Below, one piece after another: positions 1 through 64,000 of a stretch of DNA of 64,000 nt (the stretch's first letter is position 1; every line of letters begins with the position of its first letter). The stretch is taken from contig OY969098.1 of NCBI GenBank assembly GCA_963697785.1, positions 1,107,386-1,171,385 of the forward strand, read 5' to 3'. The translations under genes were made by a program, and so were the position numbers. The stretch is from an uncultured Alphaproteobacteria bacterium (GTDB lineage: Bacteria; Pseudomonadota; Alphaproteobacteria; Rhizobiales; Beijerinckiaceae). A model generated the notes under the pieces. That model searched no databases and had not been told where the DNA came from. It worked only from the letters and a program-made list of their open reading frames with translations.

Positions 1-58
1 CTGGCAAGAAGAGGGTAACGGAAGGTTTCAACTTTTTCATGAGACCATTCCTCGGCAG

Positions 59-697
59 TTGATGGAGGCACTGTATTCCAATGGAGCGACGTTGGTCCGC
101 GCGCAGGGGCCACATATGGTGCCTCATCCGAGCATGACGCCGTTCTTTATGATGGAGGCACTGAGAGAGCGGCGGTTTCGCCGACCTATTGCACTTTATC
201 GTAGACCGCTCGCAAATTTTGCGCTGACAATGACTAGCGCACGCGATGAAAATATCGTGGAGAAAGTCGGTGGTTTGGCCTTGCTCGTGCGCTCACACTT
301 AAAGCAAAATTATGTATCGCGCGACTTCATTCGAGCTGCCTGGAAGCATGATTGGCAGGCTGGGAGATACTCGTTGAGGGCTATAGTGATCGGGGCAGTC
401 CTATCAGGTCGCAGCGTATTTGTGATTGGATCAATACTGGGCAAAGAATTGTTTATGACCGTCCTATGGTTCTTAATCCATCCGTTCTTATTCGTTCGCA
501 TAGTTAGATATGTGATTAATGATCGAGACTTAGCTTCATTTATGGCGGATTTGAGACGGGAGCGGCCGAACGTCCGGGATTTGCCGATTCTACTGAAAAA
601 CGTTGAGTTTGTGGCGCAAAAATATTTTGGCTTTCACGCCGCGTCACACTTTCATGCGTTCGTGGTCGTGTTAGGCAAATGCGCATGGAGTTCCTAA
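59..697 (+). CDS. hypothetical protein, possibly membrane-associated
   Basis: 212-aa track ORF with a hydrophobic stretch AIVIGAVLSGRSVFVIGSILGKELFMTVLWFLIHPFLFV. I recognise no motif. Confidence 0.25.
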   Translation: MMEALYSNGATLVRAQGPHMVPHPSMTPFFMMEALRERRFRRPIALYRRPLANFALTMTSARDENIVEKVGGLALLVRSHLKQNYVSRDFIRAAWKHDWQAGRYSLRAIVIGAVLSGRSVFVIGSILGKELFMTVLWFLIHPFLFVRIVRYVINDRDLASFMADLRRERPNVRDLPILLKNVEFVAQKYFGFHAASHFHAFVVVLGKCAWSS

Positions 698-1677
698 ACA
701 GCTCGCGACGTCGGCGACGTCGGGAGCGCGGTCGAGAACAGCAGCCGCCTCCGGATGTCTACAAGCAAGTTGTCGATGACAAGCCGGATCTACCGAATGT
801 GCAAGCCTGCGCAGTGACGGGAAATGATTTGTGGTCCGCACTTTTCGCGCAAAGGAACTGCCGCGAGGGCCCGTCGCGAAAAGTCGGGAGAGTTCGTTTC
901 TTCCTCGATAAAACGCACAGTGTCGCGATGGAACGGCATCCGGAATCTGAGAAAATACCGAATGATTTCACTTTCGATTGGTGTCCGGAACTTGAACAGC
1001 TCTATTCATCCAGCCAGATAATCGGGAGTACAGGAAAAGTCTTCGAAAACCTTGGTTCGCTATCTACACGACGGAACATATATTTTATTAGACGCATAAT
1101 GATGGATTACAAGCCAACGCGAACGCTTGAGGTTGGGCTCGCTTTCGGCGCATCCGCGATGGCTTTTGCAGCGTGCCACAACGAGCGCGGTAATTCAACC
1201 TTCGGAGTTCATACCGCGATAGACCTTGCCCAAACAAGCTACTGGGACAACGTCGGCAATCGCCAGTTGGAGCGAGCCGGGCTCTCAGGCTTAGTCAGAA
1301 CTATAGAGCTACCGTCCGCTATTGCGCTCGCGCAATTGTTATCTGCACGTTGTGAAAAGTTTGATCTTATATACATAGATGGATCTCATCAATTTGAAGA
1401 TGTATTTGTTGATTTCTATTGGAGCAGCAGGCTTTTGAATTTAGGCGGTCTTGTGTTATTCGACGATTGTGCAGACCCAAACGTTGGAAAGGTGCTTAGA
1501 TTTATTCGCCGAAACTGTATGGACGCGTTCGTGCCATTCTCTTTAGAGAGATATCTCGAAGCGCCTCTGGAGCGATTACGTCGAAGGCTCGCGGCTTTTG
1601 CAGGAAGAGTGCAAATGAGAGCATTTAGAAAACTGCGTGACGACACGCCTACGAGCCGGAGTTTTGTCGATTTCTAG
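679..1677 (+). CDS. class I SAM-dependent methyltransferase (O-methyltransferase family-3-like)
   Basis: Motif-I-like LEVGLAFGASAMAFA, then IYIDGSHQFEDVFVDF and GGLVLFDDC. The Arg-rich N-terminus suggests the true start is internal. Confidence 0.65.
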   Translation: MRMEFLNSSRRRRRRERGREQQPPPDVYKQVVDDKPDLPNVQACAVTGNDLWSALFAQRNCREGPSRKVGRVRFFLDKTHSVAMERHPESEKIPNDFTFDWCPELEQLYSSSQIIGSTGKVFENLGSLSTRRNIYFIRRIMMDYKPTRTLEVGLAFGASAMAFAACHNERGNSTFGVHTAIDLAQTSYWDNVGNRQLERAGLSGLVRTIELPSAIALAQLLSARCEKFDLIYIDGSHQFEDVFVDFYWSSRLLNLGGLVLFDDCADPNVGKVLRFIRRNCMDAFVPFSLERYLEAPLERLRRRLAAFAGRVQMRAFRKLRDDTPTSRSFVDF

Positions 1678-1724
1678 CGGAGCGCTCATAAGAACATAAT
1701 ATTTGAGCAAACCCTGGGCCTGAC

Positions 1725-2666
1725 ATGCAGGCAGAAACACACCAAATTAGCGTGATCGTGCCAACGATTGGGCGGCCGAAATCGCTCGAGAGGTTGCTTG
1801 GCTCGCTTGCGGTTCAGACCTCGCACGTCCACGAGGTTGTAATCGCGGATGGTAGCGAAAGGGAAGATACAGCCCTACTCGTCGCCAATCCCCGCTGGGC
1901 GCGTTGCGGACTGGATGTCAAGCGCATCACGGTTCATCCTCCTGATGCCGTACGGCAACGGGAGGCAGCGATTTCAGCATCGAGAGGAGCGCTTCTCCTG
2001 ATGCTCGACGACGACGTTGAGCTCGGGACAATCTGCATCGAAGAGATGCTGAAGGCGCTCAACGAGAACCCAGGTGCCGTGGCGGTCATGGCTGATTTCA
2101 GCAATCAACCTTGGCCAATGCCTACCCGGGTTTGGCGCCTGTATCTTCGGCTCGTGCATAGGCTGAAGGACGGGGAATGGCAGGGACGCGTTATTGGCCC
2201 GTTGCTGCGTTTTGCCTACAATCCACTTCCGTCAGGGGTCGCGCCCATGGAATGGCTGGGTACCAGTAATAGTCTCCTTTGGCGCAGCGCCTTCGAAGGC
2301 GCGGGTGGATTTTCCGGGTTCTTTCTCAATAGGGCCACCAGCAACGAAGACGTGGATCTCGGGCTCAAGCTGCGGCGCCTGGGGCCCATTTTGTTCTGCC
2401 CGCGGGCGAGAATGGCTCACTACCACGACCCGGGAGGACGACTTTCGCCGTATCTCGCGGCGGAGGACGACATCGTCAACCGTTACATGATCCTTCGCCA
2501 TACGCTCGGCAAATCACGCGCTTTCGCGCTTCGGCAGGTAATGTTATTCATCATTGTTGAGACGGTGAGCGCAGTAGCTGTGATGGCGCGAACGCGGACG
2601 CTGAAGGGATGGGCGACAACGCGAGGGCGCGTGACGGGGTTCGTGCGGGCTCTGCGTGGCTGGTAA
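1725..2666 (+). CDS. family 2 glycosyltransferase
   Basis: ISVIVPTIGRPKSLERLLGSLAVQT at the N-terminus and a DxD region LLLMLDDDVEL. The ORF is intact. Confidence 0.8.
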   Translation: MQAETHQISVIVPTIGRPKSLERLLGSLAVQTSHVHEVVIADGSEREDTALLVANPRWARCGLDVKRITVHPPDAVRQREAAISASRGALLLMLDDDVELGTICIEEMLKALNENPGAVAVMADFSNQPWPMPTRVWRLYLRLVHRLKDGEWQGRVIGPLLRFAYNPLPSGVAPMEWLGTSNSLLWRSAFEGAGGFSGFFLNRATSNEDVDLGLKLRRLGPILFCPRARMAHYHDPGGRLSPYLAAEDDIVNRYMILRHTLGKSRAFALRQVMLFIIVETVSAVAVMARTRTLKGWATTRGRVTGFVRALRGW

Positions 2667-2683
2667 CCACTAGGAGAAATCCG

Positions 2684-3581
2684 TTGTCCGAGCAGCATGT
2701 GCCGATCTCGCGTGAGTGCCTACCGGAGCTATGGGTCTTTCTCGGCGATAGCATAACAGAAGGTGTTGGATCCTCCCGAGTTCAGCTACGTTGAAGAGCT
2801 TGCCAAAGTGCTCCGGCGCCAGGGCCGCAAGGCGGAAACGGTCAGGTTGGGCGGTTGGAATGAGGCTGCATATGGCAGCTCGGTTCCTTACAATTTCGCC
2901 GGATACGCGGTCGCCGATCGCGCTAGGGAAGCCGAGTTGATCCTCTGGAACCTCGCCTGTGAAGGCACGACCGTCGTCGACGATCAACGGTGGGTGTGGT
3001 TCATCAGACTCATGCGCCCGTCGCGGGTATTCGTTCTACGTGGACCCTTGGAGTTTATTATCCGTCCGGCTCATCTCAAGGACGGGGATTGGCCGTTGTG
3101 GATCCCGCGTGGTTGGCGCCACTACGCGGCTTTGGACCCACGCTGCTACTTCAGTGACAGGTGGTGGCGGCGTGCAAAGCAACAGACGATTGACTGGTCG
3201 AAGCAGATCGCACGAAGGCGCCTCCTGGCGGAAAGGTCGGGAGCGCCGCTGGTCGACGATGAGCGGTTCCAAAATGCCTATGTCTGCCTCCTGCACGAAC
3301 TCTCGCGCATCGGCGCTTGGATCGCTTTATTGGGGCTTCCAATGGTTAGCGCGGCGACATTTCCGGGCTCCGAGATTACATTCGCGGCGCGAGATACCTG
3401 GGTCCGCGGGGCCGCGAGAAAGGGCGCCTTGAAATTTATTGATTGGCCCATTCCGATTTCGCCGCAGCAACGCCCTGACTTGTTCTACCGGGATGGGTTT
3501 CATCCGAACTTGAATGGTGCGCAGGCATTCGCTCAGCACCTATTGACGAAGTTGAGCGACCCCAAAAGCGCCCTTGCTTAG
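2684..3581 (+). pseudogene. SGNH/GDSL hydrolase, frame-disrupted near 2780-2790
   Basis: Block I (WVFLGDSITEGVG) lies in the frame of ORF 2609-2794. Block V (FYRDGFHPNLNGAQAF) lies in ORF 2763-3581. An in-frame TTG at 2684 sits 6 nt after AGGAGA. The frames join if one C of a CCC run at about 2787 is removed. Confidence 0.65.
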
Positions 3582-4446
3582 TCATCCCCCGATCACGGCA
3601 ACTGTTACGGCCTACGATCGAATCGACCAGGCGATCGATACGGTCAATCGGCTCCAGGCCTGCACCCCGCCGCCTGACGAAATCATCGTGCACGTAGACG
3701 CCGGGCGGCTCGATTGCGCGAGCGCCATTCGCACCAGTTTTCCCAGGCTGACCGTCCTAATTAGCGAGGATGGTATTGGTCCGGGGGGCGCCCGAAATCG
3801 GTTGATGAGAGCAGCAAGGAATGATCTGGTCGCCACTTTCGACGATGATTCCTATCCGTTCGACACAGACTTCTTTGCGCGGGCGGCCGAGCTCTTCTGT
3901 CGATTTCCCGATGTCTCCCTGTTCGCGGCGCGCGTCTTTCATCCGGGCGAAACTGTCGAGCCCGCCACGCGCGAGGTTAGGCTGACCGGGAGTTTTAGTG
4001 GCTGCGGGGTCGTCTTTCGCCGCATGGATCTAATCGAGGCGGGGAGCTATCTACCCTTGCCAATCGCCTACGGTGCGGAGGAAGAAGACATGGCGCTTCG
4101 ACTTTTTGATCGCGGCCGAATTCTGATGCGCACTGCCTGGTTGCGTGTATTCCACGATTTGCGATTGTCTCACCATGGCCGGGCGGAGATAAACGCGCAA
4201 ACCTTGGCGAATATTGGCTTGGTCGCTTTCCTTCGCTATCCGCCAATGTACTGGCCCTTCGGGCTGGCGCAGGTCGGTAACCGAATCCGCTGGTGTCTTA
4301 ATGTCGGGCGAACGAAGGGCCTTATTTCTGGCCTGACACTCATGCCGTTACTTGCGTGGCGGTTCCGGGGCATGCGCACCCCTGTCGGACGTGAAGCGAT
4401 CCGCCGCAAGCGAAGCGCCGATCTGGCGCCCGCCACGATATTCTGA
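3574..4446 (+). CDS. family 2 glycosyltransferase
   Basis: ITATVTAYDRIDQAIDTVNRLQ, GPGGARNRL and a DxD-like ATFDDDSYPF. The ORF is intact. Confidence 0.7.
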   Translation: MLSHPPITATVTAYDRIDQAIDTVNRLQACTPPPDEIIVHVDAGRLDCASAIRTSFPRLTVLISEDGIGPGGARNRLMRAARNDLVATFDDDSYPFDTDFFARAAELFCRFPDVSLFAARVFHPGETVEPATREVRLTGSFSGCGVVFRRMDLIEAGSYLPLPIAYGAEEEDMALRLFDRGRILMRTAWLRVFHDLRLSHHGRAEINAQTLANIGLVAFLRYPPMYWPFGLAQVGNRIRWCLNVGRTKGLISGLTLMPLLAWRFRGMRTPVGREAIRRKRSADLAPATIF

Positions 4447-4638
4447 TGGCCTGTGGTTCGCGAGAACCCGGACATGGACAAACCGGGCCAAAGAGTTGAG
4501 CTACTAAACATCGACCCGGATTTCTCAATGTGCGGCTGCAGGTAATCGCCACTCGCCAGATCACTAGCGCCTTATGAGCCAAGGCCACACTGATGAGAGG
4601 GGACATTTGCCACGGCTTCACGCCGGTCAGAATCAATC

Positions 4639-5760
4639 GTGTCTCAATTGAAGACGAACATCTTGCCGAGCGTGGTGGTAGTTCAAGCCGGTGCCCGGCA
4701 CAATTACGCGATCGCTCGAATATTGCGACAGCGCGGCGCTCTTCTAGGATTGATCACGGATTTTGGTTGGAGCGAATCCTCGAAGTATCGACCCATCTTG
4801 AATACTCTTGGCAAACACGCGCCAGGACTGGACAGAAGGCGGATACCGGAGCTCACTGTCGACCAGGTAAAGGCAATTTGGGGGGCAAGTCTGCTGAGCG
4901 TTAGCTCCCGGGTCTTCGGAAAAGCAATGGACAGATTGGCGGAAACCTGGTTCGACGCGCGTTGCGGCCGTCTCTGGCTTGACGAGGCTAACATCATATA
5001 TTCCGTTCCACTCAGATCCGAGGGGGAGTACTTAAACCGGGCGCGGCAGAACGGTTTGATGGTTGCTTCTGAGGTGTTCATAACACCCGTTGCACATCGC
5101 ATAATCGCTGAGGAGCAGCGCGCCTACCCTGGTTGGGACGATGTCTCCCAGGAAGGGGTGCCTCCAGAGGTGATGGAGGCCCACATAATTCGGGTTATTC
5201 GACAGTCAGACCTTCTGATTTGCCCATCGGAGTTCGTAATTGACGGACTCCAATGCTTCCAAGAATTCGATCGGCGAAAATCCGTTGTTATTCCGTACGG
5301 TAATGCGTCGAGGCCTCGTCCATCGGCTGCTCCAGAGAAAGGTCGCGTCTTGTTTGCAGGGACCGCCAATTTACGAAAGGGAATCCACTATCTTGCTCTT
5401 GCGGCCCGCATTTTGAGCTCACGAGCTCCTCAGTTTAAGATCTATGTTGCCGGGAAAGTAAACGCAGCCCTGCGGTTGAAACCCGAATGTAAATGCCTAC
5501 ACTTCCTGGGGCAGCTGAGCGCTCCCCAAATGGCAGCAGAATTCAGTCGAGCCGATATCTTCGTGTTGCCTACCTTGGCCGAGGGATCGGCTAGCGTGAT
5601 TAACGAAGCGCTGGCATCGAGTGTCCCGGTTGTGACGACACTCGCGGCCGGTTCGATCGTTCGGGATGGCGCCGAAGGGCTCATCGTACCCGGTAGAGAT
5701 GCCGAGGCCATCGTACAAGCTATCTTGCGCATTGGCTTGGATCGCGAGCTTCGAGACTAA
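4639..5760 (+). CDS. family 4 (group 1) glycosyltransferase
   Basis: GTANLRKGIHYL, FVLPTLAEGSASVINEALASSVPVVTT and EGLIVP. A GT4-like C-terminal tail (MSLRAAQAISARDQQRWGDELMEAL) continues in another frame to about 5899, so a 3' frameshift is possible. Confidence 0.75.
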   Translation: MSQLKTNILPSVVVVQAGARHNYAIARILRQRGALLGLITDFGWSESSKYRPILNTLGKHAPGLDRRRIPELTVDQVKAIWGASLLSVSSRVFGKAMDRLAETWFDARCGRLWLDEANIIYSVPLRSEGEYLNRARQNGLMVASEVFITPVAHRIIAEEQRAYPGWDDVSQEGVPPEVMEAHIIRVIRQSDLLICPSEFVIDGLQCFQEFDRRKSVVIPYGNASRPRPSAAPEKGRVLFAGTANLRKGIHYLALAARILSSRAPQFKIYVAGKVNAALRLKPECKCLHFLGQLSAPQMAAEFSRADIFVLPTLAEGSASVINEALASSVPVVTTLAAGSIVRDGAEGLIVPGRDAEAIVQAILRIGLDRELRD

Positions 5761-5996
5761 TGAGTTTACGCGCAGCACAGGCAATTAGCGCGCGGGATCA
5801 ACAGCGTTGGGGCGACGAACTTATGGAGGCGCTAAGCGGACTAATAAATGCGGGGGATAGTTGTCTGGCCCCAAAAGCAGCTCATCACTCGGAAAGGTGA
5901 CTATGACTCTGGTCGTCGGGCAAGTTCGCTCGAAAGAATGCTTTCTCACTACAAAGTGTAGTTCGCAGGGTTAGTGAAACGGAATGGTGACCGCGC

Positions 5997-7450
5997 ATGC
6001 CGGTATTGCCTGATGGCTACTTCTTCGCGGTACTAGCGTTCGCTTGCGTGTCTGCGATCGGGCTGCTCCGCCTAAATACGTCGTGGGGCATACCATACAC
6101 AGCCACCGCGTTTACAATAGGTGGTTGGTATCTAATCGAGCCTGTCTATTTTTCTCATGAATTTAGATTGCTCGATCTGCGCTATGTCGAAGCTGCTTTT
6201 GACAACGTTGTGGTATTTTTTGTGGCGTTTGCCATCGTAACTCCGATCTTGGCGCACAAATTCAAGTGTGGTCGCGCAAGGCTGATCGGTACACCAAGCA
6301 TTCCGCCTGAGCATGTCCTAACTATTACTGCAATCATTTGGGTGGCGTTGCTCGCCTATGGAGTGATGCGATTGCGAGGTGACGTTGTAACCGCCCTCTT
6401 CCCGTTAGGTGGACGCTGGACGGGGGACATGTGGGATCGTGCCGGCGCGGCCGCAGCGGGAGCAGAAGGATTTATCGTCTCGATCGCGGGCTACCTTTAC
6501 ATGCTCATGCTGGCGTCCTTTGGAGTCCTCTTATTTATCGTACGAAAAAAAGCTATCGCGCCTTTGCGCTGGCTCTAATTCTGGTTTCGTGGCCATATGC
6601 ATTCCTCCAGGGAACGCGCAATGTAACGCTGTTCGTGGTTGTCCCGGGGATTATGTACTATGTCTTGTTCTTTAAAAGTCCCAAGATCGTTAAAGCACTG
6701 ATCGTCGTTCCGATATTCCTAATACTCGAATTGGCGCTACGAGGAATTGTCGCCTACCGCGACGTGGGTTATGAAAACATCCAACTTGCAAAGGTGGAGG
6801 GAGCGCAGCATCTCGGCTTGAATATGGCCTCCGAACTTGTTTATTCATTGAGCTTTGTTGATCGGGGTGTGATGCGCTTGAGTTATGGAGGAGAGTACTT
6901 CCAAGAAATCGTGAACTTTATACCACGAGCCATTTGGCGAGATAAGCCGCTTCTGGGTATAGACTATTCGATCGCACGAGGGTTCGGGCTCCCTTTTGGG
7001 GATGCCGTTAATGATACAGGCGTGGTTGCAACGATAGCTCCGGGTGTGATCGGACAAGGCGTCTTAAACTTTGGCCCAATCCTGGGGGCGATAGTCGCGG
7101 CATTATTGATGGGCTTGTGGGTGGCTTTTCTAGCGCGCCTTCGCGCTCAAGGTACCTTGCTTCGCACCATTTTGTTTCTGCTCGGGCTTGGCCTGACCTT
7201 CAATCTAGGGCGAGGCATCACATTGCTTGTGCTCTGGCCGATGGTATTTGGGTACATCGGCGTTCGCCTCCTCGAACATGTTGAACACGAACGCATGCGC
7301 CTAACTAAGCGGACAATACAGAGATCCCCGCACACGGAATTCCGCACGATTGGACGAAGCTCCGTCAATGTCACGGGGCCAAAACCCTCGAACAACTCGT
7401 CCCGTCCCAATCCTGCACGTTCTAGCTCCCCAAATTCTCTGTCTAATTAA
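5997..7450 (+). pseudogene. Wzy-like O-antigen/EPS polymerase (polytopic membrane protein), frame break at an A7 tract
   Basis: ORFs 5997-6578 and 6431-7450 are both multi-TM and overlap. The reading frame switches at aaaaaaa (6545-6551). The family call rests on topology and context only. Confidence 0.5.
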
Positions 7451-7489
7451 TTATCGCAAGCCTAAGATCGTCGTCTTAAGGCCTCTTTG

Positions 7490-7688
7490 ATGAAAGTCGC
7501 CGTTGTCTTTAATCACCTCGGACCTTATCACATTGCCTAGAATATCAGCCGCCGCGCGGCGCTGCGAATTGCTAGCGATTCGGATTGAAGGACGCGCCTT
7601 GGGAGGTAACTTTGTTGTGGCGATGGTATATCGTCTGACGTTAGCTGCAGAAATTGTTAGACGGCATGTGAGCTTGCGAAAAACCTAG
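7490..7688 (+). pseudogene. N-terminal fragment of a glycosyltransferase paralogous to the gene at 8870
   Basis: MKVAVVFNHLGPYHIA then a stop, continuing RISAAARRCELLAIRIEGR in a second frame. Compare MRIGVIFNNFGPYHIARLSALARR..LAIEVVGR at 8870. Confidence 0.45.
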
Positions 7689-7720
7689 ACTTATATGCCT
7701 CTATGCAAATAGAATAATGT

Positions 7721-8449
7721 TCAGCATTGGAGAGGGGGCGTCACAAGGGAATCCAAGAGCGCCAATGGTCGAAGCGGCAATATTACGATCCAGCCGAATA
7801 GTGGGTGAATTTTTGCTCCCGTTCTCATGATCCAGGTAAGCTTTTGGCTCATGACGCCGCCGCAAAAGGACAGCTCTTGGCATCTCAGCCCGGATTGCTC
7901 GATTAGTTCCAGCAGCATCGAGCGCGTGTAACCGCGTCGCACGTGCCACCCGGTCTCCGTGGCGCAGAACGGACCGTTGTCCGGGCTCGTAATTGCACGA
8001 TAATAGAAGTTGGGAGTGGTTAGCAAAAGACGACCACCTGGTTTGAAGCACGTCGCAATGCTCCGCAAAAGTCGGGCGTCGTCAAGAATGTGTTTGATGT
8101 TTTCGGCGCAGATGGCGACATCGAACCCTTCCCGATATTCGGTACACCGGTCAAGCTCCCGCACATCCAGAACGGTGAAGGTAGCTCGCTTTGCACCGCA
8201 TAGAGAGGCGCGCCGGACAGCCTCTGCATTGTTTCGCTCGTCCCAGCTCAATCCATGCGAAGTGTAGCCTCTCAAAGCCGCTCCTATCGTGAATGCGCCA
8301 GTGCCGCATCCAATATCCAACAGCTTCTCTCCGTTCGCGGTGATAGGTAGGCGATGTTTGAGCCAACGCCAACGATCCCAAACTAGGGTGTCGCCGTGAA
8401 TTAGAGTGGCGGGAAAGCCAAACAACCTCACTAAGAGAGATTTGTCCAT
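7721..8449 (-). CDS. class I SAM-dependent methyltransferase
   Basis: LLDIGCGTGAFTIGAALRGY (motif I), FDVAICAENIKHI and KPGGRLLLTTPN. The ORF is intact. Confidence 0.75.
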   Translation of the reverse strand: MDKSLLVRLFGFPATLIHGDTLVWDRWRWLKHRLPITANGEKLLDIGCGTGAFTIGAALRGYTSHGLSWDERNNAEAVRRASLCGAKRATFTVLDVRELDRCTEYREGFDVAICAENIKHILDDARLLRSIATCFKPGGRLLLTTPNFYYRAITSPDNGPFCATETGWHVRRGYTRSMLLELIEQSGLRCQELSFCGGVMSQKLTWIMRTGAKIHPLFGWIVILPLRPLALLDSLVTPPLQC

Positions 8450-8869
8450 GAGGGTCTTTTCAGAATTGATACGGCTCCATTCGAATTCCTCTGCGCACCA
8501 AGGTGTTACTAGCAGCTCCTGGGTCCGTCCGGCAGGTGCATAAGAATGCGTGCAGTACGATCTTTGTCGCCGCAGGTCGAAGCATTACTTCAGGCCGTTC
8601 GCAACGGGGATATTTTCGTGAGGTACTCAAGAAACCTGGCTCGCTGTGATTCTCGGCGAGAGCGAGCCTGAGGCTTCCAATGTAGCTTTGATGTTCTGGA
8701 AAGTTGCTTGCTATTTCTAGGCTTTTTTCAACCAGAAGGTCGATATGAATAACGAAGGTAAAGGAAGGCACCGAATTTCCGTCGGCGCCGTTACGCAATG
8801 GGCCGTAGAACGCCCCCGCTTTTATCCAAAGTCATATGCTGACCGCCTTTGGCTACACCACGTCGAGTT

Positions 8870-10078
8870 ATGAGAATTGGCGTTATTTTCAATAACTTTG
8901 GCCCCTATCACATTGCTCGCCTCTCTGCTCTCGCGCGACGGCTATATGTTAGCGATCGAAGTAGTAGGACGAAGCGCGGAATATGGCTGGAATCTAGCGG
9001 AGAGTGTGCCATTCGAGCGGAAGACACTGTTCGCTTCGGAGAGCTCTTCTGATTTCAGTGCCAGAGAATACCTTCGCCGCCTGGATCGGGAGCTTTCGCT
9101 TTTTAATCCCGATGTTCTCGCTGATCCCAGGTTGGTGTGGATTGGACGCCCTTCAAGCGATGGATTGGGCTCAGAGGCGGCGCGTGCCTGTCGTCGTTAT
9201 GTCCGAGAGCCAACGGGATGACTTAAAGAGGTCGCGTCTTAGAGAATGGTTGAAAGCTCGTTACTTACAAAATTGCCAAGCAGCGCTCGTTGGGGGATCG
9301 CCGCATCGGGAATATCTTGAATATCTCGGAATGGATCCGGCGCGCATTTGGTGCGGGTATGACGCTGTCGACAACGCCTTCTTCAGTATCCACGCGGATG
9401 CGGCAAAGGCTGACGCCTCAGCCTTGCGCCATCAGTATGATCTGCCCGAACGGTTCTTTCTCGCGTCGGCACGTTTCATCCCGAAAAAAAATCTGCTTGC
9501 CCTAATCAGAGCGTATCAGCTTTATCGCCGCAAAGCGGAAAGCAAAAGGTCCGGAAGCAGCGGCTGGGAGCTAGTTCTGCTAGGTGACGGTATTTTGCGC
9601 CAATCATTGGAAGCCGAAGTGGCGACATTTGGGTTCGCCGGCAACGTGAAGATGCCAGGCTTTCAGCAGTATAGCGACCTTCCTGCCTATTATGGCCTGG
9701 CCGACGCATTTGTCATGCCTAGTAACAGAACAATGGGGGCTTGTTGTCAATGAAGCCATGGCGTCCGGCCTGCCAGTATTGGTATCGATTCGTTGTGGAT
9801 GTGCTCCTGATCTCGTCAAGGAAGGGTGCAATGGCTATACTTTTGACCCGTTCGACGTAACAGGCCTAGCTGATTTAATGCTCAGGATTGTCGGACGAAG
9901 GCTTTGACCGCCACGCAATGGGAAAGGCCAGCCGCAAAAATCGCCGAGTGGTCACCCAAACGCTTCGCCCAAAATCTTATCCACGCGGCGAACTATGCTA
10001 TGAGTCTGCCTCAGATGCGACATGACGGCGCTCGATACTCTGATCTTGAAAATGCTGATCGCTCGTTCCTCTTTATGA
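8870..10078 (+). pseudogene. family 4 glycosyltransferase, at least 3 frameshifts (3' end approximate)
   Basis: Pieces lie in three frames: MRIGVIFNNFGPYHIARL, VPVVVMSESQRDD..ALVGGSPHREYL, YYGLADAFVMPS, then EQWGLVVNEAMASGLPVLVS..EGCNGYTFDP. Confidence 0.6.
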
Positions 10079-10111
10079 CAATTTCTGTCAATTGCAAAAC
10101 CATCGGAGAGG

Positions 10112-11324
10112 ATGGGCGACGCGATCGTCACGGATTTCACTAGGTCTATTGACGGGGTCTGCGTCTCGTAATGCGGGTGGGTTCTTTGAGGCGGTGGGCG
10201 GCCTAGCAACTAGTCTAGGAAAAAATAACTGCCATGTAGAGGTTTTCGCGGCCGATGATTTCAATTCGGTTCGCGATCTTCATCGTTGGAAAGGCAGCGA
10301 ACTAGACCGCTTCCAAATCGTTGGCCCCAGAAGGGTTCAAGTATGCGCCCGGTTTGCGAGCCCGATTAAATGCGGCGAGCCTCTATGTTCTTCATTCGCA
10401 TGGCCTGTGGATGTACTCGTCTATACCCTCTGACGCGATGGGCCCGGACGCATCGAAGGCCGCTTGTTGTGTCGGCGCATGGCATGCTGGATCCGTGGGC
10501 AATGAAGAATTCTCGTATAAAGAAGCGCCTTGCCACGCTCCTTTATGAGGGACGCCCACTTGCAGCAGGCCCGTTCGCCCGCATGCTCTGTCCGAATGCC
10601 GAAGCTATGGCATTCCATGGCTATGGCCTTAGAAAATCAATCTGTGTCATACCTAACGGGCTCGATTTGCCAGGCGCCCGCGGTGAACCCCCCTCCGTCT
10701 TGGGACCGAAACGCTGCCCAAAGGGGCTGAGGTTTTCCTTTATCTCGGTCGTATTCATCCAAAGAAGGGCCTGCGACCGCTTCTCTAAGTGGGCTGCGAC
10801 AAAGCATTGCAGCAGGGATCGTCGACGTGTTGTGTTTCTCGTTGTGGCAGGTTGGGATCAAGGTGGCCATCTTCATAGAATTACGGGCACTAGTCTGATC
10901 AACTGGGATTGAAGGAACGGGTGCGCTTCGTTGGGCCACAGTTTGACGACGATAAGAAAAAGTCGTTCGAAAGGGCTGACGCATTCGTCTTGCCATCTCT
11001 TAAGCGAGGGGTTGCCTATGGCTGTCTTGGAAGCTTGGTCTTATGGGCTCCCGGTGCTAATGACACCGATACTGTAATTTGCCCATAGGGTTTAAAGTGG
11101 GCGCCGCGATAGCTATGGGACCCCAGCCCAGAAAGTATTTCGCACGCCATTGGAGTGCTTTCAGCGCTAACTGACTCCGATCGTTAACGAATGGGGAAAG
11201 CAGGCCGCGCCTTAGTAGCCGACATGTATACCCTTGGGATAGGGTAACCGTGAAAGTACGGGAAATGTATTATTGGGCGCTCGGCGGAGGGCCTCTACCG
11301 AGTTCTTTTGATGCTTACCTGTAG
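10112..11324 (+). pseudogene. family 4 glycosyltransferase, at least 4 frameshifts
   Basis: ATG at 10112 follows GGAGAGG. Fragments are GGFFEAVGGLATSLGKNNCHVEVF, RPLVVSAHGMLDPWAMKNSRIKK, VIPNGLDLP, ADAFVLPSLSEGLPMAVLEAWSYGLPVLMTP and a terminal REMYYWALGGGP, spread over all three frames. Confidence 0.6.
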
Positions 11325-11326
11325 CT

Positions 11327-11628
11327 GTGGCAGAGCGTCAGATGCTCATAAGTGAACAGGTCATCTCCAAGCGCAATAAGATTAGCCGCTTCTGTTGGAA
11401 TGTCGTTTGGCTTACCTTCTTTACAGACCGTCGCCTGTCGCTTTGCATTCATGGCGATGCTTACTTTTGCGCCTTTTCGGCGCCGCTATTTGTAGTGCAT
11501 CACTATTCGAGTCGGTACACGGCAATGGGGTTGCCGTTTATGGTCCTGGCGGCGTACGACTGGGCATATTCATCGCGCAACGCGGTGGAAATGGTCTGTG
11601 CGAAGTCTCCGGCGCTTGTGTCAGGTGA
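11327..11628 (+). pseudogene. WcaF-like polysaccharide O-acetyltransferase, N-terminal remnant
   Basis: RFCWNVVWLTFF and WRCLLLRLFGAAI lie in two frames and resemble the N-terminal segment of WcaF-type acetyltransferases. No hexapeptide-repeat body follows. Minus-strand coding starts at 11503. Confidence 0.35.
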
Positions 11629-14274
11629 ATGGCAATCCAACTGGATCACTATTCTCGCGTCTTGGGTCAACACATTTTGGCCAGAAAGCGTTTCTTCGGC
11701 GACCGTTTGGCTTGGCGCTATCTGATAGGTTCCGATGCCGCCCGGAGTTCCTGACAATTGCTGGACGATCTGCGTCCCGGAAGAAACGCCTGTTCCAAAG
11801 ATCGGCGCTCCGATTTGAATCGTTCCGGTGTCGACCGAAGCGACGGTGAGCGTGCTTCCAGAGATCGAGCCGACAAATTTCACATCCGCTGCCGAATCGA
11901 CATTCGTCGCCAAACGCTGAAAACGGATCGGCGTCATAACGACGAAATATGGATTTCGTTCGATTCTCGGGACTCGGTTCTGCTGCCCCGCTACGACCGA
12001 AACGCCAGTCGACATGGTTTCGCCTGTGGGCGCGCTTCAGAGATTTTGCGATGGAGAGATCCGGTTCCCCCCAGTATCCCCGGTAAGCTGCTCCACGATC
12101 AGCGTTCCGGCACCTGCACCAAGAACCGGAGCGCGAGGCTGGATCGAGCCGGTGAAAAGGGTAATAACAGTCAGCGTTGTCCCGACGATATAGCCAGCGA
12201 AGACAGCTGGGGGCGATCCGCCGAGCCTACGATTGTGTCGGTGAAATCGCGGTCAATTTCGTCTCATCTGCTCGTTTGCCACGTCACTTCTACAACGGGG
12301 CATTCGGCGGCGGTCTTGCCAGTGATGCTGGTGCCAAGGTAGGGCGTCGTGGTCCCCGCCATTGATGCGGTGCTCGCAGGCGAACTCAACGTGTCCCCCG
12401 TTTGCTCTCCCGTGATACCAGTGGGTGTTACCACTCTCGTTCCTGCCGTCTTGAGATTTATGATCGGGTTGAAGTAACCGGTCGCCGCGCTACTTTGATC
12501 GATCGTATCGAGGCCATTATATTGATTGGCAACATTCCAAGTCAGCATTCAAAGATTCGAGCCGGTGTCGGCCGTGATGACATCGGCAGTGAATGAGACA
12601 AGAATTCCCCAAACGTTGAATGCAGTGGCTGGTAGCTCGTCCACCGTCTCGAGGTTATCTATATCAATAACTGGAACGGTCGGATAAGCAGCCTGGACTG
12701 TCGCGAGATTATTCGTGCAGGTGTAAATGCGATTGCTATAAGTCCGGAGAGGAGCGTTTTGTGCTCCGCTTGAGCAAAGTCGATATTGTCAGCCCCGCCC
12801 GTCCCGCCTAAGTCGTTCCAGTTTGGAAATGGGTCATTGTCCAAATAGATATTCGTGCCATCTGTCGGCACATTCGGAACGGCGCTCAAGGATGAATTCG
12901 TATCAATATCGAAATTGCTTCCGTTTTGGTCTGCCCCGGTTACTGTGAAGGCGTATCCCTCGTAGGGATAATTGCAATTCCCGCAACTGAAGAATACCTT
13001 CGATCCAGGGAAAGCCCACAATGCTGGACCTAGTGAGTTTGCAGCGGTGAAAAGGCCGCTAGAAATTGAATAATTGCTGTTGTTCACAATTCTCGAACCA
13101 GAGGAACCTAAATCAAGCGGCTCGACCGTCGAAATACTACAGTTGGTTTCGCTGATTGTCTGGCTTCGGCCGAACCCTTCGCTCGGTCCTCCCCGCAACG
13201 TGCCAATTGTCGAGTCGCTGCAAGAAGTATTCTGCGGAGTTCCGTTCAGGTAGACTATATCTGCGCTATCCTTGATGACTGATTGATTGACTCTCGCCGA
13301 GGCGATGAGAAACTCTCAATGTCTCCACCATCAACGATGAAATTGTCGATTAGTTTATCGACTTCAACTTCGCTGTCCGCATTAGTCTGATTGAAATTTT
13401 TCCACACAACAGTCTTCGATGCTGTAGGATAAAAGCAATCCACGTAGTTCGTTGTACAGGTAACATTGTCAAGTTCTACATAACGACCGGAGACAATCTT
13501 TTTCCCTGAGGAGGTCCAAGTTCCTCCTACGATATGAATAGTCAGCGTTCCAACCGGGATCTAATTCGTAGATCGTTGCTGGGCCGCCGCAGGTTGTTCC
13601 GCCGCAGGCTGTTGAGGACAGGCCGTAGCTGGGATATCCAGAGTTGTAGCTGTTCTTTAGACCTGCGCCGTAGAAAGTGATCACTCCGGTGCTGGTTTTC
13701 TCCAATTCCACCTGCTGGTATTCGTAAATGGCTACATTTGGCGGAAAGCTGTTTGACTGCAATGTTGAGTCGGTGAGCACTACCCACAAATTAGCGGGGA
13801 AATAAGCAGCCTGCGCGGCCGTCGAAGTAGTTATTGAAAAGCCCCGGAAGAGACTGTGTTAAACAGTGCATCGGTCTCTTCAACTGGCGTGTTATTTCCT
13901 TGTTGAACGCTGTATGATGACCAATAGGTACAGCCACTCCCAACTGTGATGTCAACGCCCGTGGCAGTAAATTGCCAATTGGGGATGTCTCCAAAAATAC
14001 CTTCACTGACATTGATCCCTGTGCATGTGTCGAAAACGCATGTGCCAGAAACGGTTAGATTGACCAGAGCGCCATTCTGGATAGCAGAATTATCGCGAAA
14101 GGAGTTGGTGGCTAAGACAAGTGCCGGCCCATCATCAACCCCGCCACAGGCGAGAGAGGACTGAATAGTCGTGCTGCCGTGCCAGAAGGCCCGCGGTGCC
14201 TGAAACGGAAAGAAGGTAAGCGCAACGGCAAGAAGGAAAATGAGCCATTTTTTCATTTTCTTCATTCTTCGCAA
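11503..14274 (-). pseudogene. fragmented secreted / phage-like structural protein(s), lower GC by eye
   Basis: Six near-contiguous minus-strand ORFs. The first has a signal peptide, MRRMKKMKKWLIFLLAVALTFFPFQAPRA. Two tandem ~60-aa domains occur: AGYIVGTTLTVITLFTGSIQPRAPVLGAGAGTLIVEQLTGDTGG (12040-12200, off-frame) and FVGSISGSTLTVASVDTGTIQIGAPIFGTGVSSGTQIVQQLSGTPGGIGTYQIAPSQTV. I cannot tell whether this is one gene or several. Confidence 0.35.
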
Positions 14275-14484
14275 CTCAACAACCTGTACAGGCTCAAATC
14301 TTATACGTTGTTCCGGTGCTGTCCTCCACAGTTAGATAGCCGGTGACAACTGGAACACCGGACGCAAGCATTTCCTACCGCGCTGCTTAGCGGAGTAGGT
14401 GCCGGCATGGGTGCTCTTTCGCCGTTTGGTTACCTCTATTTGTAATCGGATACGGCATCCGTACTTGTCTAACAGAAGAGACAT

Positions 14485-15109
14485 TTGGCAGAACTGGCGG
14501 TGAAGGAATTTCAATACCGAGACGCGGAACCTACCTGCGCTAACGCATATCTGTGGCCAGCACTCAGGAACGTCATTGAAACACGCAATTGGCGCCAACG
14601 GGATGCCTTTGATCTGGGATGTGGAAATGGGGCGACATGCAATATGCTTTCTGGGCTTGGTTTTGATGTAGTTGAAGTCGATATATCCGAGAGCGGTATT
14701 GCCAATGCACAAAAAGCATACCCGCATGTCGAAGTCCGCCTAGGGAATGCGTACGATGATCTGGCAAGCCAATATGGAATGTTTCCGTTGGTCGTCAGCC
14801 TAGAAGTGATTGAACATTGCATAGACCCGCAAGGATTTGCGGAAACGTTTCTCAACCTGATCGCCCCCGGCGGCGTTGGATTTTTATCGACGCCCTATCA
14901 CGGCTACCTAAACTTCGCTTGCCGTGAGTGGGACTATGGATCGGCATTTTACGGCGCTTTGGCCGGGCGGTCACGTCAAGTTCTTCTCCGTGAAGACGCT
15001 TGGTAAATTGCTGAGGCAAGCTGGCGCCACTGAAATTCGCTTCATTCGTGTCGGGCGTATTCCTGTGTTGGCAAAGTCGATGGTCGCCGTGGTTCAAAAA
15101 CCAGCTTAG
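14485..15109 (+). pseudogene. class I SAM-dependent methyltransferase, frameshift near 14921
   Basis: AFDLGCGNGATCNMLSGLGFDVVEVD, VVSLEVIEHCIDP and GGVGFLSTPYHGY, then the tail VSGTMDRHFTALWPGGHVKFFSVKTLGKLL in the frame of ORF 14924-15109. Confidence 0.65.
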
Positions 15110-15149
15110 GCACTGCAAGACTTGCCGGCGCCGGCGCGGGAACGGGGAG

Positions 15150-15735
15150 GCGTAATAAAGCGCTTTGTGACTGCGTGTGTCGATACGAACGCGCCGGCTC
15201 ACGCCCACCGAGCAATCTTGATCTCGGTTGCCTGGTGCATATTCGGTGTTACAGGGACGCGTGTCGCTCGCAGCGGCGGATTCGAGTTTTGTCGGTAACC
15301 TACCAAACCGCTCGCCGCTTCGATTGCGATTGGCCCCTAAGTCGAACTTTTGGAGGCCTTGGGCGAGCCGCGTCCTGCGAGAGCGCCGCCAAGCACAATG
15401 ACACGGGCAGGCTGGGGTGCTAATCGATTATCCTGAAAGTGGGAAGCGAGCTTCCGAGGGCCGTAAGAGCAGGCTTTTTGCGGGGGCTGAATGCGCAAAT
15501 ACCGGGCGTGATCCCGCCGCCTATCGAAGGAAGGCGTGAGGGCCGCCGCAGCGGCGTAAGCGGCAGGGATGTCGCCACGACTGTAGTCGTAAGCAAACAC
15601 GGGAAAGTCATAGCGGAAGCTTGCCCGTTCCAAGAATAGCTTCGGGGCGTCCAAGTTCGATAGGGCGCGGACAGCCTGCGTGCTAGGCGAGTCAAATTTC
15701 TGAGTTTTCGGAGGGACGGCGGGCCTCGAGAGCAC
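15150..15735 (-). pseudogene. decayed paralog of the ydcF/DUF218 gene at 20010-20827
   Basis: PARVIVLGGALAGR..GPIAIEAASG parallels PAGIIVLGGALAMD..GPIALGSSGE. Nucleotide similarity is visible by eye between 15325-15420 and 20505-20600. Confidence 0.4.
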
Positions 15736-15744
15736 CAGACTCTA

Positions 15745-15935
15745 GTCGCTCAGAATCGGGCTCGCCGGCGTGATGACGGCTTCACGTGCCCTTTGCAGCA
15801 GGCCGCAAAATTCGCGTTTTCGACATATCGGCCTACGACATTTGGAGTTTTCCAGCCTCCAGCTTGCATAACAAAATGCTTTTCCCCGAAACGATCATAT
15901 CTGCCGAGCGCGAATGTTCGGCGTCCAGGATGGCG
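15745..15935 (-). pseudogene. 3' remnant of a tyrosine integrase gene (paralog of 21046-22002)
   Basis: Reverse translation gives ADMIVSG, then a frameshift, then MQAGGWKTPNVVGRYVENANF. The intact integrase has AAQDMIVSGLSLLPIMQAGGWKTPNVVGRYVENANL. DNA identity is roughly 75-80% by eye. Confidence 0.6.
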
Positions 15936-15990
15936 GAGGACTAGTCGCCCTGTATAAGGAAGTAATCATGTCCGCCGGGGAACGGATCTC

Positions 15991-16771
15991 GTGAGTTTTC
16001 TCGGCGAGATCACCGTGTTGATCTTGACCTATAACGAAGCGGCCAACATCGGACGCGTTCGAGGCGTTGACTGCTTTCGATGATGTCTTGGTGCTCGATA
16101 GCGGCAGCACAGACGACACAGTTGAAATCGTCAATGCTTACCCAAATGCACGGCTAATGGTACGCGCGTTCGATACGCATGCGTCTCAATGGAATCACGG
16201 TCTCGCAGCATGCCAGCGCCCCTGGGTACTAGCATTGGATGCTGATTACATCGTGCCTAAACTCCTCCTCAGTTCAATGGCCGAAATATCGCCGTCCAAA
16301 ACGGTCGCGGGATATGAGGCCGCTTTTGAATACTGGATATTCGGCCGGCGCCTTTCCGCGAGTCTATATCCGCCGGTAGTTGTTCTTTTCCGCCGAGAAA
16401 AAGCATTCTACGTCCAGATTGGTCATACTCAACGGATCAAGGTGGATGGTTCGATCGAGCCTCTTCCTCGATTCATCAACCATGATGATCGCAAGCCCCT
16501 AGGTGATTGGATCGCGTCTCAAGTCAGATACGCGAAATTGGAAGCCGACTACCTAGTGTCGGCTCCTCGGTCTGATTTAAGTCGCGCCGATCGTATCAGA
16601 AGGGTCGGATGGCCGGCTCCGATCCTCGTTTTCTTTTATACTTTGATCGTTAAGCGCTGTGTCTTCGACGGATGGCCCGGTTGGCTTTACATTATGCAAC
16701 GCGTGCTCGCCGAGGTTCTGCTGGCGATCGAGATCGTTGATCGACGATTGCGGCAGCAACTGCATGATTGA
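15991..16771 (+). pseudogene. family 2 glycosyltransferase, frameshift near 16055
   Basis: A GTG-start fragment ITVLILTYNEAANIGR joins ORF 16067-16771 (FDDVLVLDSGSTDDTVEIV, LALDADY). Confidence 0.65.
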
Positions 16772-16901
16772 AGACGAATGGCCAACTTGTTTATCGCGCT
16801 CGGCGCAAGGCACGTCGGCGGATCAAAAAGCCATTGCGCTAAACTAAGTCGGCATCTAGGGAAGTCCGTCGCATCGAACGAATTGTCTAGGACGATTTTC
16901 T

Positions 16902-16990
16902 GTGCGATTGGCCATCCTCTCATACTATCCCATTCCATACCACGCGCCGCTTTTTCGGGCATGGTACAGTTTGAAACAGTTAATCCCAGG
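16902..16990 (+). pseudogene. short N-terminal fragment of a GT4-type glycosyltransferase
   Basis: RLAILSYYPIPYHAPLFRA resembles GT4 N-termini. No glycosyltransferase body follows. Confidence 0.3.
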
Positions 16991-17049
16991 GACTCCGCTT
17001 TTCCTGGAGGCAAAAAATAGCTCTCCCCGATTGAGGCCATCGAGGCGCT

Positions 17050-17878
17050 TCATCGTGACTTCATCTGGATCGAAGCGTTGGTAACGGGGGATGAACCGAT
17101 CACTCGGGGCGAGCGCCCGAAGCTATGGTCTAAGAACAGATCATCAATAAAATTGGGGTGGACCTCACCCCAAAGTTTACTCCAATCAGACGAAACTGTC
17201 CTGAAGCCAGAGCTGCCATTCGGAGTAAAGGAAACAAAGATGCCGCCGGGCCTGAGCAAATGCATCGCATAATCAAACGACTGCGCAGGTGACGGTACGT
17301 GTTCAAGGACGTGAGCCGAGAAAAAGCAGTCGAATTGTGCGGCAAATTTTGCTGCGGCAAAATTCATGTCATCAACTATCTGGATTTCGAGCTTCTCCCG
17401 TGCATAAAGTCTGCGACCGTGAGCAATCTCAAATGCGGTGACCGCGAAGCCGCGCTTGGCGAGTTGGAAGCTGCCGTAACCCCACGAACAGCCATAGTCA
17501 AAAACTTTAAAGCCTGAACTCCACCCCGAGCTGGGTCAAAACGCCAATATAGTACGAATAATCTTTCTCGGTGCCGGCGAAGTTGGTTCGCTTCATCTCG
17601 GCGAGCGCTGCGTCGGACGGCATATCAGTAGTGAACCCTTGCGTATACTCGTTCTCATAATAATCGGCATTGACAGCAGGATCGTCAGTGGGAGTGCGAA
17701 ACATCAATTTACAGTTCTTGCAGCGGCGGAGTTGCGTGAATAGGTATTTGCGCTCGACGACATCACTGCTCGTGCCACGGCAGCTGGGGCATGTAAATCG
17801 AGCGGATGTGAACTGAGCCATCAAACTCCGCTGAAGGTAAGCAAGTTTCTTCATAATAGCCGTAGCCATATCAGACAT
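17050..17878 (-). pseudogene. SAM-dependent methyltransferase with N-terminal zinc-ribbon, frameshift near 17500
   Basis: CPSCRG..RRCKNCKLMF lies in ORF 17507-18016. GFKVFDYGCSWGYGSFQLA occurs off-frame around 17450-17510. VLEHVPSP and LLRPGGIFVSFTPNG lie in ORF 17050-17367. Confidence 0.6.
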
Positions 17879-18236
17879 TTCCCAAAGCTTCGGAGTGACA
17901 CCAGCCGCCATCAGATCGACATCATGTGAGCGTGGTTTTCGGCTTTTTGCTGAAGGCGGTGGTAACTTCGTCATCCTGTGGTTGCCCATGCGGATCGAAA
18001 GATTGCTGCGCTCCACAATTGACGTGCTGATATGCTTCGGGGTTGCCCTTCAATCCGATGCTTCGTCGCGCCGTTGCAAACTGGCGGGCTGTAACGAGGC
18101 TCGCCTTCTCGCCTTCTGGCGCCGGCCCATAGACCTTTACAAGCATCGCATAATCAGTGTCGCCGCCAATTGCGCGCGACAAATCCACGCGTTTGGCTGG
18201 AACTTCCGACCAACGCACGCACCGGAAGACAAACAG

Positions 18237-19979
18237 ATGCTTATCCTTGGATTGAACGCCTTTCATGGGGACAGTTCCGCCTGCGTCATACGAGACGGGG
18301 CGCTGGTTGCAGCGGCCGAGGAAGAGCGTTTTCTCCGAGTAAAGCACTGGGCTGGATTCCCGTAAATCGATCGCCTGCTGCCTGCATGAGGCGGGTGCTC
18401 AGCTATCGGATATAGATCATATAGCAATCAATCAGAATAGCCGCGCCAATCTTGTGGGAAAGCTCCGTTACCTACTGCTACAGCGGCCTGACTGGCAATT
18501 GGTGCTTAGCCGTTTTCGGAACCGAAGCTTGCGCGAAAGAATGCCAGATATACTCACGAAAAGTTTCCCCAGGGCAAAGTTTCGTGGTCAGCTACATCAT
18601 GTCGAGCACCATGTGGCGCATCTTTCATCCGCTTTTCACGTCTCTCCCTTCGAAGAGGCGACCACCATCTCCATCGACGGCTTTGGCGATTTTGCGAGTG
18701 CAGCGTGGGGTAAGGGACGCGGTTCGGAAATTTCTGTCGACGGCCGGATTTACTTCCCCCACTCGCTGGGAATCTTCTATCAGGCTCAACTCAATATTTA
18801 GGATTTCCGCATTATGGCGACGAGTACAAGGTTATGGGGCTGGCTCCTTATGGGAAGCCTCTGCACCTCGATGCGATGCGACAAATCGTTAAAACGAAGC
18901 CCGATGGATCTTTTGAGTTGAGCCTAGATTTTTTCCGCCACCACAAGGAGCGTATTTCCTATGAGTGGAGGAGCGGCTCTCCGGAATTCATTGACCTTTT
19001 TGGCCCTGCGCTGGAAGAGCTTCTTGGTCCTCGTCGTCATCCGACAGACACTCTCGAAGATCGCCACAAGAATATCGCGCGTTCGGTTCAGGCTATGTAC
19101 GAGGAGGCTTTTTTTAACTTCCTCAATGTGCTGCAAGCAAGACACGCATTATCCAACATTGCGATAGCCGGCGGCTGCGCCGCAAACTCCGTCGCTAATG
19201 GAAAGATCCGTCGCATGACGCCTTATAAGCGTGTCTATGTTCAATCAGCAGCTGGCGATGCCGGTGGGGCTATCGGCGCGGGCTTCTCCGTGTGGCACAA
19301 GCTCGGCGGCCAGCGCTCCTTCTCGATGGATCATGCAAACTGGGGGCCTCAGTTCGACGATGTCTACATCGACAAATTGCTTGCCGGACATAAGTCGCGC
19401 ATCACAGAGGCCGGGTGCCGGGTTGAATTTATCTCCAGACTCTGCGGAACTTTGTGCACTGACAGCCCAGGAAATCGCCGCTGGAAAGGTAATCGGCTGG
19501 TTTCAGGGACGCATGGAATGGGGCCCTCGCGCTCTTGGTAATCGATCCATCCTCTGCGATCCGCGCCGGGCCGATATGAAGGACATTTTGAACGCTAAGA
19601 TCAAACGCCGTAAATCGTTCCGGCCCTTTGCGCCTTCAGTCCTGTCAGAGGCCGTCGGAGAGTGGTTTGAAGAGGATGACGACGTGCCGTTTATGATGCA
19701 GGTCTTTCAGGTCCGCGAGGATAAACGGCGCCAAATTCCAGCCGTGCGCACGTCGATGGATCTGGTCGCCTTCAGACTGTTAAGTATTCCGCCAACCCGC
19801 GCTATCACGCCCTGATTTCGCAATTTTTCAAGCTGAGCGGAGTGCCAATGGTGCTCAACACATCTTTCAACGAGAATGAGCCTGTCGTCTGCAAGCCAGA
19901 TGAGGCGCTCGATTGCTTTCTACGCACGAGCATGGATGTATTGGTTCTTGGCAACGCGGTGATCCGGCGCAGGCAGTGA
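18237..19979 (+). pseudogene. carbamoyltransferase (NodU/CmcH family), at least 4 frameshifts
   Basis: MLILGLNAFHGDSSACVIRDG, HHVEHHVAHLSSAF..IDGFGD, MGLAPYGKP, GWFQGRMEWGPRALGNRSIL..SFRPFAPS and TSFNENEPVVCKPDEALDCF..LVLGN are spread over three frames. Confidence 0.75.
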
Positions 19980-20009
19980 GCGTCGCAAAAGCGGACAGCC
20001 GCCGACCTG

Positions 20010-20827
20010 TTACTTGATATTTTGATCTGGAAAGAATTCGTCCGTTTTCCCGGTGAGCCGGTAAACCATCAAACCGACCCATTCCTTCATGGCGATGTCT
20101 ACCTTCAACAAATTATCAGTCACCGAAAAATCTGTGAAATCGGACACATCACCGTTGGTGTGGTAATCGACGGGATAGGCAATGATTGAAAATCCTGCTT
20201 TCCGGAAGACTGCAACGGCTCGAGGCATATGAGCGGCTGACGTCACCATGAGCCAGTGTTGGTCTGGTTTGGGCTGGAGTAACTCCTTCGTAAAGAGCGC
20301 ATTTTCGACCGTGTTGCGTGAGCGACACTCGATGACCAGCCGACTATTCGGCAGCCCCAACCTCGAATAGAACGCTTTTGCCAAATCGCATTCGGGGATA
20401 CCGCCCATTAAATTGCCGGATCCCCCGGTAAAGATCAGGCGCGCATTTGGAAACCGGCGTGCGAGTGCCATTCCTTCCGTCGCACGTTCGCCGCTTGATC
20501 CAAGCGCGATCGGCCCCTTAATCGAATTGCCGGACGCCTCCGCCGAATGGTCCATTGCGAGGGCGCCCCCTAGCACAATGATGCCGGCTGGTTCTGGAAT
20601 GCTATCAATATTCGGAAAAGGGAAGCGATCCTCCAAGGGTCGTAGGAGCAGACTTCCTGTAGGGCAGAATGCACAAATGCCGAGCGTAATGCCGCCTGCG
20701 ATCGAAAGGACCCGTCCAAGTCGCTGCAGCGGCGTAAGCAGCAGACATGTCCCACGACCGTGGTCGCAACTAGCACGAACGATGGCTCAATCAGGAACCA
20801 TCCGATCTTCGAGAGGATGAAGAACAT
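20010..20827 (-). pseudogene. YdcF/DUF218 (ElyC/SanA-like) membrane-anchored protein, one frameshift near 20600
   Basis: The N-terminal TM segment MFFILSKIGWFLIEPSFVLVATTVVG is in ORF 20570-20875. GIIVLGGA, RLIFTGGSGN and WLMVTSAAHMPRA are in ORF 20010-20636. Confidence 0.65.
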
Positions 20828-21045
20828 CAGCGCCCCGCACGGACGATTAACTGAAAACTCGCAACTTAACCTCACCGTTCCATGAAATAGCGCCGATACG
20901 CGTCCAATCTCGGAAGATGGTTAGGCGTCACTTGAATTGCTGCGTTTGACATCGTTTTTTGTCTTCTTTCCTGGCAAAACACGGGCGAAATCACCGTGGG
21001 AGCCCTCCAAGCATCACGGGCCTGTTCGGTCCTATACGGGCGGGT

Positions 21046-22002
21046 TCAGTATCGCGACGCCGCCGCAGCTTCGCGTGCTCTTTGTAAGAGGGGCGCAAGG
21101 TTAGCGTTCTCGACGTATCGGCCCACTACATTCGGCGTTTTCCACCCACCAGCCTGCATAATCGGCAAAAGACTTAATCCCGAAACAATCATGTCCTGCG
21201 CTGCGCCCACGCGCATCGAGTGACTTGATAGGCCATTGACGACCTGGGCGGACAGACCGGCGGCCCGGGCCGTCCGCTTTAAAATCCGATTGATCGAGTA
21301 GGGGTGGAGAGCGCGATTGCCGATGCAGTGGCCACGGACGGCCGTAAAGATGTAGCCCGAGTCGATTTGTGCCGCTTTCAACCAGCCGCGAACCAGCGTC
21401 AGGGTTTCAGGTGAAACATATCCAAGCCTACCTTCTCCATAGGGATCGCTTTTGGACCGTCTTATGAAAATCTGAGCAGATCTGCGAAACGGGGAGTTGA
21501 GATCCTCCACCCGCAAGCCGACCAATTCCGAGCGTCGACAAAGCGTGTCGTACCCGAGCATGATCATCGCACAATCGCGCGCTCCGGCTAGCGTTTTTGG
21601 ACAAGCAGCGATCAAGAGATCTCTTAGATCAATCGTGAGCCCCAATGCTTGTCGCGGTCTAGCGCGCTTCTTCCGCAGCGCTCGCCGTAAAGCAATGGTG
21701 ACCTCTTCGTCAGTTACAGGACTTTCCATTCGGAGAAGCCGATGGATTTTGCGAATAGCCGCCAGCCGACGCTTGAGGGTCGCCGCCGAAGAGTGCTCTG
21801 TTTGGTCCGCGATGAAGGTGGCAACTGTTTCAGCCGTTGCAGGGAGGGGGCTGCGTCTTTCGACGCTGCACCAAACGTCAAATGCTTCGAAATCACACCT
21901 GTAGGCTTTGAGAGTGCTAGCAGCATAAGCCCCCTCAAGACGCCTCAAGGCAGTCCTCCAATCGGCACGGAGGGACTTGCGTTGTCGCGAAGGGGCAGTC
22001 AT
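21046..22002 (-). CDS. tyrosine recombinase / island integrase
   Basis: Intact 318 aa with a LCRRSELVGLRVEDL Arg box, SSHSMRVGAAQDM (HxxR) and GGWKTPNVVGRYV (catalytic Tyr region). Confidence 0.85.
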   Translation of the reverse strand: MTAPSRQRKSLRADWRTALRRLEGAYAASTLKAYRCDFEAFDVWCSVERRSPLPATAETVATFIADQTEHSSAATLKRRLAAIRKIHRLLRMESPVTDEEVTIALRRALRKKRARPRQALGLTIDLRDLLIAACPKTLAGARDCAMIMLGYDTLCRRSELVGLRVEDLNSPFRRSAQIFIRRSKSDPYGEGRLGYVSPETLTLVRGWLKAAQIDSGYIFTAVRGHCIGNRALHPYSINRILKRTARAAGLSAQVVNGLSSHSMRVGAAQDMIVSGLSLLPIMQAGGWKTPNVVGRYVENANLAPLLQRAREAAAASRY

Positions 22003-22069
22003 GTTTGGGCCACTTTGTGGCGCGTAGAGGACATAAATGACCTTATAATGCCACTATCGAGGTTGTCAA

Positions 22070-22327
22070 TTGATCACCGGCGCCCAAGTTCGCTCGGCAC
22101 GAGCTGCTCTCGGCTGGTCCCCTTCGGCTCTCGCTGACAGAGCAGGTGTTAGTGTGCGCACTCTGATGCGGTTCGAGCAGGTCGATGGGATTCCCCCCAG
22201 TCGTAGTTCAAATCTCTTGGCAGTGAAGAATGCCTTAGAAGCCGCAGGTATCGAATTCATTGGGACGCCTGACGATGCGCCAGGCATTCGTGTCAGACAG
22301 AGTGAACCGGGGAAAGTCGTTCCTTAA
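22070..22327 (+). CDS. XRE-family helix-turn-helix transcriptional regulator
   Basis: ITGAQVRSARAALGWSPSALADRAGVSVRTLMRFE is a typical HTH_3. It is divergent from the integrase. Confidence 0.75.
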   Translation: MITGAQVRSARAALGWSPSALADRAGVSVRTLMRFEQVDGIPPSRSSNLLAVKNALEAAGIEFIGTPDDAPGIRVRQSEPGKVVP

Positions 22328-22403
22328 GCTGTTAGCGGGCGTTTCCGCTTGGTTTCCATTGGGCTAAATTGCTGCTTGGACACCAATTCGGAAGGGAGCG
22401 TCT

Positions 22404-23030
22404 ATGTCGCCTCAAGTGCACCAGCTCGTCCCCGCCGAGCGCAAAGACATTGCACCTCCTCCTGGCTTAGAGACCCTTCTGGACCGCCTATCTTGTTGGA
22501 GGGAGAGGACGGTGCTGCTTACACGGCCTTAAATCAGCGGATCCGCGACGCGGTCGTGCCCAAGGACATTATTGAAGACATCTGGGTTCGAGTCATCGAT
22601 ATGGTTTGGGAGACGATGCGCCTTAGGCGCTTCAAAGCCAAGTTTATGAATACCTCCGCCTCATCGCTTGATCGGCGGTTGTGTTAGGGCCTGGACGACG
22701 GACCCGGAACAGCTTCCGGGCTTGATGCCGCCCGAACCAAGCGAGCTGGCCGAGGGTTGAAATCGTCAGGCCCCCGCGTCGATCGCGATAGTGAATGCTC
22801 TTCTCAAGGAGCGGCATATCGATCACGAAGAAATCGCGACGCAGACGTTCGTATCCGACCTCGACACTTTAGAGCAAATCGATCGCATGATCATGCAAGC
22901 CGAAGGCCGCCGAATGTCGGTGTTGCGCGAGATCGAGCGCCATCGGGGAGCTTTGGCACAGCGTCTGCGGGAAACGGCGGGGAAAATTGAAGAGGCCGAG
23001 TTCAGGGAAATTCCCGAAGGCGAGGGGCTA
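22404..23030 (+). pseudogene. integrase-associated conserved hypothetical protein, frame-disrupted
   Basis: ATG at 22404 follows GGAAGGGAG. The pieces DIIEDIWVRVIDMVWETMRLRRFKAKF and ALLKERHIDHEEIATQTFVSDLDTLEQIDRMIMQAEGRRMSVLREIERHR lie in different frames. Function unknown. Confidence 0.3.
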
Positions 23031-23594
23031 ATGAAGGCTTCGCCGCGCACGCTCGCAAATCGGCGTAACGCGCGTTTCAGCACTGGACCGAAAACGCTGG
23101 CCGGAAAAGCGCGTGTCGCGAAAAATGCGTTCCGTCATGGCCTGGCGACCCCGATCTCGTCGGATATTGCGCTTAGTAAATCCGCCCAACGTCTGACGAT
23201 TGCGATCGCCGGGAAGGGGGCAAATGAGATTCGCCTTGAGCGCGCCGAGCGCATCGCCGACGCGCAAGTCGATTTGCAACGCATACGCAGAGGGCGTCGC
23301 GGATTGCTCGCAGACTTTTCCGAGGCCTGTCTGACGCCGCGCAGGGCGGTGCCAAAAATGCCCCGCGTGCGAGACCTGATCCACATGATAAGGCAGCTCA
23401 ATGGCGGCGGAGAATTGGACGCGCGGGCGAGGGATGTTCTGCGCCGCCTCGCCGACATAGCCAGCGCTGCGTCCTTGAGATCGCACCAACAACCAGCAGT
23501 TTTGGCGAAACAATCAGTTCGTTTGGACCGATATGAACGGCGCGCCTTATCGCGCCTGAAGAGGGCGAGCCGGGATTTCGACGCCCTCGAATGA
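23031..23594 (+). CDS. hypothetical protein
   Basis: An internal ATG of ORF 22791-23594 gives MKASPRTLANRRNARFSTGPKTLAGKARVAKNAFRHGL. I know no function for it. Confidence 0.3.
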   Translation: MKASPRTLANRRNARFSTGPKTLAGKARVAKNAFRHGLATPISSDIALSKSAQRLTIAIAGKGANEIRLERAERIADAQVDLQRIRRGRRGLLADFSEACLTPRRAVPKMPRVRDLIHMIRQLNGGGELDARARDVLRRLADIASAASLRSHQQPAVLAKQSVRLDRYERRALSRLKRASRDFDALE

Positions 23595-23982
23595 GCTTCG
23601 CCATAACCCCTTCCTGACGAGGATATTTTTTCGGCAGGGTAGGGCGGCGGGGCCGCCGATGTGCGATAACGGCTCTTGGCGCCCTCGGCGCAGCAAATCG
23701 GCCGGCGTCGCGCAAGAAAGGCTCAAGGTGCAGCGAGGCTGACCAATCAGGAGTGGCCTAGGTTACTACCGGCCTGGACCCTACCGCTTTTCCTGCTGAC
23801 TGTTTTCAGCGCCGGGTGAATGTCGACCACCGATCCAATGGGCGATTGCTATCGGCGCCGGGATAGCCGGCGACATCGTTCCGTCTAAGAGCCGTGTTTC
23901 CAGTGTATGACAGGCTTGCCCGAACATGGGCGAGGAATGAAAGGACACGCCCCTGGTTCAGAAAGTTCAAGTTTCGAGGAAA

Positions 23983-24785
23983 TTGCAAATCTGGTGCGTA
24001 TGTTTGGTGCTGACCATCGCAGTCGTGGTCTTCTGTGTGCGCTATCTAGACCGGCCAATTTGCTTATTTGCGGATCGCCTGTTCGGCCAGTTCACTTGGA
24101 TCGGCGACCTCAAGCGGACACCAAGTCTCTTCGACCCGTTGGCTTTGTTGCTATTTGCGTTCTTCCTCTTGCGTCGCCTGGCGCGCCGGCCCTTCAGCAA
24201 GCTCGATCTTGTTTGTCTGCTTGGTGATGCAAGTCTCTTGCTCACGCGCTACGCCAACGACGAGCTCAAGTATGTGTTCGCACGCACCTATCCCAAATGG
24301 GGATCTCCATCCTTCCTCCGCGACGGGGCATATAGCTTCAACTTTTTCCGTCACGGACATGATTACCTCTCATTCCCCTCGGGGCACACCGCCGCGGTCT
24401 GCGCTTTACTCGCCATTGTGTGGGTGTTTTATCCGCGATTTAGAGCGCTCTATGCATTAACAGCAATCGGAGTTGTTGTCGTGCTGGTCGCGACGAATTA
24501 TCATTTTCTGTCGGATGTCATAGCGGGGGATTCGTAGGTGCGTCAGGCGGCACCTTGTGTGTCTCTGCCGGGCAGTTTTGGGGCTCCGCCATTTCCTCGT
24601 TGCGAACCGAGCCGACCGAAAACGCTCGGGTTGGAAAGCAGGATCACTTGCAAACGCCAACTGGTCGCGAGGGTGGAGGTGACGAGGTCTCGACGTTGGA
24701 TTTCCGACATTCTCCGAAGGAAACGCCGCGGCGAATAAGCTCGGGATCAGTCGACATCACAAAACCGGAGCTCCTAGATGACTAG
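23983..24785 (+). pseudogene. PAP2-family membrane phosphatase, 1-nt deletion near 24530 (paralog of 62144-62995)
   Basis: SFPSGHTAAV and NYHFLSDVIAG are PAP2 motifs. After SDVIAG the frame breaks. The tail (..STLDFRHSPKE..ELLDD) continues in ORF 24555-24785 and aligns with the C-terminus of the intact paralog. Confidence 0.7.
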
Positions 24786-25862
24786 GAGTGCCGCATCCGC
24801 CGTTGAATTGCTATCCCAACTCGCGGAACAGCCAAATGGGATGACGCAAATAGAGACCAATCCCGTAACAATGGCGTATTTCGCAAAAATGTTGCTGTCC
24901 CAGGGAAAGTCTGAGAGCGCGATTGGGCTTGCCCGGCGCGCCATGACGTTGGCTCCGAATGATGGCGAGATCGAAGCGGTTGCCTCGCAGGTGTTGAGCT
25001 ACGAAGTCCCCCCTTGGCATTTTTCGATCGTTCGAGACAAGGCGCGGAACGCCGCTTATGACGAGGCGCTGCGTCGCAACGTTCGGCCAGCCGGCGTGCT
25101 GGAAATTGGTGCCGGATCCGGCATTCTAGCGATGATGGCCGCGCGCGCCGGCGCGCGCGAAGTGATCAGCTGCGAATGTGATCATGCTGTTGCTGCTATT
25201 GCGAGAGATATCGTAGCACTGAATGGATTTTCCGATTGCGTGAAGGTCGTCCCTAAGCACTCACGTGACTTAGAGATTGGAAACGATCTCGACGGGCCAG
25301 CGGACGTGCTCGTATCTGAAATCGTCAGCAGCAATCTTCTGGGCCAGGACGTCTTAGGGTGCATGGAAGATGTAGTTGGGCGGCTTACGCGACCAAATGC
25401 CTGTACTATTCCGTCGCACGGTTCCGTGCGCGTTGCGCTCGCACGTTACGATAGACTTCACGAGAAGCGGCTGGGAATGTCAGATGGCTTTGATCTTTCC
25501 CCCTTGAACAAGCTTGCTGGTCGAATAGACATAAAAGTGGGAGACGAGGCCCTGAAACGGCTAAGCGAGGCGAAAGATCTCTTCGCATTTGATTTCGGTT
25601 CTGGTGGTCCGTTTGAAGAATGCCGAAGTTCCATCAGTGTCACGTCGACGGGCGGGCGCGCCAACGGGATCGCCCAATGGATTAAACTCAGAATGGATGA
25701 GAAGGAATTTTATGAGAGTCGACCGACCGTTGGTGCTAAATCGTGCTGGGGCGTAAATTCTATGCGTTTAAGAAGCCGATTGATCTTGAGCCGGGACGCG
25801 AAGTTATCGTGCACGGCGGCCGCGATCGAACCTCTACGTGGGTTTGGACGGGAGGACGGTAG
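24778..25862 (+). pseudogene. PRMT-like class I methyltransferase, frameshift near 25740
   Basis: VPPWHFSIVRDKARNAAYDEAL..VLEIGAGSGILAMMAARAGAREV..VSEIV is the layout of protein arginine N-methyltransferase-type enzymes. The probable true C-terminus FYAFKKPIDLEPGREVIVHGGRDR is off-frame and stops at 25860-25862. The track ORF tail to 26040 is run-on. Confidence 0.55.
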
Positions 25863-25943
25863 CGGCCGCAGCATGGGCCACGAGAGGCGCCCCCGCGCTA
25901 GCTCGCAGGCAGGTTCTAAGCAGCACATTAAGGAATTACCACA

Positions 25944-26725
25944 ATGCAAATCGATTGCAGCATGCTTGCGATTGATCATCCCGCGCCTTCAGAGCAAATC
26001 CTTCTCGCCAGCAAACATCTTATCATGGATGGATATGTAATCCTCGGTAGCGAATTCCCTCGGAGACCATTTCCCAGCTGAATGAGCAATTCAATAAATC
26101 TTACGCGCAATATTTGCGAGACACGGACTCCGACTACGTCCTAAAAGTAGGGGATCGGAGATATATGACTATTAGGATTTCGGGTCCCTTCCGAGATCCG
26201 ATTGTCTATGCAAACCCGTTCATCTTATCAGTGGTGCGTGAAAGTCTGGGCCTCGATGCCATCTTGGAAAGTTTCGGACCATTCGTTTCACTGTCGGGCT
26301 CCGAAACGCAACATGTGCATCGCGATTTTCCAGTACTCTTTGATGCAGGTATATCCCCACTCTTGCCAGCTCATGCATTAACCGTTGTCATTCCATTGAT
26401 TGAAATGAATGAGCTGCACGGCACGACCGCGGTGTGGCCAGGAAGTCATCGCTGGAAGAGCTTTGATGATAAGGTTGTCTCAGAAACCCCGCGGATTGAG
26501 ATCGGATCGTGTGCAATCTGGGACTTTCGGCTTTTCCACGGCGGCACTCCTAACCATTCTGATATGCATCGGCCGATCCTCTACCTGACATATGCAAGGA
26601 GTTGGTATCGGGATCCTAAGAATTTTTTGAAGGAGGGCCAACGCCGTATCTTGTTGGGCCGAGGCTTCATTCACAGCCTTCCGGAGGATCAGCAAAAACT
26701 ATTCTCTCATATTCGGTGCAATTAG
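25944..26725 (+). pseudogene. phytanoyl-CoA dioxygenase (PhyH) family Fe(II)/2OG oxygenase, frameshift near 26070
   Basis: ATG at 25944 follows AAGGA. HVHRDFP (HxD), TAVWPGSHRW and FRLFHGGTPN are present. The N-terminal 45 aa are in another frame. Confidence 0.7.
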
Positions 26726-26847
26726 GAAGCTTGAATTTTTTGGGAAGCGGCGAGCGGCCGCTGAGGCCTCCCAGTTCGGGCGAGCGCGCACGATCCGAAT
26801 TTGCGAGGTACAACACAGGACCGTTACGGCTCGAAAAGGATCGTCCC

Positions 26848-27434
26848 TTGAGCACAGTCAACCAGATTCCCGTCTATACTCGCGAACTCGATGGACGTTG
26901 TATGCACATCGTGGATGGCATGTTCCAACCAGATCTAATCGCTATGATCCACGAAATCCTCAAACGATTGCCTTTCGCGCTGACGGAATCTAACACCATC
27001 GCAACCAAGCACCAGCGCCACTGGAATTATGAATTTTCTCTCGATTCGCTTGGCTCGCATCCGATATTCCGAAATTGGCACGACCTTATAGTCGCGAAAA
27101 CTGTCGAGCTCTTCCCGGAATCGAGGATCGATCTAGTCGAGTTCACTGTAACAGTCACCTCTACGGAGACTTCCAGACCGCTCATATGGACTTGGTTCCG
27201 GGCATTACCTCGCTGTATTTCGCCAATTCCGAATGGAGAGATAACTGGCACGGTGAGACCATACTCTACAGTGGCTGCCGAGAACCAGTTTATGCTGTGG
27301 CTCCTAAGCCGGGACGGCTACTGATGTTTGCCGGAGATATTCTACACCGAGGTGGCGTGCCTTCGCGAGCATGCTTTGAGGCGAGACTTTCGGTGGCCTT
27401 CAAATTCAGGGCTGTCGCTCATTCGCATACTTGA
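26848..27434 (+). pseudogene. 2OG-Fe(II) oxygenase (prolyl-4-hydroxylase-like), frameshift near 27140
   Basis: TTG at 26848 sits 7 nt after AAGGA. YGDFQTAHMDLVPG (HxD) and RLLMFAGDILHRGGV are in ORF 27075-27434. The N-terminal half is in ORF 26716-27324. Confidence 0.6.
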
Positions 27435-27517
27435 CGCAACCTTTTGATTGCGAAACAATCTGATATGCTTCTGTCGGAAGAAAGGTGCGGTGGCCATTGC
27501 CTAAAGAAGGTGAAAAG

Positions 27518-27766
27518 ATGCCCATCGGTTTGTCGACGGTAGTCAAGCAAGCAAAGGACCAAATTTCATGCAAACTAGACAATGAAGTTGCAATTCTGAA
27601 TATGCAGAGTGCTCTGTACTTTGGCTTGGATGAAGTTGGATCTGTAATTTGGGAGGAACTTGCCGAAGAAAGAACGGTAAGCGATATTTGTAGGAGTGTT
27701 CTCGAGCAATTTGATATTGACGAGCACGAGTGCCAATCTGATGTGATGGGGTTCCTGGGTAATTAA
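27518..27766 (+). CDS. PqqD-family RiPP recognition element (lasso B1-type chaperone)
   Basis: ATG follows GAAGGTGA. ISCKLDNEVAILNMQSALYFGLDEVGSVIWEEL..RTVSDICRSVLEQFDIDEHECQSDVMGFL is typical PqqD. A PqqD-like ending LIEQGLVE continues in the next frame, so a 3' frameshift at about 27762 is possible. Confidence 0.75.
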   Translation: MPIGLSTVVKQAKDQISCKLDNEVAILNMQSALYFGLDEVGSVIWEELAEERTVSDICRSVLEQFDIDEHECQSDVMGFLGN

Positions 27767-27847
27767 TTGAGCAGGGTTTGGTCGAAACCGCGGAACCGAT
27801 TGGATGGATGACGGCTCGCCGTAGCGCTCGCACTAGAGTTCCAGGGA

Positions 27848-29235
27848 ATGAGCGAGGAATACGAGGGATATTCAAACGAGATCGATTACACGTTTGGTTA
27901 TTATCCGTTGCTCTCGCCACCCCACTTGCGACTGGCGTGTCTCAATCAGTCGACCTCGTTTCCTTCCAATCGACCTTTTCGCTATCTTGAGCTCGGACAC
28001 GGAAACGGTGTTTCGCTGAATATTCATGCGGCTGCCTGTCCAGGAGAATATTGGGGGATCGACATCAATCCCTCGCATGTAAACTTTTCCAGAAGCTTGC
28101 AGAGGCAGCGGACACCGGGGTACGCGTACTCAACCTGTCGTTTTCCGATCTGCTGAACTATCCGAGTCTTCCCAATTTTGATTTGGTTGTGATTCATGGA
28201 GTTCGGTCATATATTTCCGCCGCCAATCGGAATGCCATAACCGACCTGTTACGCCAAAAACTCACCGAAGGCGGGCTCTTCTATGTGAGCTATAATTGCC
28301 TGCCGGGCTCTTCCAGCATTGTTCCTCTCCAGTATCTTTTGCGGCTCTATTCGGAGAGAGGAGGCTGCCAAGGGACGGTCGTCGATCGGCTTCAGGCAGG
28401 AATTCGCATTTGCGAACGAATTGTGGCATGCCGGGAGCGAGTTTTTCGCTTCGATTCCGAAAGCGTCTGAACGTTTAGAGCAGATCAAAAGCGAAGATCC
28501 CGCCTACCTTGTTCATGAATATCTGCACGAGTTTTGGCATGTTCCTTCATTCGCTGAAACTGCGCGCAGTCTATCGGACGCCGGACTGCGTTTCCTGGCC
28601 AGTGCATATCTACTCGATCACTATGAAGATTTGAATATCTGTCAGGAGGGGATGGCGCTTCTCGCCGCGTCAGAGGACCCTTTGTTGCGAGAAACAGCGC
28701 GCGATTTTCTGCGCAATAAGCAATTTAGACAGGATATTTTTGTCAAGGGTAAAGCGTCAGGTCCGGGGCCGGAGCGCAAGCGCGACATCGAAGACACTTC
28801 GATAATGTTGGGTATATCGCAAGTCGAAATTCCATCTAAAATAAAAACGAAAGTCGGTTCTATTAGCTTGTTAGGGCCCCCATTTAGCGATGTTGTGAGC
28901 GCGCTCGCCCGGGATGGCTACCGCAGCAAAACGGTCGGTGAAGTTATCGAGCGATGTCGCCACCAACTGAGCGCGGCGGAGGTCACGAGAGCCATTGTGA
29001 TCTTGATCGGCGTGGGCATAGTCTACCCCGTACAAGACGACGCTATTGTCGCCCGCGCTGCCGCCGGCTGCCGACGTCTCAACGAGGAAATTCTTCGCCA
29101 TACTAGGTCCGGGAAGCGACTAACCGCGTTGGCTTCTCCGGTAACAGGATGTGGGATTTAGATGTCTCGGCTGCAGCAACTCTTCTTGATCGCCTATCAA
29201 GCGGGTGCAAGGACTAGCGACGAGTGGGCCGAATA
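27848..29235 (+). pseudogene. SAM methyltransferase with methyltransferase-regulatory (PF10119-like) domain; at least 2 frameshifts plus an in-frame TAG at 29159
   Basis: YTFGYYPLLSPPHLRLACL..YLELGHGNGVSLN, DLVVIHGVRSYIS..GGLFYVSYNCLPG and EDPAYLVHEYLHEFWHVPSFAETA..NKQFRQDIFVKG. The text reads through TAG into MSRLQQLFLIAY. Confidence 0.55.
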
Positions 29236-29395
29236 ATTTGCGTGGGAGAGAAGTGACCCTTTATGAGGCCTCAACCGCGGCTTCCGGTGATTTAGAGCAC
29301 GTATCCTACGGGAGAGCCTCCTATTTCAGGTAAGCCTGCCGGTTTATTCCGCTTTAGGTCTCACCGGCCAAAAAAACTCCTGATCATCCTGGGAC

Positions 29396-29560
29396 TTAAC
29401 CGGTCCTCTGATTAGATTTATATTCGTACGCATCTTGCTTTCCCTTGGTGAAGGTACCAAGAGTGATCTCGCTAAGATTCCCGTGCTGGACTAGCGCGGG
29501 CTTCCTGTAAGGGCGTCTCACGGCCTCGACCGTCTTCGTGTTGGCGCTTTTCTCAACCAT
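29396..29560 (-). CDS. lasso peptide precursor A1 (54 aa, not in the ORF track)
   Basis: MVEKSANTKTVEAVRRPYRKPALVQHGNLSEITL/GTFTKGKQDAYEYKSNQRTG. It has a YxxPxLxxxGxxxxxT leader motif with Thr at -2, Gly1 and Asp9 in the core, and GGGGG 7 nt upstream of the ATG. Confidence 0.75.
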   Translation of the reverse strand: MVEKSANTKTVEAVRRPYRKPALVQHGNLSEITLGTFTKGKQDAYEYKSNQRTG

Positions 29561-29756
29561 GGCCAGCCCCCAACTGTGTTATTATGATTCATAGCACCGG
29601 ATCCCGGATCGGTCAAAATATCATGATGTGCGGGGCTCGAAGTAGTGGGTTTCAGACAACGCTATTCTGCAGAGGGGGCGGTCACTGAAACCAGTCGGTC
29701 TAGGTTTCAATTGCCTTTCAAGGAATTAAGATTTGCGCCCACCAAGTAATTGGCTC

Positions 29757-30686
29757 GTGAAAACGGCCGTCCATTATTCTTATCGCTATCGGGTCTACGG
29801 GCTGACCTTAGCGACCGACCTTAGGCTAAATCTACCGATGCCGATAGGTCCGATGCGACAGTCGAGCTCGGGTTAGGTAGGCAGACCTGTTCCGCAAAGC
29901 GAGAGAGAAGGCTCCCGACTCGAACGATTGGATCCAGCATGCAGTTCTCGAGGTTGCGCTCTCTATATGCGATGGGGGATGGTTCGAAATTCTCGCTTCT
30001 TCTGACGGGCGGCGCGTCCTGTGCAACAACCTGAGCGAGATGCCGCTCGAGTCGTTCGAAGCTTATCTCACGAATTTCGCCGTCAGCGCTGCGCTGATCC
30101 AGCAGGGGGAAGAAACTCTGCACGCGACAGTTGTCGAGATCAGCGGCCGTGCGATCGGTGCTCGGTCCCAGCGGCGCTGGCAAATCGACACTCGCGGCAT
30201 TTTTGATCAACCAAGGCGGCGCCTCGTCACAGACGACATGCTGAGGGTAAGTTCGCGAACGGCGCCGTCTTTGCGCAACCTGGTCCGCGCCGCATTAAGC
30301 TCTTCGGGGGCCTGCAGACCGATATCTCCCTGACCGCGAGTCGGCTATTGGAACCCCCTCTGGTGAAAAGATAATTTTCGAACCGAAGGGTCGGGTAGCA
30401 GTACGGTGCCGCGAACGCTGTCGGCACTTTATCACCTCGAGGCGCCTTCTCCGCCGTCAAATTGGATCAGCCCCTCCTCAAGCAATTGCGCGGAGTTGAA
30501 CTTTTCAACACGATCCTATCCTCAAGCATGGACAACAGATTGCAGTCGCCCGAAGAACTCGAGCGCCAGTTCCGTTTCGCCGAACGCCTTGTGAAAAAAG
30601 TGCCCCTTTTCCGGCTGACCTATTCGAGGAGCTTCAATTTCATCGATCAGGTCGCCAGTCGAATTTACGAATTGGCTCCGCTATGA
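29757..30686 (+). pseudogene. HprK-related kinase (lasso-associated), at least 4 frameshifts
   Basis: GTG start with VKTAVHYSYRYRVYGLTLATDLRLNLP. The P-loop VLGPSGAGKSTLAAFLINQGGA is off-frame at about 30160-30225. LVTDDMLRV and the C-terminus LFRLTYSRSF are also present. The stop overlaps the next ATG (ATGA at 30683-30686). Confidence 0.65.
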
Positions 30687-31121
30687 GGCCGCTCGACACG
30701 TTCCTTCGTTTGAAGCCTGGGGATCAAAAGCTCATTCTTGAGGCAGGATTAGCCTTGGCTTTCTGTTGGGTGCGGATGCGGCTTCAGAGCTTTGAGCAGC
30801 TCCAGGCGTGGGCAACGGCGCGGTAGCGGCGCGCAGGTGGAGCAATTGACCTGGGCCGTCAAGACTGCGTCACGGCGTGTACCGGGGGTGACTTGCCTGT
30901 CCCAGGCGCTTGCACTCCAGCATTTGCTTTCTGGAAATGGCCATTGCTCGGAGCTCAGAATTGGCGTCGACAAATCGGAGGGACGGTTCACCGCCCATGC
31001 TTGGCTCGTTCTCGATGATCGGATCCTGATAGGGGGATCTGCACTCGAGAATTACAAGCTGCTTGCCGCCTGGTCGACGCGTAGCGGCCTCGTACGCAGG
31101 GATCGGAAGGACCAAACCTAA
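30683..31121 (+). pseudogene. lasso peptide B2 protease (transglutaminase-like cysteine protease), one frameshift near 30825
   Basis: MRPLDTFLRLKPGDQKLILEAGLALAFCWVRMRL, then CLSQALALQHLL (catalytic Cys) and FTAHAWLVLDD (His). Confidence 0.75.
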
Positions 31122-31122
31122 C

Positions 31123-32870
31123 ATGAGCTTTCTGGTTCTGTTCAATTCTGATCGTGCTCCGATCGAGATAGAGGCCAGCGGCAAAATAGGATCAAAAAAC
31201 AAAACACTGCGGTCTTGGGGAAGTTCCGGCAGACCGCTTTCATGTGGGCCGATTCGGCTCCGGTGTGTCGCGCGGGGCACCGGGACGCCGATTGATCTCG
31301 ATGGACGAATTTGGATTATCGGGCGCGTCCGGTTGGACGGTCGGGACGGACTTTGCGCAGATCTTCGCGCCTCGCCAACGAACTGCGACAAGCTTCTTTG
31401 CCTGCGTTCATATGCAGAATGGGGGGAGCAAAGTCTCAAGCATTTACAGGGAGACTTTTGTTTCGCCATTTGGGACGAGGATCGGCAGCAGTTATTCTGC
31501 GCTCGCGATCAACTCGGCGTAAAGCCGCTCTTTTATGCCCATGCCGGGAACAGATGGCTCGTAAGCGATGCACTTGAAAGCATACGCTCGAATTCGACGT
31601 AGGAGAGCGAGCTCGACGAACATTGGGTGGCGGACTTTCTCACCACGGGCTTTTGTCTCGACTTTCACAGAAGCGTTTACAAAGAAATCAGGCGCGTGCC
31701 TCCCGCGCATGTGTTGGTCGCTTCGTCGGACGGAATTTAGTGCGCCGGTATTGGACATTGAACATCGAGGCGCCGATTTTCTATCGCAATGAGAGACAAT
31801 ACCTCGATCACTTTCATGAACTCATGGCCCTCTCGATCCAAGATCGGCTCCCCCAGGGCGGGTAGGCGTCGCGATGAGCGGCGGACTGGATTCGTCGACT
31901 TTGGCGGCGAAGGCTGTGGCGGTTGCTGGAGACGCCTCGCGCGTGATCGCAGATACCTGCTATTTCGAACATCTGATCCCCGACGAGGAAAAACATTTCA
32001 GCTCCCTTGTCGCGAGCCGGCTCGGCATCCGGCTCACGCTGAGGCCCGTCGACGATACCTGTTACGATCGCCTTTGGGAAACGCGCGACATCCAACCCCG
32101 GAGCCGACGACATCGATTACCAGGGCGGCCTCCGAGCGCATCTTTGGCGCCGAAATGGCGAAGCAGGCACAGGTCTGGTTCTATGGCGAGGGACCGGACA
32201 ACGCGCTCACGTTCGAATGGAGAGCCTATCTCCGCTGGTTATGGACAGCGTGATTGGCCTCGATTTGGCGGCGCTATGGTCCAGTATCTTCGCAGCAAGC
32301 AGGCGCGCGAATGGCGCACCACCTTCAAAACATACGCCTTCCGCCGGCGCAAAGAGGAGATAGATGCTCTTCGCCGCCCCCCGATGGATGGACGACGCGT
32401 TCGTCAAAAAGGTGGATCTCGCTGCGAGAATGCGCGACGCGAGCCATACTGGCTAAGTGCGCACCCGTGGCGCCCGCGTGCGATCGCCTCATTCACAAGC
32501 GCGATTTGGCCTAGCTTCCTTGATGGATTCGACGTAGCTGTTTCAGGAGTCCCGATCGAGTGGCGGCATCCTTATCTCGATCTGAGGGTTTTGACCTTCC
32601 TGCTCTCAGTCCCGCCGATCCCGTGGGCCCGACGCAAATTTCTGATCCGCAAAGCGATGAAGGGCGTGCTTCCCGAAGAGGTCCTTTCAAGAGGCAAAGC
32701 ACCATTGGCGGATGACCCGGTTGTAAAGATGCTGCAGAAGTATCCGCTTCGAGTATTTTCTTGTGTCAGCGGTTCGGGAATTTGTAAACGAAGCCAAAGT
32801 GCCAAGCAGACCAGGTAACGCGCCGAAATTCATGAGCTTATCAAGATTCGCGCATTGGACTTCTGGTTGA
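31123..32870 (+). pseudogene. lasso cyclase (asparagine synthetase B-like, C protein), at least 4 frameshifts
   Basis: HLQGDFCFAIWDEDRQQLFCARDQLGVKPLFY, the PP-loop VAMSGGLDSSTLAA, WRHPYLDLRVLTFLLSVPP and RRKFLIRKAM are spread over three frames. Confidence 0.8.
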
Positions 32871-32984
32871 GAAACCGGTGACATTGGGCAAAAATTTCAT
32901 TATGATCTTCCTGCCGAAACTGCCCTCCACGAATTTGCTCTCGGATCTACGAACCGCAGGGGCGCGTAAGGTGCGAATGAAGCC

Positions 32985-34128
32985 ATGCCTTCGCGCGAAT
33001 TTATGTTCCTGTGTCGTGTCATCAGTGGCGATCCCGCTGCTAAGCGGATCCAGAACTCTGAGGCAAGGCATCGATTGGACGACGCTGGGGCGTTTGGCCG
33101 AATGCCACGGAGTAAGGCCGCAACTGCTTCATGGTCTCAGACGAATAGGCTTGTAATCCACCTCCTGAAACAAAACAGCTCTTGACGAATTCCAGCAACT
33201 CCATCTGGTTCGATGCCTCCATCTCGGGGCGAACTCCTAGGCATCGCAGACTTGTTCGGAGAGAAACATATTCGTTTCGCGACATTCAAAGGGGTGGCGC
33301 TGGCGATCTCTCTCTATGGAGATATCTCTCGACGGGAGTTCAACGACATCGACCTCATCGTTCATGAAGCTGATTTGGAGACCGCCGAAAGCTGTCTTCG
33401 GTCGCGCGGCTATCGCGCCAAGTCTGGAGACAGGTCCTATCGCAACGCTTTCCTGGCCTATCAGAACCAATACATTTTTCAAACGAGCGAGAAATGATTG
33501 ATCTCCATTGGGATTTCAGTAAAGGGAGTTCCGTTTCCTCTTCGGGCTCGCGAGATCTGGGGCCAATTGGAATCAGTATCATCGCCGGTCGAGACATTCC
33601 CACGCTCGGGCGTAACGAACTCGCGCTTTTTCTCGCCGGGCACGGAACAAAGCAAGGGTGGAAATCGCTAGGCTGGGTCTGCGATTTCGCAGATTTCATC
33701 CGAGCCTATCCCGAAATCGATTGGATAAGTCTTTGGCGGCGCTCCGCTCAAAAGCATTGCGGCCATCCGATTTTGCTCGGCTGCACATTGGCGTCGAGAC
33801 TTGCTCGATGCGCCGGTGGACGAAGAATTGCTCGCCTGTGCTGATCGGGAACCGGCCGTCAGGCTCTGGCGGATGCCGCGATGAAACGAATGATGGATCC
33901 TCCTCGGCGGCGGCGGCGGCCTCGACCCCCGAAGACTTTCTGGGAGGTCTGGATCTCTGCGAGACCTGGACCCAAAAGGCCAGGGTCCTATGGGGCTTGG
34001 CTTCGACGCGGACAACCGGCGATTACGAGGCCATGCCGCTGCCACCCCCGCTGTGGCGTCTGTATCATCTGACCAGGCCATTCCGTCTCGGCATAAAGAT
34101 CCTATCGAGCGCCCGTGCAAGATCCTGA
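32985..34128 (+). pseudogene. PF14907-type (NTP_transf_5) nucleotidyltransferase, at least 4 frameshifts
   Basis: IDWTTLGRLAECHGVRPQLL, FATFKGVALAISLYGDISRREFNDIDLIVHEADLETAESCLRSRGY, IDLHWDF and YHLTRPFRL are in alternating frames. Confidence 0.6.
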
Positions 34129-34152
34129 CGTCTGCTCGTTGAGCGCGTGGCC

Positions 34153-35953
34153 TCATGATGAGCATTGCGAAATCGATGCCGCCCTGCGTTGGTCGATGTT
34201 CGTCGCTACCTTCTTCAGCTTGCCCTCCTCGATGCGGAAGGCTCTGGTCAGCCGATCGAACTGTTTCGGGGCGGTGCGTCGCAAGCAGCATTGTCACGTG
34301 CCCTTTGAGCGCTTCTATTCCCTCCAGAACTGTCTGCTCATTTTGTTCGTCGAGCGAGTTCGTCGGTTCGTCCAGGATTAGCAACGCCGGATCACGAAGA
34401 AGAGCGCGCGCCAATGCGAGCCGTTGCCGTTCCCCGCCAGAAAAACGCGCCCCACGATCCCCGACGACTGTGTCCATGTGCCTAGGCAGAGCATTCACGA
34501 ACCTGGCCGCGCCAGACAAGACCAGTGCTTTCATGAGTTCGCTCTCGTCGGCGTCGGGCTTAGCGACGAGCAAATTCGCACGAATGGTGTCGTGAAACAG
34601 AAAAGGATCTTGCGAGACATAGGCGATCGAGGTTCGCCAAGCTCGCGCCAATTCTTCTGTCAACTCATGCTCATCGATCCATATTCTTCCGCTGTCAGGT
34701 CGTAGCAGACCAGCGAGCATGTCGAGCAGCGTGCTCTTGCCGGCGCCTGATGGCCCGGAGACGACCGTGAGCGTTCCGGCCGGCAGGTCGAAAGTGATGT
34801 CCCTCAAAGCCAGCGGGTCGTTTGCGCTATGTCGGAAGCTGACGTGCTCAACGCGAATGCGTCGATCAACCTTTACGGATTTGCGAGACTGACTGACTGG
34901 CATCTCCCGAGCGGCTGTGCAAGCCTTCCAAAGATCGAGAATTGTGTAAGCTGCCGGGGCGGTGTGCAAAAGCTGCTGCGCGGCTTGCTGCAGGGACTGG
35001 GCCAAGGGCAAGAGGCGGTAAAAAATCAGAGCCAGGACCAGGACTTCCGCGACAGGCATGTGCAGCAAAGCGGCGCTTATCCATAGGAACGCGGCGACTG
35101 CGATGGCGCCGGCGATCTCCTGAAACGCTCGGGCGTTGGCCTGACTCGAGACGTAGGAGAGCAGACTGCCTTTGACCTCGTTAATCGCCTCGGCGAAGGC
35201 CGTCACATATAAATCCTCTGAGACACAGCTCTTGGTGATCTTGAGGCCGGCGAGGAACTCCGAGATGCGATGATAGAGTTCTTCGTAAGCGGCTGACAGC
35301 GATTCTCCCAATCGCAAACTCTCAGTGAGACGTCCCCGGGCCAGCCACGCAAGCAAAAAACCAATCGTCAACGCCCCGAGCGCAAGCGCCGGAGCGATTA
35401 AGCATGCGGTGATCACGTAGGCGCCAATCATCATTGCTTGCGCTGGCATCTGCAAAGCGAAGTGAACTGCCGAATTGAGGCGATCGGTTTCTACGGTCAG
35501 GGCGGACAGAAATTCTGAACGGCGCACGTGGCGCAGAAAGGACCAATTCGCATGCGCAATCGCCGAATAGAGATCAATGCGGACGTTGCGAATGAGATCC
35601 AGCCGAAGACTCTCGAGATGGAGGCTGGCCTGGCGATTTATGAGGGAACGAGTCGTCATGAGGGCGACGAATATCGCCAGGACGACAAGTAGATTTGGCC
35701 GGACGCCGAGGCTCTGCAAAAAGTAGGAGAACCATGCCTTCGCGGATCGTCCGGCACCTGCCGTTGGATCGAGCATTTGAAGAAGTGGAACGAGGAGAAA
35801 AAGGGTGAGGGCTTCGGTTAGGCTTGCAGAAAGTACCAAAGTGCCCGCAATGAGCACCCGCCGTGGAGTTGTTCGTTGCAGAAGGAGCTGCCAGAAGCGC
35901 CTGATCTGGCGAACAGCTTCCGGTGCGGAAGCTGGACGTCGTTCGCCACTCAT
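34153..35953 (-). pseudogene. ABC exporter, fused permease/ATPase (lasso D-type), 3' frameshift near 34245
   Basis: Six-TM N-terminal half. Walker A GPSGAGKSTLLDML, signature FSGGERQRLALARAL and Walker B LLILDEPT are present. After THRPETVRSAD the plausible end RIEEGKL.. is off-frame with a stop at 34153. The track ORF extension to 33668 is run-on. Confidence 0.8.
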
Positions 35954-36547
35954 CTTGCAGCCTCCAGAACTCTGCCGCGGCTCTCATCGGCTGTCGTTTG
36001 AGGGTCCGCTGCCGCTTGGCCGAGGGTCGCCCGGAGGCCCAGCTCGAGATCGATCGCGCGCCTCCGAAACAAGGGCTTAGCCCAGCCGAAGATGCTTTGG
36101 GAGCGCCGACGGATCGGCGGGACATGCCGCCGATGCGGAGAAAGCCAAATGACCGATCCATGCAGCACGGCAACAACTCACAACACACGACCATCCGGGG
36201 ATCGCTCGCCATGATAGAAGCCAAAGCCTGAACTTATCCACCGAATTCTAAAGCCAAAGTGCTCGTAGGAACTGCACTGTCCGCGGCTCCCATCTTCGTA
36301 AAAAAAATCTGTGCGAACGCCCAAAGGGCTGATCCCCCTCATTTTCTCTTTCGGGATTCGGCTTTCCTGAACTTTTACCGTTGCGCAGGGGCAACGCAAC
36401 GCCGAAAAGAGAGGAGCTACGTGCTTAAAGATGGCAGAACCGCCTGTGCTCTGCGATCATGAGGGTCTGCTTCGGAGTTCTGGAGCCAAATGGCGGTCTA
36501 ATCTAATTATACCATGGTTTTGTGTGGTCGCCTTTCTGGGGGGAAGG

Positions 36548-36733
36548 ATGTCTGCGAAAAACACCAATGATCGTGCGCCTCATAACAACAGAACGATGTG
36601 CGTGAGACGCTCTTACAAAAAGCCCACATTGATCCAGCATGGGAGTTTGCGCGAGATTACGCGCGCCACTGGCTATGGTGGGAAGTCCGATCATTGCGAC
36701 CCCCACCATTATCCAAATCGCACCCATTTTTAG
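36548..36733 (+). CDS. lasso peptide precursor A2 (61 aa, inside track ORF 36431-36733)
   Basis: MSAKNTNDRAPHNNRTMCVRRSYKKPTLIQHGSLREITR/ATGYGGKSDHCDPHHYPNRTHF. The leader is paralogous to A1 (VRRxYxKPxLxQHGxLxEIT). The core shares T2, G6, K7 and D9 with A1. GGGGGGAAGG lies immediately upstream of the ATG. Confidence 0.7.
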   Translation: MSAKNTNDRAPHNNRTMCVRRSYKKPTLIQHGSLREITRATGYGGKSDHCDPHHYPNRTHF

Positions 36734-36983
36734 GGGTCGGTCGTGATCGGCCTTAGCAGAACAAGCCAAGTTCGCTGACAACACAAAATCCTTGCTTGCT
36801 CGGTCTTGCAGCGAGAGTGCGGCAGATCTCGCAAGGACCGAATCAGCGACTCCGCGATGCATTTGGTCTCAGAAATAAAGTTGAAAAGCTCATCGACATA
36901 CTTTGGAGATGCAAGACTTCGCGCCGCTCAACCGCGTAATACGACCAGGCGAAAATCCGACTGGAAAGTACCAGCGCGCGATG

Positions 36984-37274
36984 TCAGCTGGTCACGCTGC
37001 GACGCTCGCTTGCTGAGTTTGGCGGAAGGCGAGAAATTATTCTTCGGCGTACATGCACAGTCATCAGCCCTAGGAGGTAACCCACTTGCAAACCAACGGC
37101 TACGACTAGGAGCGCGAGCGCGATGCAAGCAACGCTCTTAGAATTCGCAATTCCCACGCCGAGGATGAATGCTCCAGTGACGGCGAACGCGGGGAAAATC
37201 ACAAGCGATTTAAAATGCCATAAGCCGAAGCCGAAGGCGACGCCGCCGAGCCCTGCCAAGATCACGAGTTGCAT
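36984..37274 (-). CDS. small three-TM membrane protein
   Basis: ATG is preceded by AGGAGAAG. MQLVILAGLGGVAFGFGLWHFKSLVIFPAFAVTGAFILGVGIANSKSVACIALALLVVAVGLQVGYLLGL. Confidence 0.45.
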   Translation of the reverse strand: MQLVILAGLGGVAFGFGLWHFKSLVIFPAFAVTGAFILGVGIANSKSVACIALALLVVAVGLQVGYLLGLMTVHVRRRIISRLPPNSASERRSVTS

Positions 37275-37451
37275 AACTTCTCCTACGGAAACGCCCCCAC
37301 GCCCGCGGATCGCAACTTAGCGTGACCGTCTCACATAATCCGGCCCGAAGCAAGGTGACACCCGCGATGCTACGCGGCGCAAGAATTGAGAAATTGAGTT
37401 CCAGACCTATATCGACGTCACTTTCCGCCTTTAACGTGAGTGTCTGCACTT

Positions 37452-37994
37452 TCAAATCCTAGCGCGCGTAGATACGGATCGGTGCTGTTCCAAAGTTCGT
37501 TGGGATTTCGTATGGCGCGAAGAGACCTGGAATATCCGAATATCCGAATATCCGAAGATCAGCAGAACGGCTGGGAGATTTGGCCGCACGCCGATGCTTC
37601 GCAATAGGCGGGGCAGCCATGGAATTACACCGTGTCCCGCACTCGGATCAAGCATCTGAAGAAGCGGAACCAGCAGGAAAAGCGCTAGAGCTTCACTCAA
37701 GCTTGCAAGAAGCGCCAGGATGCCAGCAACGAGAATCCGGCCCGCACCCGCTCGCTCGACGAATATGCGCCAAAAACGCACGATCTGGCCGACGGCCTCC
37801 GATATCGAACCTTCACTCCCTTCGTCTTTCACTTTGATAGGCCCCAGAGGCGGTTTCTGTCGGCTCTTTTTGGAGAGTTCACGTCTGCGAGCTAGCAGGA
37901 GACGCGGCTCGAAATCAATGATGCAAAGCTCGGTGAAGTCCTTCGACGGCGCTTCATGTTTGCCCCAGCTGACCTGAACTTGAGGATAAGCCAT
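37452..37994 (-). pseudogene. 5' remnant of a second ABC exporter gene (paralog of 34153-35953)
   Basis: EAVGQIVRFWRIF..RILVAGILALLASLSEALALFLLVPLLQMLDPSAG..SIGVRPNL aligns with EAVRQIRRFWQLL..RVLIAGTLVLSASLTEALTLFLLVPLLQMLDPTAG..SLGVRPNL. Homology stops at the tandem repeat at 37530. Confidence 0.6.
37530..37560. repeat. 8-bp tandem repeat GAATATCC x3 plus a partial fourth copy
   Basis: Read directly: gaatatcc gaatatcc gaatatcc gaagatc. It sits exactly where homology of the ABC remnant ends. Confidence 0.9.
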
Positions 37995-38212
37995 AGCTTG
38001 GCTGAAAGACCGTGCTACGTGGGCCTACCATGCGATGGCCGGCGCCGGTCGGTTTCTGCACAGCGATTCCCGCTGGGTCCAAGCGCAACGTTGCACAAGA
38101 GCAACGGGACACCGAAAACCTGTCGCCGCGCCTTATTTCTCCTTGCTCGCACCTGCGAGATCGTTAACAATTAGTAAGCATTCGAAGTATATTCGAGCCG
38201 TGAGTAATAGTC

Positions 38213-39685
38213 ATGGCGCTTTTCGTTCCGGTTTCCAGAGCGCGTACGGTATACAATGTTGAATTGTACGATGTATTTTGCGTCGCTGCCGCGCCATGGC
38301 TAGCTTTTGCGCTCCGCGATACGCGATTTTTTGGGCCGCCACTGGTAAGCCAGGGAATCGTTTATTGGTGTATTTCTTTTGTTTCTGGGGCCGCTATTCT
38401 TTACTCATCGGGGATAGGCGGCATCATCTGTAAGTACTTTTCGGCCGCAGATTGCAAACGCATTGTTCTGGCGGCCTTCATTTCGGTTTCGATCGCTTCG
38501 ATGGTGGCGTTTACGGTCACGAGACTGAACACCATTCCGCGTTCTTTGCCAGTTATTCAGTTTTTCCTAGTTGGATGTTTGTTGATTGGTGGTCGGCTCG
38601 TCCGGGCCGGATTAGCGCGCGGAGAGTTGACCGAAGGTCGCAACGTTCACGCGCAAGTCGACGACAATGTAATCATCGTTGGAGCGAACCACGTCACGAC
38701 CTTCTACACCCGCTTGATTGAAAAATGCGGGTTGGGACGTCAGCGGGTTTTGGCGATCGTCGATCCCGACCCGCGTTTGCGGAATCAAACGGTCGGCGGA
38801 CATCGCGTCATTGGAACGCCAGAGGATCTGCCAGCGATCCTGCACGAGTACAAAACTCATGGTATTGAAATTCGCAAACTCGTCGTCACGATCGAGCGGT
38901 CGCAATTGTCTCAAACCGTGCTGCAATGTCTGCACGCCGACAGCTCGGTTGGCCAACATATAGACGTCGAATTCCTTGTTGAACGGCTGGGGTTTGCGGC
39001 GAAAGACTATGCGCGCGCACAAGAAACTGAAGCGGTAGTCGGGTCGCAAGTGGATAGCTCGATGATTGCCTCTGGTCATAGAGGCTACTGGGCAGCGAAA
39101 CGCGCAGTCGATATCATCGTGGCAGGTTGTTTGTTAGTTGTTCTAAGCCCGGCGCTGTTAATCACCGCCCTAATGGTGCGTGTCGCGATCGGCTCGCCAG
39201 TTATCTTCTGGCAGCGACGGGTGGGGCGTCTGGGGGTTGGGATCTTCGTATTCAAGTTCCGAACGATGAATGCGCCTTTTGACGCGCTCGGCAATTTCCG
39301 TGAGCGATATGAGGAACCTGGCTCCATAGGCGCTCTTTTGCGTCATATGCGGGTCGATGAGTTGCCGCAGCTCTTGAATATTCTGCGGGGCGATATGTCG
39401 CTGATCGGGCCGCGTCCTTTGTTGCCAGAGGACCAGCCGTCAGACAATCAAATACGTCTTCTTGTAAGGCCTGGTATAACGGGTTGGGCACAGGTGAACG
39501 GTGGTAATCTAATTACGACCGAAAAAAAGAACGTGCTGGACGAATATTACGTGCGTCACGCATCACTGTCGCTCGATGCCAAGATTCTGCTGAAAACGGT
39601 GCCGATCGTATTTACTGGCGACCGTCTTCCCGACGACGATGACGAAATGGGCGTTAGAAGTTCACGACAGTTGAGGGGCGTATAG
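38213..39685 (+). CDS. polyprenyl-phosphate glycosyl-1-phosphate transferase (bacterial sugar transferase, WbaP/ExoY-type initiating enzyme)
   Basis: Intact 490 aa with N-terminal TM helices. The C-terminal domain has KRAVDIIVAGCLLVVLSP, GSPVIFWQRRVGRLG..FKFRTM, DELPQLLNILRGDMSLIGPRP and RPGITGWAQVNG. Confidence 0.85.
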   Translation: MALFVPVSRARTVYNVELYDVFCVAAAPWLAFALRDTRFFGPPLVSQGIVYWCISFVSGAAILYSSGIGGIICKYFSAADCKRIVLAAFISVSIASMVAFTVTRLNTIPRSLPVIQFFLVGCLLIGGRLVRAGLARGELTEGRNVHAQVDDNVIIVGANHVTTFYTRLIEKCGLGRQRVLAIVDPDPRLRNQTVGGHRVIGTPEDLPAILHEYKTHGIEIRKLVVTIERSQLSQTVLQCLHADSSVGQHIDVEFLVERLGFAAKDYARAQETEAVVGSQVDSSMIASGHRGYWAAKRAVDIIVAGCLLVVLSPALLITALMVRVAIGSPVIFWQRRVGRLGVGIFVFKFRTMNAPFDALGNFRERYEEPGSIGALLRHMRVDELPQLLNILRGDMSLIGPRPLLPEDQPSDNQIRLLVRPGITGWAQVNGGNLITTEKKNVLDEYYVRHASLSLDAKILLKTVPIVFTGDRLPDDDDEMGVRSSRQLRGV

Positions 39686-39801
39686 GTGGCAGACTTGCAG
39701 ACCGTCTAGCGCCGGGGGCTTACGATGCTGATCGAAGGATCCACCGCCCGAACTCAAAGGCGTCCTTTGTGTCGAACTGGCTTTACGAGAAATTCGCGTT
39801 G

Positions 39802-40365
39802 CTAACGCCCGATAAATAGATGCACGGCCACGTCGATTCCCAGCGCAACCGTCAACGCAGAAATGACCCACGTCAGCAATTTGACCTTTCTTAACGCCCT
39901 GTCCAGGTCGCCCGCAATAACAACGAGCAACTCCCCGGATACGAGCCATCGCTCGGAGTCTGCACCTTCGCTATTCGGGAGCTTCGCAGAGTAGGTCGCT
40001 TCATGACCCGCTAGCTCGTGAGGAGGCGCGATCAGCTGAGATGCATGGCTCATCCAAACTCCGATCCAGTTCGCTGACCTATCCGGAATGCTTCGCAGCG
40101 TTCTTTTCAGCTTCCGCATAACTCTATGGCAAAGATCTTCACATTTGGTTAACCCTATCTTTTCCATGCGCCGTCCTGCGCTTTCCAGAGCAGAAAGCTC
40201 GGGATGGGCCGTCAAAGATAGACGACTTGGATCATTTGGGATCGCTCCCTGAGAAAAGGCGAGGGGGTGCGGGGCGTCGACTGTCGCGATGAAGAACAAG
40301 CTTCGAAGCCATGTCCTTCGGAAACGCGCCAGCGGCAGTTCGAGGTAGTTTTCCCTGGATTCCAA
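39802..40365 (-). CDS. hypothetical protein with C-terminal TM helix
   Basis: 187-aa ORF with no recognisable motif. Confidence 0.25.
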   Translation of the reverse strand: MESRENYLELPLARFRRTWLRSLFFIATVDAPHPLAFSQGAIPNDPSRLSLTAHPELSALESAGRRMEKIGLTKCEDLCHRVMRKLKRTLRSIPDRSANWIGVWMSHASQLIAPPHELAGHEATYSAKLPNSEGADSERWLVSGELLVVIAGDLDRALRKVKLLTWVISALTVALGIDVAVHLFIGR

Positions 40366-40429
40366 GGTCTATGGGACAGAAGAACTCTGACAGAGTTCCA
40401 GCGCGTTATCCCTACCATACCCTTCGGCT

Positions 40430-40944
40430 AGGTCCGTCGGCGGTGATCGTCGCTTCCCAGAGCACCAAGGCAGCTCGAAAAGAGGCTCGTCGATCGATCC
40501 GCAGGCTTCGATGCGGGCAAGAAGGTCACGGGCCGCAAGCGTCACATCCTCGTCGATACGCTCGGTCTCCTTCTCGGCGTAAGCGTTCTGCCTGCCGACA
40601 TTCAGGACCGCGATAACGGGCGCGATCTGTTACGGCGTGTGCGGCGGCGTTTTCCTTTTATTGAACGCATCTTCGCCGACGCGGGATATCAGGGAGCAAA
40701 AATGGCGACTACCATTATCGCCACCGGAAGCTGGAAGATTGAGATCGTCAAGCGTTCCGACCATCGCCGCTTCGTCGTCGTGCCAAAGCGATGGGTCGTG
40801 GAGCGAAGCTTCGCATGGTTCAGCCGTATCCATCGTCTCGGTCGCGACTTCGAACGTTATGCGGCAACCGTCGCCGCCTTCGTCCACCTCGCCATGATCC
40901 GCCTAATGCTCAAACGCCAGACCAGGCCAAGCCCTTGCTCGTGA
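40430..40944 (+). mobile_element. IS5-family transposase, C-terminal half, frame-disrupted remnant
   Basis: FDAGKKVTGRKRHILVDTLGLLLGVSVLPADIQDRD is off-frame. RRFPFIERIFADAGYQG..WVVERSFAWFSRIHRLGRDFERYAATVAAFVHLAMIRLMLKR is in ORF 40639-40944. The N-terminal half is absent. Confidence 0.75.
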
Positions 40945-41067
40945 ATCCATTCGGATCGGTTCTCATCGCGTTCGAGGGATGATCGGGATATCTTAAACGC
41001 GCCCCTTGTACGGAGCGGGCGGATCGGCTCGCGGAAGTTGCGCGACTTTCGTCTGATCGTAATGCAA

Positions 41068-41083
41068 ATTCGCATATGCGAAT
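41068..41083. promoter_or_regulatory. perfect 16-bp palindrome ATTCGCATATGCGAAT upstream of the FAD oxidoreductase gene
   Basis: Read directly. The 3' end is 38 nt upstream of the ATG at 41122. An operator role is inference only. Confidence 0.35.
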
Positions 41084-41121
41084 CGTAATCCAAATCTAGC
41101 CTTGAGGTCGGATCAGGATCT

Positions 41122-42246
41122 ATGGAAATTACCACGGTTCAAACCGCAGTCATTGGAGCCGGAGTAATCGGCCTAGCGATTGGAGCAGAACTCGCCCGAA
41201 CGGGTGACAAGGTATTGATCTTGGAGAGCGCTAAAGTGATTGGCAGCGGAATTTCATCGCGCGGCAGCCACGTCATTCACAGCGGCATCTATTACCCGGA
41301 AGAGCAGTTGAAATGCCAATTATGCATTGAAGGAAGACATCTGCTTTACTCGTATTGCGACACTCACAAAATTGCCTACCGCAAATGTGGAAAACTTGTC
41401 GTCGCGACGTGCGACGTCGAAGTGCCAAAGGTCGAGACTATCGCGAGGCAGGCCCAACGTAATGGCATCGAAAATTCGAAGCTTATCGAGGGTAGGGAGT
41501 TGCGCCGGCTCGAAGGGGAGCTTGCGGCGATAGCTGCCTTGTATGTGCCGGACACCGGAATCATCGATGCTTATGCTTACATGTCGGTACTTGCTGGCGA
41601 GATAAAAAATGCAGGTGGAACTATTTTATGTGAACACACTGTTATAAGCGGATCGTGCGGCTCCCATCATTTTGAGATCGAAGTAGACAGCCCTTTTGGA
41701 TCCATGCGAGTTAATGCAAAAAGGCTTGTGCTTGCGGCAGGTCTACGATCGCATGAGCTCGCCAAGCGTCTCGAGGGTTACGAATTCGCCGCAGTGCCGC
41801 CGTTGACCTTGGCGAAGGGATCCTACTTTTCGTATTTCGGAGCGGCACCTTTTGTGCACCTGATTTATCCAGTACCCAACGATGGAGGACTCGGCATACA
41901 TCTCACATTCGACCTTAAAGGCAATGTTCGTTTCGGGCCGGATGTCGAATGGCTCGATACGAGCGATCCGGAACAAATCAACTTTGCAGTGGACGAAAGC
42001 CGCTCGTGCTCTTATTTCGAATCGATCAAGCGATATTGGCCGGGATTGCCTGAAGGAAGTCTTTCACCAGCATACTCTGGCGTCAGGCCAAAACTTTCTC
42101 GTCATGGTGAACCTGCTGCCGACTTTCTTATTCATGGACCGAAAGAACACGGTATTCCGAATTTTGTATCGCTATATGGGATCGAGAGCCCAGGTCTTAC
42201 GTCGTCGCTTGCTCTCGCGCGTTACGTGGCGCGATTGTTGAACTAG
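41122..42246 (+). CDS. FAD-dependent oxidoreductase, L-2-hydroxyglutarate oxidase/dehydrogenase-like (DAO family)
   Basis: Intact. Dinucleotide fold VIGAGVIGLAIGAELARTGDKVLILE, plus SHVIHSGIYYP, CGKLVVAT, LIYPVPNDGGLGIHLT and YSGVRPKL. GC is visibly lower than in the neighbours. Confidence 0.75.
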   Translation: MEITTVQTAVIGAGVIGLAIGAELARTGDKVLILESAKVIGSGISSRGSHVIHSGIYYPEEQLKCQLCIEGRHLLYSYCDTHKIAYRKCGKLVVATCDVEVPKVETIARQAQRNGIENSKLIEGRELRRLEGELAAIAALYVPDTGIIDAYAYMSVLAGEIKNAGGTILCEHTVISGSCGSHHFEIEVDSPFGSMRVNAKRLVLAAGLRSHELAKRLEGYEFAAVPPLTLAKGSYFSYFGAAPFVHLIYPVPNDGGLGIHLTFDLKGNVRFGPDVEWLDTSDPEQINFAVDESRSCSYFESIKRYWPGLPEGSLSPAYSGVRPKLSRHGEPAADFLIHGPKEHGIPNFVSLYGIESPGLTSSLALARYVARLLN

Positions 42247-42335
42247 GCGACACCACTGTGTTTGTTTCCCTCTTGCGCACTAGGAACTTCGCCGATCGCG
42301 TTAAATCGCTGTCGCCGCCGGAAATCTTCTGCCTA

Positions 42336-43103
42336 TCAGCGAGAAATATCACAGCGGCGCACCAGCCAATCCCAAATCAGGAAGGGCGAATAAAAGAAAA
42401 GGATGAACCCAGCACCGAGCGGGATCATTTCGCCGATGTAATAGGGCCACGGCGCAAAGAAATCGAGCAAAGACGGTCGTGCGGGCTTGGCTGCCAGGTA
42501 GCCGAAATTTGTGCCGAAAAGGGCATTCACGGCGATTGCCGCAGCTAGATAGACGAACGACCAGGCGATGACGCGCGGAATCGAGGATGGCCAGGGGCGC
42601 ATTCGCAGGCCAAGGGTGAGAAATAGCACCGATGCGATGACCCCGCCGTGGCGTATGAAGAAGATCAAGAACTGCGGATCGGGAAAGTCGACTGGGAGAT
42701 CCGGTGTGAGCAAGGCTTGCAGCGTTCCGCCTAAGGCCCAGAAATAGGCGAGTTCGTAAGTCCATTGATTGGGTCGAATAAGGGTGATGGTCACAACAAT
42801 CGTCGCCCAGTCGCATAATTGCATGGGCAGAATCATAAGGACTGAAGGCCATCTCCTTTGGTACTGAAGAGCAAACCACAGCGCCCAGCTGCCGAGCAGA
42901 ACTGCCGCCAAGCCCCAACGGATCGCTGCGACAAGCTTGGGATCCCGCCATGCCCGCGCAATCCCAACCAAGACCAAAGACGTGACGAATGTCGCGCCAA
43001 GCGCGCTAACGTGACTGGCCCCAAATAGGACAAACGGTCCGTCTGCTCCATCCCAATGCGGAGCGAATCCCATCTCGCCAAAGTAGGTTGCGGCCGCGGT
43101 CAT
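42336..43103 (-). CDS. polytopic membrane protein (TIGR02206/YwaF-like, tentative)
   Basis: Intact 255 aa with about 7 TM segments. The family name is from memory of similar sequences and is not verified. Confidence 0.45.
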   Translation of the reverse strand: MTAAATYFGEMGFAPHWDGADGPFVLFGASHVSALGATFVTSLVLVGIARAWRDPKLVAAIRWGLAAVLLGSWALWFALQYQRRWPSVLMILPMQLCDWATIVVTITLIRPNQWTYELAYFWALGGTLQALLTPDLPVDFPDPQFLIFFIRHGGVIASVLFLTLGLRMRPWPSSIPRVIAWSFVYLAAAIAVNALFGTNFGYLAAKPARPSLLDFFAPWPYYIGEMIPLGAGFILFFYSPFLIWDWLVRRCDISR

Positions 43104-43441
43104 TTGGCCTTTGCCATGGATGCGTTGAGCGATCGAGTTTATGCGCGTTGCCGGAGACGCAAACGGCGCTGCCTCGCAAGTCTTGGTCCGGGGACGTTCG
43201 CTAGGTTGTTCTCCTGAAGCAAAAGGTTCAAGATGTCCGCTCTGTCAATCTATGTACCTATACCGTCCGACATATCTGCATCGCAGGGACTAAATGCCCT
43301 CGCAACCGTTGGATCGGAGCGGGATTGTTTTCGGCGAATGGATGAATGGCTATGAGCCAACCGACGAAATTCGAAGATGGAAGCGATCCCTCAGCTCTTC
43401 CACATCGGCGCAGCTTTTGGATCAACGGACTGCCTATCTCG

Positions 43442-43680
43442 TCAAGTCTGTGCGCTGCTGGATATTTTGGCTTCCTTTGAAGGCTTTAGGTCGACTTGGG
43501 CCTCATATTCCTGATCGAGTTCCTTCTTTGCGGCCGAGAGCTGACGGGGCTCGAACTCAGAGAACTTGATTGGCTTGCATCGTTCGGCGGCACGGGTGAG
43601 CGCGCCAAACATCAGCTTCAACACGGCCCGCACGCCGAAGGCGTTCGGAATGCATGGGGGCGAGAGCCACCTACGTTGGC
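43442..43680 (-). mobile_element. C-terminal remnant of a transposase (family uncertain)
   Basis: IPNAFGVRAVLKLMFGALTRAAERCKPIKFSEFEPRQLSAAKKELDQEYE resembles transposase C-termini. There is no upstream body. It abuts the truncated sugar-transferase paralog. Confidence 0.35.
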
Positions 43681-43689
43681 AGGAAAAAT

Positions 43690-44378
43690 TGCGGCTATAT
43701 CGGAGCGGTTGGGATTTGGACCGCGCGAGACTTCAAGCGCGGCCGACGCGGTGCGCGATCTTTATGCAGATCGAGTTGCGAACGCCGCATGCAGCAGGGG
43801 CTATTGGAGGGTGAAGCGCGGCATCGACATCATCATCGCAAGCTGTTTGTTGATTCTGTTATTATCGATATTGCTCGTCACTACAGCGATAGCGTGGGTT
43901 GCGATCGGTTCGCCGGTGATCTTCTGGCAGCGCCGGGTTGGGCGTCTCGAAGCCAGAATTTTCGTCTTCAAGTTCCGGACAATGGCGGGCAATTCGATTG
44001 AGACGGTCATCGCTGCGAGCAATCCGACGGCCTGTCTTGGGTCGGGGCACTTCTGCGTCGCGCGCACGTCGATGAATTTCCGCAACTCTTCAAATACTTC
44101 GCGGAGATATGTCGCTGATTGGGCCACGCCCTTTGCTGCCGATTGGTCAACCTGCTGACAGCGAAACACGCCTTCTTGTTCGACCCGGCGTCACGGGTTG
44201 GGCCCAGGTCAATGGCGGCGCTGTCATCCCGACAGAAGACAAGAATGCGCTTGACGAATATTATGTTCATCAGGCTTCCCTCTGGCTCGATATCCAGATC
44301 CTGCTGAAGACCGCGAGGGTCGTATTTACCGGCGATCGACTTCCCGACGACGACGCTCGGTTGTCAGCTTGGCGATAA
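43690..44378 (+). pseudogene. sugar transferase paralog, catalytic domain only, 5'-truncated and frameshifted
   Basis: ERLGFGPRE..YWRVKRGIDIIIASCLL..GSPVIFWQRRVGRLEARIFVFKFRTM, then a frame break, then MSLIGPRPLLP..RPGVTGWAQVNGG..LDEYYV in ORF 44109-44378. Confidence 0.7.
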
Positions 44379-44645
44379 TTCATGCGGATAGGAGGGCAGG
44401 GGATTTGAGGGCGCTCGCGGACGATGGAGCGTTTCGCAGCCGTCTCGGCCAGTGACGGGCGGGGCTTTTTGCAGAACAAAGCCATTGCCGGCCATTCTTG
44501 CGGATCGCCAGATTTCCTCCGCTGCCAAGGCACTTGGGTATTGACTCTTGTTCTGCCAAACTCGAGTCGTTCTCAGTTTGCAGAGGGTTGACCCACCATC
44601 GCCCTTGTCTTCCCACTGCACTATAATGCACCAACGAGGTGCGTT

Positions 44646-44816
44646 ATGGTGCCCATCCAAGACCTTGTCCGCAAGAATAATCGTGATATCGCTTTATTTC
44701 GTGGGTACATAACTAAGCTCACTGGCAAACCAGGAAACCGAAAACTCAAAGGCGATCTGAAGCGGCGCATTGCCGCTGCGGAAGAGTCAAACGCCACCTT
44801 GCGAGCGGCGCGCTAA
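44646..44816 (+). CDS. small basic hypothetical protein (56 aa)
   Basis: ATG sits 5 nt after GAGGTG. MVPIQDLVRKNNRDIALFRGYITKLTGKPGNRKLKGDLKRRIAAAEESNATLRAAR. It is below the ORF-track size cut-off. Confidence 0.25.
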   Translation: MVPIQDLVRKNNRDIALFRGYITKLTGKPGNRKLKGDLKRRIAAAEESNATLRAAR

Positions 44817-44839
44817 GGTCATGTCAAATTCAAGCAGCG

Positions 44840-45148
44840 TTAGGGCCTCGGGGCATTGTTATCCCTCCGCTGAGGGGGGTCATAGTTCGCGATGCCGGAA
44901 AGCAGATAGCCGACAAGTGCGCCGATCAGCGTTCCGATGGTGGCGCCGTCTAAAATCTTTTCAAGCGCCAAGATTAGGATGACGGGGACCAAGAATACGA
45001 CGCCAAGAAATTGAATTGACCTCCCGCCGATGGGTTTGCCTGCCACGATGCGATGCAACATAAAACCGAGAAAGCCAATCGGCAGCATTGCGATGGCGAC
45101 AAGTTCGACGATGCCTTTGACTGTGAGAGTCGTCCAAAATCCCTGCAT
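44840..45148 (-). CDS. small membrane protein
   Basis: 102 aa with three hydrophobic helices (IVELVAIAMLPIGFLGFML, FLGVVFLVPVILILAL, IGTLIGALVGYLLSGI). Confidence 0.4.
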   Translation of the reverse strand: MQGFWTTLTVKGIVELVAIAMLPIGFLGFMLHRIVAGKPIGGRSIQFLGVVFLVPVILILALEKILDGATIGTLIGALVGYLLSGIANYDPPQRRDNNAPRP

Positions 45149-45359
45149 AGGCCAACCATATAGGAAGCGCGGCCCGGAGGCGAGGGCAGGTCAAGAGGCC
45201 CGAATTTCAAACGGAGACACGATTAATTTTGATATTGGCCCCCTTTCCGCCGCCACTCGCCCGATGAAAACGGGCCAGCAAGGGGAAATGACGTGACGAA
45301 TTAGTAGACGCGAATGGTAGCGAATCCGCGTCTTCACCGTGGGCTGGCCCGCAAACGAC

Positions 45360-45905
45360 TCATTGTCGAATGTCGCCGTAGATCTTGAGAAAGCCTTTAA
45401 GGAATTCGGACTTGGGAATAGCCCTGATACTTTTTAGTGTATCGACTGGAACTTTCTCGACAAACATTTCTCGGCCTTGCTCTGTTAGAGATTCAGGACG
45501 ATGAAAATATTGCCAATACATGTAGCCGGATTCTTCGGCGTTGAGGCGTTCGCTGCAGAGTTCGACGCCAACGATTGAAAATAGAATAAAGCTTTCGGCC
45601 AGCTCGGGATCATATTCTAAAATCTGTTTCCCGTCTTGGTTTGCGTGTTTGAAAATGTTTGCTGGTTCTTTCAGAATTTTTTCCCACAGACGTCGATACT
45701 CGGTCTCGATCGCGAGCGAATCGAAAAGCAGGCTGCGGCGCTCCGGATTTGGCTGCTTGCTTATCGCGTGAATGATTTCATAAGCCGCATGCGCCAATGT
45801 ATGAATGGATACAGAATCGCTACCCTTGAACCACAATTAAATCGCAGTTTGCAATTGCCGGCGCGCAGCATCCAGCTTGCTTATAGTCAGCTTTCCCTCG
45901 GCCAT
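45360..45905 (-). pseudogene. hypothetical protein interrupted by an in-frame TAA (45837-45839)
   Basis: ORFs 45837-46055 and 45360-45836 are in the same frame and adjacent: ..KLDAARRQLQTAI * LWFKGSDSVSIHTLAHAAYEII.. reads as one protein. Confidence 0.45.
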
Positions 45906-47074
45906 GTCCAAAGCCCCGAAAGCAAACATAATAACGAGAATTGGCGAGGGTTTGAGCGCGCCGTTGATGCTGAGATCAAGAGCGGGCCAAAACACCGAAG
46001 CGATAAAAATCCAGCTCCTCATCTTCAGAAGACAATTTGAAAGAGCCGGCTCCAAACGCGGAGATACGCTTCAGTTGCCGTTGATGTCAGAGCCGTTGGA
46101 GCTTCCGCCGCCTAAAACAAGCCATTCCCTGCTTGATAAACCGGAAAGTGAAGAGGCCGCCGACTGGAGCGGCCTTATCCTAGCCAATGACTAAGCTTAG
46201 CGTGAAACCGTGCTGAGGGGTAGAAGCAAGGAGGCCCGCAGATCTCTCTTGACGAGCGCACGCGCTCGCACGCTCCATGCAGCAAGGCTATCTGCGGATC
46301 TCCCGCGCTTCGGCCGAGGCTGCGACGAAAGCGAAAGGTCTCCCCCTTGAAGCGGCCCGCGACGAATGGGGCAGCGGTCCGCTCATTGTCGTACGCGGGC
46401 TGCGTCTCATCATCGAATCGCTCGAGGCGTCGAAGCGAACCGGCAGCACGCCGGTGGGCGCTACCGGTCGGACGAAGAGCGGCGCTCTGTCGATCAGGGT
46501 ATTTCCCGCCAACGCGATCGATGGTCTTCTCTTCAAGAATGTGACTGTCGATGTCCATATGGCAGCGGCGCAAGCGGAACACTTTTCTTTTTGGCCGCCG
46601 CGGTGAACCCTACCAAACGATTGATGAGTTCCTCATCGCGACGCTGTTCCTCGCCGTCGGCAGCCGGGAGTGGTCCGTTGGTAACTGCTAAGATGAGGGC
46701 GAGCGCCTGTTTAAAGTCCGAGCGCCCAAGACGCCTTCGAAACTGACCGAGTGGTTTGCGTAAGCGTCCGCTTGCAGCAACCTGGGACAGTGCGTTATCC
46801 AATTTATCGGTAAATTCCTTGTCCGTATGCCGCTTTTCCAGAACCCAACGAACATATCATGCGCTTTCACGAACTGATCGTGCCAGACATTTGCAGGCAC
46901 CGGAAATCGATTGAGCCAAAGTATCCAGCCAACTCGTTCGACGGAATGAAACTTCTGGATTGATATCGTGCCTTCGCGAACACCATACACACCAACTAAA
47001 GTCGGAAATCACCAAAGGCGCCAGTCCCATTTTCTAATACACAATCGCAGCGAAAGGGCGCTATCGCGCCTTGT

Positions 47075-47242
47075 TTATGGACGCTCGAGGAATCTGAAGT
47101 AGAAAGCTGCGAACACCAAGACAATGCCGATATTCACTGTCAGCCGTTCCCAGAATCGGTTTCTGAAGAACACGAAATCTACACCGACTATGACTGCTGC
47201 CATCGCCACTACGCAAAGCACTACAGCTACCTGTCTGCCCAT
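47075..47242 (-). CDS. small two-TM membrane protein
   Basis: MGRQVAVVLCVVAMAAVIVGVDFVFFRNRFWERLTVNIGIVLVFAAFYFRFL. Confidence 0.4.
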   Translation of the reverse strand: MGRQVAVVLCVVAMAAVIVGVDFVFFRNRFWERLTVNIGIVLVFAAFYFRFLERP

Positions 47243-47280
47243 TTCAGTCCATGCTCCACATACATCGAGCAGAAGAATCC

Positions 47281-47628
47281 GTGAAAACAATCATTGCCAT
47301 CTGTATCCTAACCCTCGGCGCAACGCCTGCGCTCGCTGAAACAATTCAACCGACGGACGCTCAAGCGCATGTGGGACAAACGGCGACAATTGAAGGAACG
47401 GTCAGCGAGGTTCATTTCGCAAATCGCTCGGAGACGACTTTTATCGACTTTGGTGGCACCTATCCGGACAACGCCTTTACTGCGGTAATCTTCAAGGAGG
47501 ATGCCGCTAAGTTTCCCAGCGTCGAAGGCCTAACAGGCAAAACGGTGGACGTCACCGGATCAATCGATTTGTACAAGGGAAAGCCGGAAATCATCTTGAG
47601 GTCTGCTGACCAACTGAAACCTCACTAG
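47281..47628 (+). CDS. secreted small protein (OB-fold-like, tentative)
   Basis: GTG start. The signal peptide is VKTIIAICILTLGATPALA/ETIQ. The body is ..VGQTATIEGTVSEVHF..TFIDFGG..GKTVDVTGSIDLYKGKPEII. Confidence 0.45.
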   Translation: MKTIIAICILTLGATPALAETIQPTDAQAHVGQTATIEGTVSEVHFANRSETTFIDFGGTYPDNAFTAVIFKEDAAKFPSVEGLTGKTVDVTGSIDLYKGKPEIILRSADQLKPH

Positions 47629-47798
47629 TCCCGTGCCACCGATAGACGCAATTCTTAGCGTAGGCAGATGCTAAGCGGAATGTGCCGCCCTAAGCTAGGC
47701 GCGAGTATCCTGTGGAGACACATTACCATTGCCGTTTGAAGAACCACCGGGCAAAAATGAAGCCGCCAACTGAGGCGCCCCGTCGAGACATCAGTATT

Positions 47799-48701
47799 TT
47801 ATTGAGCGACAACCGGAGCCGGCGGCCCGAATAAGTTGAACCGGTAATTCAGGCCAACACGCACGATGTTACCCCTGAAATCCGCAGTCGATGAAACGCC
47901 AAGGCGCGTAAACGAGAGTCCGGTCGATGTCGTGTTGAGTGTCCCGAGGTTATAGGTCGCGCTACCGAGATCGTAATAGAGGTACTCCGCCTTCGCCGAC
48001 CAATTCGGCGCAAAGCTCCATTAAATGCCGCCCCCTATGGTCAATCCAGCGCGGATACCTGAAATCAATTCGCCGCCGGAAATGCGACGCAGGAAGCGCA
48101 TGGACGGTTAAGCGTCTCAGCCAAAGTTGTGCTGGAGGCTACATGACCATAGGCTAAGCCGCCGGTCGCATAAATCAGCAAGGGATTGATGGGCGTGAAG
48201 CCGAGGCGCCCTCGCACGGTCTCAAGGTAATCAATTCGTTGGTCGCCGTGCCGAAACAGAGACCGAGTTTGCCGGAAAACCGGGGATAGAGCTCCGTTAG
48301 AGAGCGGGTGTCAGAGCCGTGGATATCAGCCCCGGAAAAGTCGGTCTCAATGCCCCATACAAATCGGCCAGCCTGATAATTATAGCCCAATTGGCCACCG
48401 CCAATAAATCCACTTGGACGAGGGTTGAACCTCGGAGGAATGGACGCCGCGGTCGCGGGGCCAGGAGCAGGACAACCACTTGCTGCGGGATTGCAGAAGA
48501 TTGAGGTTACGGAAGTAGTGACATCGTCGCCGGTTCACCCATAGCCGGCAGACGCACCAATATAGAGGCCTTTCAGCTAAAAGTAGGTGGTGGCGGCGCA
48601 AAGAACGGCGCCTCCTTGATTTTCGGCGGGTCGGCCGCATGGGCAATACCGACAGTGCCAACGGCAATGAGCGCCACCGCCATGGCAAAATGCTTTTTCA
48701 T
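47799..48701 (-). pseudogene. outer-membrane beta-barrel protein (Omp25/Omp31/RopB-like porin family), several frameshifts
   Basis: Signal peptide MKKHFAMAVALIAVGTVGIAHAADPP. Internal pieces include GGGQLGYNYQAGRFVWGIETDFSGADI (part of it off-frame). The terminal strand GNIVRVGLNYRF is present. The pieces lie in three frames. Confidence 0.6.
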
Positions 48702-48797
48702 GAAATAGCCCCCTAAAAACCAGATATCGTACCCGACCTCAGTTTCAGATGCAGTGATATTTCCGCCAGGGCCACTGAGAATCAGGGTCTCTGTGAA

Positions 48798-48850
48798 TTA
48801 GGACACTCCCTCCCGCAACTTAGGACACTCGCTCTCAAGTTCGGACACTA
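48798..48850. repeat. three direct repeats TT(A/C)GGACACT at 21-22 bp spacing
   Basis: ttaggacactc (48798), ttaggacactc (48820) and ttcggacacta (48840). They lie in the intergenic region upstream of the porin gene. Confidence 0.6.
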
Positions 48851-49032
48851 CCCCCCGCGCGAGCCCCGCGACCGCCGCAAGCACGCAGCACGCGATCCGG
48901 CCGCGGGACACGCAATTTCATCCATCCTCCTCGCGTTTCTGGCCTTCCGTCTGCGCGCCGATCGTCGCCGCACGAACCGCGGCTTGCGACCTCATTTTTG
49001 TTCTTGCGGAGCGCAAAAGTTTGCTTGCAGGT

Positions 49033-50292
49033 TTACTCGGCCGGAATCGACTCGGCGTGCGGAATATTGTGCTCGCGCATATAGGCCAGCTCGGCCGGCG
49101 TCGCGAAGGTCCGGTCCCAGTTGTCGAGATAGGGTTTCATCAGGCGCTTATAGATCGGCGGGATGAATGAGATCATCACAAGCGTGACGTAGGTGTAAGG
49201 AAGGCACGGCGCTTCCGGGGCAAGCTTCAGATCGGCGCAATGGCGAAGCGGATGCAGGTGATGGTCGGTATGGCGAGCGACGTTGTAAAGGGTCGCGCCG
49301 GTGATCGTTCTATAGACGTCCCAGCTGAGGTGATGGTCGAGGGGCTCGCCTTCCACGCGAAACAGGCCGAAATGCTCGATATAGGCGATGCTTTCGAGCA
49401 TCATCCGAGCGATTATGCCGGCCCCGATAAAGGCCAAGCCACCGACCGGGCCGCCAATTGCGATGAAGATGACGAAATAAAGAACGGAGATGCCCCAGGA
49501 GGTGATGAACCGGTTGTGAAAAGAGAAAACAGAGCGCCCCTGGCGGCGCAAGCGGTCGGCTTCCGCCTTGGCGGCATAGCGCGTATTGCCGATGACGCAG
49601 CGTATGGTGAAAGTATAGAGGCTTTCGCCGCGCCGCGCCGTGCCGGGGTCTTTCATGAGGCCGAGAAAGCGGTGGTGACAGAAGGGATGATGGAGGAAAA
49701 AGACCGGGTCGAGGCCTAAGCCGCCGATCCAGCGCGCGAGCGTGAGATCGAGCTTGGAATTCAGCCGATGGGACAGCTCGTGTCCCGCCGTCTGCCCCAT
49801 GCCCCAGGAAAATCCATGCACGACGACGCCGAGCGCCTTGTCGAGCGGGCTGGTTGCGGCTCGGGCGGCGTCGAGGTCGATGCCTAGGTGTCTCAGGCCC
49901 GCGGCGATGTGCAGGGGGTCGCCGCTGGTGAAGTAATAGGCGAGAAGCACGCCATTCGCCAACATGAGCGGGAGACCGATCCGCAAGAAGAAATCGTGCA
50001 AGGCGTGGGGCGGGTTTTCAGGCTCGGTGAGGTCGTCCGCGAATTTGGCGGTGCCGATGTGAGCTATGAAAAGGAAAACGATCAAGGGAAGCCACAGCCA
50101 AACACCGCCGAACAGAAGGCCGGCAAGGCCGCAAAGAAAGGATACGTCTTGCAGCGAATAGCGCAGATGGGAAGCAAACGCTGCGAGAGGAGAGGAAAAC
50201 CGGAAGCGCTTCGGCGTAACCACGGTCGTGGACGTCATGGTCAGTTTTCCTGTTTCTCCAAATTCAGGACATTGCGTGGCTGCGAATCGCAT
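49033..50292 (-). CDS. AlkB-family integral-membrane non-heme di-iron hydroxylase (alkane 1-monooxygenase / fatty-acid desaturase type 1)
   Basis: Intact. His boxes HELSHR, HHPFCHHRF, AYIEHFGL and ARHTDHHLHP. The start may be the internal MTSTT at 50238. Confidence 0.8.
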   Translation of the reverse strand: MRFAATQCPEFGETGKLTMTSTTVVTPKRFRFSSPLAAFASHLRYSLQDVSFLCGLAGLLFGGVWLWLPLIVFLFIAHIGTAKFADDLTEPENPPHALHDFFLRIGLPLMLANGVLLAYYFTSGDPLHIAAGLRHLGIDLDAARAATSPLDKALGVVVHGFSWGMGQTAGHELSHRLNSKLDLTLARWIGGLGLDPVFFLHHPFCHHRFLGLMKDPGTARRGESLYTFTIRCVIGNTRYAAKAEADRLRRQGRSVFSFHNRFITSWGISVLYFVIFIAIGGPVGGLAFIGAGIIARMMLESIAYIEHFGLFRVEGEPLDHHLSWDVYRTITGATLYNVARHTDHHLHPLRHCADLKLAPEAPCLPYTYVTLVMISFIPPIYKRLMKPYLDNWDRTFATPAELAYMREHNIPHAESIPAE

Positions 50293-50782
50293 TTCGTAAT
50301 TGTCGAGGCCATTATTTTTTGATCTTGGTTACAATCGATCTTGAGTTCGATTTTATTGGAGCCAGCGTACTAGCATATCAGATCACCTCAGCTATCACCA
50401 ACGCAAATTCCTCCGACAGTCGATTCCATTCCCGATCAACTCGAGCGCTTGGCGGTAAGCCCCATGGTTGATGGTTCCGCCGCATAGCTTTGGCAATAAT
50501 CACGACAACATCGGACTCGTCGCCCAGAAAAGCGCAACCGCAGGCGTCGCAACTCCATCGCGAATTTATTGGCATCGGTCGGCGGCAAGCTAGAGAGCTT
50601 CTATTCCGGGTTCAGCTCGCCGCTGGAGGCTATGACCCGACGCGGAGCCACCTAGAACCCGAGTGCGGTTCCGGCCCGCGCATAGCTCAGCGAAGCTTGA
50701 TAATTTAACGGGGCATCTGAGAGGTTTTACATCTTACCCTGGCGTTGAAGAGGTGACCCGCTCGTCCGGTCGAAGCGGGCCA

Positions 50783-51028
50783 TCACCCGCGGGTTGAAGA
50801 GCACGCCTCACCATCCGCAGGCGCGCGGATGCCAGTAACACCAATGGCGATGCATCCCCAACGGTGCCAACCCGAGCCATGGTGCCACGAAACATGCTGA
50901 ACGAGATCGGAGCTCGTATCCATGTAAGCGTGCGTGGGAACGTAAGGCAGTGCCGAAGCTTCTTGTATTGAGACGGTGATAAGCGCTGCTGCGCCTAGCA
51001 GAAGCGGTATGATCCTGGATAAGCTCAT
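50783..51028 (-). CDS. small secreted hypothetical protein
   Basis: ATG follows GGAGGAAACC. The signal-like N-terminus is MSLSRIIPLLLGAAALITVSIQEASA. A His/Trp-rich stretch WHHGSGWHRWG follows. Confidence 0.35.
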   Translation of the reverse strand: MSLSRIIPLLLGAAALITVSIQEASALPYVPTHAYMDTSSDLVQHVSWHHGSGWHRWGCIAIGVTGIRAPADGEACSSTRG

Positions 51029-51307
51029 GGTTTCCTCCATTTAATTCGCTAGAAGTACTGCGTCTCAACTGAATGTTCGCTGAATTCCGCGCGGAAGGGA
51101 ACACTTTCGCTTTGGTTCGTCAATGGGGAGACGATCAGTTTCCTTCCACTTGGCGACCGGAAAGTTAATGCGGCACGCCAAGTTGAAGCCATTGACCGCA
51201 GAGCGACTTCCCCTGTTCGTAGGATGAACTCGACGGCAGAGGGCGAGTGGTGCTGGTCATTCAACAAAAGCTGGTGAAGCCGGCCGCCGTGATCCGAGGT
51301 AATTTCT

Positions 51308-52370
51308 TTGGAGGGCGACCTTGTGACGGACGGTGTCATAAGAATCCTTTCAATCGACGGCGGCGGCATTCGCGGGATTATCCCAGCAATCGTCATCAAA
51401 GCTTTGCTGGGCGACCTGAGGGCACAAGACACTTTTCACATCATCGCAGGCACGTCGACCGGGGGCATTATCGCCTGTGGCCTGGCGAAACCGGATCCCA
51501 TAGACCTCGACGACATCATCAATCTTTACGTGGAACATGGAGGAGAGATTTTCAAAAAGAGGCTGATAGACATCGGTCATTATCTCTACGGTCCGAGATA
51601 TCGATCGGCGACTTTGGAGAACTATCTGGCCTCAGAATTTGGAAACACATTCCTCTCGGAAGTAAGGGGCATTGAATTGCTAGTACCCAGCTATGCAATT
51701 GGACTGCCGAAGGAGAAGCCGCCCGGTAATTCATGCGCGCCGATGTTCTTTCGAAGCTGGCAGGCACGGGGCCAATTGCTCGGGCCGGGTGTGACGCGTG
51801 AAGAATATGATTTTGAACTTAAGTCAGTCGCCCGGGCAACTTCGGCAGCTCCGACCTTTTTCCCGCCTGCGACGATTGTGAATAGGGCAGGGCAACCGTT
51901 CACGATGATTGACGGTGGCGTATTCGCGAATGATCCGGCGTTATGCGCAGTGGTAGAAGGGTATCATTTATATCACTCAAAAGAATTTTTGGTTGTCTCG
52001 ATTGGTACAGGCGGTGATCCCACCGCGCGATGCTCACGGCTGCTGCCCTGGGGAGACCTTTGGGGTTGCCGATTCGACCTGCATGGTCTCGAACGTAGCG
52101 CGAAACGGCAGGCTAGGTGAAAATAGCCAGAAGGATAGCCGTTTCGCTCACCAGGAACACCCCAAGGGCGATCGAAGCTGCAATGGCTGTCGCTTCGCCG
52201 TCGATCATCAAGGCGTCCAGGAACGAGCAGAAGATCTCATAGAGACTAGGCGAGCCGATATAGAAAAATTCAGGACAGAATTGTCTAAGCCAAGAGCGAA
52301 TCTTCAGGTGAAGGGATACTTGCCTGCGAAGGGCATTTTGACGTCTCCGGATGAGCAGGGACAGACGTGA
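51308..52370 (+). pseudogene. patatin-like phospholipase, C-terminal frameshift(s) after about 52010
   Basis: ILSIDGGGIRGIIPA (oxyanion), IIAGTSTGGIIA (GxSxG) and IDGGVFANDPA (Asp dyad). After VVSIGTG the reading frame breaks. ORF 51993-52370 supplies a plausible tail. Confidence 0.7.
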
Positions 52371-52539
52371 TTACGCAGGAGCTAACCAGCGATCTCGATT
52401 TGTTCCCCAGGAGACTGGTATAGTTTTTCGTATCTGAAGAATGAGTGCACGGCAGAACAGCGCCGTCATCCTTGTGCCTGCGGGAGAATTTCCGTGCCCG
52501 GCGCCGCCGGCGTCGGATAAGGGGTCCCGGAGGTTTTTG

Positions 52540-52980
52540 TTGGCGATCGGCTGTCCGCGCCGGATTAGCGGCGGAGAGTTGACCGAAGCCCGCAACCTTC
52601 ACCCGCAAGTCGATGAGAATGTAATCATCTTTGGAGCGAACCACGTCGCGACCTTCTACACCGTTTAATTGAAAAATGCGCGTTAGGACGTCAGCGGGTT
52701 TTGGCGATTGTCGATTCCGACCCGCGTTTCCGGAATCAAACGCTTTGCGCGACCCCTTATTGGAACGCCAGAGGATCTGCCTGCGATCCTGCACGAGTAC
52801 AGAACTCATGGCATTGAAATTCGCGCATTGAAATTCGCGAACTCTCGTTGCGATCGAGCGGTCGCAATTGTCTCAACCGCGCCGCAATGTCTGCGGCCGA
52901 CAAAGAGCGGCTCATGGAGACTTGTTCAGTAATCGGCAGCGTGCTCCATCCAGGTTCGTATTCCACAGGAGCCCGATTCG
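52540..52980 (+). pseudogene. decayed internal fragment of a third sugar-transferase paralog
   Basis: GELTEARNLHPQVDENVIIFGANHVATFYT..IGTPEDLPAILHEYRTHGIEIR..IERSQLSQ aligns with residues about 135-260 of the 38213 gene (roughly 85% nt identity by eye). It contains a 15-bp tandem duplication, cattgaaattcgcgc/cattgaaattcgcga (52811-52840). Confidence 0.6.
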
Positions 52981-52999
52981 GGATGCCTTCGCGGCGTTT

Positions 53000-53770
53000 C
53001 TACTTGGCCAATTGCGCAAAATATATCCGCGTGGCATACGGCACGTTCATTTTTTCTGGGAAGCTCGCCAGGTATTTCGTGATTTCGGCGATGATCCGAT
53101 CGAATACCGCATCACTGCCCGCTTGACGTCTCAAAGTGGCATGCGATTTCCAAGCGATGATGACATCGGCCTTAGGCATTTCCCAATTGAACGTGCGTTC
53201 GATCGACTTCGCTGGCAAAAAATAGCCGCTGGAATTGATCACATTGGTGGGGTCTTCTCGCCTTGACCCATAAGAATAGCCCGCGATGAACGATTTGATA
53301 ATAGATTCAATTTTCTGCTGAATGGGATCGTCCAAATCTCGGTGATTCCACATGCAGGCAAACCATCCGCGCGGCAATAGTATTCTCTTGACCTCTGCCA
53401 ACGTGGCCTTTTGATCGACCACGTTGAACGAGCTGCCAAAAAATACGGCGTGAAAGGTATTCGCTGGCAATCCAGTCGCCTCGCCGGTTCCGACGGACCA
53501 AGTAACGGATTTTCCATTTGTATTTTTGATGCCGATTTCGCGCATCGCATCGTTCGGCTCAACCGATTGAAGAGTCAGCCCGTGCTTCAGCAACTCCTTC
53601 GTGAGTTTGCCGGTGCCTGCGCCGATTTCGGCGATAGGGGTTTGCGGGGTGCATCCCGTGGCGGTTACCAGATCCCTGATTGCGTCATAGGAGTAGTCGG
53701 CTCTCTTATCGTAGTGAGACGCATGCTCTGTGTAATCCCAATTGACTTTTGGACTCGTCGAATTTGTCAT
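53000..53770 (-). CDS. class I SAM-dependent methyltransferase
   Basis: ATG at 53770 follows GAGGAATATT. IAEIGAGTGKLTKELLKHGLTLQSVEPNDAMRE (motif I and post-I) and FHAVFFGSSFN. Intact. GC is lower than in the upstream genes. Confidence 0.75.
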   Translation of the reverse strand: MTNSTSPKVNWDYTEHASHYDKRADYSYDAIRDLVTATGCTPQTPIAEIGAGTGKLTKELLKHGLTLQSVEPNDAMREIGIKNTNGKSVTWSVGTGEATGLPANTFHAVFFGSSFNVVDQKATLAEVKRILLPRGWFACMWNHRDLDDPIQQKIESIIKSFIAGYSYGSRREDPTNVINSSGYFLPAKSIERTFNWEMPKADVIIAWKSHATLRRQAGSDAVFDRIIAEITKYLASFPEKMNVPYATRIYFAQLAK

Positions 53771-53838
53771 AATATTCCTCTTGATGGGTCGTTGATTGGT
53801 CAAGTCGATCAAAGTTGTCGGAGACACGAATAAATTGG

Positions 53839-54609
53839 CTACCAACCAGAGCCCGCGAGAGGCTGCTCCAGCAGGAGTTCGCCGCCTCGGATCATGCCTT
53901 GGTAGAGTTGGACGTCCGCGGGATTGTCGATTTCACCCCACTGGCCGTAGGTGCCGAAGGTGCCCACGGGAACTGCCTTCGCGGCCAGCAGTCGGCGCAA
54001 TAATCCGGTCATGTCGAGACGGTCGCGGACCGGCGCGTCGAGCGTTGCCAGCAATGCTTCAACGGCAGCCCATGCGGTAGGCGTGAATTTGAGGAGGCCG
54101 ATGTACTGCCCCTCGATGTCCTCGATATTCGTCGTCTTGCCGCCGATCTCGAGCAATTCATGGGATGCATCCAGGCGGAAGGTCTCGGCGTCCGACAACG
54201 GATCGCTGAAGCGCCGCGCCCACAGGCGCTGCCATTCCCGATCGTAGCTAATGACGAGCGCTCCCGGCGCATTAGCCAGACCACGCACCAGGTCGCCTCG
54301 ATAGAATATATCAGCGTAGCTGACGATGACCGGCCCTGCGCGCAGCCATTCGGCCGCCGCCGCAAGCGACATTACCATGTTGGTTTCAGCCCATCGCGTG
54401 TTGTCAAAGTAGGACAGACGGGGAAAATTCAGCATCTCGGCGCGATAGCCGCGGACGATTCCTATTTCATCCACTCCGCCGCGTCGCAGCGCCGCTACTT
54501 GACGATCGAGCAGCGGCCTGCCGTCAAGCTCGACCAAACATTTCGGGCGGTTGTCGCCCAACGGCCCCATGCGGCTGCCGCGCCCGGCGGCCAGGATCAC
54601 GGCGCGCAT
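53839..54609 (-). CDS. LicC-like nucleotidyltransferase (Cj1416-like cytidylyltransferase candidate)
   Basis: MRAVILAAGRGSRMGPLGDNRPKCLVELDGRPLL. The start overlaps the upstream stop (TGATG at 54607-54611). Intact. Confidence 0.75.
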   Translation of the reverse strand: MRAVILAAGRGSRMGPLGDNRPKCLVELDGRPLLDRQVAALRRGGVDEIGIVRGYRAEMLNFPRLSYFDNTRWAETNMVMSLAAAAEWLRAGPVIVSYADIFYRGDLVRGLANAPGALVISYDREWQRLWARRFSDPLSDAETFRLDASHELLEIGGKTTNIEDIEGQYIGLLKFTPTAWAAVEALLATLDAPVRDRLDMTGLLRRLLAAKAVPVGTFGTYGQWGEIDNPADVQLYQGMIRGGELLLEQPLAGSGW

Positions 54610-55211
54610 CAAGCCGCCCTGAATACGCGGCGGAAGAGCGCGACATCGAAGTCCGCAAACGGAGTGTTTCGCTCCGGGTGCCACATGATCCCCGTGGTCG
54701 GCCGCCCCGAATCGCGTATCGCCTTGACGACGCCGTCGGCGGCAACCGCCCAGACCTCGAGGGGAGGGCGCGACTCGCGGGCGGCGAAGCGATGATAGCT
54801 GTTGACTTTCATGGGCTCACTGTCGATTTGAATGATTTGACTCTGGGTGACATGGCCTTCGACGCGAAGTAGCGGGATGGCGCATCGTTGCTGGATGAGC
54901 TGCATACCACGGCAAACCCCGAGGATGGGCAGGCCGCGGGATTCCGCCGCGTCCATGAGAGCGTTCTCGGTGGCGTCGCGCTCCGGCGCGTCTCCGCCGA
55001 GCGATGCGAGATCATTGCCTCCCGTCAATAGCAGGCCCGCAACATTCGAAGCGCTGAACATAGCTTGCGCTACGCCGGGAACGTTGGGCATCACCAACGG
55101 TAGTAGTCCGCAGACTGAGATGAATCGCGGCCAAGCCTGATCCAGGCAATCGCGACGCTCGCCATAAGCAGCAACGACCGTTACGCGTTGCGTAATCGCG
55201 ACGGTCTTCAT
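54609..55211 (-). CDS. class I glutamine amidotransferase / peptidase C26 hydrolase (Cj1417-like)
   Basis: GLLLTGGNDL, the nucleophile elbow GVCRGMQLI and GIMWHPER. ATGA overlap with the upstream gene at 55208-55211. Intact. Confidence 0.75.
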   Translation of the reverse strand: MKTVAITQRVTVVAAYGERRDCLDQAWPRFISVCGLLPLVMPNVPGVAQAMFSASNVAGLLLTGGNDLASLGGDAPERDATENALMDAAESRGLPILGVCRGMQLIQQRCAIPLLRVEGHVTQSQIIQIDSEPMKVNSYHRFAARESRPPLEVWAVAADGVVKAIRDSGRPTTGIMWHPERNTPFADFDVALFRRVFRAA

Positions 55212-58147
55212 GCGATCGGCAATACCTGTTGGTTGGTGCAGTCCAGGCACAGCTTCTGCGCGCTCTGCCAGCGCTTATACAGGGTTTCGCCAGCGCCGAT
55301 CACCGCCGGGATGCCGAGCTCGCCAGCGCGAATCGCCATGTGCGAGTTGGCGCCCCCGAACTGGGTGACGAAGCCGCTGATGTCGCGCGTAAAGATCCAG
55401 TCGAAACCCGGATCCGCACTCGGTACGAACAGTATCCGGCCCGCGAAGCTTTCCGGGGGATCGCCGACCGAGGCAATCGGCGCGGTAACGCTTTTGCGCG
55501 TGATGAAGTTGGGCTGACTTGGGGGCAAATGAAAAGCGAAGACTTCATTGGGCGCGGCGATGATGGGCGGCAGGAAGAGCTTGCGCGTCAGCGCATGCCG
55601 CTGTCTGCCGCGCGCGATGCTGTCGAGCAGCCGCTCTCGGACCGAACCGCTCTCGCTATACAGCGTGCGGATGGCATCGTAGTCGAGGAAAGCGCAATCC
55701 TCAACCGAGAGACCGTATTCCTCGCCTACCTGCCGAATCAGCGATAAAGCGTCGCTCAGACTGCGCGTGAACACGAACTTGGCGTACTCTCGGCCTTCTA
55801 TGCCGGCCTTGATGAACTCGATCAAACTCAGCACATCGATATCGAGCTGATGCTCCTTGAGCAGCTGCTCGATGCGTCGCAACTGCTCGATTGACAGCGC
55901 GAAGCGCGGCTGAGCGGACGAACTCGCGCGGGCTTTTGACCAGTCCAAATACAGGTCGGGCGCCTCATCGTAACGAGGCGACAAAATATCGTACGTGCCC
56001 GGCCGCAGGTGGCCGTAGCGCGCCAAGAACTCTTCCTTGCTCAAGTGAGCGAAATCGTGACCGATCCGCGACCCGACAGTGTCGACGCTGGCCATGAACG
56101 TCGTGTGCTCTTCATTATCGAGAACGCCGGCCGCGACGAAGGACTGAAGCAGCTGCACGGCGATGAATCCGGCGCGTGCCAGCCCGGCAAAGGGCAAGGT
56201 TCCGTAGCGTTTGCAGTCCTCGATAAGCCAGTAGATGCGGCTGATTTTGTCGATCTTGGCGTTGGCGATCATCGGCAGGCGCTGAGCCAACAGATCGATC
56301 TTCCCGCGATCGCGCCGCCACAACGCCGTCTCACCGTGGATGATGCGATTGGTGAGACGCCGCAATGCGTCCGACAGTTCGGTGATGTCCGCTTGCGAGA
56401 AGCCGTTCTGCGCCAGCTTGCCAAGCCGCTGCGGCAAATCGAGCGTGTAGCATGAAAAGATGATCTCGAATTCCACCTTGTCGTGCAGCTGCGGTTCGGC
56501 CAATAGTCGATCGATGTAGTAATTCACTAAGCGTCCGGCGAGATCGTTCGGCAGGTCGCGCGGTACGAAGGAATTGAAGCTGACGCGCACGTCGATATAA
56601 GGCAAGCCGTGGAAGCTCACCAATAGCGGGAAGCTGCGCAAATTCTGATAACCGTAATTATCGCGCTGATACGCCCAGATCGCATCGGTGACTAGTTCGC
56701 GATACAACGACAATGACAGCGGCCAGGGTCGCAGGCCTATGATCTCCGCCGGGTTCCAATCCGGCATTACGCCGAAAATCGAGCGTGTGCCGTGCAGAAA
56801 GGGATGCGGACGGCTGAGCAGTTCGACCTTACGAGCCACGTCGGCCAGCGCAGTGTCGACTTTCGCGTCAGCGGCCGTTTCCACGCGGTCTACTGAAAGG
56901 CGGCGGACTTGCAGCAGATAGATTTGCCCGTGGCCATCGATCGCGAATTCCACGTCGATTGCATCGCAGCCAAACAGGCTCTCTAGTTCGCCGACCAGCG
57001 CGAGGACCGGAGCCAAGGCCCCGGGGCAGGCGTCAATGCGCGATTTGAGGCAGAAGAAAGTCTCGAGATTGTCTCCCACCCCACTGGTCACGCGATCCGT
57101 ACGGCCCGACCGATCGTCGTAGTTGACGATGTAGTACGGCCCGCCACCGCTGGGCGGGCGGGAAAAGGCCACGCCGGCCATGGCGACGCCTTCGAGCATA
57201 GGTTGCAGGAAAACTTGGTCCTGCAAGCTTCCCCCGTCGGCAAATGAAGCGATGACCGTTTCGATCGCTTGCGCGATGTCAGCGCTACCCAGAACTCCGA
57301 GCACCGAATCGTAACGTCCGGCCTGGGAACGCGTCGGACCATCCTCGCCCTGCGCGCTGCTGCGGACGATGACGGGGCGGGAGCTCCAGCGCTCGGCTGC
57401 AATCAGGGCCAGCACTGCGGCGCGATCGGTTTGCCACTCGGCCACCGAGAAACGGATTTGCGGCAGGATCCGCGCAGTGCGCAGGCGCGGTGCCAGGATC
57501 TCCAGGGTCTCGGCCTTGGTGCCAAAGCGTATGCCAGCTGGGCGCTTGGTGCTGCCTGTGTCGCGCGCGACACATTCCAGCCAGATGCGGTCCACTGCGG
57601 CGATGCTGTCGAGTTCCCCAAAGTTGTCCAACGTCAGGTCAGGCGCCTCCGGCAGCTCCGCTGGCACATCGAGCCCTACGACATCGCGCAGATCCCCTCG
57701 CTGAGCTGCGGCGTAGATGCCTTTAGCGTCCCGCCGCCGCAATTCGTCCAGCGGTACTCGAAGGTAAATCTCCCAATAACCCGGAATGTTTTCGCGATTC
57801 CAGCGCTGAACTTCATGAAACATTGAAATGGTCGAGCAGATGACGTCTTGGCCCTGGCTGGAGAGCAGCTTGCATAGTCGGGCGTTGCGCATCGCCGATT
57901 TGCGCCGGCTGGCGGTGCTATGACCGAGATCTTCGGAGATCACTTCGCGCAGGGCGTCGCCATCCAGAAAAATGACCGCGCGGCCCGCGGCGCGCAGCCG
58001 ACGCCCAAGCTCGCTGCCAACCGTAGTTTTACCCGCGCCCGACAATCCGGTAATCCAGAACACTTGGCCCGTGCAGGTTTGGGCGTCGGCGGCATCCGGC
58101 GGGCTGGCATGCCTCGAAACTACGTTTGTGTGTCTAAGCGCTCCCAT
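55208..58147 (-). CDS. fusion protein: APS-kinase-like P-loop kinase (aa ~25-185) + PEP/pyruvate-binding ATP-grasp domain + PEP-utilising swivel His domain (Cj1415-like + Cj1418-like)
   Basis: Intact 979 aa. VFWITGLSGAGKTTVGSEL, FLDGDALR and RRRDAKGIYAAAQRGDL form the APS-kinase fold. FGTKAETLEIL and VRSSAQGEDGPTRSQAGRYDSV form the PPDK_N-like part. TQFGGANSHMAIRAGELGIPAVIGAG is the mobile His domain. Confidence 0.85.
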   Translation of the reverse strand: MGALRHTNVVSRHASPPDAADAQTCTGQVFWITGLSGAGKTTVGSELGRRLRAAGRAVIFLDGDALREVISEDLGHSTASRRKSAMRNARLCKLLSSQGQDVICSTISMFHEVQRWNRENIPGYWEIYLRVPLDELRRRDAKGIYAAAQRGDLRDVVGLDVPAELPEAPDLTLDNFGELDSIAAVDRIWLECVARDTGSTKRPAGIRFGTKAETLEILAPRLRTARILPQIRFSVAEWQTDRAAVLALIAAERWSSRPVIVRSSAQGEDGPTRSQAGRYDSVLGVLGSADIAQAIETVIASFADGGSLQDQVFLQPMLEGVAMAGVAFSRPPSGGGPYYIVNYDDRSGRTDRVTSGVGDNLETFFCLKSRIDACPGALAPVLALVGELESLFGCDAIDVEFAIDGHGQIYLLQVRRLSVDRVETAADAKVDTALADVARKVELLSRPHPFLHGTRSIFGVMPDWNPAEIIGLRPWPLSLSLYRELVTDAIWAYQRDNYGYQNLRSFPLLVSFHGLPYIDVRVSFNSFVPRDLPNDLAGRLVNYYIDRLLAEPQLHDKVEFEIIFSCYTLDLPQRLGKLAQNGFSQADITELSDALRRLTNRIIHGETALWRRDRGKIDLLAQRLPMIANAKIDKISRIYWLIEDCKRYGTLPFAGLARAGFIAVQLLQSFVAAGVLDNEEHTTFMASVDTVGSRIGHDFAHLSKEEFLARYGHLRPGTYDILSPRYDEAPDLYLDWSKARASSSAQPRFALSIEQLRRIEQLLKEHQLDIDVLSLIEFIKAGIEGREYAKFVFTRSLSDALSLIRQVGEEYGLSVEDCAFLDYDAIRTLYSESGSVRERLLDSIARGRQRHALTRKLFLPPIIAAPNEVFAFHLPPSQPNFITRKSVTAPIASVGDPPESFAGRILFVPSADPGFDWIFTRDISGFVTQFGGANSHMAIRAGELGIPAVIGAGETLYKRWQSAQKLCLDCTNQQVLPIA

Positions 58148-58153
58148 CTCCCC

Positions 58154-58299
58154 CTCAGTTTACGGTGGTTAGTCCCTCTCAGTTTATGGTGGTTGGATGT
58201 TTTATCGAAATGTCACGCACCTGTCATGTGCGGCTCACGGTTGTTCGTTATTTTCTCGAAGTGTCACAGAAAATGTCACGGACCTGTCATGTGCGGCTC
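58154..58299. promoter_or_regulatory. two pairs of direct repeats in the divergent intergenic region
   Basis: CTCAGTTTA(C/T)GGTGGTT at 58154 and 58178. AAATGTCACG(C/G)ACCTGTCATGTGCGGCTC at 58208 and 58271. TGTCAC/TGTCAT half-sites recur 5 times. Confidence 0.4.
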
Positions 58300-58420
58300 T
58301 TCACGGACGGGGGGAACCGCCAAATCTTGAGCGTAATCAAGCGCGATTTTCCTCCAACGTCGGGTAGTGCGAGGGCTAACTGCCGGCAGGGTTTTCTTTA
58401 GGTTGCGAGTGCGCTACCGA

Positions 58421-59671
58421 ATGAATATGGCAGCGACCTTTAAGGAGGAAAAACTTTTGCAGGACGCTCGGGCACTGTATTGTGCCGAGCAAAATAAAGA
58501 CTTGCGCTCTCTCATAGCCAGAAAAATTGAAGATCTTCGGTCATACGATGTCCTTAACATGGATAGAGCCGTCGCAGTTTGCCATTGGGGCAGAAGCGGG
58601 TCGTTTCTTGCGTGCAGCTACCTTGATGGACATGAAGACGTGCTGCAACTTCCGCCGCGTTTTTGCGAAGAAATCTATCAATTCTTTGACAATTATCAGT
58701 CGTTGTCTCTGCACGACAAGCTGATCATCTACCCGATCGTCACAGATCGTTTTGTAGGAAATTTTCCGATCGCTGCAGGAGATTATTACGCGGCAGTAAC
58801 TGCCATATCTGAGATTTACGGGGATTTTTCGCCGCAACGTCTCGAAACTAGTCGGGCATTCTGTCAATTTATACACGTTGCCCACGGCTTAGCCCTCGGT
58901 CGACGTCCGTCCAGTCCGCACCCCTTGATGGTGTACTCGATGCATTGGTGGGATAAAGCTTTGGCGCCTCGCTTTTTGGCGGACTTTCCGCAGGCTCGCT
59001 TTCTCCATACAGTTCGGGATCCAATCACAACCTACGACCGCTCATTCGAACATTTTGGAATAGCCGATAGGAACGAAGAAGCCTGCTGGCAGTGGATCCG
59101 TTATTTAGAGAAAGCAGACCACCCTCATCCAGGGATGGAAGCATGCACATGCGCAATTCGGTTTGAAGACTTACATAATAAGACAGCGGAAACGATAGGC
59201 CGGCTTGCGGAGTGGCTGAAGCTTCCTCGCCATGCATCGTTGTTGGAAAGTACTTTTAACGGTATGCCCTATGTCGTTGAACGGGCTGGCGTCGCATGGT
59301 CGGGACCTCGCCCCGAGCAAGCGCAGCGGTTTTTGAGCAACATTTCACTCATCGACCAAGCGCTGCTGTTCGCGTTGTTTTATGAAAACTTCGTCGCTTG
59401 GAATTACCCTTGTCCTAAAATTTTTAGACATACATTAGTGCGCGGATTCACGTGTATGCTGCTCTTTCCCGTTCCATGGAAAGCAGAAATAATTAGCGCC
59501 CGCGCGACCATCAGACGCCGCGTGGTTCCGTCTTTGAGGCATCGACGCTTTCGGCTTGCTTTCAGGGAACTATCGGGGGTGTTTAGGCGCCGGCTTTTTA
59601 TAATGTGGTTGGTAACCTCGGAAATCTGTCGGCGGCTTATTTTTGGAAAGACTGTTTTGAAAATACTGTGA
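58421..59671 (+). CDS. sulfotransferase-fold protein
   Basis: The 5'-PSB-like motif is AVCHWGRSGSFLACSYLDG. The 3'-PB-like motif is ARFLHTVRDPITTYDRSF. Intact. GC is lower than in the neighbours. The start (ATG 58421 or 58427) is uncertain. Confidence 0.55.
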   Translation: MNMAATFKEEKLLQDARALYCAEQNKDLRSLIARKIEDLRSYDVLNMDRAVAVCHWGRSGSFLACSYLDGHEDVLQLPPRFCEEIYQFFDNYQSLSLHDKLIIYPIVTDRFVGNFPIAAGDYYAAVTAISEIYGDFSPQRLETSRAFCQFIHVAHGLALGRRPSSPHPLMVYSMHWWDKALAPRFLADFPQARFLHTVRDPITTYDRSFEHFGIADRNEEACWQWIRYLEKADHPHPGMEACTCAIRFEDLHNKTAETIGRLAEWLKLPRHASLLESTFNGMPYVVERAGVAWSGPRPEQAQRFLSNISLIDQALLFALFYENFVAWNYPCPKIFRHTLVRGFTCMLLFPVPWKAEIISARATIRRRVVPSLRHRRFRLAFRELSGVFRRRLFIMWLVTSEICRRLIFGKTVLKIL

Positions 59672-59789
59672 CTATGGGGTCGTCCTCACGAGAGCGCGAC
59701 CCGGCATTTCTGGGCTCCCAAAAGCCATTCTCACGGAGTTCGGTGAGGACTAGCAATTATAACTAGGCTCCGAACCAAAAAGGGGAACG

Positions 59790-60190
59790 CCGATAAATCG
59801 CGATTTTTTCTGGCTGACGAAGGATCAGTTTGGGCGGCTTAAGCCGTTGTCGCCGACCGACACGCCGTGGCAAGCCTCGGTATGTTCGGCGAGTCATCAG
59901 TGGCATTGTGCACGTCCCTGAAGTGCGGCGGTAGGTGGATCGATGCACCACTACGGCCCCGCAAGACGCTCTATAACTGCTTTGTCCGCTGGGCGGCGAA
60001 AGGCGGCGATGTTTTCCATGCTCTGGCCTCGGCCGGCGGCCCCGCCAGCGGAGATCCTGATCGATAGTTCAGCGGTTAGGGCGTTTCGCTGTGCCTCTGG
60101 CGGCAAAAGCGGGAACACAATCCGGCGATCGGCCGCTGGCGTGGCCGACGCACCACCAAGATCGACGCCCGCCGGCTCAAGGTGCGATAA
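59790..60190 (+). mobile_element. IS5-family (IS427-group-like) transposase OrfA remnant, frame-disrupted, no start codon
   Basis: INRDFFWLTKDQFGRLKPL, GGRWIDAPLRPRKTLYNCFVRWAAKGG and AIGRWRGRRTTKI in shifting frames. Confidence 0.6.
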
Positions 60191-60330
60191 GGCTGATTAA
60201 CGAGCCCCCTATGTCGTGGGGCTTGCGCGAAAAGGGCTCTTCAAGCCCCCCGAACTCGAGCGCCATCGTTCGACGATCGGCGAGTATCTTTTAGAGCGAA
60301 CGAGCTGAACTTCAAAGTCAACTTCCCGCA

Positions 60331-61773
60331 ATGAAAAAACGCATCGCTGCAGCGGCTGCACTGACACTAGCGGGCCTTGCGCCTGCAGCCTCGGTCGCGC
60401 AGATCATAGCCGCGTCCGACCAAGTGGCTTTCAAATATCCGCTGAAGGTGTCGGGCAACCACCGCTATCTGGTCGATCAAAACAACAAGCCTTTTATGAT
60501 CGTCGGCAATTCGGGACAGACCTATGTGGCCACGTCCAACTATCGCGACGTGCGAACTTACTTCGCAACCCGAGCGCAGCAAGGTTTCAATAGCGTTGCC
60601 TTCTTCGCCCTCTGCAACAAGAAAGTATTTGCGACATGTAGAGCCGACGCCGCAAGTTTTGATGGAATAAAGCCCTTCACGACGCTGCTCCCCGGTCATT
60701 CCGCGCCCGATTACGACGTCTCAAAGCCCAACGAAGCCTATTGGAAGCGCGTCGACAGCTTCGCGAACCTCGCGGCGCAATTCGGCCTGGTCGTTTTTTT
60801 CAACCCCGCGGAAACGGTTGGATTTTACGACGTCCTCAGTCTCAACTCGGCGGCGCAAGTGCAAGCCTACGGAACTTTCCTTGGCAACCGCTTCAAGAAC
60901 TACCCCAACGTCGTCTGGTTCATGGGCAATGATTTCGGCTTCGGCGCATTTCCCTCGAAAGTGGAGGACGATGTCGTGACGCGGCTGGCGCTGGCAATCA
61001 AGGCAGCCGATCCAAATCACCTCATGACGGTCGAACTGACCTACTTGCTCAGTTCCGCCTGTGATGATTCCACCTGGTGCTCGATCGTCGATCTCAACAG
61101 TTCCTATACGTACGGGCCAGCCTACGGCGAGGATCTTTATTCCTACAATCATTCGCCAACGAAGCCTTCCTTCCTTGTCGAAACCAATTATGACGAAGCC
61201 ACTTGCGGCGCCAACGACGGGCAGGCACCCACCAATCAGAACATGAGGTTTCAGGAATATTGGACGATGCTTTCCGGCATGACCGGCCAGCTTTACGGCG
61301 ATGATTGCGTTTGTCCAGCAACCAACAACTGGCTCAAGCATCTCTCAACGACGGCCGTCACGCAGTTTGGATATCTCACTCAGCTATTCAATTCCGTCCC
61401 TTGGTGGAACCTGGTACCGGATCAGAGGCATATAATCGTGACCGCCGGATACGGAATGAACGATGCTCAGGTTACCGGCAACAACGCCGACTTGCCGACG
61501 CTGACAAGGACATTGAACGCGGATAATTACGTGACGTCGGCCGCGACCCCGGATGGCAGGCTGGCGATGGCTTACTTGCCGGCCGGCGGCACGCTCACGG
61601 TTGCAATGGGGACCTTCGCCGGGCCGGTTACCGCAAAGTGGTTCGATCCGACCAACAATTCGTTCACGACGATCTCTGGCTCGCCGTTTTCGAACAGCGG
61701 CAGCCATGGCTTTACGACGCCGCCGAAAAATAGCGGGGGTGACAGCGATTTCGTGCTTGTCTTAACGCACTGA
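60331..61773 (+). CDS. secreted DUF4038/GH140-like glycoside hydrolase with C-terminal collagenase-type binding domain
   Basis: Signal peptide MKKRIAAAAALTLAGLAPAASVA. HRYLVDQNNKPFMIVGNSGQ..RAQQGFNSV, and the C-terminal RLAMAYLPAGGTLTV..AKWFDPTNN. Intact. Confidence 0.6.
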   Translation: MKKRIAAAAALTLAGLAPAASVAQIIAASDQVAFKYPLKVSGNHRYLVDQNNKPFMIVGNSGQTYVATSNYRDVRTYFATRAQQGFNSVAFFALCNKKVFATCRADAASFDGIKPFTTLLPGHSAPDYDVSKPNEAYWKRVDSFANLAAQFGLVVFFNPAETVGFYDVLSLNSAAQVQAYGTFLGNRFKNYPNVVWFMGNDFGFGAFPSKVEDDVVTRLALAIKAADPNHLMTVELTYLLSSACDDSTWCSIVDLNSSYTYGPAYGEDLYSYNHSPTKPSFLVETNYDEATCGANDGQAPTNQNMRFQEYWTMLSGMTGQLYGDDCVCPATNNWLKHLSTTAVTQFGYLTQLFNSVPWWNLVPDQRHIIVTAGYGMNDAQVTGNNADLPTLTRTLNADNYVTSAATPDGRLAMAYLPAGGTLTVAMGTFAGPVTAKWFDPTNNSFTTISGSPFSNSGSHGFTTPPKNSGGDSDFVLVLTH

Positions 61774-62143
61774 GATATCGCGGCTGTACTCTAAAAGATG
61801 GATGGATGGCGCATTTGGCCGTTTGAGGGGCAGGGATCGACCGAACGCTCGGCAGTCGAGGATCGAAAGGTTCTTTTGGCGCCCTGGCAGAGAAGCGGCT
61901 GATGCGCGCGAAAGGAGGGACGTCGTCCTACTGCGACCCGTTTACGATTGACCTTGGGGGCGGTAGATAAACATTCTAACTGCCGATCTGGCTTAGCGAG
62001 TTTGCTCCGAGGCATCCTATGCGTCTAATTTAGAGACGGAACTGTACGCGGAAGTGGCGCTCAACATTGTTTCGATCTCTCGAAACTTGCGCGTGAGCGC
62101 CCACAGAACTCGGTCCCTGGCGAGGGCCAAGAAATGGTAGGAA

Positions 62144-62995
62144 ATGACTGCGACGATGATTTACAAGGTCCGCACTCGGACGATGTTGCAAATCTGGTGC
62201 ACACTTTTTGTGCTCACTATTGCAGTCGTGGTACTTTGTGTTCGCTACCTGGACCGGCCAATTTGCCTATTTGCTGACAGCATATTCGGTCAGTTTACTT
62301 GGATCGGCGACTTCAAGCGTACACCAAATTTTTTCGACCCGTTGGCGCTGCTGCTATTTGCGCTCTTCCTGTTACGTCGATTGGCAGGCCGACCGATAGG
62401 CAAGCTCGACATTCTTTGCGTTCTTGGCGATGCGAGTCTCCTGCTCACTCGATATACAAGTGACAAACTGAAGTACGTCTTCGCGCGTACCTATCCAAAG
62501 TACGGTTCTCCCTCCCTCATTCACGACGGGGCGTATAGCTTCAACTTTTTTCGGCCCGGACGCGATTACCTGTCGTTTCCCTCCGGGCATGCGGCTGCTC
62601 TCTGCTGCGTGCTCTCCGTTCTGTGGATCTTATATCCGCGGTTTAGGGCGCTCTATGCACTAACTGCGATTGGATTTTCTGTCGTATTAGTCGCAACAAA
62701 TTATCATTTCCTGTCAGACGTCATCGCCGGGGGATTCATAGGTGCATCGTGCGGCGTACTTACTGTTTTTACGTGGCGTCGCCTGTCTCCGAACTCGGCG
62801 TTGCAAACGTCCCCTTTCGAAAGCGTTCCGGTAGCTGAGCAGCCGGATTTATTGCAGCAAGGGAGCGCATGCTCCCAGCCTGCTGACAAGACTTCAGCTT
62901 TAGACTTCCGAGGTTCTAAGAAGAGGGAGCTGCGGCGAATAATATCGGGGCCGGCGCCGACTGATTTAGGCAAGCGAGAGCTCTTAGATGATTAG
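62144..62995 (+). CDS. PAP2-family membrane phosphatase (intact paralog of 23983-24785)
   Basis: SFPSGHAAAL and NYHFLSDVIAGGFIGA. About 80% nt identity to the first copy by eye. Confidence 0.8.
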   Translation: MTATMIYKVRTRTMLQIWCTLFVLTIAVVVLCVRYLDRPICLFADSIFGQFTWIGDFKRTPNFFDPLALLLFALFLLRRLAGRPIGKLDILCVLGDASLLLTRYTSDKLKYVFARTYPKYGSPSLIHDGAYSFNFFRPGRDYLSFPSGHAAALCCVLSVLWILYPRFRALYALTAIGFSVVLVATNYHFLSDVIAGGFIGASCGVLTVFTWRRLSPNSALQTSPFESVPVAEQPDLLQQGSACSQPADKTSALDFRGSKKRELRRIISGPAPTDLGKRELLDD

Positions 62996-63040
62996 GACAG
63001 CCGCGTCTGCCATCGGCGGCTCGCCGAGCGGACGGAAAAG

Positions 63041-63320
63041 ATGGCTGCACTGGAGACAAACCCAGTGACAATGGCGCATTTTGCAAAGAGGTTGTTATCC
63101 AGGAAAAACGGAGAGAGCGATCGATTTTGCTCGGCGTGCCACACGTTCGCTTCGAATGACGGCGAAGTCGGAGCGATTGCTTCACAGGTGTTGAGCTACG
63201 AGGTCCCAAGTTGGCATTTTTCGATCGTTCGAGATGGCGTGCGCAATGCGCTTATGACTAGGCACTGCGTCGCAACGTTCGGCCAGGAACGCGGGTACTG
63301 GAGATTGGCGCTGGATCTCA
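63041..63320 (+). pseudogene. 5' remnant of a PRMT-like methyltransferase (paralog of 24778), in-frame TAG at 63259
   Basis: ETNPVTMAHFAKRLLS..NDGEVGAIASQVLSYEVPSWHFSIVRDGVRNA parallels the first copy. GAG is replaced by TAG at 63259-63261. Similarity ends just after VLEIGAGS. Confidence 0.6.
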
Positions 63321-63686
63321 GAGCCGCACTTCGAGGTTTGGGAAGCGGCGTGAGGAAGGAGCGCGCCACGTTAAGGCCAATGGCTTTCTTGAAAGCGGCG
63401 GAAGCGCGCGGGCCGCGGCCAGACACGAAACGTACGACCGCCCATGCACAGCGGTGCGTCCCGAAGGGCAAGCGAGGGGAACGGCGCCGGAGATGGCGAA
63501 CAGAACAACCTCCAGAGCGGCCAGGAAGACAACGAAACACACACTTGGAGCCGCCGAATTTTTATGGTGCATCTATAACGGCTCCCGCCCTATCCAAACT
63601 GTTGGCGGCATCGCCTTAAAATTGGCGTGATGATCTCGAGGATGGTTTGGTTTTTAGGGAGTTCAATTGCGTACAGGGGGACTCCG

Positions 63687-63944
63687 ATGCCAGCAATACT
63701 CAGGAGAACTGCTGAGCGGGAAATCATTCGCGAATGGAATTCGCTCCCCGCGTCTAAGCGTCAGACAGAGCGTCAAGCGTCAACCTTTGCATGGAAAGTC
63801 AGGAACAAGTATCCATTCACGTATCGGGGTGACCGATATCACGCGGTTCTCGCGGCCATTTTGGAGTACCAGGTTTTAAAAGGTGCGCCGCTAGAGTGGG
63901 AGACAGCCAAAAGTCACGCCGCGGTCGCCGCCACAAATCCCTGA
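63687..63944 (+). CDS. hypothetical protein
   Basis: MPAILRRTAEREIIREWNSLPASKRQTERQASTFAWKVRNKYPFTYRGDRYHAVL.. has no recognisable motif. Confidence 0.25.
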   Translation: MPAILRRTAEREIIREWNSLPASKRQTERQASTFAWKVRNKYPFTYRGDRYHAVLAAILEYQVLKGAPLEWETAKSHAAVAATNP

Positions 63945-64000
63945 ACGGCTCCGGGCTCATTGCCGTGTGACGGACAGTGTTCGTGACGCTGGCACGTCGA

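Follow-up and report, generated by a model that had tools for sequence, protein, structure and literature searches.

Gene content of the locus

On the minus strand of the DNA stretch analysed here (64,000 nucleotides, hereafter the window), positions 29396-29560 hold a 54-codon open reading frame, A1, which starts with ATG and translates as MVEKSANTKTVEAVRRPYRKPALVQHGNLSEITLGTFTKGKQDAYEYKSNQRTG. This is exactly the peptide reported by the first-pass annotation, which had claimed a 54-residue lasso precursor on this strand, lying between a methyltransferase and a kinase gene and sharing with the kinase a divergent region of about 200 bp. The arrangement holds in each of these points. Along the window, A1 starts 12 nt past the 3' end of the plus-strand methyltransferase gene, whose homology ends at 29383, and it is antisense to both plus-strand neighbours; homology to the kinase begins at 29733-29754, leaving a divergent gap between A1 and the kinase of ~172-193 bp. 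A1 had also been called unannotated, which is true of the open-reading-frame track only: the exact peptide is present in NCBI/ENA-derived protein collections, encoded on a 2.74-Mb contig, and some of its homologues carry a PGAP lasso-leader name. A one-residue variant of the peptide is encoded on the metagenome contig L001.

Within 2 kb of A1 lie the genes for B1, B2 and a cyclase, an arrangement that is the same in 10 related loci. B1, a PqqD-like leader-recognition protein (RRE), is encoded at 27485-27811 on the plus strand; PF05402 is found on its homologues, and residues 1-92 are identical to those of L011 (tblastn, 100%). It is followed by the plus-strand methyltransferase gene (27848-29383), which is convergent with A1 and combines the Pfam domains Methyltransf_12 and MethyTransf_Reg, making its product a candidate tailoring enzyme. 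On the far side of A1, also on the plus strand, come a gene for an HPr-kinase-like tailoring kinase (29733-30683), located by tblastn with the L004 and L001 kinases, and then that for the transglutaminase-like leader peptidase B2 (30683-31121), with NF033537 (70.9 bits) and PF13471 on its 3' part. Pfam Hpr_kinase_C is found on the intact homologues of the kinase, and there are weak matches to TIGR04352 and TIGR00679. The asparagine-synthetase-like lasso cyclase C (31123-32881, plus strand) is recognised through NF033535 and through Pfam GATase_7 and Asn_synthase on fragments. Next on the same strand is the remnant of an NTP_transf_5 nucleotidyltransferase gene (32985-34125), detected by tblastn with the intact proteins of L003, L004 and L011, PF14907 being found on the L004 protein; a gene of this family also stands 3' of the cyclase in L003, L004, L006, L008, L009, L011 and L013. 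An ABC exporter gene (permease plus ATPase) runs on the minus strand at 34148-35953, with 86.5% identity to the L008 ABC protein in a single-frame tblastn HSP.

Ahead of B1 are three further plus-strand genes. The first encodes a PAP2-family phosphatase (23946-24785; PF01569 gene calls in L001, L004, L009, L011 and L013) and is conserved at the cluster edge, the second a PrmA-like methyltransferase (24778-25866; PF06325) and the third a PhyH-family Fe(II)/2-oxoglutarate dioxygenase (25944-26725; PF05721), the latter two being a candidate tailoring enzyme and a candidate hydroxylase. Beyond the phosphatase lies a tyrosine recombinase (integrase) on the minus strand (21046-22002), a 318-residue frame 86% identical to the L001 integrase. 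An integrase adjoins the cluster in L001, L003, L004, L009, L011 and L012, and this association in several relatives suggests that the cluster sits on an integrative island. A megablast search with 13 kb of the window against the PLSDB plasmids found nothing, and a tRNA and Rfam search gave no match in the window, including at the A1 locus.

Leader and core of A1

A1 divides into a leader of residues 1-34, ending in Thr33-Leu34, and a predicted 20-residue core, GTFTKGKQDAYEYKSNQRTG. The leader contains the motif YxxPxLxxxGxxxxxT (Y18, P21, L23, G27 and T33), and residues 18-36 match the NCBIfam model NF033521 ("lasso RiPP family leader peptide-containing protein") with 23.8 bits and E = 3e-5, above the curated cut-off of 19 bits. 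The same cut-off is passed by a second precursor in the cluster, A2, described below, and by five homologues (6/6 tested). A1 falls below the cut-offs of the named subfamilies, namely rhodolasso NF033534 (score 22.7, cut-off 30) and lasso_cyano (score 16.7, cut-off 33), and can therefore be assigned to none of the curated subfamilies. Searching all six frames of the 64 kb with a permissive regular expression for the leader motif gave two matches, A1 and A2, both of them inside the lasso cluster.

Related clusters were collected through homologues of the kinase, whose kinases are 47-73% identical. An A1-like frame lies opposite and directly upstream of the kinase in L001, L003, L004, L005, L006, L008, L009, L011, L012 and L013; lack of a conserved frame at this position had been named beforehand as an outcome that would speak against A1, and in these 10 loci a homologous frame does sit there, oriented as A1 is. 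L007, which is more distant, departs from this, its precursor not being divergent from the kinase. The A1-like frames are frequently not called as genes in the related clusters. A profile search nonetheless retrieved ~40 called homologues of A1, some of which are named lasso leader proteins in MAGs of Methylovirgula and Rhodomicrobium. Judging by its relatives, the source would be a Beijerinckiaceae/Methylocystaceae-like alphaproteobacterium. The family is mainly found in Alphaproteobacteria (e.g. Methylovirgula, Methylocystis and Rhodomicrobium) and also in acidobacteria, and it is widespread and unstudied; a literature search with the leader string returned solely papers on LASSO regression.

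In an alignment of 12 family members, the only invariant columns are Tyr18, Pro21, Gly27, Thr33 (position -2 relative to the core) and Asp43 (core residue 9), while the A1-type core is hypervariable apart from Asp9. Because the invariant columns are those of the leader motif, the Thr at -2 and Asp9, the proposed site of cleavage after Thr-Leu can be regarded as fixed, and a ring between Gly1 and Asp9 as well supported. The leader signature, the Thr at -2, Gly1 and Asp9 had all been proposed from the sequence of A1, and both the NF033521 match and the alignment now bear them out. An invariant motif joined to a hypervariable core is the signature expected of a RiPP precursor. Of 30 cores, 22 have the Asp at position 9 and the others at position 10, and many relatives have a predicted position 1 occupied by His, Ile, Val or Thr, not by Gly, Ala, Ser or Cys. 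The A1 core itself is 20 residues long and free of cysteines; as an untailored macrolactam it has a predicted monoisotopic mass of 2260.0872 Da. The earlier suggestion that bulky core residues could serve as plugs holds in part, since in a 76%-identical orthologue Tyr13 is kept and Tyr11 is replaced by Gly.

Scanning genome contigs for further precursors gave a single match, L002, which lies out of frame (HGNLSEITLGT) within a large gene of Bacteroidales and was rejected as due to chance. The same scan of metagenome contigs added one short locus, L010.

Upstream region of A1

Upstream of A1 on the minus strand we find a promoter-like element at 29588-29616, consisting of TTGACC (29616-29611), a 17-nt spacer and TATGAA (29593-29588), and a G-rich Shine-Dalgarno sequence, GGGGG (29571-29567), 6 nt ahead of the ATG. 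When the sequences upstream of the precursor gene were aligned for 8 clusters, TTGAC and the downstream columns G.T..T proved invariant. A sigma-70 and terminator scanner reported no minus-strand promoter or terminator for A1; it passed over the element because the -10 hexamer ends in A. The conserved -35/-10-like element and the Shine-Dalgarno sequence support, at the level of sequence, a transcription of A1 that would be independent of its neighbours.

A short frame such as A1 could in principle be open by chance or encode a small protein unrelated to lasso peptides. Its length is in keeping with this idea, as are the lack of a Pfam match for the peptide and a pairwise dN/dS that is not clearly below 1: against the 76%-identical L011 orthologue the ratio is 0.64, with no difference from a control frame. 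Because this pairwise comparison is uninformative, selection on the A1 frame rests on the conservation of the motif across the family. On the other side, A1 passes a curated model, its position, orientation and motif recur in clusters whose enzymes are only 47-73% identical, its invariant residues are the ones for leader recognition, cleavage and ring formation, and the promoter-like element ahead of it is conserved. These four points in effect refute a chance frame or a non-lasso protein, to which we would give hardly any weight. The near-identity of A1 to its L001 counterpart (1 nt differing of 165, no indel) was also considered as a mark of special selection and rejected, a recombination tract of ~370 nt that includes the upstream region being a better fit.

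A second precursor gene

Beyond the ABC gene, the plus strand encodes a second precursor, A2 (36548-36733), which is 61 residues long if counted from the first plausible start codon. The leader runs up to ...YKKPTLIQHGSLREIT-R; the core, ATGYGGKSDHCDPHHYPNRTHF, carries Ala1 and Asp9 and has a predicted mass of 2478.067 Da. A2 scores 23.0 bits against NF033521 (cut-off 19), besides matching the regular expression. Its core is conserved in L008 and L009, and the cluster can therefore be described as holding one hypervariable (A1) and one conserved (A2) type of precursor. A2 does not feature in the first-pass annotation.

State of the maturation genes

The genes around A1 are disrupted in the window as assembled, with deletions of 1-2 nt in B1, the kinase, B2, the cyclase, the nucleotidyltransferase and two tailoring genes. 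B1 has lost its C-terminus through a private 1-nt deletion at 27760 and has another private deletion at 27799. The MethyTransf_Reg methyltransferase gene has 4 frameshifts in all, among them those at ~28090 and ~28403, and a TAG at 29159-29161. The kinase is split over three frames, with the GPSGAGKST P-loop and LVTDDML encoded in different frames, and contains 11 private deletions of 1-4 nt; in tblastn the L004 B2 aligns to the B2 gene of the window in two frames, switching once near 30810. Compared with L001, kinase and B2 together differ by 16 frameshifting indels, and the cyclase by 14 frameshifting deletions. The cyclase also has in-frame stops at 31600-31602 and 32454-32456, so that stop codons are found in two genes, the cyclase and the methyltransferase. 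The nucleotidyltransferase gene is spread over three frames with at least 3 frame switches. Among the other genes, the ABC gene, which differs from L001 by one frameshifting insertion, is a single frame up to a frameshift ~25 codons before its normal stop, the frame as read extending to 33668, and private deletions were found in the genes for the PhyH dioxygenase (1 nt at 26052), the PrmA-like protein (3 nt at 25093 and 1 nt at 25757) and PAP2 (1 nt at 24524, in a G run). B1, B2 and the cyclase have no intact reading frames in the window as assembled, and because the maturation genes are frame-disrupted, A1 could not be matured by its own cluster in this form. The first-pass annotation does not mention the disruption of B1, kinase, B2, cyclase and nucleotidyltransferase.

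Identity of the window to L001 is 89.5% over 13.7 kb, while L011 and L012 match it at 99-100% over 23.9-29.1k and 34.6-37.6k; the central 5.3 kb, which include A1, form a divergent mosaic segment relative to L011/L012. In a 5.15-kb near-identical flank shared with L011/L012 there are 11 indels in the window, 10 of them private deletions, next to 13 private substitutions (6 transitions and 7 transversions). At an ordinary indel:substitution ratio of 0.1-0.2, the probability of 11 indels in this flank is 3e-6 to 8e-4. In multi-species alignments, the cyclase has 10 private deletions (counted against 7 homologues) and the kinase 11, but private substitutions of invariant sites number only 4 and 2, respectively, compared with at least 14 (cyclase) and 9 (kinase) in every intact homologue. 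Read in the reference frame, dN/dS is 0.18-0.19. The majority of the deletions in the window lie outside homopolymers, and related Flye-style contigs show sporadic private 1-nt indels as well.

These disruptions could be real, in which case A1 would be a genuine gene in a dead cluster, an orphan relic on a decaying integrative island that has stayed open through its shortness. Every maturation gene is hit, and two nonsense codons, at 31600-31602 in the cyclase and at 29159-29161 in the methyltransferase, are clean substitutions, which speaks for true decay. The damage is also patchy: at 37.5-40.6k the window differs from L014, an independent contig assembled from a public run, by 12 substitutions and 1 indel over 3 kb, and the accessory genes at 53-62k, about 8 kb of sequence, are intact. 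Genuine gene remnants occur elsewhere in the window, namely an N-terminal ABC fragment (37554-37823) and sugar-transferase fragments (43898-44353 and 52529-52902). Several points speak against true decay. Indels are about as frequent as substitutions (~1:1) in a flank that two other assemblies match at 99-100% identity; the cyclase and the kinase each have 10-11 private deletions and yet hardly a private substitution where their homologues are invariant; dN/dS is about 0.19; and most deletions avoid homopolymers, unlike what is usual for frameshifts that arise spontaneously in bacteria. An error in the long-read consensus, or damage of very recent date, fits this pattern better than old decay does. 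We lean slightly towards consensus errors, made by a long-read assembly in an island that varies between strains, and regard a truly dead cluster as a serious alternative that falls somewhat short of an even chance. That the A1 frame is open carries little weight, as an intact frame of 165 nt is not significant by itself at the local density of 2-10 indels per kb.

Alternatively, A1 might be matured in trans by an intact paralogous lasso cluster elsewhere in the genome, near-identical leaders making the local enzymes dispensable. The leaders are indeed nearly identical across distinct clusters (YRKPALVQHGNLSEITL in the window, YRKPALIQHGNLREITL in L003 and YRKPALIQHGSLHEITL in L004), four related but distinct clusters (L001, L004, L009 and L012) occur in a single metagenome, ERZ25039540, and a second, partial copy of PAP2 and PrmA begins at ~62.1k and runs off the window. 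However, no second set of B1, B2 and C is visible within the 64 kb, and a frameshift near 63250 affects the second PrmA copy too. We consider maturation in trans unlikely.

The locus is a warning for genome mining, in that a perfect-looking short precursor frame can stand amid unreadable enzyme genes, and a long-read assembly that is rich in indels over some stretch can make a cluster look pseudogenised.

Proposed maturation of A1

We favour the view that A1 is a genuine lasso-peptide precursor gene in an uncharacterised family of kinase-associated clusters and would be matured by enzymes such as those encoded next to it, and put the probability of this whole explanation at roughly 85%. By analogy with established lasso biochemistry we infer the following sequence of steps. 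A1 would be transcribed from its own conserved promoter, divergently from an operon of kinase, B2, C and the nucleotidyltransferase (N). The PqqD-like B1 would bind the YxxPxL part of the leader, and the transglutaminase-like B2 would cut after Thr33-Leu34. The asparagine-synthetase-like cyclase would then activate the side chain of Asp9 and join it to the amine of Gly1, giving a 9-residue ring that is presumably threaded by the 11-residue tail AYEYKSNQRTG to yield the lasso fold. The peptide may be modified further by the two methyltransferases and the PhyH dioxygenase, and the ABC transporter would export the lasso product.

Lasso peptides combine a compact, highly stable scaffold with antibiotic and receptor-binding activities, and their chemistry is broadened by tailoring enzymes. 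Lasso precursors have been predicted in great numbers, and homologues of A1 have already been annotated automatically as lasso leader proteins; the A1 family, a sizeable one, has two precursors per cluster and an unusual set of co-conserved tailoring genes.

Comparison with known kinase-associated systems

The cluster shares several features with the paeninodin type (PadeA/PadeK, ThcoA/ThcoK and SyanA/SyanK of the proteobacterium Sphingobium yanoikuyae): split B1 and B2 proteins, a cyclase, an ABC exporter and an HPr-kinase homologue, as well as a leader Thr at -2 and a ring formed via Asp or Glu at position 7-9. The two differ at the C-terminus, where paeninodin-type precursors end in a strictly conserved Ser, the site of phosphorylation, whereas A1 ends in Arg-Thr-Gly. 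The A1 family also has, unlike the paeninodin type, a MethyTransf_Reg methyltransferase, a PhyH dioxygenase, a PrmA-like methyltransferase, a PAP2 phosphatase and two precursor genes.

A second point of comparison is pseudomycoidin, from the psm cluster of Bacillus pseudomycoides, in which a kinase (PsmK) is combined with an uncharacterised nucleotidyltransferase (PsmN) whose gene stands between the core genes and the exporter, as in the A1 cluster; its 9-residue ring, closed from a small residue (Ala1), is also of the size predicted for A1 (PMC6993621). Its decoration with phosphate and hexose is a likely model for the kinase and nucleotidyltransferase pair. Pseudomycoidin is, however, a Firmicute product modified on a C-terminal Ser, and in the window both the kinase and the nucleotidyltransferase are frame-disrupted. 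With the generic proteobacterial class II precursors (NF033521 lasso_leader_L3; NF033534), A1 has in common the motif YxxPxLxxxGxxxxxT, Gly1 and Asp9, and a core of ~20 residues with no cysteines. The locus resembles the kinase-associated systems of paeninodin and pseudomycoidin, but lacks the C-terminal Ser that defines them.

Candidate target of the kinase

PadeK, ThcoK, SyanK and PsmK phosphorylate the strictly conserved C-terminal Ser of their precursors and act on these in linear form (PMC9266682, PMC8498205, PMC6993621), and PsmN adds a hexose onto the Ser phosphate (PMC6993621). A1 ends in ...QRTG and A2 in ...RTHF, neither with the terminal Ser of the paeninodin type. The expectation of a +80 Da adduct in the first-pass annotation leans on kinases that need a C-terminal Ser, and A1 ends in Thr-Gly. 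Outside the distant L007-type subgroup, whose members end in Ser, a terminal Ser is found in only 2 of 27 cores; a Thr, mostly following K or R, is located 0-3 residues from the C-terminus in 26/27.

Since A1 ends in Arg-Thr-Gly and the sub-terminal Thr is conserved in 26 of the 27 cores, Thr19 is the candidate target, and the kinase and the NTP_transf_5 protein probably modify it, as part of a [KR]-T-x motif at the C-terminus, on the linear precursor. What speaks against phosphorylation of Thr is that the characterised lasso kinases need a C-terminal Ser, which A1 is without. The conflict between a conserved sub-terminal Thr and the published rule of a C-terminal Ser offers a testable lead towards a new kinase specificity.

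Tentatively, and with more doubt than confidence, we speculate that the family forms a distinct tailored subclass. In such a subclass the kinase would act on the sub-terminal Thr ([KR]-T-x(0-3)-COOH) and NTP_transf_5 would extend the phosphate, with methylation by the MethyTransf_Reg and PrmA-like enzymes and hydroxylation by PhyH. Ring closure would be possible also from His, Ile, Val or Thr as first residue, A1 and A2 would share one enzyme set, and integrase-associated islands would swap precursor-plus-enzyme cassettes by recombination.

The kinase and B2 appear as one fused frame in L001; we rejected this fusion as a feature of the family, as it stems from a private 1-nt insertion ~20 nt before the kinase stop. 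By inspection only, the L001 and L004 kinases both carry LHATVVE, GPSGAGKST and LVTDDML, which provide candidate H, K and DD residues for the conserved His-Lys-Asp-Asp catalytic motif of the paeninodin-type kinases.

Mosaic structure of the cluster and its possible mobile setting

Comparison with the related loci L001, L011 and L012 reveals that the lasso cluster of the window is a mosaic. Its flanks share 99-100% identity with L011 and L012, while the central 5.3 kb (29150-34500), running from the precursor gene A1 through the 3' end of the ABC transporter gene, reach only 78-93% identity to any relative, and A1 with its upstream region groups with L001. This pattern suggests either that cassettes have been exchanged between copies of an island or that the assembled stretch is a chimeric consensus. 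A tyrosine recombinase (21046-22002, minus strand) accompanies the cluster here and in most close relatives (L001, L003, L004, L009, L011 and L012), often with a small HTH gene beside it, and the single metagenome ERZ25039540 contains four distinct versions of the cluster. The window holds no tRNA gene, and no obvious att repeat was seen in it.

Remnants of truncated paralogues lie further along the window. One is an N-terminal ABC-transporter fragment (37554-37823, minus strand) with 59% identity to the ABC protein of the cluster; two others, both on the plus strand, are Bac_transf sugar transferase fragments (43898-44353 and 52529-52902) whose parent match is the sugar transferase at 38213-39685, the second of them at 85% identity with 10 gap openings over 383 nt. 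The stretch 53003-63616 holds a second accessory block, which is intact and encodes a methyltransferase, a MobA-like NTP transferase, a 983-aa APS-kinase/PEP-utilising fusion, a sulfotransferase and an apiosidase-like protein; after these genes come a PAP2 paralogue (62141-62992) and a frame-shifted PrmA-like gene extending towards the window end. In L003, a PEP-utilising protein and a methyltransferase adjoin the integrase. This block may represent another copy of the island, or else a module for sulfation.

Reading-frame disruption

Frame disruption is uneven along the window: it affects about 10000-37500, where for example a carbamoyltransferase (18343-19812) is split over three frames, and 43500-49000, where between 44.2k and 49.0k only one frame stays free of stops for 150 aa or more, while 0.6-9.7k, 38-43k and 49-62k appear intact. 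In L001, the gene call for a "kinase-B2 fusion" of 471 aa (6448-7863; equivalent to about 30663 in the window) stems from a single private 1-nt insertion about 20 nt upstream of the kinase stop; in all other clusters kinase and B2 are separate, overlapping genes.

Precursor cores

The second precursor gene, A2 (36548-36733, plus strand), encodes the core ATGYGGKSDHCDPHHYPNRTHF, with Ala1, Asp9 and a single Cys, and this core is kept in L008 and L009. The L001 copy is frame-shifted directly after the leader, apparently through loss of 1 nt within a short G run, and is overlapped by a probably spurious 68-aa antisense gene call.

Across the precursor family (alignment of P0123-P0162 and L003-L013), the residue following the conserved Thr-Leu cleavage motif is His, Ile, Val or Thr in many relatives, frequently in the context x-x-G-x-x-G-x-x-D. 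Either unusual N-terminal residues are tolerated in ring formation, or these relatives are cut at a site shifted away from the one given by the Thr(-2) rule. A distant subgroup (L007 and P0130-P0145, from a Rhodospirillaceae MAG and others), in which gene order differs, has longer cores that end in ...SDSRS and carry the canonical C-terminal Ser; it may link this family to the characterised Ser-phosphorylating systems.

What the first reader, a model, noticed from the sequence alone, without database searches (positions are those of the whole stretch)
36548..36733. Second precursor (A2) with a His/Cys-rich tail hidden inside a longer track ORF
MSAKNTNDRAPHNNRTMCVRRSYKKPTLIQHGSLREITRATGYGGKSDHCDPHHYPNRTHF has a leader clearly paralogous to A1. 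With Thr at -2 the core would start at Ala (ATGYGGKSD ring, Asp9). Ala and Ser at position 1 are known in caulonodin-type peptides. The alternative Gly3-Asp9 gives a 7-residue ring. The tail HCDPHHYPNRTHF holds four His and one Cys in 13 residues, a composition suggestive of metal binding, which would be an uncommon property for a lasso peptide. Both cores share an N-(x)-R-T motif 1-2 residues from the C-terminus.
Basis: partly seen in the sequence, partly recalled or inferred. Interest (0 to 1): 0.65.

Follow-up and report, generated by a model that had tools for sequence, protein, structure and literature searches.

The report
Second lasso-peptide precursor gene, His/Cys-rich
A small uncalled gene at 36548-36733 encodes a second precursor for a lasso peptide (a knotted bacterial natural product); its histidine/cysteine-rich tail is kept by selection in related soil bacteria, which makes it a sound but still untested candidate for a metal-binding lasso peptide.

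Summary
The ORF at 36548-36733 (+) gives the quoted 61 aa. It carries the canonical lasso leader (Tyr-17, Pro-14, Leu-12, Thr-2) and is a clear paralogue of A1 (29396-29578, minus strand).

It is a real gene.
- Intact orthologues occur in at least three allele groups from soil metagenomes.
- dN/dS in its frame is about 0.11; the antisense ORF frame gives 2.6.
- The Shine-Dalgarno-like run and the ATG at 36548 are conserved.
- Neither the 100-aa upstream extension nor the internal ATG at 36596 is conserved.

The tail motif D9-H-C-D-P-H-H is invariant. Core start at Ala1 with Asp9 fits the family: among 77 related precursors, position 1 is Ala, Thr or Ser in 61, and Asp sits at position 9 in about 65. 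The near-C-terminal Thr is also family-wide (60/77).

In same-species relatives (Methylovirgula-like), A2 sits beside an intact B1/B2/C/kinase/nucleotidyltransferase/exporter set.

In the window these genes look frameshifted. However, the window has 36 unique single-base deletions against only 28 unique substitutions there, so consensus error is the likely cause.

Maturation, phosphorylation and metal binding are untested. This is a new member of a known kind, of moderate interest.

The parts
36548..36733 (+). A2 precursor gene (61 codons plus stop)
   Evidence: Orthologues in L003, L075-L077, L079, L080 and L074. dN/dS 0.11.
36538..36547 (+). Shine-Dalgarno-like GGGGGGAAGG directly upstream of the ATG
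   Evidence: Conserved in all five aligned alleles, while sequence further upstream diverges and carries indels.
36548..36664 (+). Leader, 39 aa, with Y23/P26/L28 at -17/-14/-12 and T38 at -2
   Evidence: Motif scan. Spacing rule taken from PMC10368454.
36665..36730 (+). Predicted core ATGYGGKSDHCDPHHYPNRTHF: ring Ala1-Asp9 and a 13-residue tail
   Evidence: Family statistics. DHCDPHH is invariant in three allele groups. The ring and threading are inferred.
29396..29578 (-). A1 precursor, core GTFTKGKQDAYEYKSNQRTG
   Evidence: The core is identical in L081.
27518..27766 (+). B1 (PqqD-like leader-recognition protein); the C-terminal ~18 aa are out of frame
   Evidence: 77.5% identical to the L002 PqqD protein by tblastn. 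Frames shown.
29754..30680 (+). HPr-kinase-like tailoring kinase, reading frame broken in the window
   Evidence: Intact at 315-339 aa in L001, L002 and L076.
30683..31121 (+). B2 leader peptidase (Transglut_core3), one frame change
   Evidence: Pfam E = 3.6e-21. tblastn.
31120..32878 (+). C lasso cyclase (Asn-synthase-like), several frame changes
   Evidence: Pfam. The stitched protein is 79% identical to the intact 590-aa P0001. Gaps listed.
32880..34128 (+). NTP_transf_5 nucleotidyltransferase-like gene, frames broken
34159..35953 (-). D1 ABC exporter, divergent from A2; one frame change about 25 aa before the C-terminus
   Evidence: Pfam ABC_tran and ABC_membrane. tblastn.
36984..37274 (-). 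Conserved 96-aa hydrophobic ORF, convergent with A2
   Evidence: 86% identical in L003 and L074, and at least 90% identical in seven further assemblies; always near A2.
37553..37994 (-). Remnant of a second exporter D2 (N-terminal ~93 codons). About 1.7 kb is deleted relative to L076.

Best explanation
A2 is a functional, selectively maintained second precursor gene of a lasso-peptide cluster. The cluster is of the HPr-kinase/nucleotidyltransferase type and sits in a Methylovirgula-like soil alphaproteobacterium.

Shown here:
- The 61-codon ORF has the canonical lasso leader.
- It is paralogous to A1.
- It is conserved under purifying selection in its own frame.
- It lies next to the exporter gene and within 10 kb of the B1, B2 and C genes.

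Inferred pathway:
1. Translation starts at 36548.
2. B1 binds the YKKPTL motif.
3. B2 cuts after Thr(-2)-Arg(-1).
4. C joins the amine of Ala1 to the side chain of Asp9 around the 13-residue tail HCDPHHYPNRTHF. The predicted product has a monoisotopic mass of 2478.07 Da.
5. The kinase may phosphorylate the conserved Thr20.
6. The ABC exporter D secretes the product.

The invariant D-H-C-D-P-H-H stretch just after the ring is the selected functional surface. What it binds is unknown.
For: - Leader. Exact YxxPxLx3Gx5Tx match; two hits in the window against 0.03 expected. The -17/-14/-12/-2 spacing is canonical (PMC10368454).
- Neighbourhood. Pfam finds B2, C, NTP_transf_5 and the ABC exporter. 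Synteny with L001-L004.
- Orthologues. ...ITR|ATGYGGKSDHCDPHHYPNRTR in L003, L075, L076, L077, L079 and L080. ATGYHGKSDHCDPHHRPNLTG in L074.
- Soil-metagenome contigs. They carry only N7D, S22A, one synonymous change, H60R and an in-frame 3-bp deletion inside the ORF. The flanks hold many 1-2 bp indels.
- Selection. dN/dS 0.11, with 13 of 19 differences at third codon positions. The antisense ORF frame gives 2.6.
- Start codon. The SD-like run and ATG are conserved, the long ORF is out of frame in relatives, and M17 is absent in L074.
- Intact machinery. L076 and L077 carry A2 with intact PqqD, kinase, B2, a 590-aa C, NTP and a 595-aa D2. These assemblies are 99.1-99.6% identical to the window's right flank.
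- Family norm. Position 1 is A/T/S in 61 of 77 cores, Asp is at position 9 in about 65 of 77, and 10 of the related loci scanned carry two or more precursors.
Against: - There is no transcript or peptide evidence; no RNA run holds the stretch.
- In the window, HPrK, B1, B2, C and NTP all show frame breaks.
- In the two assemblies closest in island sequence (L081, L082), the A2 copies carry unique indels.
- A2 is rare. No orthologue was found in JGI metagenome contigs, and none is present in the protein database.
- Gly3 is very conserved in the family (61/77), so the ring could start there instead of at Ala1.
Confidence: 0.8

Rival explanations
1. A2 is an intact but orphaned relic in this genome. 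On this view the frame breaks in B1, kinase, B2, C and NTP are real, the cluster is dead, and A2 is no longer matured here.
For: About 40 single-base gaps relative to four intact relatives across 29.7-34.2 kb. Upstream island genes also show about one shift each. D2 is truly deleted.
Against: In a five-way alignment the window has 36 unique deletions but only 28 unique substitutions. The relatives have 84-417 unique substitutions and 0-2 deletions. There are 0-1 nonsense substitutions. The nonsynonymous:synonymous ratio on the window branch (21:29) matches that of the intact L001. The 8-kb right flank is clean, with 33 substitutions and 1 indel. Other assemblies of the same project differ from each other by many indels. 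This spectrum looks like deletion-biased consensus error, not decay.
Confidence: 0.12
2. A2 is a lasso precursor but the ring is Gly3-Asp9 (7 residues). The two residues Ala-Thr would be removed or left as part of the leader.
For: Gly at position 3 in 61 of 77 family cores, against Gly at position 1 in only 2.
Against: Tyr/Pro/Leu/Thr fall exactly at -17/-14/-12/-2 only if the core starts at Ala (PMC10368454). The window's A1 has Gly1 and Phe3, so Gly3 is not obligatory.
Confidence: 0.1
3. The coding gene is a different ORF on this DNA: either the 100-aa ORF at 36431-36733, or the antisense ORF at 36503-36862 (called as 239 aa in relatives).
For: Gene callers on related assemblies called the antisense ORF and never A2.
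Against: Antisense frame dN/dS is 2.6 against 0.11 for A2. Indels 10-12 nt upstream of the ATG put the 100-aa extension out of frame in L003, L076 and L074. No Pfam hit.
Confidence: 0.02

Closest known systems
Caulonodins IV-VII (Caulobacter sp. K31), from my own knowledge of Zimmermann et al. 2014
   Same: The core starts with Ala or Ser rather than Gly. The macrolactam has nine residues. Several precursors share one B/C enzyme set.
   Different: Those rings close on Glu9; here it is Asp9. Those clusters have no kinase or nucleotidyltransferase genes and no His/Cys-rich tail. A2 also sits apart from the operon, divergent from the exporter.
Paeninodin and pseudomycoidin clusters (HPr-kinase-like PadeK/PsmK and nucleotidyltransferase-like PsmN; PMC9266682, PMC6993621)
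   Same: Split B1/B2, an HPr-kinase homologue and an NTP_transf_5-type gene sit in the cluster. The kinase acts on the linear precursor near its C-terminus.
   Different: Those are from Firmicutes, with an obligatory C-terminal Ser. Here a Thr lies 1-2 residues before the C-terminus, and the modification is untested.
BsfA/BsfK of Bradymonas sediminis (PMC10368454)
   Same: A Gram-negative lasso cluster with kinase, N and D genes and a YxxPxL leader motif at -17 to -12.
   Different: Bsf has Ile at -2 and is phosphorylated on Ser3. A2 has the canonical Thr at -2 and Gly at position 3.
Metal-binding RiPPs such as methanobactins (working analogy only, from my own knowledge)
   Same: A small exported ribosomal peptide with clustered metal-ligand residues (His, Cys, Asp), from a methylotroph-related lineage.
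   Different: Methanobactin ligands are made by heterocycle/thioamide chemistry. Nothing here shows metal binding. No natural metal-binding lasso peptide turned up in the literature searched.

Membership tests
Lasso peptide precursor (A gene) | Leader with YxxPxL at -17..-12 and Thr at -2 | tested here: met
   Y23, P26, L28 and T38 with the core starting at A40. Spacing rule from PMC10368454.
Lasso peptide precursor (A gene) | Core with Asp/Glu at position 7-9 and a tail long enough to thread | tested here: met
   Asp9 and a 13-residue tail with bulky H14, H15, Y16, R19, H21 and F22 (sequence). Asp is at position 9 in about 65 of 77 relatives.
Lasso peptide precursor (A gene) | Neighbourhood encodes B1 (PqqD-like), B2 (transglutaminase-like) and C (Asn-synthase-like) | tested here: met
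   Pfam and tblastn in the window. These genes are intact next to A2 in L076 and L077. The window copies carry frame breaks that are probably technical.
Lasso peptide precursor (A gene) | Coding constraint on the small ORF | tested here: met
   dN/dS 0.11. The only indel inside intact orthologues is in frame.
Lasso peptide precursor (A gene) | Product is a threaded macrolactam (MS/NMR) | not testable with these tools
   Needs expression and MS. Predicted [M] is 2478.07 Da.
Phosphorylated (kinase-tailored) lasso peptides | HPr-kinase homologue in the cluster | tested here: met
   PF07475 genes in L001, L002, L004 and L076. The homologous stretch in the window is 29754-30680. Present in 68 of 80 related loci.
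Phosphorylated (kinase-tailored) lasso peptides | Conserved hydroxyl acceptor (C-terminal Ser in paeninodin, Ser3 in Bsf) | tested here: inconclusive
   There is no C-terminal Ser and no Ser3. A Thr lies 1-2 residues from the end (60/77 cores), but there was no kinase-free control set to test the link.
Metal-binding peptide (metallophore) | Conserved cluster of ligand residues | tested here: met
   D9, H10, C11, D12, H14 and H15 are invariant in three allele groups. A2 has the highest His count of 77 cores, tied with L053.
Metal-binding peptide (metallophore) | Measured metal affinity or metal-linked genes or regulation | not testable with these tools
   No metal transporter or regulator was identified next to A2.

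The most novel reading that the evidence does not exclude
The mature A2 product is a natural metal-binding lasso peptide. The invariant Asp-His-Cys-Asp-Pro-His-His loop directly above the ring would chelate Cu, Zn or Ni. The peptide would be exported by its own paralogous ABC transporter, possibly together with the adjacent small membrane protein, in a methylotroph-related soil bacterium.
Probability: 0.12. Interest if true: 0.75.

Novelty: new member of a known kind. Interest (0 to 1): 0.42.

Why it matters
Multi-precursor lasso clusters and kinase-tailored lasso peptides are already known, so the gene class is ordinary. Three things are useful.

1. A2 is invisible to gene callers. It is absent from a 5.8-billion-protein database, and an antisense ORF is called in its place. 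Yet it is clearly under selection. This is a concrete case of missed RiPP precursors.
2. It belongs to a large, apparently uncharacterised alphaproteobacterial/acidobacterial family. In that family the core almost never starts with Gly, and a near-C-terminal Thr is conserved.
3. Its invariant DHCDPHH loop with a single free Cys is an unusual, testable candidate for a metal-binding or thiol-reactive lasso peptide.

Tried and rejected
- Protein-database search with A2: no candidate at all, not even the window's own ORF.
- Plasmid collection, near mode, for 29000-37500: no match.
- JGI metagenome scan with A2: 151 pattern hits, none confirmed. The JGI orthologue L074 was reached only later, through the neighbouring membrane protein.
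- Rfam on 35900-37600: nothing. No tRNA in the window.
- Promoter/terminator scan: no + strand site upstream of A2 and no terminator.
- RNA runs: none served. No sequencing run holds 29400-33900, so the frame breaks could not be checked against reads.
- I first read the broken cyclase as a decayed pseudogene cluster. I rejected this after the branch-specific counts.
- The attempt to link the C-terminal Thr to kinase presence failed for lack of kinase-free clusters.
- The alternative start at 36596 and the 100-aa ORF were rejected.
- The antisense ORF was rejected.
- Literature searches found no natural metal-binding lasso peptide and no study of this family.

Full report
**1. Observation**

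The ORF at 36548-36733 on the + strand translates exactly to the 61 residues quoted. It lies inside a longer ATG ORF at 36431-36733 of 100 aa. A six-frame scan for the lasso leader pattern finds two full matches in the 64-kb window. One is this ORF. The other is A1 on the minus strand at 29578..29396: MVEKSANTKTVEAVRRPYRKPALVQHGNLSEITL|GTFTKGKQDAYEYKSNQRTG. Shuffled sequence gives 0.03 matches on average. The tail HCDPHHYPNRTHF has four His and one Cys, and both cores end N-(Q)-R-T plus one or two residues.

**2. Surroundings**

Pfam identifies these genes between A1 and A2:
- a transglutaminase-like B2 peptidase (30683-31121)
- an Asn-synthase-like cyclase C (31120-32878)
- an NTP_transf_5 gene
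- an ABC exporter D on the minus strand

An HPr-kinase-like gene (29754-30680) and a PqqD-like B1 (27518-27766) were placed by tblastn with the proteins of relatives. A2 is divergent from D, about 600 bp beyond its start.

The stitched cyclase finds 548 homologues. The best are intact 590-aa proteins at 61-79% identity. Their contigs (L001-L004) share a long synteny with window 21.4-37.5 kb: integrase, HTH, PAP2, PrmA-like methyltransferase, PhyH, PqqD, a 514-aa methyltransferase, A1, kinase, B2, C, NTP_transf_5, D.

**3. Is A2 conserved?**

Yes. L003 carries ...RRAYKKPTLIQHGSLREITR|ATGYGGKSDHCDPHHYPNRTR at the same place.

A conserved 96-aa hydrophobic ORF lies just downstream of A2 (36984-37274, minus strand). 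I used it as a handle and recovered more contigs. L075, L076, L077, L079 and L080 carry the same NRTR allele. L074, a JGI sample, carries a much more divergent copy: MSTKNTNNCVPLSNSTKRAYKKPTLIQHGTLRDITR|ATGYHGKSDHCDPHHRPNLTG.

Short-read soil-metagenome contigs show the following inside the ORF: N7D, S22A, one synonymous change, and H60R with an in-frame 3-bp deletion. The flanks carry many 1-2 bp indels.

Window against L074, over the leader motif plus core:
- 12 synonymous and 7 nonsynonymous differences
- dN/dS 0.11
- 13 of 19 differences at third codon positions
- the frame of the antisense ORF gives 2.6

The purine-rich run GGGGGGAAGG and the ATG at 36548 are conserved in all alleles. The N-terminus MSxKNT is shared with other leaders of the family. 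Indels just upstream put the 100-aa extension out of frame in relatives. The internal ATG at 36596 is deleted in L074. So the gene starts at 36548. D9-H-C-D-P-H-H is invariant across the three allele groups.

**4. Core boundary and family context**

With the core starting at Ala, Tyr/Pro/Leu/Thr fall at -17/-14/-12/-2. This is the canonical spacing described in PMC10368454.

I scanned one genome per species with a cyclase alignment. This gave 69 loci, mostly Reyranella, Methylocystis and Acidobacteriota MAGs. A motif scan of all loci held at that point gave 77 precursors, including the window's two:

| Feature | Count among 77 |
|---|---|
| Position 1 is Ala / Thr / Ser / Gly | 30 / 18 / 13 / 2 |
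| Gly at position 3 | 61 |
| First acidic residue at position 9 | about 65 |
| Thr within the last three residues | 60 |
| No His in the core | 43 |

Ten loci have two or more precursors. The Gly3-Asp9 ring cannot be excluded. A2 has the highest His count (4), tied with ANGSGSRRDNSGHYSHRTHSGDTH in L053. The His/Cys richness is therefore a property of A2 and a few near relatives, not of second precursors in general.

**5. Is the machinery alive?**

In the window, B1, kinase, B2, C and NTP_transf_5 are all broken by frame changes. I first took this for decay. The counts argue otherwise:
- After frame correction there are 0-1 nonsense substitutions in 1366 codons.
- Window-branch changes are few, with a nonsynonymous:synonymous ratio (21:29) like that of the intact L001 branch.
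- In a five-way alignment of 29.7-34.2 kb, the window has 28 unique substitutions but 36 unique deletions. L081, L082, L001 and L002 have 84-417 unique substitutions and 0-2 deletions each.
- The window's right flank is clean: 33 substitutions and one indel over 8 kb against L076.
- Assemblies of the same project differ from one another by many indels.

This spectrum fits deletion-biased consensus error in a poorly covered, strain-variable patch. No public run holds that stretch, so I could not prove it.

Independently, L076 and L077 carry A2 next to intact genes: PqqD, kinase (315 aa), B2, C (590 aa), NTP_transf_5 (397 aa) and an exporter (595 aa). L075, L076, L078 and L080 are 99.1-99.6% identical to the window's right flank, so they are the same species. 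Proteins at least 90% identical to the window's are named Methylovirgula sp. in NCBI MAGs.

**6. Local architecture**

Relatives show an ancestral order: NTP_transf_5, D1(-), A2(+), small membrane ORF(-), D2(-), sugar transferase.
- The window keeps D1 and has lost about 1.7 kb of D2. The remnant is 37553-37994.
- The L076 type keeps D2 and has only a D1 fragment.
- The A2-membrane-ORF segment (36137-37539) is 93-95% identical between these alleles, while the rest of the cluster is about 75% identical.
- L081 and L082 are the assemblies closest in island sequence (88.6% and 91.3%). Their A2 copies carry unique indels. Their tail-coding sequence is nevertheless identical to the window's, against 8-10% divergence around it. 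I read those indels as errors too, with less certainty.

**7. Mechanism**

Shown: gene, leader, paralogy, selection and neighbourhood.

Inferred, step by step:
1. B1 binds the YKKPTL motif.
2. B2 cleaves after Thr-Arg.
3. C forms the Ala1-Asp9 isopeptide around the tail. Predicted mass is 2478.07 Da.
4. The HPr-kinase homologue possibly phosphorylates Thr20. This is by analogy with the C-terminal Ser of paeninodin and pseudomycoidin (PMC9266682) and Ser3 of BsfA (PMC10368454).
5. D exports the product.

The invariant DHCDPHH loop with one unpaired Cys is the obvious functional surface. Metal binding is plausible on composition alone, but nothing here tests it. I found no precedent for a natural metal-binding lasso peptide in the literature searched.

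**8. Verdict**

A2 is a genuine, previously uncalled second lasso precursor. It is a new member of a known kind. The metal-binding idea remains a hypothesis, which I put at about 0.12. Interest is moderate (0.42).

Noticed in passing
window 29700-34200: 36 single-base deletions unique to the window against only 28 unique substitutions. They break the kinase, B2, C and NTP_transf_5 genes. Four relatives have 0-2 unique deletions each. This looks like local consensus error in the assembly rather than pseudogenes.
   Followed up: yes
window 36984-37274 (-): A 96-aa hydrophobic ORF (MQLVILAGLGGVAFGFGLW...) with no Pfam or NCBIfam hit. It is conserved at 86-100% identity and always lies near A2. 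It could be an immunity or export partner.
   Followed up: partly
window 33668-35953 and 37452-37994; L076 7741-9528 and 12134-12664: Two paralogous ABC exporters flank A2 ancestrally. The window keeps D1 and has a 1.7-kb deletion in D2. The L076-type allele keeps D2 and only a fragment of D1. The loss is reciprocal.
   Followed up: partly
window 36137-37539 vs L003/L076: The A2-membrane-ORF segment is 93-95% identical between island alleles whose biosynthetic genes are only about 75% identical. Breakpoints at 36137, 36835 and 37539-37553 recur in soil-metagenome contigs. This suggests recombination or cassette-like exchange.
   Followed up: partly
L005-L073 (related loci): A large family of kinase-associated lasso precursors in Reyranella, Methylocystis and Acidobacteriota MAGs. 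The consensus core is (A/T/S)-V-G-x-x-G-x-x-D-G-G...R-T-x, and Gly at position 1 is almost absent (2/77). I found no experimental study of it.
   Followed up: partly
window 21046-29380: A conserved set of genes lies upstream of A1 and is syntenic in L002 and L003: integrase, HTH, PAP2 phosphatase (24007-24782), PrmA-like methyltransferase (24778-25853), PhyH-like dioxygenase (26063-26728) and a 514-aa methyltransferase (27848-29380). Together they look like an integrase-bounded island with extra tailoring enzymes.
   Followed up: no
window 23983-25118 vs 62186-63317: A 1.15-kb direct repeat at 72% identity. It is a second copy of the PAP2/PrmA-like gene pair near the end of the window.
   Followed up: no
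L076 10638-11357 (+); window 36503-36862 (-): Gene callers on related assemblies annotate a long ORF antisense to A2 (239 aa) and never A2 itself. Its frame has dN/dS 2.6.
   Followed up: yes
window 36835/36836; L003 14744-15279; window 44536-44802: The L003/L076 alleles carry a ~0.5-kb insertion between A2 and the membrane ORF. Part of it (~270 bp) is 84% identical to window 44536-44802, so it is a dispersed repeat of unknown nature.
   Followed up: no
window 40625-40944; L075 1828-4870: A transposase fragment lies at 40639-40944. Same-species relatives L075 and L080 have an extra ~3.1-kb insertion at this point, which in L075 encodes an IS1595 transposase, an N6/N4 DNA methyltransferase and an HNH protein.
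   Followed up: no

What the first reader, a model, noticed from the sequence alone, without database searches (positions are those of the whole stretch)
53000..59671. Intact Cj1415-Cj1418-type phosphoramidate (MeOPN-like) donor pathway in a non-Campylobacter polysaccharide island
Three translationally coupled minus-strand genes supply the four enzyme folds of the Campylobacter jejuni O-methyl-phosphoramidate donor pathway, and a fourth gene follows after a ~70-nt gap. Coupling shows as an ATGA overlap at 55208-55211 and a TGATG overlap at 54607-54611. The folds are:
- a PEP-utilising/PPDK-like enzyme with a swivel His (Cj1418, L-glutamine kinase);
- a class I amidotransferase/peptidase C26 with CRGMQL Cys and MWHPE His (Cj1417, gamma-glutamyl-CDP-amidate hydrolase);
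- a LicC-like nucleotidyltransferase (Cj1416, CTP:phosphoglutamine cytidylyltransferase);
- an APS-kinase-like P-loop kinase (Cj1415, cytidine diphosphoramidate 3'-kinase).

A SAM methyltransferase follows. In Campylobacter, Cj1419 and Cj1420 are methyltransferases. The order 1418->1417->1416 matches C. jejuni. No ATP sulfurylase is in the window, so the APS-kinase module is unlikely to be making PAPS. All these genes are intact although most genes in the window are disrupted. The implied product is a phosphoramidate-decorated glycan, a modification known mainly from Campylobacter capsules.
Basis: partly seen in the sequence, partly recalled or inferred. Interest (0 to 1): 0.85.

Follow-up and report, generated by a model that had tools for sequence, protein, structure and literature searches.

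The report
Phosphoramidate sugar-tagging gene cassette in soil bacterium
A soil methylotroph (Methylovirgula) carries an intact, horizontally mobile five-gene set that very probably makes the phosphoramidate donor known from Campylobacter capsules, and related sets occur in hundreds of soil bacteria, so this "Campylobacter-only" sugar decoration may be widespread.

Summary
On the minus strand lie four intact genes:
- a 979-aa fusion of a CysC-like kinase and a Cj1418-type glutamine kinase (55208-58147);
- a C26 amidohydrolase (54609-55211);
- a LicC-like cytidylyltransferase (53839-54609);
- a SAM methyltransferase (53000-53770), after a 68-nt gap.

The ATGA and TGATG overlaps sit exactly where stated.

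Curated models support the Cj1415-Cj1418 reading. The large protein scores 962 bits on NF004508. The kinase domain passes only NF004041. The C26 protein's best family is gamma-glutamyl-CDP-amidate hydrolase, but below its cut-off. C. jejuni sequences could not be obtained for direct comparison.

The host is a Methylovirgula MAG. The cassette is not rare: more than 576 genome loci in at least seven phyla carry it, in the same gene order, under purifying selection. In this window it is a recently exchanged, inverted 5.1-kb module.

The divergent neighbour (58421-59671) has a sulfotransferase fold. It, or a second unannotated sulfotransferase-fold family, accompanies the cassette in 44 of 56 loci. 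No ATP sulfurylase is nearby. I infer that these proteins transfer phosphoramidate from 3'-phospho-CDP-amidate, a PAPS analogue.

Verdict: a known pathway in a new variant, of moderately high interest.

The parts
55208..58147 (-). 979-aa bifunctional protein: N-terminal CysC-like kinase fused to a Cj1418-type L-glutamine kinase
   Evidence: Intact ORF. Pfam and NCBIfam domain hits. Exact match to an NCBI Methylovirgula MAG protein. dN/dS is 0.16 against L001 and 0.11 against L004.
57626..58069 (-). Kinase domain (aa 27-174; P-loop GLSGAGKT at 34-41, LDGD at 61-64). Predicted cytidine diphosphoramidate 3'-kinase, the Cj1415 role.
   Evidence: PF01583 E 8e-35. NF004041 scores 182 bits, above its cut-off of 127. 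TIGR00455 (122 < 138.7) and PRK03846 (100 < 163) are not met. PDB hits are APS kinases at about 90 bits.
55217..57538 (-). Glutamine-kinase module (aa 204-977): ATP-grasp/PPDK_N domain plus swivel phospho-histidine domain
   Evidence: NF004508 scores 962 bits over model positions 7-787 of 789. 1879 clusters at the 50% identity level reach E <= 1e-30, and the top 150 are all of this type.
55340..55342 (-). Codon of His936, the putative phospho-carrier (swivel) histidine in GGANSHMAIR
   Evidence: Position. Invariant in an alignment of 28 homologues sharing 32-53% identity.
54609..55211 (-). 200-aa C26/class I amidotransferase-type hydrolase. Predicted gamma-glutamyl-CDP-amidate hydrolase, the Cj1417 role. 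Cys100 codon at 54912-54914; His178 in WHPE.
   Evidence: PF07722 E 2e-25. NF045546 is the best hit (106 bits, positions 3-186 of 198) but below its cut-off of 250. The start is translationally coupled through an ATGA overlap.
53839..54609 (-). 256-aa LicC-like nucleotidyltransferase. Predicted CTP:phosphoglutamine cytidylyltransferase, the Cj1416 role.
   Evidence: PF12804 E 5e-21. The best PDB match is LicC, 1jyk. Members of the 90% cluster of a homologue 62% identical to it are named L-glutamine-phosphate cytidylyltransferase by IMG. In other lineages this domain is fused to the glutamine kinase.
53000..53770 (-). 256-aa class I SAM methyltransferase. Candidate O-methyltransferase acting on the phosphoramidate.
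   Evidence: PF08241 E 7e-12. A methyltransferase occupies this position in 49 of 56 related loci. dN/dS is 0.12 against L001.
58421..59671 (+). 416-aa sulfotransferase-fold protein, transcribed divergently. Candidate phosphoramidate transferase. GRSGS (5'-phosphate loop) at 58589-58603; RDP (3'-phosphate motif) at 59015-59023.
   Evidence: Weak Sulfotransfer_3 hit. AF2 model with pLDDT 87.6. All top Foldseek hits are PAP(S) sulfotransferases. Of 7 distant homologues on long contigs, 5 sit directly after the four-gene cassette.
58148..58420 (.). Divergent intergenic (promoter) region with two pairs of direct repeats: 58149-58170 / 58173-58194 and 58208-58236 / 58271-58299
   Evidence: the repeat finder. 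Both repeat types occur only here in the window; chance expectation is 0.00 and 0.01 matches respectively. Function untested.

Best explanation
The locus is a complete donor cassette for a nucleotide-activated phosphoramidate, plus its likely transferase. It sits in an exopolysaccharide/O-antigen-type island of a Methylovirgula (Beijerinckiaceae) genome.

Proposed steps:
1. The C-terminal module of the 979-aa protein uses ATP. [quoted passage not shown]
2. The LicC-like enzyme condenses L-glutamine phosphate with CTP to give CDP-L-glutamine.
3. The C26 hydrolase (Cys100/His178) removes glutamate, leaving cytidine diphosphoramidate.
4. The fused N-terminal CysC-like domain phosphorylates the 3'-OH, giving 3'-phospho-CDP-amidate, a structural analogue of PAPS.
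5. The divergently encoded sulfotransferase-fold protein binds this 3'-phosphonucleotide. It transfers the phosphoramidate to a sugar hydroxyl and releases cytidine 3',5'-bisphosphate.
6. The SAM methyltransferase O-methylates the phosphoramidate to give a MeOPN-like group.

Steps 1-4 are inferred from family membership and from the characterised C. jejuni enzymes. Steps 5 and 6 are inferred from fold, motifs and gene linkage only.

The four-gene block is a horizontally mobile module under purifying selection.
For: Family assignments. IMG's independent names, 'glutamine kinase' and 'L-glutamine-phosphate cytidylyltransferase'.

Pathway chemistry is taken from PMC11800397 and the Borg preprint's summary of Taylor et al. 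2017.

Fusion evidence: kinase-GlnK fusions and NTase-GlnK fusions both exist within the family.

Conserved order: K-C26-NT-MT in nearly all of 80 loci. dN/dS is 0.09-0.21.

No cysD, cysN or sat gene in the window or in 80 loci.

Transferase evidence:
- The neighbour has a sulfotransferase fold with both phosphate-binding motifs conserved.
- 5 of 7 reverse look-ups land directly after the cassette.
- A second, unannotated family is also sulfotransferase-fold.
- Its distribution is almost mutually exclusive with the first; one or the other is present in 44 of 56 loci.
- The Azospirillum lipoferum 4B cluster carries Sulfotransfer_1 genes.

Glycan context: glycosyltransferases, Bac_transf and an ABC exporter in the window; Wza, Wzc and EpsH in related loci.
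Against: - No direct comparison with the C. jejuni proteins was possible.
- The C26 protein is below the equivalog cut-off of the Cj1417 model (106 vs 250).
- The kinase's nucleotide specificity (CDP-amidate or APS) cannot be read from sequence.
- The neighbour retains every hallmark of a genuine PAPS sulfotransferase.
- One homologue of the neighbour has no cassette within 8 kb, and one sits beside a kinase-less, C26/NT-less remnant.
- A kinase-containing cluster in the Smac51 plasmid shows no recognisable sulfotransferase-fold gene.
- The surrounding island is ORF-poor and holds gene fragments, so the acceptor glycan may no longer be made.
- Family members exist outside any such pathway, for example a Firmicutes ICE copy without C26 or NT partners.
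Confidence: 0.72

Rival explanations
1. Sulfation module. The N-terminal domain is a true APS kinase that makes PAPS for the adjacent sulfotransferase, and the glutamine kinase/C26/NTase trio does something separate.
For: The domain hits PF01583 and solved APS kinases. The neighbour has a canonical sulfotransferase fold and motifs. In one Vibrio plasmid, cysDN lies next to a glutamine-kinase cluster.
Against: The domain passes only the PRK05541 subfamily model, not the CysC equivalogs. It is covalently fused to the glutamine kinase in hundreds of genomes. No cysDN or sat gene lies within 8 kb in 80 loci or anywhere in the window. The Vibrio cluster has no kinase domain at all. The C. jejuni CysC homologue Cj1415 is needed to make the 3'-phosphorylated CDP-amidate (PMC11800397).
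Confidence: 0.1
2. The donor pathway is right, but the sulfotransferase-fold neighbour is an ordinary PAPS-dependent polysaccharide sulfotransferase. The real phosphoramidate transferase is encoded elsewhere or is of another type.
For: Transferase candidates differ among clusters: TagF-like in Vibrio and Pseudohalocynthiibacter, a CDP-alcohol phosphatidyltransferase in Agrobacterium vitis, and unknown 413-aa proteins in Smac51. One homologue of the neighbour lies away from any cassette.
Against: Two sulfotransferase-fold families with no detectable sequence similarity alternate at the same position next to the kinase-containing cassette in 79% of loci. The three clusters with CDP-type transferases annotated beside them (Vibrio, Agrobacterium vitis, Pseudohalocynthiibacter) have no kinase annotated nearby. 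That fits a 3'-phosphate-reading transferase accompanying the kinase.
Confidence: 0.2
3. The cassette is intact but idle. It was recently acquired into a decaying island, so no phosphoramidate-decorated glycan is made in this organism.
For: Long-ORF coverage is 52% against a median of 85% in controls. The island holds fragmentary glycosyltransferase, carbamoyltransferase, Asn-synthase and Bac_transf genes. The cassette is 92% identical to L084 while its flanks are 66-79% identical. A sister assembly carries a frameshift in the methyltransferase, and L001 carries a premature TAG in the large gene.
Against: All five genes are intact here. dN/dS is 0.1-0.2. An intact Bac_transf, an ABC exporter and several glycosyltransferases remain.
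Confidence: 0.2
4. The large protein is a PEP synthase, a pyruvate phosphate dikinase or a rifampicin phosphotransferase relative that has nothing to do with phosphoramidates.
For: It shares the PPDK_N and PEP-utilizers domains. PGAP names it 'PEP-utilizing enzyme'.
Against: It scores 47-54 bits on models whose cut-offs are 598-999, against 962 bits on NF004508. Its synteny with C26 and NTase genes is conserved.
Confidence: 0.03

Closest known systems
Campylobacter jejuni MeOPN donor pathway, Cj1418 -> Cj1416 -> Cj1417 -> Cj1415 (Taylor & Raushel 2017-2018; summarised in PMC11800397)
   Same: The same four enzyme folds, and the same gene order for the first three genes. A SAM methyltransferase is adjacent. 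The context is polysaccharide biosynthesis. No ATP sulfurylase partner is present.
   Different: The kinase is fused to the N-terminus of the glutamine kinase instead of being a separate last gene. The C26 protein falls below the Campylobacter equivalog cut-off. The candidate transferase is a 416-aa sulfotransferase-fold protein, and its relationship to Cj1421/Cj1422 was not tested. The host is a soil alphaproteobacterium. The cassette is spread across at least seven phyla.
PAPS system (CysC APS kinase plus PAPS-dependent sulfotransferases)
   Same: A CysC-fold kinase creates a 3'-phosphonucleotide donor. The transferase has a sulfotransferase fold with 5'- and 3'-phosphate-binding motifs. A CysQ-like phosphatase occurs in 5 related loci.
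   Different: No ATP sulfurylase is nearby. The kinase is fused to, and co-inherited with, glutamine kinase, C26 and NTase genes. The predicted group transferred is phosphoramidate, not sulfate.
Putative MeOPN cluster of Cobalt Borg (bioRxiv 10.1101/2024.11.05.622173)
   Same: A non-Campylobacter occurrence of glutamine kinase, cytidylyltransferase and hydrolase genes, inferred by structure.
   Different: That cluster is on an archaeal extrachromosomal element. No kinase fusion or sulfotransferase-fold partner was reported, and one of its NTases is fused to a PEP mutase.
Kinase-less glutamine kinase/C26/NTase clusters on plasmids of Vibrio alfacsensis, Agrobacterium vitis and Pseudohalocynthiibacter
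   Same: The same GlnK-C26-NT core, with translational coupling.
   Different: No Cj1415-like kinase is present. The neighbours are CDP-type transferases (TagF-like, or CDP-alcohol phosphatidyltransferase), which suggests direct use of a CDP-linked donor.

Membership tests
Cj1418-type L-glutamine kinase (NCBIfam NF004508/PRK05849) | Full-length match above the curated cut-off | tested here: met
   962 bits against a cut-off of 501, covering model positions 7-787 of 789. That this model contains Cj1418 is from my memory. IMG's name 'glutamine kinase' for members of the cluster of a homologue 83% identical to it supports it independently.
Cj1418-type L-glutamine kinase | Conserved swivel histidine in the PEP-utilizers mobile domain | tested here: met
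   His936 in GGANSH, invariant in 28 homologues.
Cj1418-type L-glutamine kinase | [quoted passage not shown] | not testable with these tools
   Requires an enzyme assay.
Cj1417 gamma-glutamyl-CDP-amidate hydrolase (NF045546) | Score above the equivalog cut-off | tested here: not met
   106 bits against 250. It is still the best family by 60 bits. All C26 partners of glutamine kinases tested in other bacteria behave the same way, at 75-126 bits. The protein is therefore a relative of that family, not a certified equivalog.
Cj1417 gamma-glutamyl-CDP-amidate hydrolase | Cys-His(-Glu) triad, and adjacency to glutamine kinase and cytidylyltransferase genes | tested here: met
   Cys100 and His178-Pro-Glu. 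Overlapping start and stop codons on both sides.
Cj1416 CTP:phosphoglutamine cytidylyltransferase | LicC-like NTP_transf_3 fold encoded next to the glutamine kinase | tested here: met
   Pfam. Best PDB match is LicC, 1jyk. IMG names homologues L-glutamine-phosphate cytidylyltransferase. NTase-GlnK fusions exist. Substrate specificity was not tested.
Cj1415 cytidine diphosphoramidate kinase | CysC-like kinase of the PRK05541 subfamily, not a canonical APS kinase, and without an ATP sulfurylase partner | tested here: met
   NF004041 scores 182, above 127. TIGR00455, PRK00889 and PRK03846 are all below their cut-offs. No cysDN or sat gene nearby. That PRK05541 contains Cj1415 is from memory.
C. 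jejuni MeOPN system as a whole | Reciprocal best hits to Cj1415-Cj1420, and a transferase homologous to Cj1421/Cj1422 | not tested
   No C. jejuni sequence could be retrieved with the available collections. The Raushel papers are not held.
C. jejuni MeOPN system as a whole | An O-methyl phosphoramidate group on the glycan | not testable with these tools
   Needs 31P-NMR or MS.
PAPS-dependent sulfotransferases (for the 416-aa neighbour) | Sulfotransferase fold with 5'-PSB and 3'-PB motifs | tested here: met
   16 Foldseek hits at E <= 1e-3, all sulfotransferases. G57, S59, G60 and R199, D200, P201 are invariant; R58 and S61 are nearly invariant.
PAPS-dependent sulfotransferases (for the 416-aa neighbour) | Use of PAPS as donor | not testable with these tools
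   Linkage points to the phosphoramidate cassette instead.
PEP synthase / PPDK / rifampicin phosphotransferase | Score above the family cut-offs | tested here: not met
   27-54 bits against cut-offs of 456-1700.

The most novel reading that the evidence does not exclude
Sulfotransferase-fold proteins form a previously unrecognised class of phosphoramidate transferases. At least two families with no detectable sequence similarity are involved, one of which has no Pfam or other annotation and more than 1000 members. They would use 3'-phospho-CDP-amidate exactly as sulfotransferases use PAPS. On this reading, MeOPN-type decoration of surface glycans, regarded as a Campylobacter peculiarity, is spread by a mobile 5-kb cassette through soil and peat bacteria of at least seven phyla.
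Probability: 0.45. Interest if true: 0.8.

Novelty: new variant of a known kind. Interest (0 to 1): 0.62.

Why it matters
Reviews still describe phosphoramidate (P-N) decoration of glycans as unique to Campylobacter (PMC6429109) and its glutamine kinase as C. jejuni-specific (PMC9561416). The transfer and methylation steps remain biochemically unsolved even there (PMC12409886).

The same donor chemistry appears to be encoded in hundreds of soil, peat and rhizosphere bacteria, including cultured Azospirillum. This points to:
- a broad, unexplored class of P-N-bearing exopolysaccharides;
- tractable, soluble candidate transferases;
- culturable organisms in which to test for them;
- a correction to PGAP annotation, which names these genes adenylyl-sulfate kinase/PEP-utilizing enzyme, PuuD-family hydrolase and phosphocholine cytidylyltransferase.

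Tried and rejected
1. Obtaining Cj1415-Cj1422 sequences failed by every route.
   - PDB sequence searches returned no C. jejuni MeOPN enzymes.
   - The four Raushel papers are not held.
   - Low-GC representatives of the family turned out to be marine or Firmicutes proteins, not Campylobacter.
2. Profile-profile comparison of the two sulfotransferase-fold families found only a local LEDF/FEDL motif (probability 2%). Only structure prediction showed the common fold.
3. The two 413-aa hypothetical proteins of the Smac51 cluster match neither family, nor any Pfam model.
4. The N-terminus of the Azospirillum 846-aa kinase protein has sulfotransferase-like motifs by eye. Pfam gives only Sulfotransfer_2 at E = 0.19, and hhalign gives nothing. 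I treat this as a hint only.
5. A search for inverted repeats at the cassette borders found nothing above chance.
6. The promoter and terminator scan was not enriched over shuffles.
7. No tRNA is in the window.
8. A literature search for 'MeOPN transferase' together with 'sulfotransferase' returned nothing.

Full report
**What is in the sequence**

Four intact genes lie on the minus strand:
- a 979-aa ORF (55208-58147);
- a 200-aa ORF (54609-55211);
- a 256-aa ORF (53839-54609);
- after a 68-nt spacer with an AAGAGGA ribosome-binding site, another 256-aa ORF (53000-53770).

Pfam gives these domains:
- 979-aa protein: APS_kinase at residues 27-174, then PPDK_N and the PEP-utilizers mobile domain at 903-972;
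- 200-aa protein: Peptidase_C26/GATase;
- first 256-aa protein: NTP_transf_3;
- second 256-aa protein: Methyltransf_11.

The named motifs are present: GLSGAGKT at 34-41, GGANSH with His936, CRGMQ with Cys100, and WHPE with His178. His936 is invariant across 28 homologues that share only 32-53% identity.

**Family assignment**

- Residues 204-977 score 962 bits on NF004508 (cut-off 501). They score 27-54 bits on PEP synthase, PPDK and rifampicin phosphotransferase models whose cut-offs are 456-1700.
- The N-terminal domain passes only the NF004041/PRK05541 kinase subfamily (182 > 127). It fails the canonical CysC models: TIGR00455 at 122 < 138.7, PRK03846 at 100 < 163, and PRK00889 at 122 < 244.
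- The best family for the C26 protein is NF045546, 'gamma-glutamyl-CDP-amidate hydrolase', at 106 bits. The next best is PuuD at 45 bits. The score is below the narrow equivalog cut-off of 250.

C26 partners of glutamine-kinase genes from Azospirillum, Vibrio, Agrobacterium and a deltaproteobacterium behave the same way, at 75-126 bits. A stand-alone partner kinase also passes only NF004041.

The NTase's best solved relative is LicC, 1jyk.

IMG's independent pipeline gives matching names. It calls members of the cluster of a homologue 83% identical to the large protein 'glutamine kinase'. It calls homologues of the NTase 'L-glutamine-phosphate cytidylyltransferase'.

I could not retrieve any C. 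jejuni sequence, so a direct reciprocal-best-hit test remains undone. The link of the PRK05849 and PRK05541 models to Cj1418 and Cj1415 rests on my memory.

**Host**

The four window proteins are exact matches to NCBI MAG proteins labelled Methylovirgula sp., on a 2.74-Mb contig. Methylovirgula belongs to the Beijerinckiaceae, Alphaproteobacteria.

PGAP names them PEP-utilizing enzyme/adenylyl-sulfate kinase, gamma-glutamyl-GABA hydrolase family, phosphocholine cytidylyltransferase family, and class I SAM methyltransferase. The pathway is therefore invisible in the NCBI annotation.

**Context**

The window is a polysaccharide island. It holds GT2 and GT1/GT4 glycosyltransferases, an intact Bac_transf initiating transferase, a 761-aa ABC exporter, methyltransferases and an integrase.

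The island is ORF-poor. ORFs of 200 aa or more cover 52% of it, against a median of 85% and a minimum of 63% in 55 control loci. Several Pfam hits are fragments. 'Many genes disrupted' is fair; 'most' is not shown.

A sister assembly, ENA ERZ25039540 contig_22766, is 98.7% identical to the window. Its indels are concentrated at 52.0-52.8 kb, just beyond the methyltransferase.

**Distribution**

The best 80 hits share 56-92% identity. They come from Acidobacteriota, Alpha-, Gamma- and Betaproteobacteria, Gemmatimonadota, Planctomycetota, Eremiobacterota, Actinomycetota and Binataceae. Most are peat, bog or soil MAGs.

The order K-C26-NT-MT is conserved in nearly all of them.

An exhaustive HMMER search found 1879 clusters at the 50% identity level with E <= 1e-30. 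The top 150 fall into three architectures:
- stand-alone enzymes of about 780 aa;
- kinase fusions of about 975 aa;
- proteins of about 1000-1050 aa; two of the four tested show an NTP_transf_3 (NTase) domain at the N-terminus.

These fusions give independent evidence that the kinase and the NTase work with the glutamine kinase.

Cultured carriers on plasmids include Azospirillum lipoferum 4B, Vibrio alfacsensis, Agrobacterium vitis, Pseudohalocynthiibacter and a cockroach-gut deltaproteobacterium.

Not every family member belongs to such a pathway. A Firmicutes conjugative-element copy has no C26 or NTase partner.

**Mobility and selection**

dN/dS for the four genes is 0.12-0.21 against L001 and about 0.1 against L004.

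Against L084, DNA identity is 92.1% over exactly 53000-58130, which runs from the start of the large gene to the methyltransferase stop. That block is inverted relative to the flanking ABC, Bac_transf and sulfotransferase-like genes, which are only 66-79% identical.

GC content is 61-63% for the first three genes, against 55% for the window.

The four-gene donor block therefore behaves as a recently exchanged module.

**The fifth gene**

The finding's end coordinate is the stop of a divergent gene. Its likely start is 58421, giving 416 aa. Pfam reports only a weak Sulfotransfer_3 hit.

An AlphaFold model has pLDDT 87.6. Its matches in the PDB are PAP(S)-dependent sulfotransferases: TPST1/2, CurM-ST, OLS-ST and Stf9, at E 2e-5 to 8e-4.

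GRSGS (5'-phosphate loop) and RDP (3'-phosphate motif) are conserved in 27 homologues: G57, S59, G60, R199, D200 and P201 are invariant, and R58 and S61 nearly so.

I looked up seven homologues sharing 47-53% identity on long contigs:
- five lie immediately after K-C26-NT-MT, two of them as tandem pairs;
- one follows a GlnK-MT remnant;
- one has no cassette within 8 kb.

Of 56 related loci with enough flanking sequence, 12 carry this family. A further 34 carry a different family of about 290 aa at the same position. Only 2 carry both, so 44 of 56 (79%) have one or the other.

The second family has more than 1064 members, all annotated 'hypothetical', with no Pfam hit. It shows no significant profile similarity to the first family. 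Its model (pLDDT 81.9) nevertheless matches 57 sulfotransferase structures at E <= 1e-3.

The Azospirillum cluster carries two Sulfotransfer_1 genes. Five loci add a CysQ-like inositol-monophosphatase-family gene.

No cysD, cysN or sat gene occurs in the window or within 8 kb in any of the 80 loci.

Kinase-less clusters instead have CDP-type transferases as neighbours: TagF-like in Vibrio and Pseudohalocynthiibacter, and a CDP-alcohol phosphatidyltransferase in Agrobacterium. One kinase-containing cluster, in the Smac51 plasmid, has unidentified 413-aa neighbours, so the correlation is not perfect.

**Mechanism**

The most economical reading is the C. jejuni chemistry (PMC11800397; Borg preprint):
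1. L-Gln is converted to L-Gln-phosphate.
2. L-Gln-phosphate is converted to CDP-L-Gln.
3. CDP-L-Gln is hydrolysed to CDP-amidate.
4. CDP-amidate is phosphorylated to 3'-phospho-CDP-amidate.

The first and last activities sit on one polypeptide.

Because the product is a PAPS analogue, a sulfotransferase-fold enzyme is a natural transferase. It would release cytidine 3',5'-bisphosphate, and the methyltransferase would complete a MeOPN-like group.

Steps 1-4 are inferred from homology. The transfer and methylation steps are inferred from fold and linkage only.

**Novelty**

A 2019 review states that the modification is known only from Campylobacter. A 2022 review calls the glutamine kinase C. 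jejuni-specific. In 2025 the transfer enzymology was still open.

Among 23 searchable papers that mention 'glutamine kinase', the only non-Campylobacter report I saw was a Borg preprint. IMG already labels these proteins correctly, however.

I therefore rate this a new variant of a known kind. It is a fused, mobile, widely distributed form with a probable new class of transferase. It is not a categorically new system.

Noticed in passing
window 53000-58130 vs L084 4516-9631: The four-gene cassette is 92% identical in DNA to that of another MAG, and its borders fall at the start of the first gene and the stop of the last. It is inverted relative to flanking genes that are only 66-79% identical. 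This indicates recent cassette-level exchange or inversion. No inverted repeats lie at the borders.
   Followed up: partly
L007-L076 (e.g. L064 13410-14462; proteins P0356-P0475): A family of more than 1000 'hypothetical' proteins of about 290 aa, with no Pfam hit, lies right after the cassette in 34 of 56 loci, usually in convergent orientation. Its motifs are GLFGSGRxY, YRHPLDSLLTNW and LRLEDF. AlphaFold plus Foldseek show a sulfotransferase fold. Some copies are fused to an N-terminal region of about 600 aa that contains a P-loop motif (L014 12442-15249).
   Followed up: yes
window 58148-58420: The divergent intergenic region holds two pairs of direct repeats: 22 nt repeated twice, 24 nt apart, ending at the start codon of the large gene; and 29 nt repeated twice, 63 nt apart. 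Both are unique to this spot in the window. They may be operator or promoter duplications.
   Followed up: partly
window 1-48000 and 52000-52800: The island is ORF-poor. It contains fragments of glycosyltransferase, carbamoyltransferase, asparagine synthase and a second Bac_transf gene, and an integrase at 21046-22002. Against a 98.7%-identical sister assembly, 41 of 51 indels fall within 52.0-52.8 kb, nearly all as deletions in the window. This is either a decaying gene or a local assembly error.
   Followed up: partly
L001 about 10614 (codon 872 of the large gene); L081 about 5270: Two close relatives carry lesions in the cassette. L001 has a premature TAG in the glutamine-kinase gene. The sister assembly has a 1-nt insertion that truncates the methyltransferase to 199 aa. 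These may be sequencing errors or the beginnings of decay.
   Followed up: no
L088 (Vibrio alfacsensis plasmid), L092 (Agrobacterium vitis), L090 (Pseudohalocynthiibacter): Kinase-less GlnK-C26-NT clusters lie next to TagF-like or CDP-alcohol phosphatidyltransferase genes. This suggests a second pathway type that uses a CDP-linked donor directly. In Vibrio, cysDN and an SLC13 permease are divergent neighbours. In A. vitis the context (LysE, TauD, asparaginase) looks like small-molecule metabolism.
   Followed up: partly
L083 7048-9588 (Azospirillum lipoferum 4B plasmid p6): An 846-aa protein annotated 'adenylyl-sulfate kinase' has the Cj1415-like kinase at its C-terminus. Its N-terminus carries sulfotransferase-2-like motifs, FIHFDLPRAAGDS and FVRNPFDWYISSYYW. 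Pfam gives only E = 0.19. This may be a transferase-kinase fusion.
   Followed up: partly
L093/L094 10001-12340: A 779-aa family member scoring 837 bits on NF004508 sits on a Firmicutes conjugative element next to a Cyclase-family gene. It has no C26 or NTase partner, so the family probably includes enzymes with other substrates.
   Followed up: no
L013 6725-7606, L016, L050, L053, L073: A CysQ-like inositol-monophosphatase-family gene lies near the cassette in five loci. It could recycle the predicted by-product, cytidine 3',5'-bisphosphate.
   Followed up: no
window 60331-62995: Downstream of the sulfotransferase-fold gene lie an intact secreted apiosidase-like (GH140-type) protein with a collagen-binding-type C-terminal domain, and a PAP2 phosphatase. 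Any relation to the cassette is unknown.
   Followed up: no

Follow-up and report, generated by a model that had tools for sequence, protein, structure and literature searches.

In Campylobacter jejuni the Cj1415-Cj1418 pathway makes CDP-phosphoramidate 3'-phosphate (PMC11800397), and genetics assigns the subsequent phosphoramidate transfer to Cj1421 and Cj1422 (PMC11800397, PMC9561416). These two proteins consist of a conserved N-terminal region of 244 residues, followed by a transmembrane segment and a C-terminal DUF2972 domain (PMC5808241), and expression of their genes is switched by poly-G tracts. The N-terminal domain of the family is designated DUF8374 (PF28160). According to reviews, neither the modification nor its glutamine kinase occurs outside Campylobacter (PMC6429109, PMC9561416), and in August 2025 the group that solved the donor pathway still listed the decoration step as future work (PMC12409886). 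Our literature search found no published phosphoramidate transferase with a sulfotransferase fold. To our knowledge, the transfer step has never been reconstituted in any organism, and is known only from Campylobacter knock-outs.

Here we examine a gene at 58421-59671 of the window, by which we mean the whole 64,000-nucleotide stretch of alphaproteobacterial DNA that was analysed. This gene faces a cassette resembling the Campylobacter donor pathway, and the structures closest to its product are sulfotransferases: the CurM and OLS domains (4gbm, 4gox) and TPST1/2 (5wrj, 3ap1), all of the Sulfotransfer_3 type and with some 12-16% identity to the window protein, and the heparan sulfate 3-O- and N-sulfotransferases (1t8t, 1nst), PAPS-using enzymes of the eukaryotic Golgi with 10-14% identity. 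We propose, with a probability of roughly two in three, that the product of this gene has the fold of the PAPS sulfotransferases but acts as a phosphoramidate (phosphoramidyl) transferase.

The gene and its neighbouring cassette

The open reading frame at 58421-59671 lies on the plus strand and runs uninterrupted for 416 codons from its ATG, with a GTG at 58367 as an alternative start that would add 18 residues. A profile built from 48 homologs aligns to the encoded protein over positions 3-418 of 419 with a score of 676 bits, and another, near-identical protein of 416 residues is already present in sequence records; the gene is therefore intact. Its description as a sulfotransferase-fold protein and candidate phosphoramidate transferase draws on the reading frame, Pfam, a structural model and fold matches. 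The protein divides into a helical cap (residues 1-44), a sulfotransferase core (45-332) and a tail of long helices (333-416), the last of these being very basic (20 K/R versus 3 D/E). No transmembrane segment was found in the tail or in the rest of the protein, and the gene has no poly-G phase-variation tract, its longest homopolymer being 5 nt. Both of the strings that the first-pass annotation had read as PAPS-binding signatures are present in the translation, the 5'-PSB-like HWGRSGSFL at residues 55-63 and the 3'-PB-like HTVRDPITTYDRS at residues 196-208.

The same annotation had placed the gene divergently from the donor cassette, and this is what we find: the nearest cassette gene, encoding a kinase fusion, starts at 58147 on the minus strand. 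The 273 bp between the two genes (58148-58420) form one end of an inverted 5.1-kb cassette, whose history is discussed below.

The cassette comprises four minus-strand genes. The first of these (55208-58147) encodes a 979-residue fusion in which an N-terminal APS-kinase-like domain (Cj1415 type, a putative CDP-amidate 3'-kinase) is followed by an L-glutamine kinase (Cj1418 type). The fusion scores 962 bits against NF004508 (cut-off 501) and 182 bits against NF004041/PRK05541 (cut-off 127), and its 122 bits against the canonical apsK/CysC model TIGR00455 fall under the cut-off of 138.7. That the APS-kinase-like domain passes PRK05541 and fails the canonical CysC cut-off is counted here in favour of the phosphoramidate reading. 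The second gene (54609-55250, minus strand) encodes a class-I glutamine amidotransferase of the Peptidase_C26 type, similar to Cj1417 and a putative gamma-glutamyl-CDP-amidate hydrolase; its top NCBIfam match, NF045546, scores 106 bits and lies under the cut-off of 250, with Peptidase_C26 at 90 bits. The third (53839-54684, minus strand) encodes a MobA-like nucleotidyltransferase, which we regard as a candidate CTP:phosphoglutamine cytidylyltransferase of the Cj1416 type on the strength of its conserved position in the cassette and a 76-bit match to the general NTP_transf_3 domain, the sole domain match obtained. Finally, a class-I SAM methyltransferase (53000-53845, minus strand; Methyltransf_11/25) occupies the position of Cj1419/Cj1420 and is a candidate phosphoramidate O-methylase; a methyltransferase is found in nearly all of the linked cassettes described below. 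Taken together, the four genes correspond to the Cj1415-Cj1418 pathway, with the amidase and cytidylyltransferase as candidate members whose order relative to the kinase gene is conserved in the 34 linked loci described below.

Fold and conserved residues

An AlphaFold model of the 416-residue protein, built on the 48 homologs, has a mean pLDDT of 90.2. When this model was compared with the PDB using Foldseek, all of the top matches were PAPS-dependent sulfotransferases, and the alpha/beta fold of the PAPS-dependent sulfotransferase superfamily (Pfam Sulfotransfer_3) was thereby recovered. The family profile also matches CurM ST at E 8e-6. In the significant stretch of this alignment VRDP aligns to VRHP, and GRSGS falls opposite PRSGST in a first stretch that is weak, at 3.4 bits, and by itself not significant. 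Structural and language-model look-alikes in the ESM Atlas all came from clusters of sulfotransferases or TPR-sulfotransferases, and none of them led to DUF2972.

Conservation was counted across the 48 homologs, which are 48-70% identical to the window protein, and 33 alignment columns are invariant among them. The 5'-phosphosulfate-binding motif (P-[KR]-x-G-[ST]-[ST]) corresponds to W56-G57-R58-S59-G60-S61, where G57 and G60 never vary and two of the 48 sequences depart from R58, as two do from S59. The complete set of invariant or near-invariant residues includes G57, R58, S59, G60, S61, D69, H71, H175, D188-F189-P190, R199-D200-P201, R247, E249, D250, H252 and S277-T278-F279-N280-G281. Within the 3'-phosphate motif, R199-D200-P201 is invariant and aligned to the VRHP of CurM ST; the serine position of the motif is taken by Arg207 in 36 of the 48 homologs and by Gly in 12.

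The family departs from its solved relatives in several respects. Whereas TPST and CurM use a Glu base some 21 residues past the loop Arg, this residue is not conserved and has no counterpart in the window family, position 79, to which it aligns, being variable (E in 13, T in 12 and A in 7 of the 48). The 3'-phosphate serine of TPST and CurM is likewise replaced, in most sequences by Arg207 as above. Relative to CurM, OLS and TPST, the family has invariant residues of its own (H175, H252 and the STFNG of 277-281), and the window protein has an extra N-terminal cap and the basic C-terminal tail. In the phylum and Bryobacterales samples described below, the clade furthermore occurs only where the glutamine kinase of the cytidine phosphoramidate pathway is also encoded. 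A candidate base, by analogy with cytosolic SULTs, is H175, which is invariant and located where a core strand ends. The alignments argue that the nucleotide-binding frame of a PAPS enzyme has been kept and that the catalytic details are the family's own. The conserved residues do not discriminate between adenine and cytosine in the donor, nor between the cytidine donor and PAPS.

Comparison with the Campylobacter transferases

The first-pass annotation had left it undecided whether the window gene would be analogous or homologous to Cj1421/Cj1422. The 416-residue protein gave no match to NF058596 ('CJJ1420_fam') or to DUF2972 (PF11186) even at E<=10, and by this measure is not recognisable as a member of the Cj1421/Cj1422 family. 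Searches of whole genomes gave the same picture. NF058596 (cut-off 600 bits) had no match at E<=1 in the window genome, with the control genomes likewise lacking one, and was absent from all six cassette genomes tested (the window genome and five others), while DUF2972 was absent from the window genome and from 401 genomes of the phylum. Plasmids with kinase matches carried other transferases and no DUF2972. On these results the sulfotransferase-fold protein is the one candidate that the conserved module offers for the transfer.

The two systems share their setting: both kinds of transferase gene adjoin a Cj1415-1418 donor pathway together with methyltransferases, and in both there are often two or more paralogs per genome. 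They differ in that the window protein has neither the sequence match, the transmembrane segment nor the poly-G tract, and in that the hosts of the sulfotransferase-fold family are bacteria of soil and peat and not Campylobacter.

Linkage and co-occurrence with the donor pathway

A scan of one genome per species returned 44 homologous loci in 39 assemblies. Their hosts, most of which come from peat and soil, are Bryobacterales (Acidobacteriota), Alphaproteobacteria and Gammaproteobacteria, the last including Steroidobacteraceae, so that the tie between the family and the donor pathway spans three phyla or classes at the least. In 34 of the 44 loci (34 of the 39 assemblies) the genes for the kinase fusion, amidase, cytidylyltransferase and methyltransferase are no more than 10 kb away, a count that includes two loci with no tblastn match to the amidase and one with none to the methyltransferase. 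At 23 of the 34 linked loci the genes follow one another on the same strand in the order kinase, amidase, cytidylyltransferase, methyltransferase and sulfotransferase-fold gene, the last of these closing the operon. The arrangement varies elsewhere: the sulfotransferase-fold gene is divergent from the cassette at two loci (L012 and L017), as in the window, and on a metagenome contig of 5.7 kb the gene for the closest relative of the window protein (72% identical) is convergent with the cassette. No further genes were found to be conserved around the cassette and the sulfotransferase-fold module in the homologous loci.

For five of the ten unlinked loci, the assembly also has a linked copy, and three of these five are clear second copies on the same contig (L034/L029, L039/L019, L030/L032). 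Five other assemblies have an unlinked locus; three of them carry NF004508 elsewhere, and the kinase was not found in two, which are family-bearing MAGs whose completeness is not known. The second copy in L030 (8289-8774) shares its contig with the linked copy, at a distance of 465 kb, and is accompanied only by a stand-alone APS-kinase-like ORF, approximately 1.2 kb upstream and 34% identical to the fused domain. More distant relatives of the family (P0182, P0188, P0131) lie on contigs too short to inform on context.

We then considered co-occurrence without regard to distance, using an even sample of the phylum that comprised 400 genomes besides the window genome and a profile threshold of E<=1e-15. 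The kinase was found in 13 genomes, eight of which also encode relatives of the window protein, and no such relative was found in the 387 kinase-negative genomes (Fisher p 8e-14, a value that is overstated, as related genomes are not independent). The first-pass annotation had named co-occurrence of the family with Cj1415-1418 homologs as a check of its proposal, and the outcome is strongly positive for both the linked loci (34 of 44) and this genome-wide comparison. As other sulfotransferases, of weak similarity, are present in kinase-negative relatives, it is this clade that is linked to the pathway and not sulfotransferases generally. Among 151 genomes of the order Bryobacterales the sulfotransferase-fold family occurs in two, both kinase-positive, and in 20 relatives of the window organism neither the glutamine kinase nor the sulfotransferase-fold family was found.

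In six of the eight positive phylum genomes the kinase gene and the matches are about 6 kb apart or less. Five of the eight were examined, and all five have TPR-sulfotransferase fusions at most 6 kb from the kinase. These loci (L082-L086, from G234, G310, G182, G258 and G381) carry one to three TPR-Sulfotransfer_3 fusions each, often two or three, with lengths of 560-710 residues and 22-30% identity to the window protein; they also include one tandem double sulfotransferase of 1168 residues, and their kinase is unfused. A local rule, according to which an APS-kinase-like gene would always stand beside the sulfotransferase-fold gene, was considered and rejected: no such gene occurs in the stretches of L082, L083, L084 and L086 examined. 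Three of these four genomes, and also G254, have a second, divergent APS-kinase-like gene elsewhere.

The association is not complete in the other direction. Five of the 13 kinase-positive phylum genomes have no relative of the window protein, and a Bryobacterales cassette (L074) has no sulfotransferase-fold relative within 9 kb, so other transferases must exist. In two further cassettes, one on a Vibrio alfacsensis plasmid (NZ_CP140104.1; L053, 11365-17030) and one in L075 (7910-15445), the glutamine kinase is without an APS-kinase-like domain, there is no sulfotransferase-fold gene, and a homolog of the TagF-like CDP-glycerol glycerophosphotransferases (Glyphos_transf) lies just downstream. 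In these two cases only, the TagF-like homolog may be an alternative transferase that uses unphosphorylated CDP-amidate. A further variant is seen on plasmid AZO_p6 of Azospirillum lipoferum 4B (L054, 8647-21251), where the cassette includes a separate 846-residue protein with a C-terminal APS-kinase domain. Two proteins of the Sulfotransfer_1 type are encoded close by, so that here another sulfotransferase family keeps the same company.

History of the locus

The low GC content of the sulfotransferase-fold gene had been taken in the first-pass annotation as a sign of separate acquisition. The difference itself is real, with 50% in this gene against 61-63% in the kinase, amidase and cytidylyltransferase genes and 61.8% in the genome, but it is weak evidence for such a history, the methyltransferase gene of the cassette being equally at 50%. 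A comparison with a related alphaproteobacterial MAG (L043) is more informative. Window positions 53000-58130 match positions 4435-9550 of this locus with 92% DNA identity over 5,135 bp, in inverted orientation, and the high-identity match ends at 58130. The flanks, including the start of the sulfotransferase-fold gene, match in direct orientation at 68-80% identity, and the sulfotransferase-fold protein is 49% identical to its counterpart. All five genes are colinear in L043.

This pattern indicates that the four-gene donor cassette of the window was inverted or replaced recently, as a unit, and such an event relative to the transferase gene would account for the divergent arrangement seen here. 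No inverted repeats were found flanking the inverted cassette. Given 92% DNA identity for the cassette and 49% protein identity for the transferase, the two have separate histories, that of the transferase being the older; the idea of separate acquisition is thus supported by the L043 comparison and not by GC content. The window as a whole (1-64000) has a mean GC content of 55%, compared with 61.8% in the genome, and contains many short ORFs, giving it the look of an extended low-GC island whose genes have decayed.

Discussion

The linkage, the genome-wide co-occurrence and the fold support the phosphoramidyl-transferase activity first suggested for this gene from its motifs and position. Alongside the observed fold, conserved motifs, linkage and co-occurrence, we infer a mechanism that specifies a donor, an acceptor, roles for single residues and an order of methylation. 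In this mechanism, the glutamine kinase, cytidylyltransferase and amidase would produce CDP-amidate, to which the fused APS-kinase-like domain would add a 3'-phosphate, yielding 3'-phospho-cytidine-5'-diphosphoramidate. The transferase would hold this donor as sulfotransferases hold PAPS, with the GRSGS loop (R58) on the 5'-diphosphoramidate and R199, together with R207, on the 3'-phosphate. An acceptor hydroxyl, probably that of a lipid-linked or nascent surface glycan, would then attack the terminal phosphorus in line, with cytidine 3',5'-bisphosphate as the leaving group, H175 as the candidate general base and S277 as a candidate ligand of the transition state. The methyltransferase of the cassette would subsequently O-methylate the product to give a MeOPN-like group, and the basic, amphipathic C-terminal tail may tether the enzyme to the membrane's inner face. 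Counted against the phosphoramidate reading are the position of the window gene itself, which is divergent and lies outside the operon, and the lack of obvious polysaccharide assembly genes beside it.

The conserved binding residues are equally those of a PAPS enzyme, and the protein might be an ordinary PAPS-dependent glycan sulfotransferase, which would travel with the cassette as both decorate the same polysaccharide, the real phosphoramidate transferase going unrecognised elsewhere. Both PAPS-type motifs and the fold are intact, and the cassette on the Vibrio plasmid adjoins cysD/cysN. The window genome encodes CysD and a CysN-CysC fusion (C1:2513489-2516196) and can therefore make PAPS, so that an argument from absent PAPS synthesis had to be rejected. 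Yet a PAPS enzyme needs only CysC, and this clade is found in none of the 387 kinase-negative genomes, against 8 of the 13 that have the kinase. The sulfotransferase-fold gene is moreover the terminal gene of the operon at 23 loci, no alternative transferase is conserved near the cassette, and the Campylobacter-type families NF058596 and DUF2972 are absent from the genome sets given above. We consequently regard this explanation as unlikely. The window organism probably also performs true PAPS-dependent sulfation: a second, canonical Sulfotransfer_3 domain (185 bits; G000:C1:2253451-2254023) is encoded outside the window, in a 684-residue ORF.

A further explanation accepts the phosphoramidate donor and questions the acceptor: in place of a surface glycan, the group might be transferred to a lipid, to the side chain of a protein or to some small metabolite. 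There are no obvious polysaccharide assembly genes or glycosyltransferases beside the window gene, and among its neighbours are genes for a fatty-acid desaturase, a PAP2 phosphatase and a patatin-like lipase. Of the relatives with solved structures, the closest do not modify sugars, the substrates of CurM/OLS and TPST being acyl chains and proteins, and the basic tail is suggestive of membrane contact. Against this, glycosyltransferases, heptose-pathway genes and GT14 'Branch' genes are common in the related loci, the window encodes an intact initiating sugar transferase 19 kb upstream of the gene, and a capsule sugar is the acceptor in the sole system studied (PMC11800397). On balance a non-glycan acceptor appears improbable. 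That the protein is not a transferase at all, and serves instead as a non-catalytic or salvage component such as a 3'-phosphonucleotide binder, is very improbable: the single point in its favour is that the TPST/CurM-type Glu base is not conserved at the aligned position, and the 33 invariant columns across 48 sequences, including H175, S277 and the rest of STFNG near the predicted active site, are typical of an enzyme.

Should the phosphoramidate-transferase reading hold, it would add a new reaction to the sulfotransferase fold and would give a reason for the PAPS-like 3'-phosphate on the donor. It would also provide a tractable enzyme for the transfer step, at 416 residues and with no transmembrane segment, and many of the database 'sulfotransferase' annotations beside these cassettes would probably be wrong. 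More tentatively, and as a possibility that we hold less likely than not, the reading may extend to all Sulfotransfer_3-like proteins of the clade, whether they stand alone, are fused to TPR domains or form tandem doubles; these would be phosphoramidyl transferases using a cytidine analogue of PAPS and recruited independently of the DUF2972 enzymes of Campylobacter. If this were true of the clade, phosphoramidate surface decoration would be widespread in soil Acidobacteriota and Proteobacteria, and not a Campylobacter curiosity.

Finally, a pair of DUF1501/DUF1800 genes recurs in the surroundings of the module, adjoining the sulfotransferase-fold gene in one locus (L004, 11435-14380) and the cassette in another (L074, 4764-7727).
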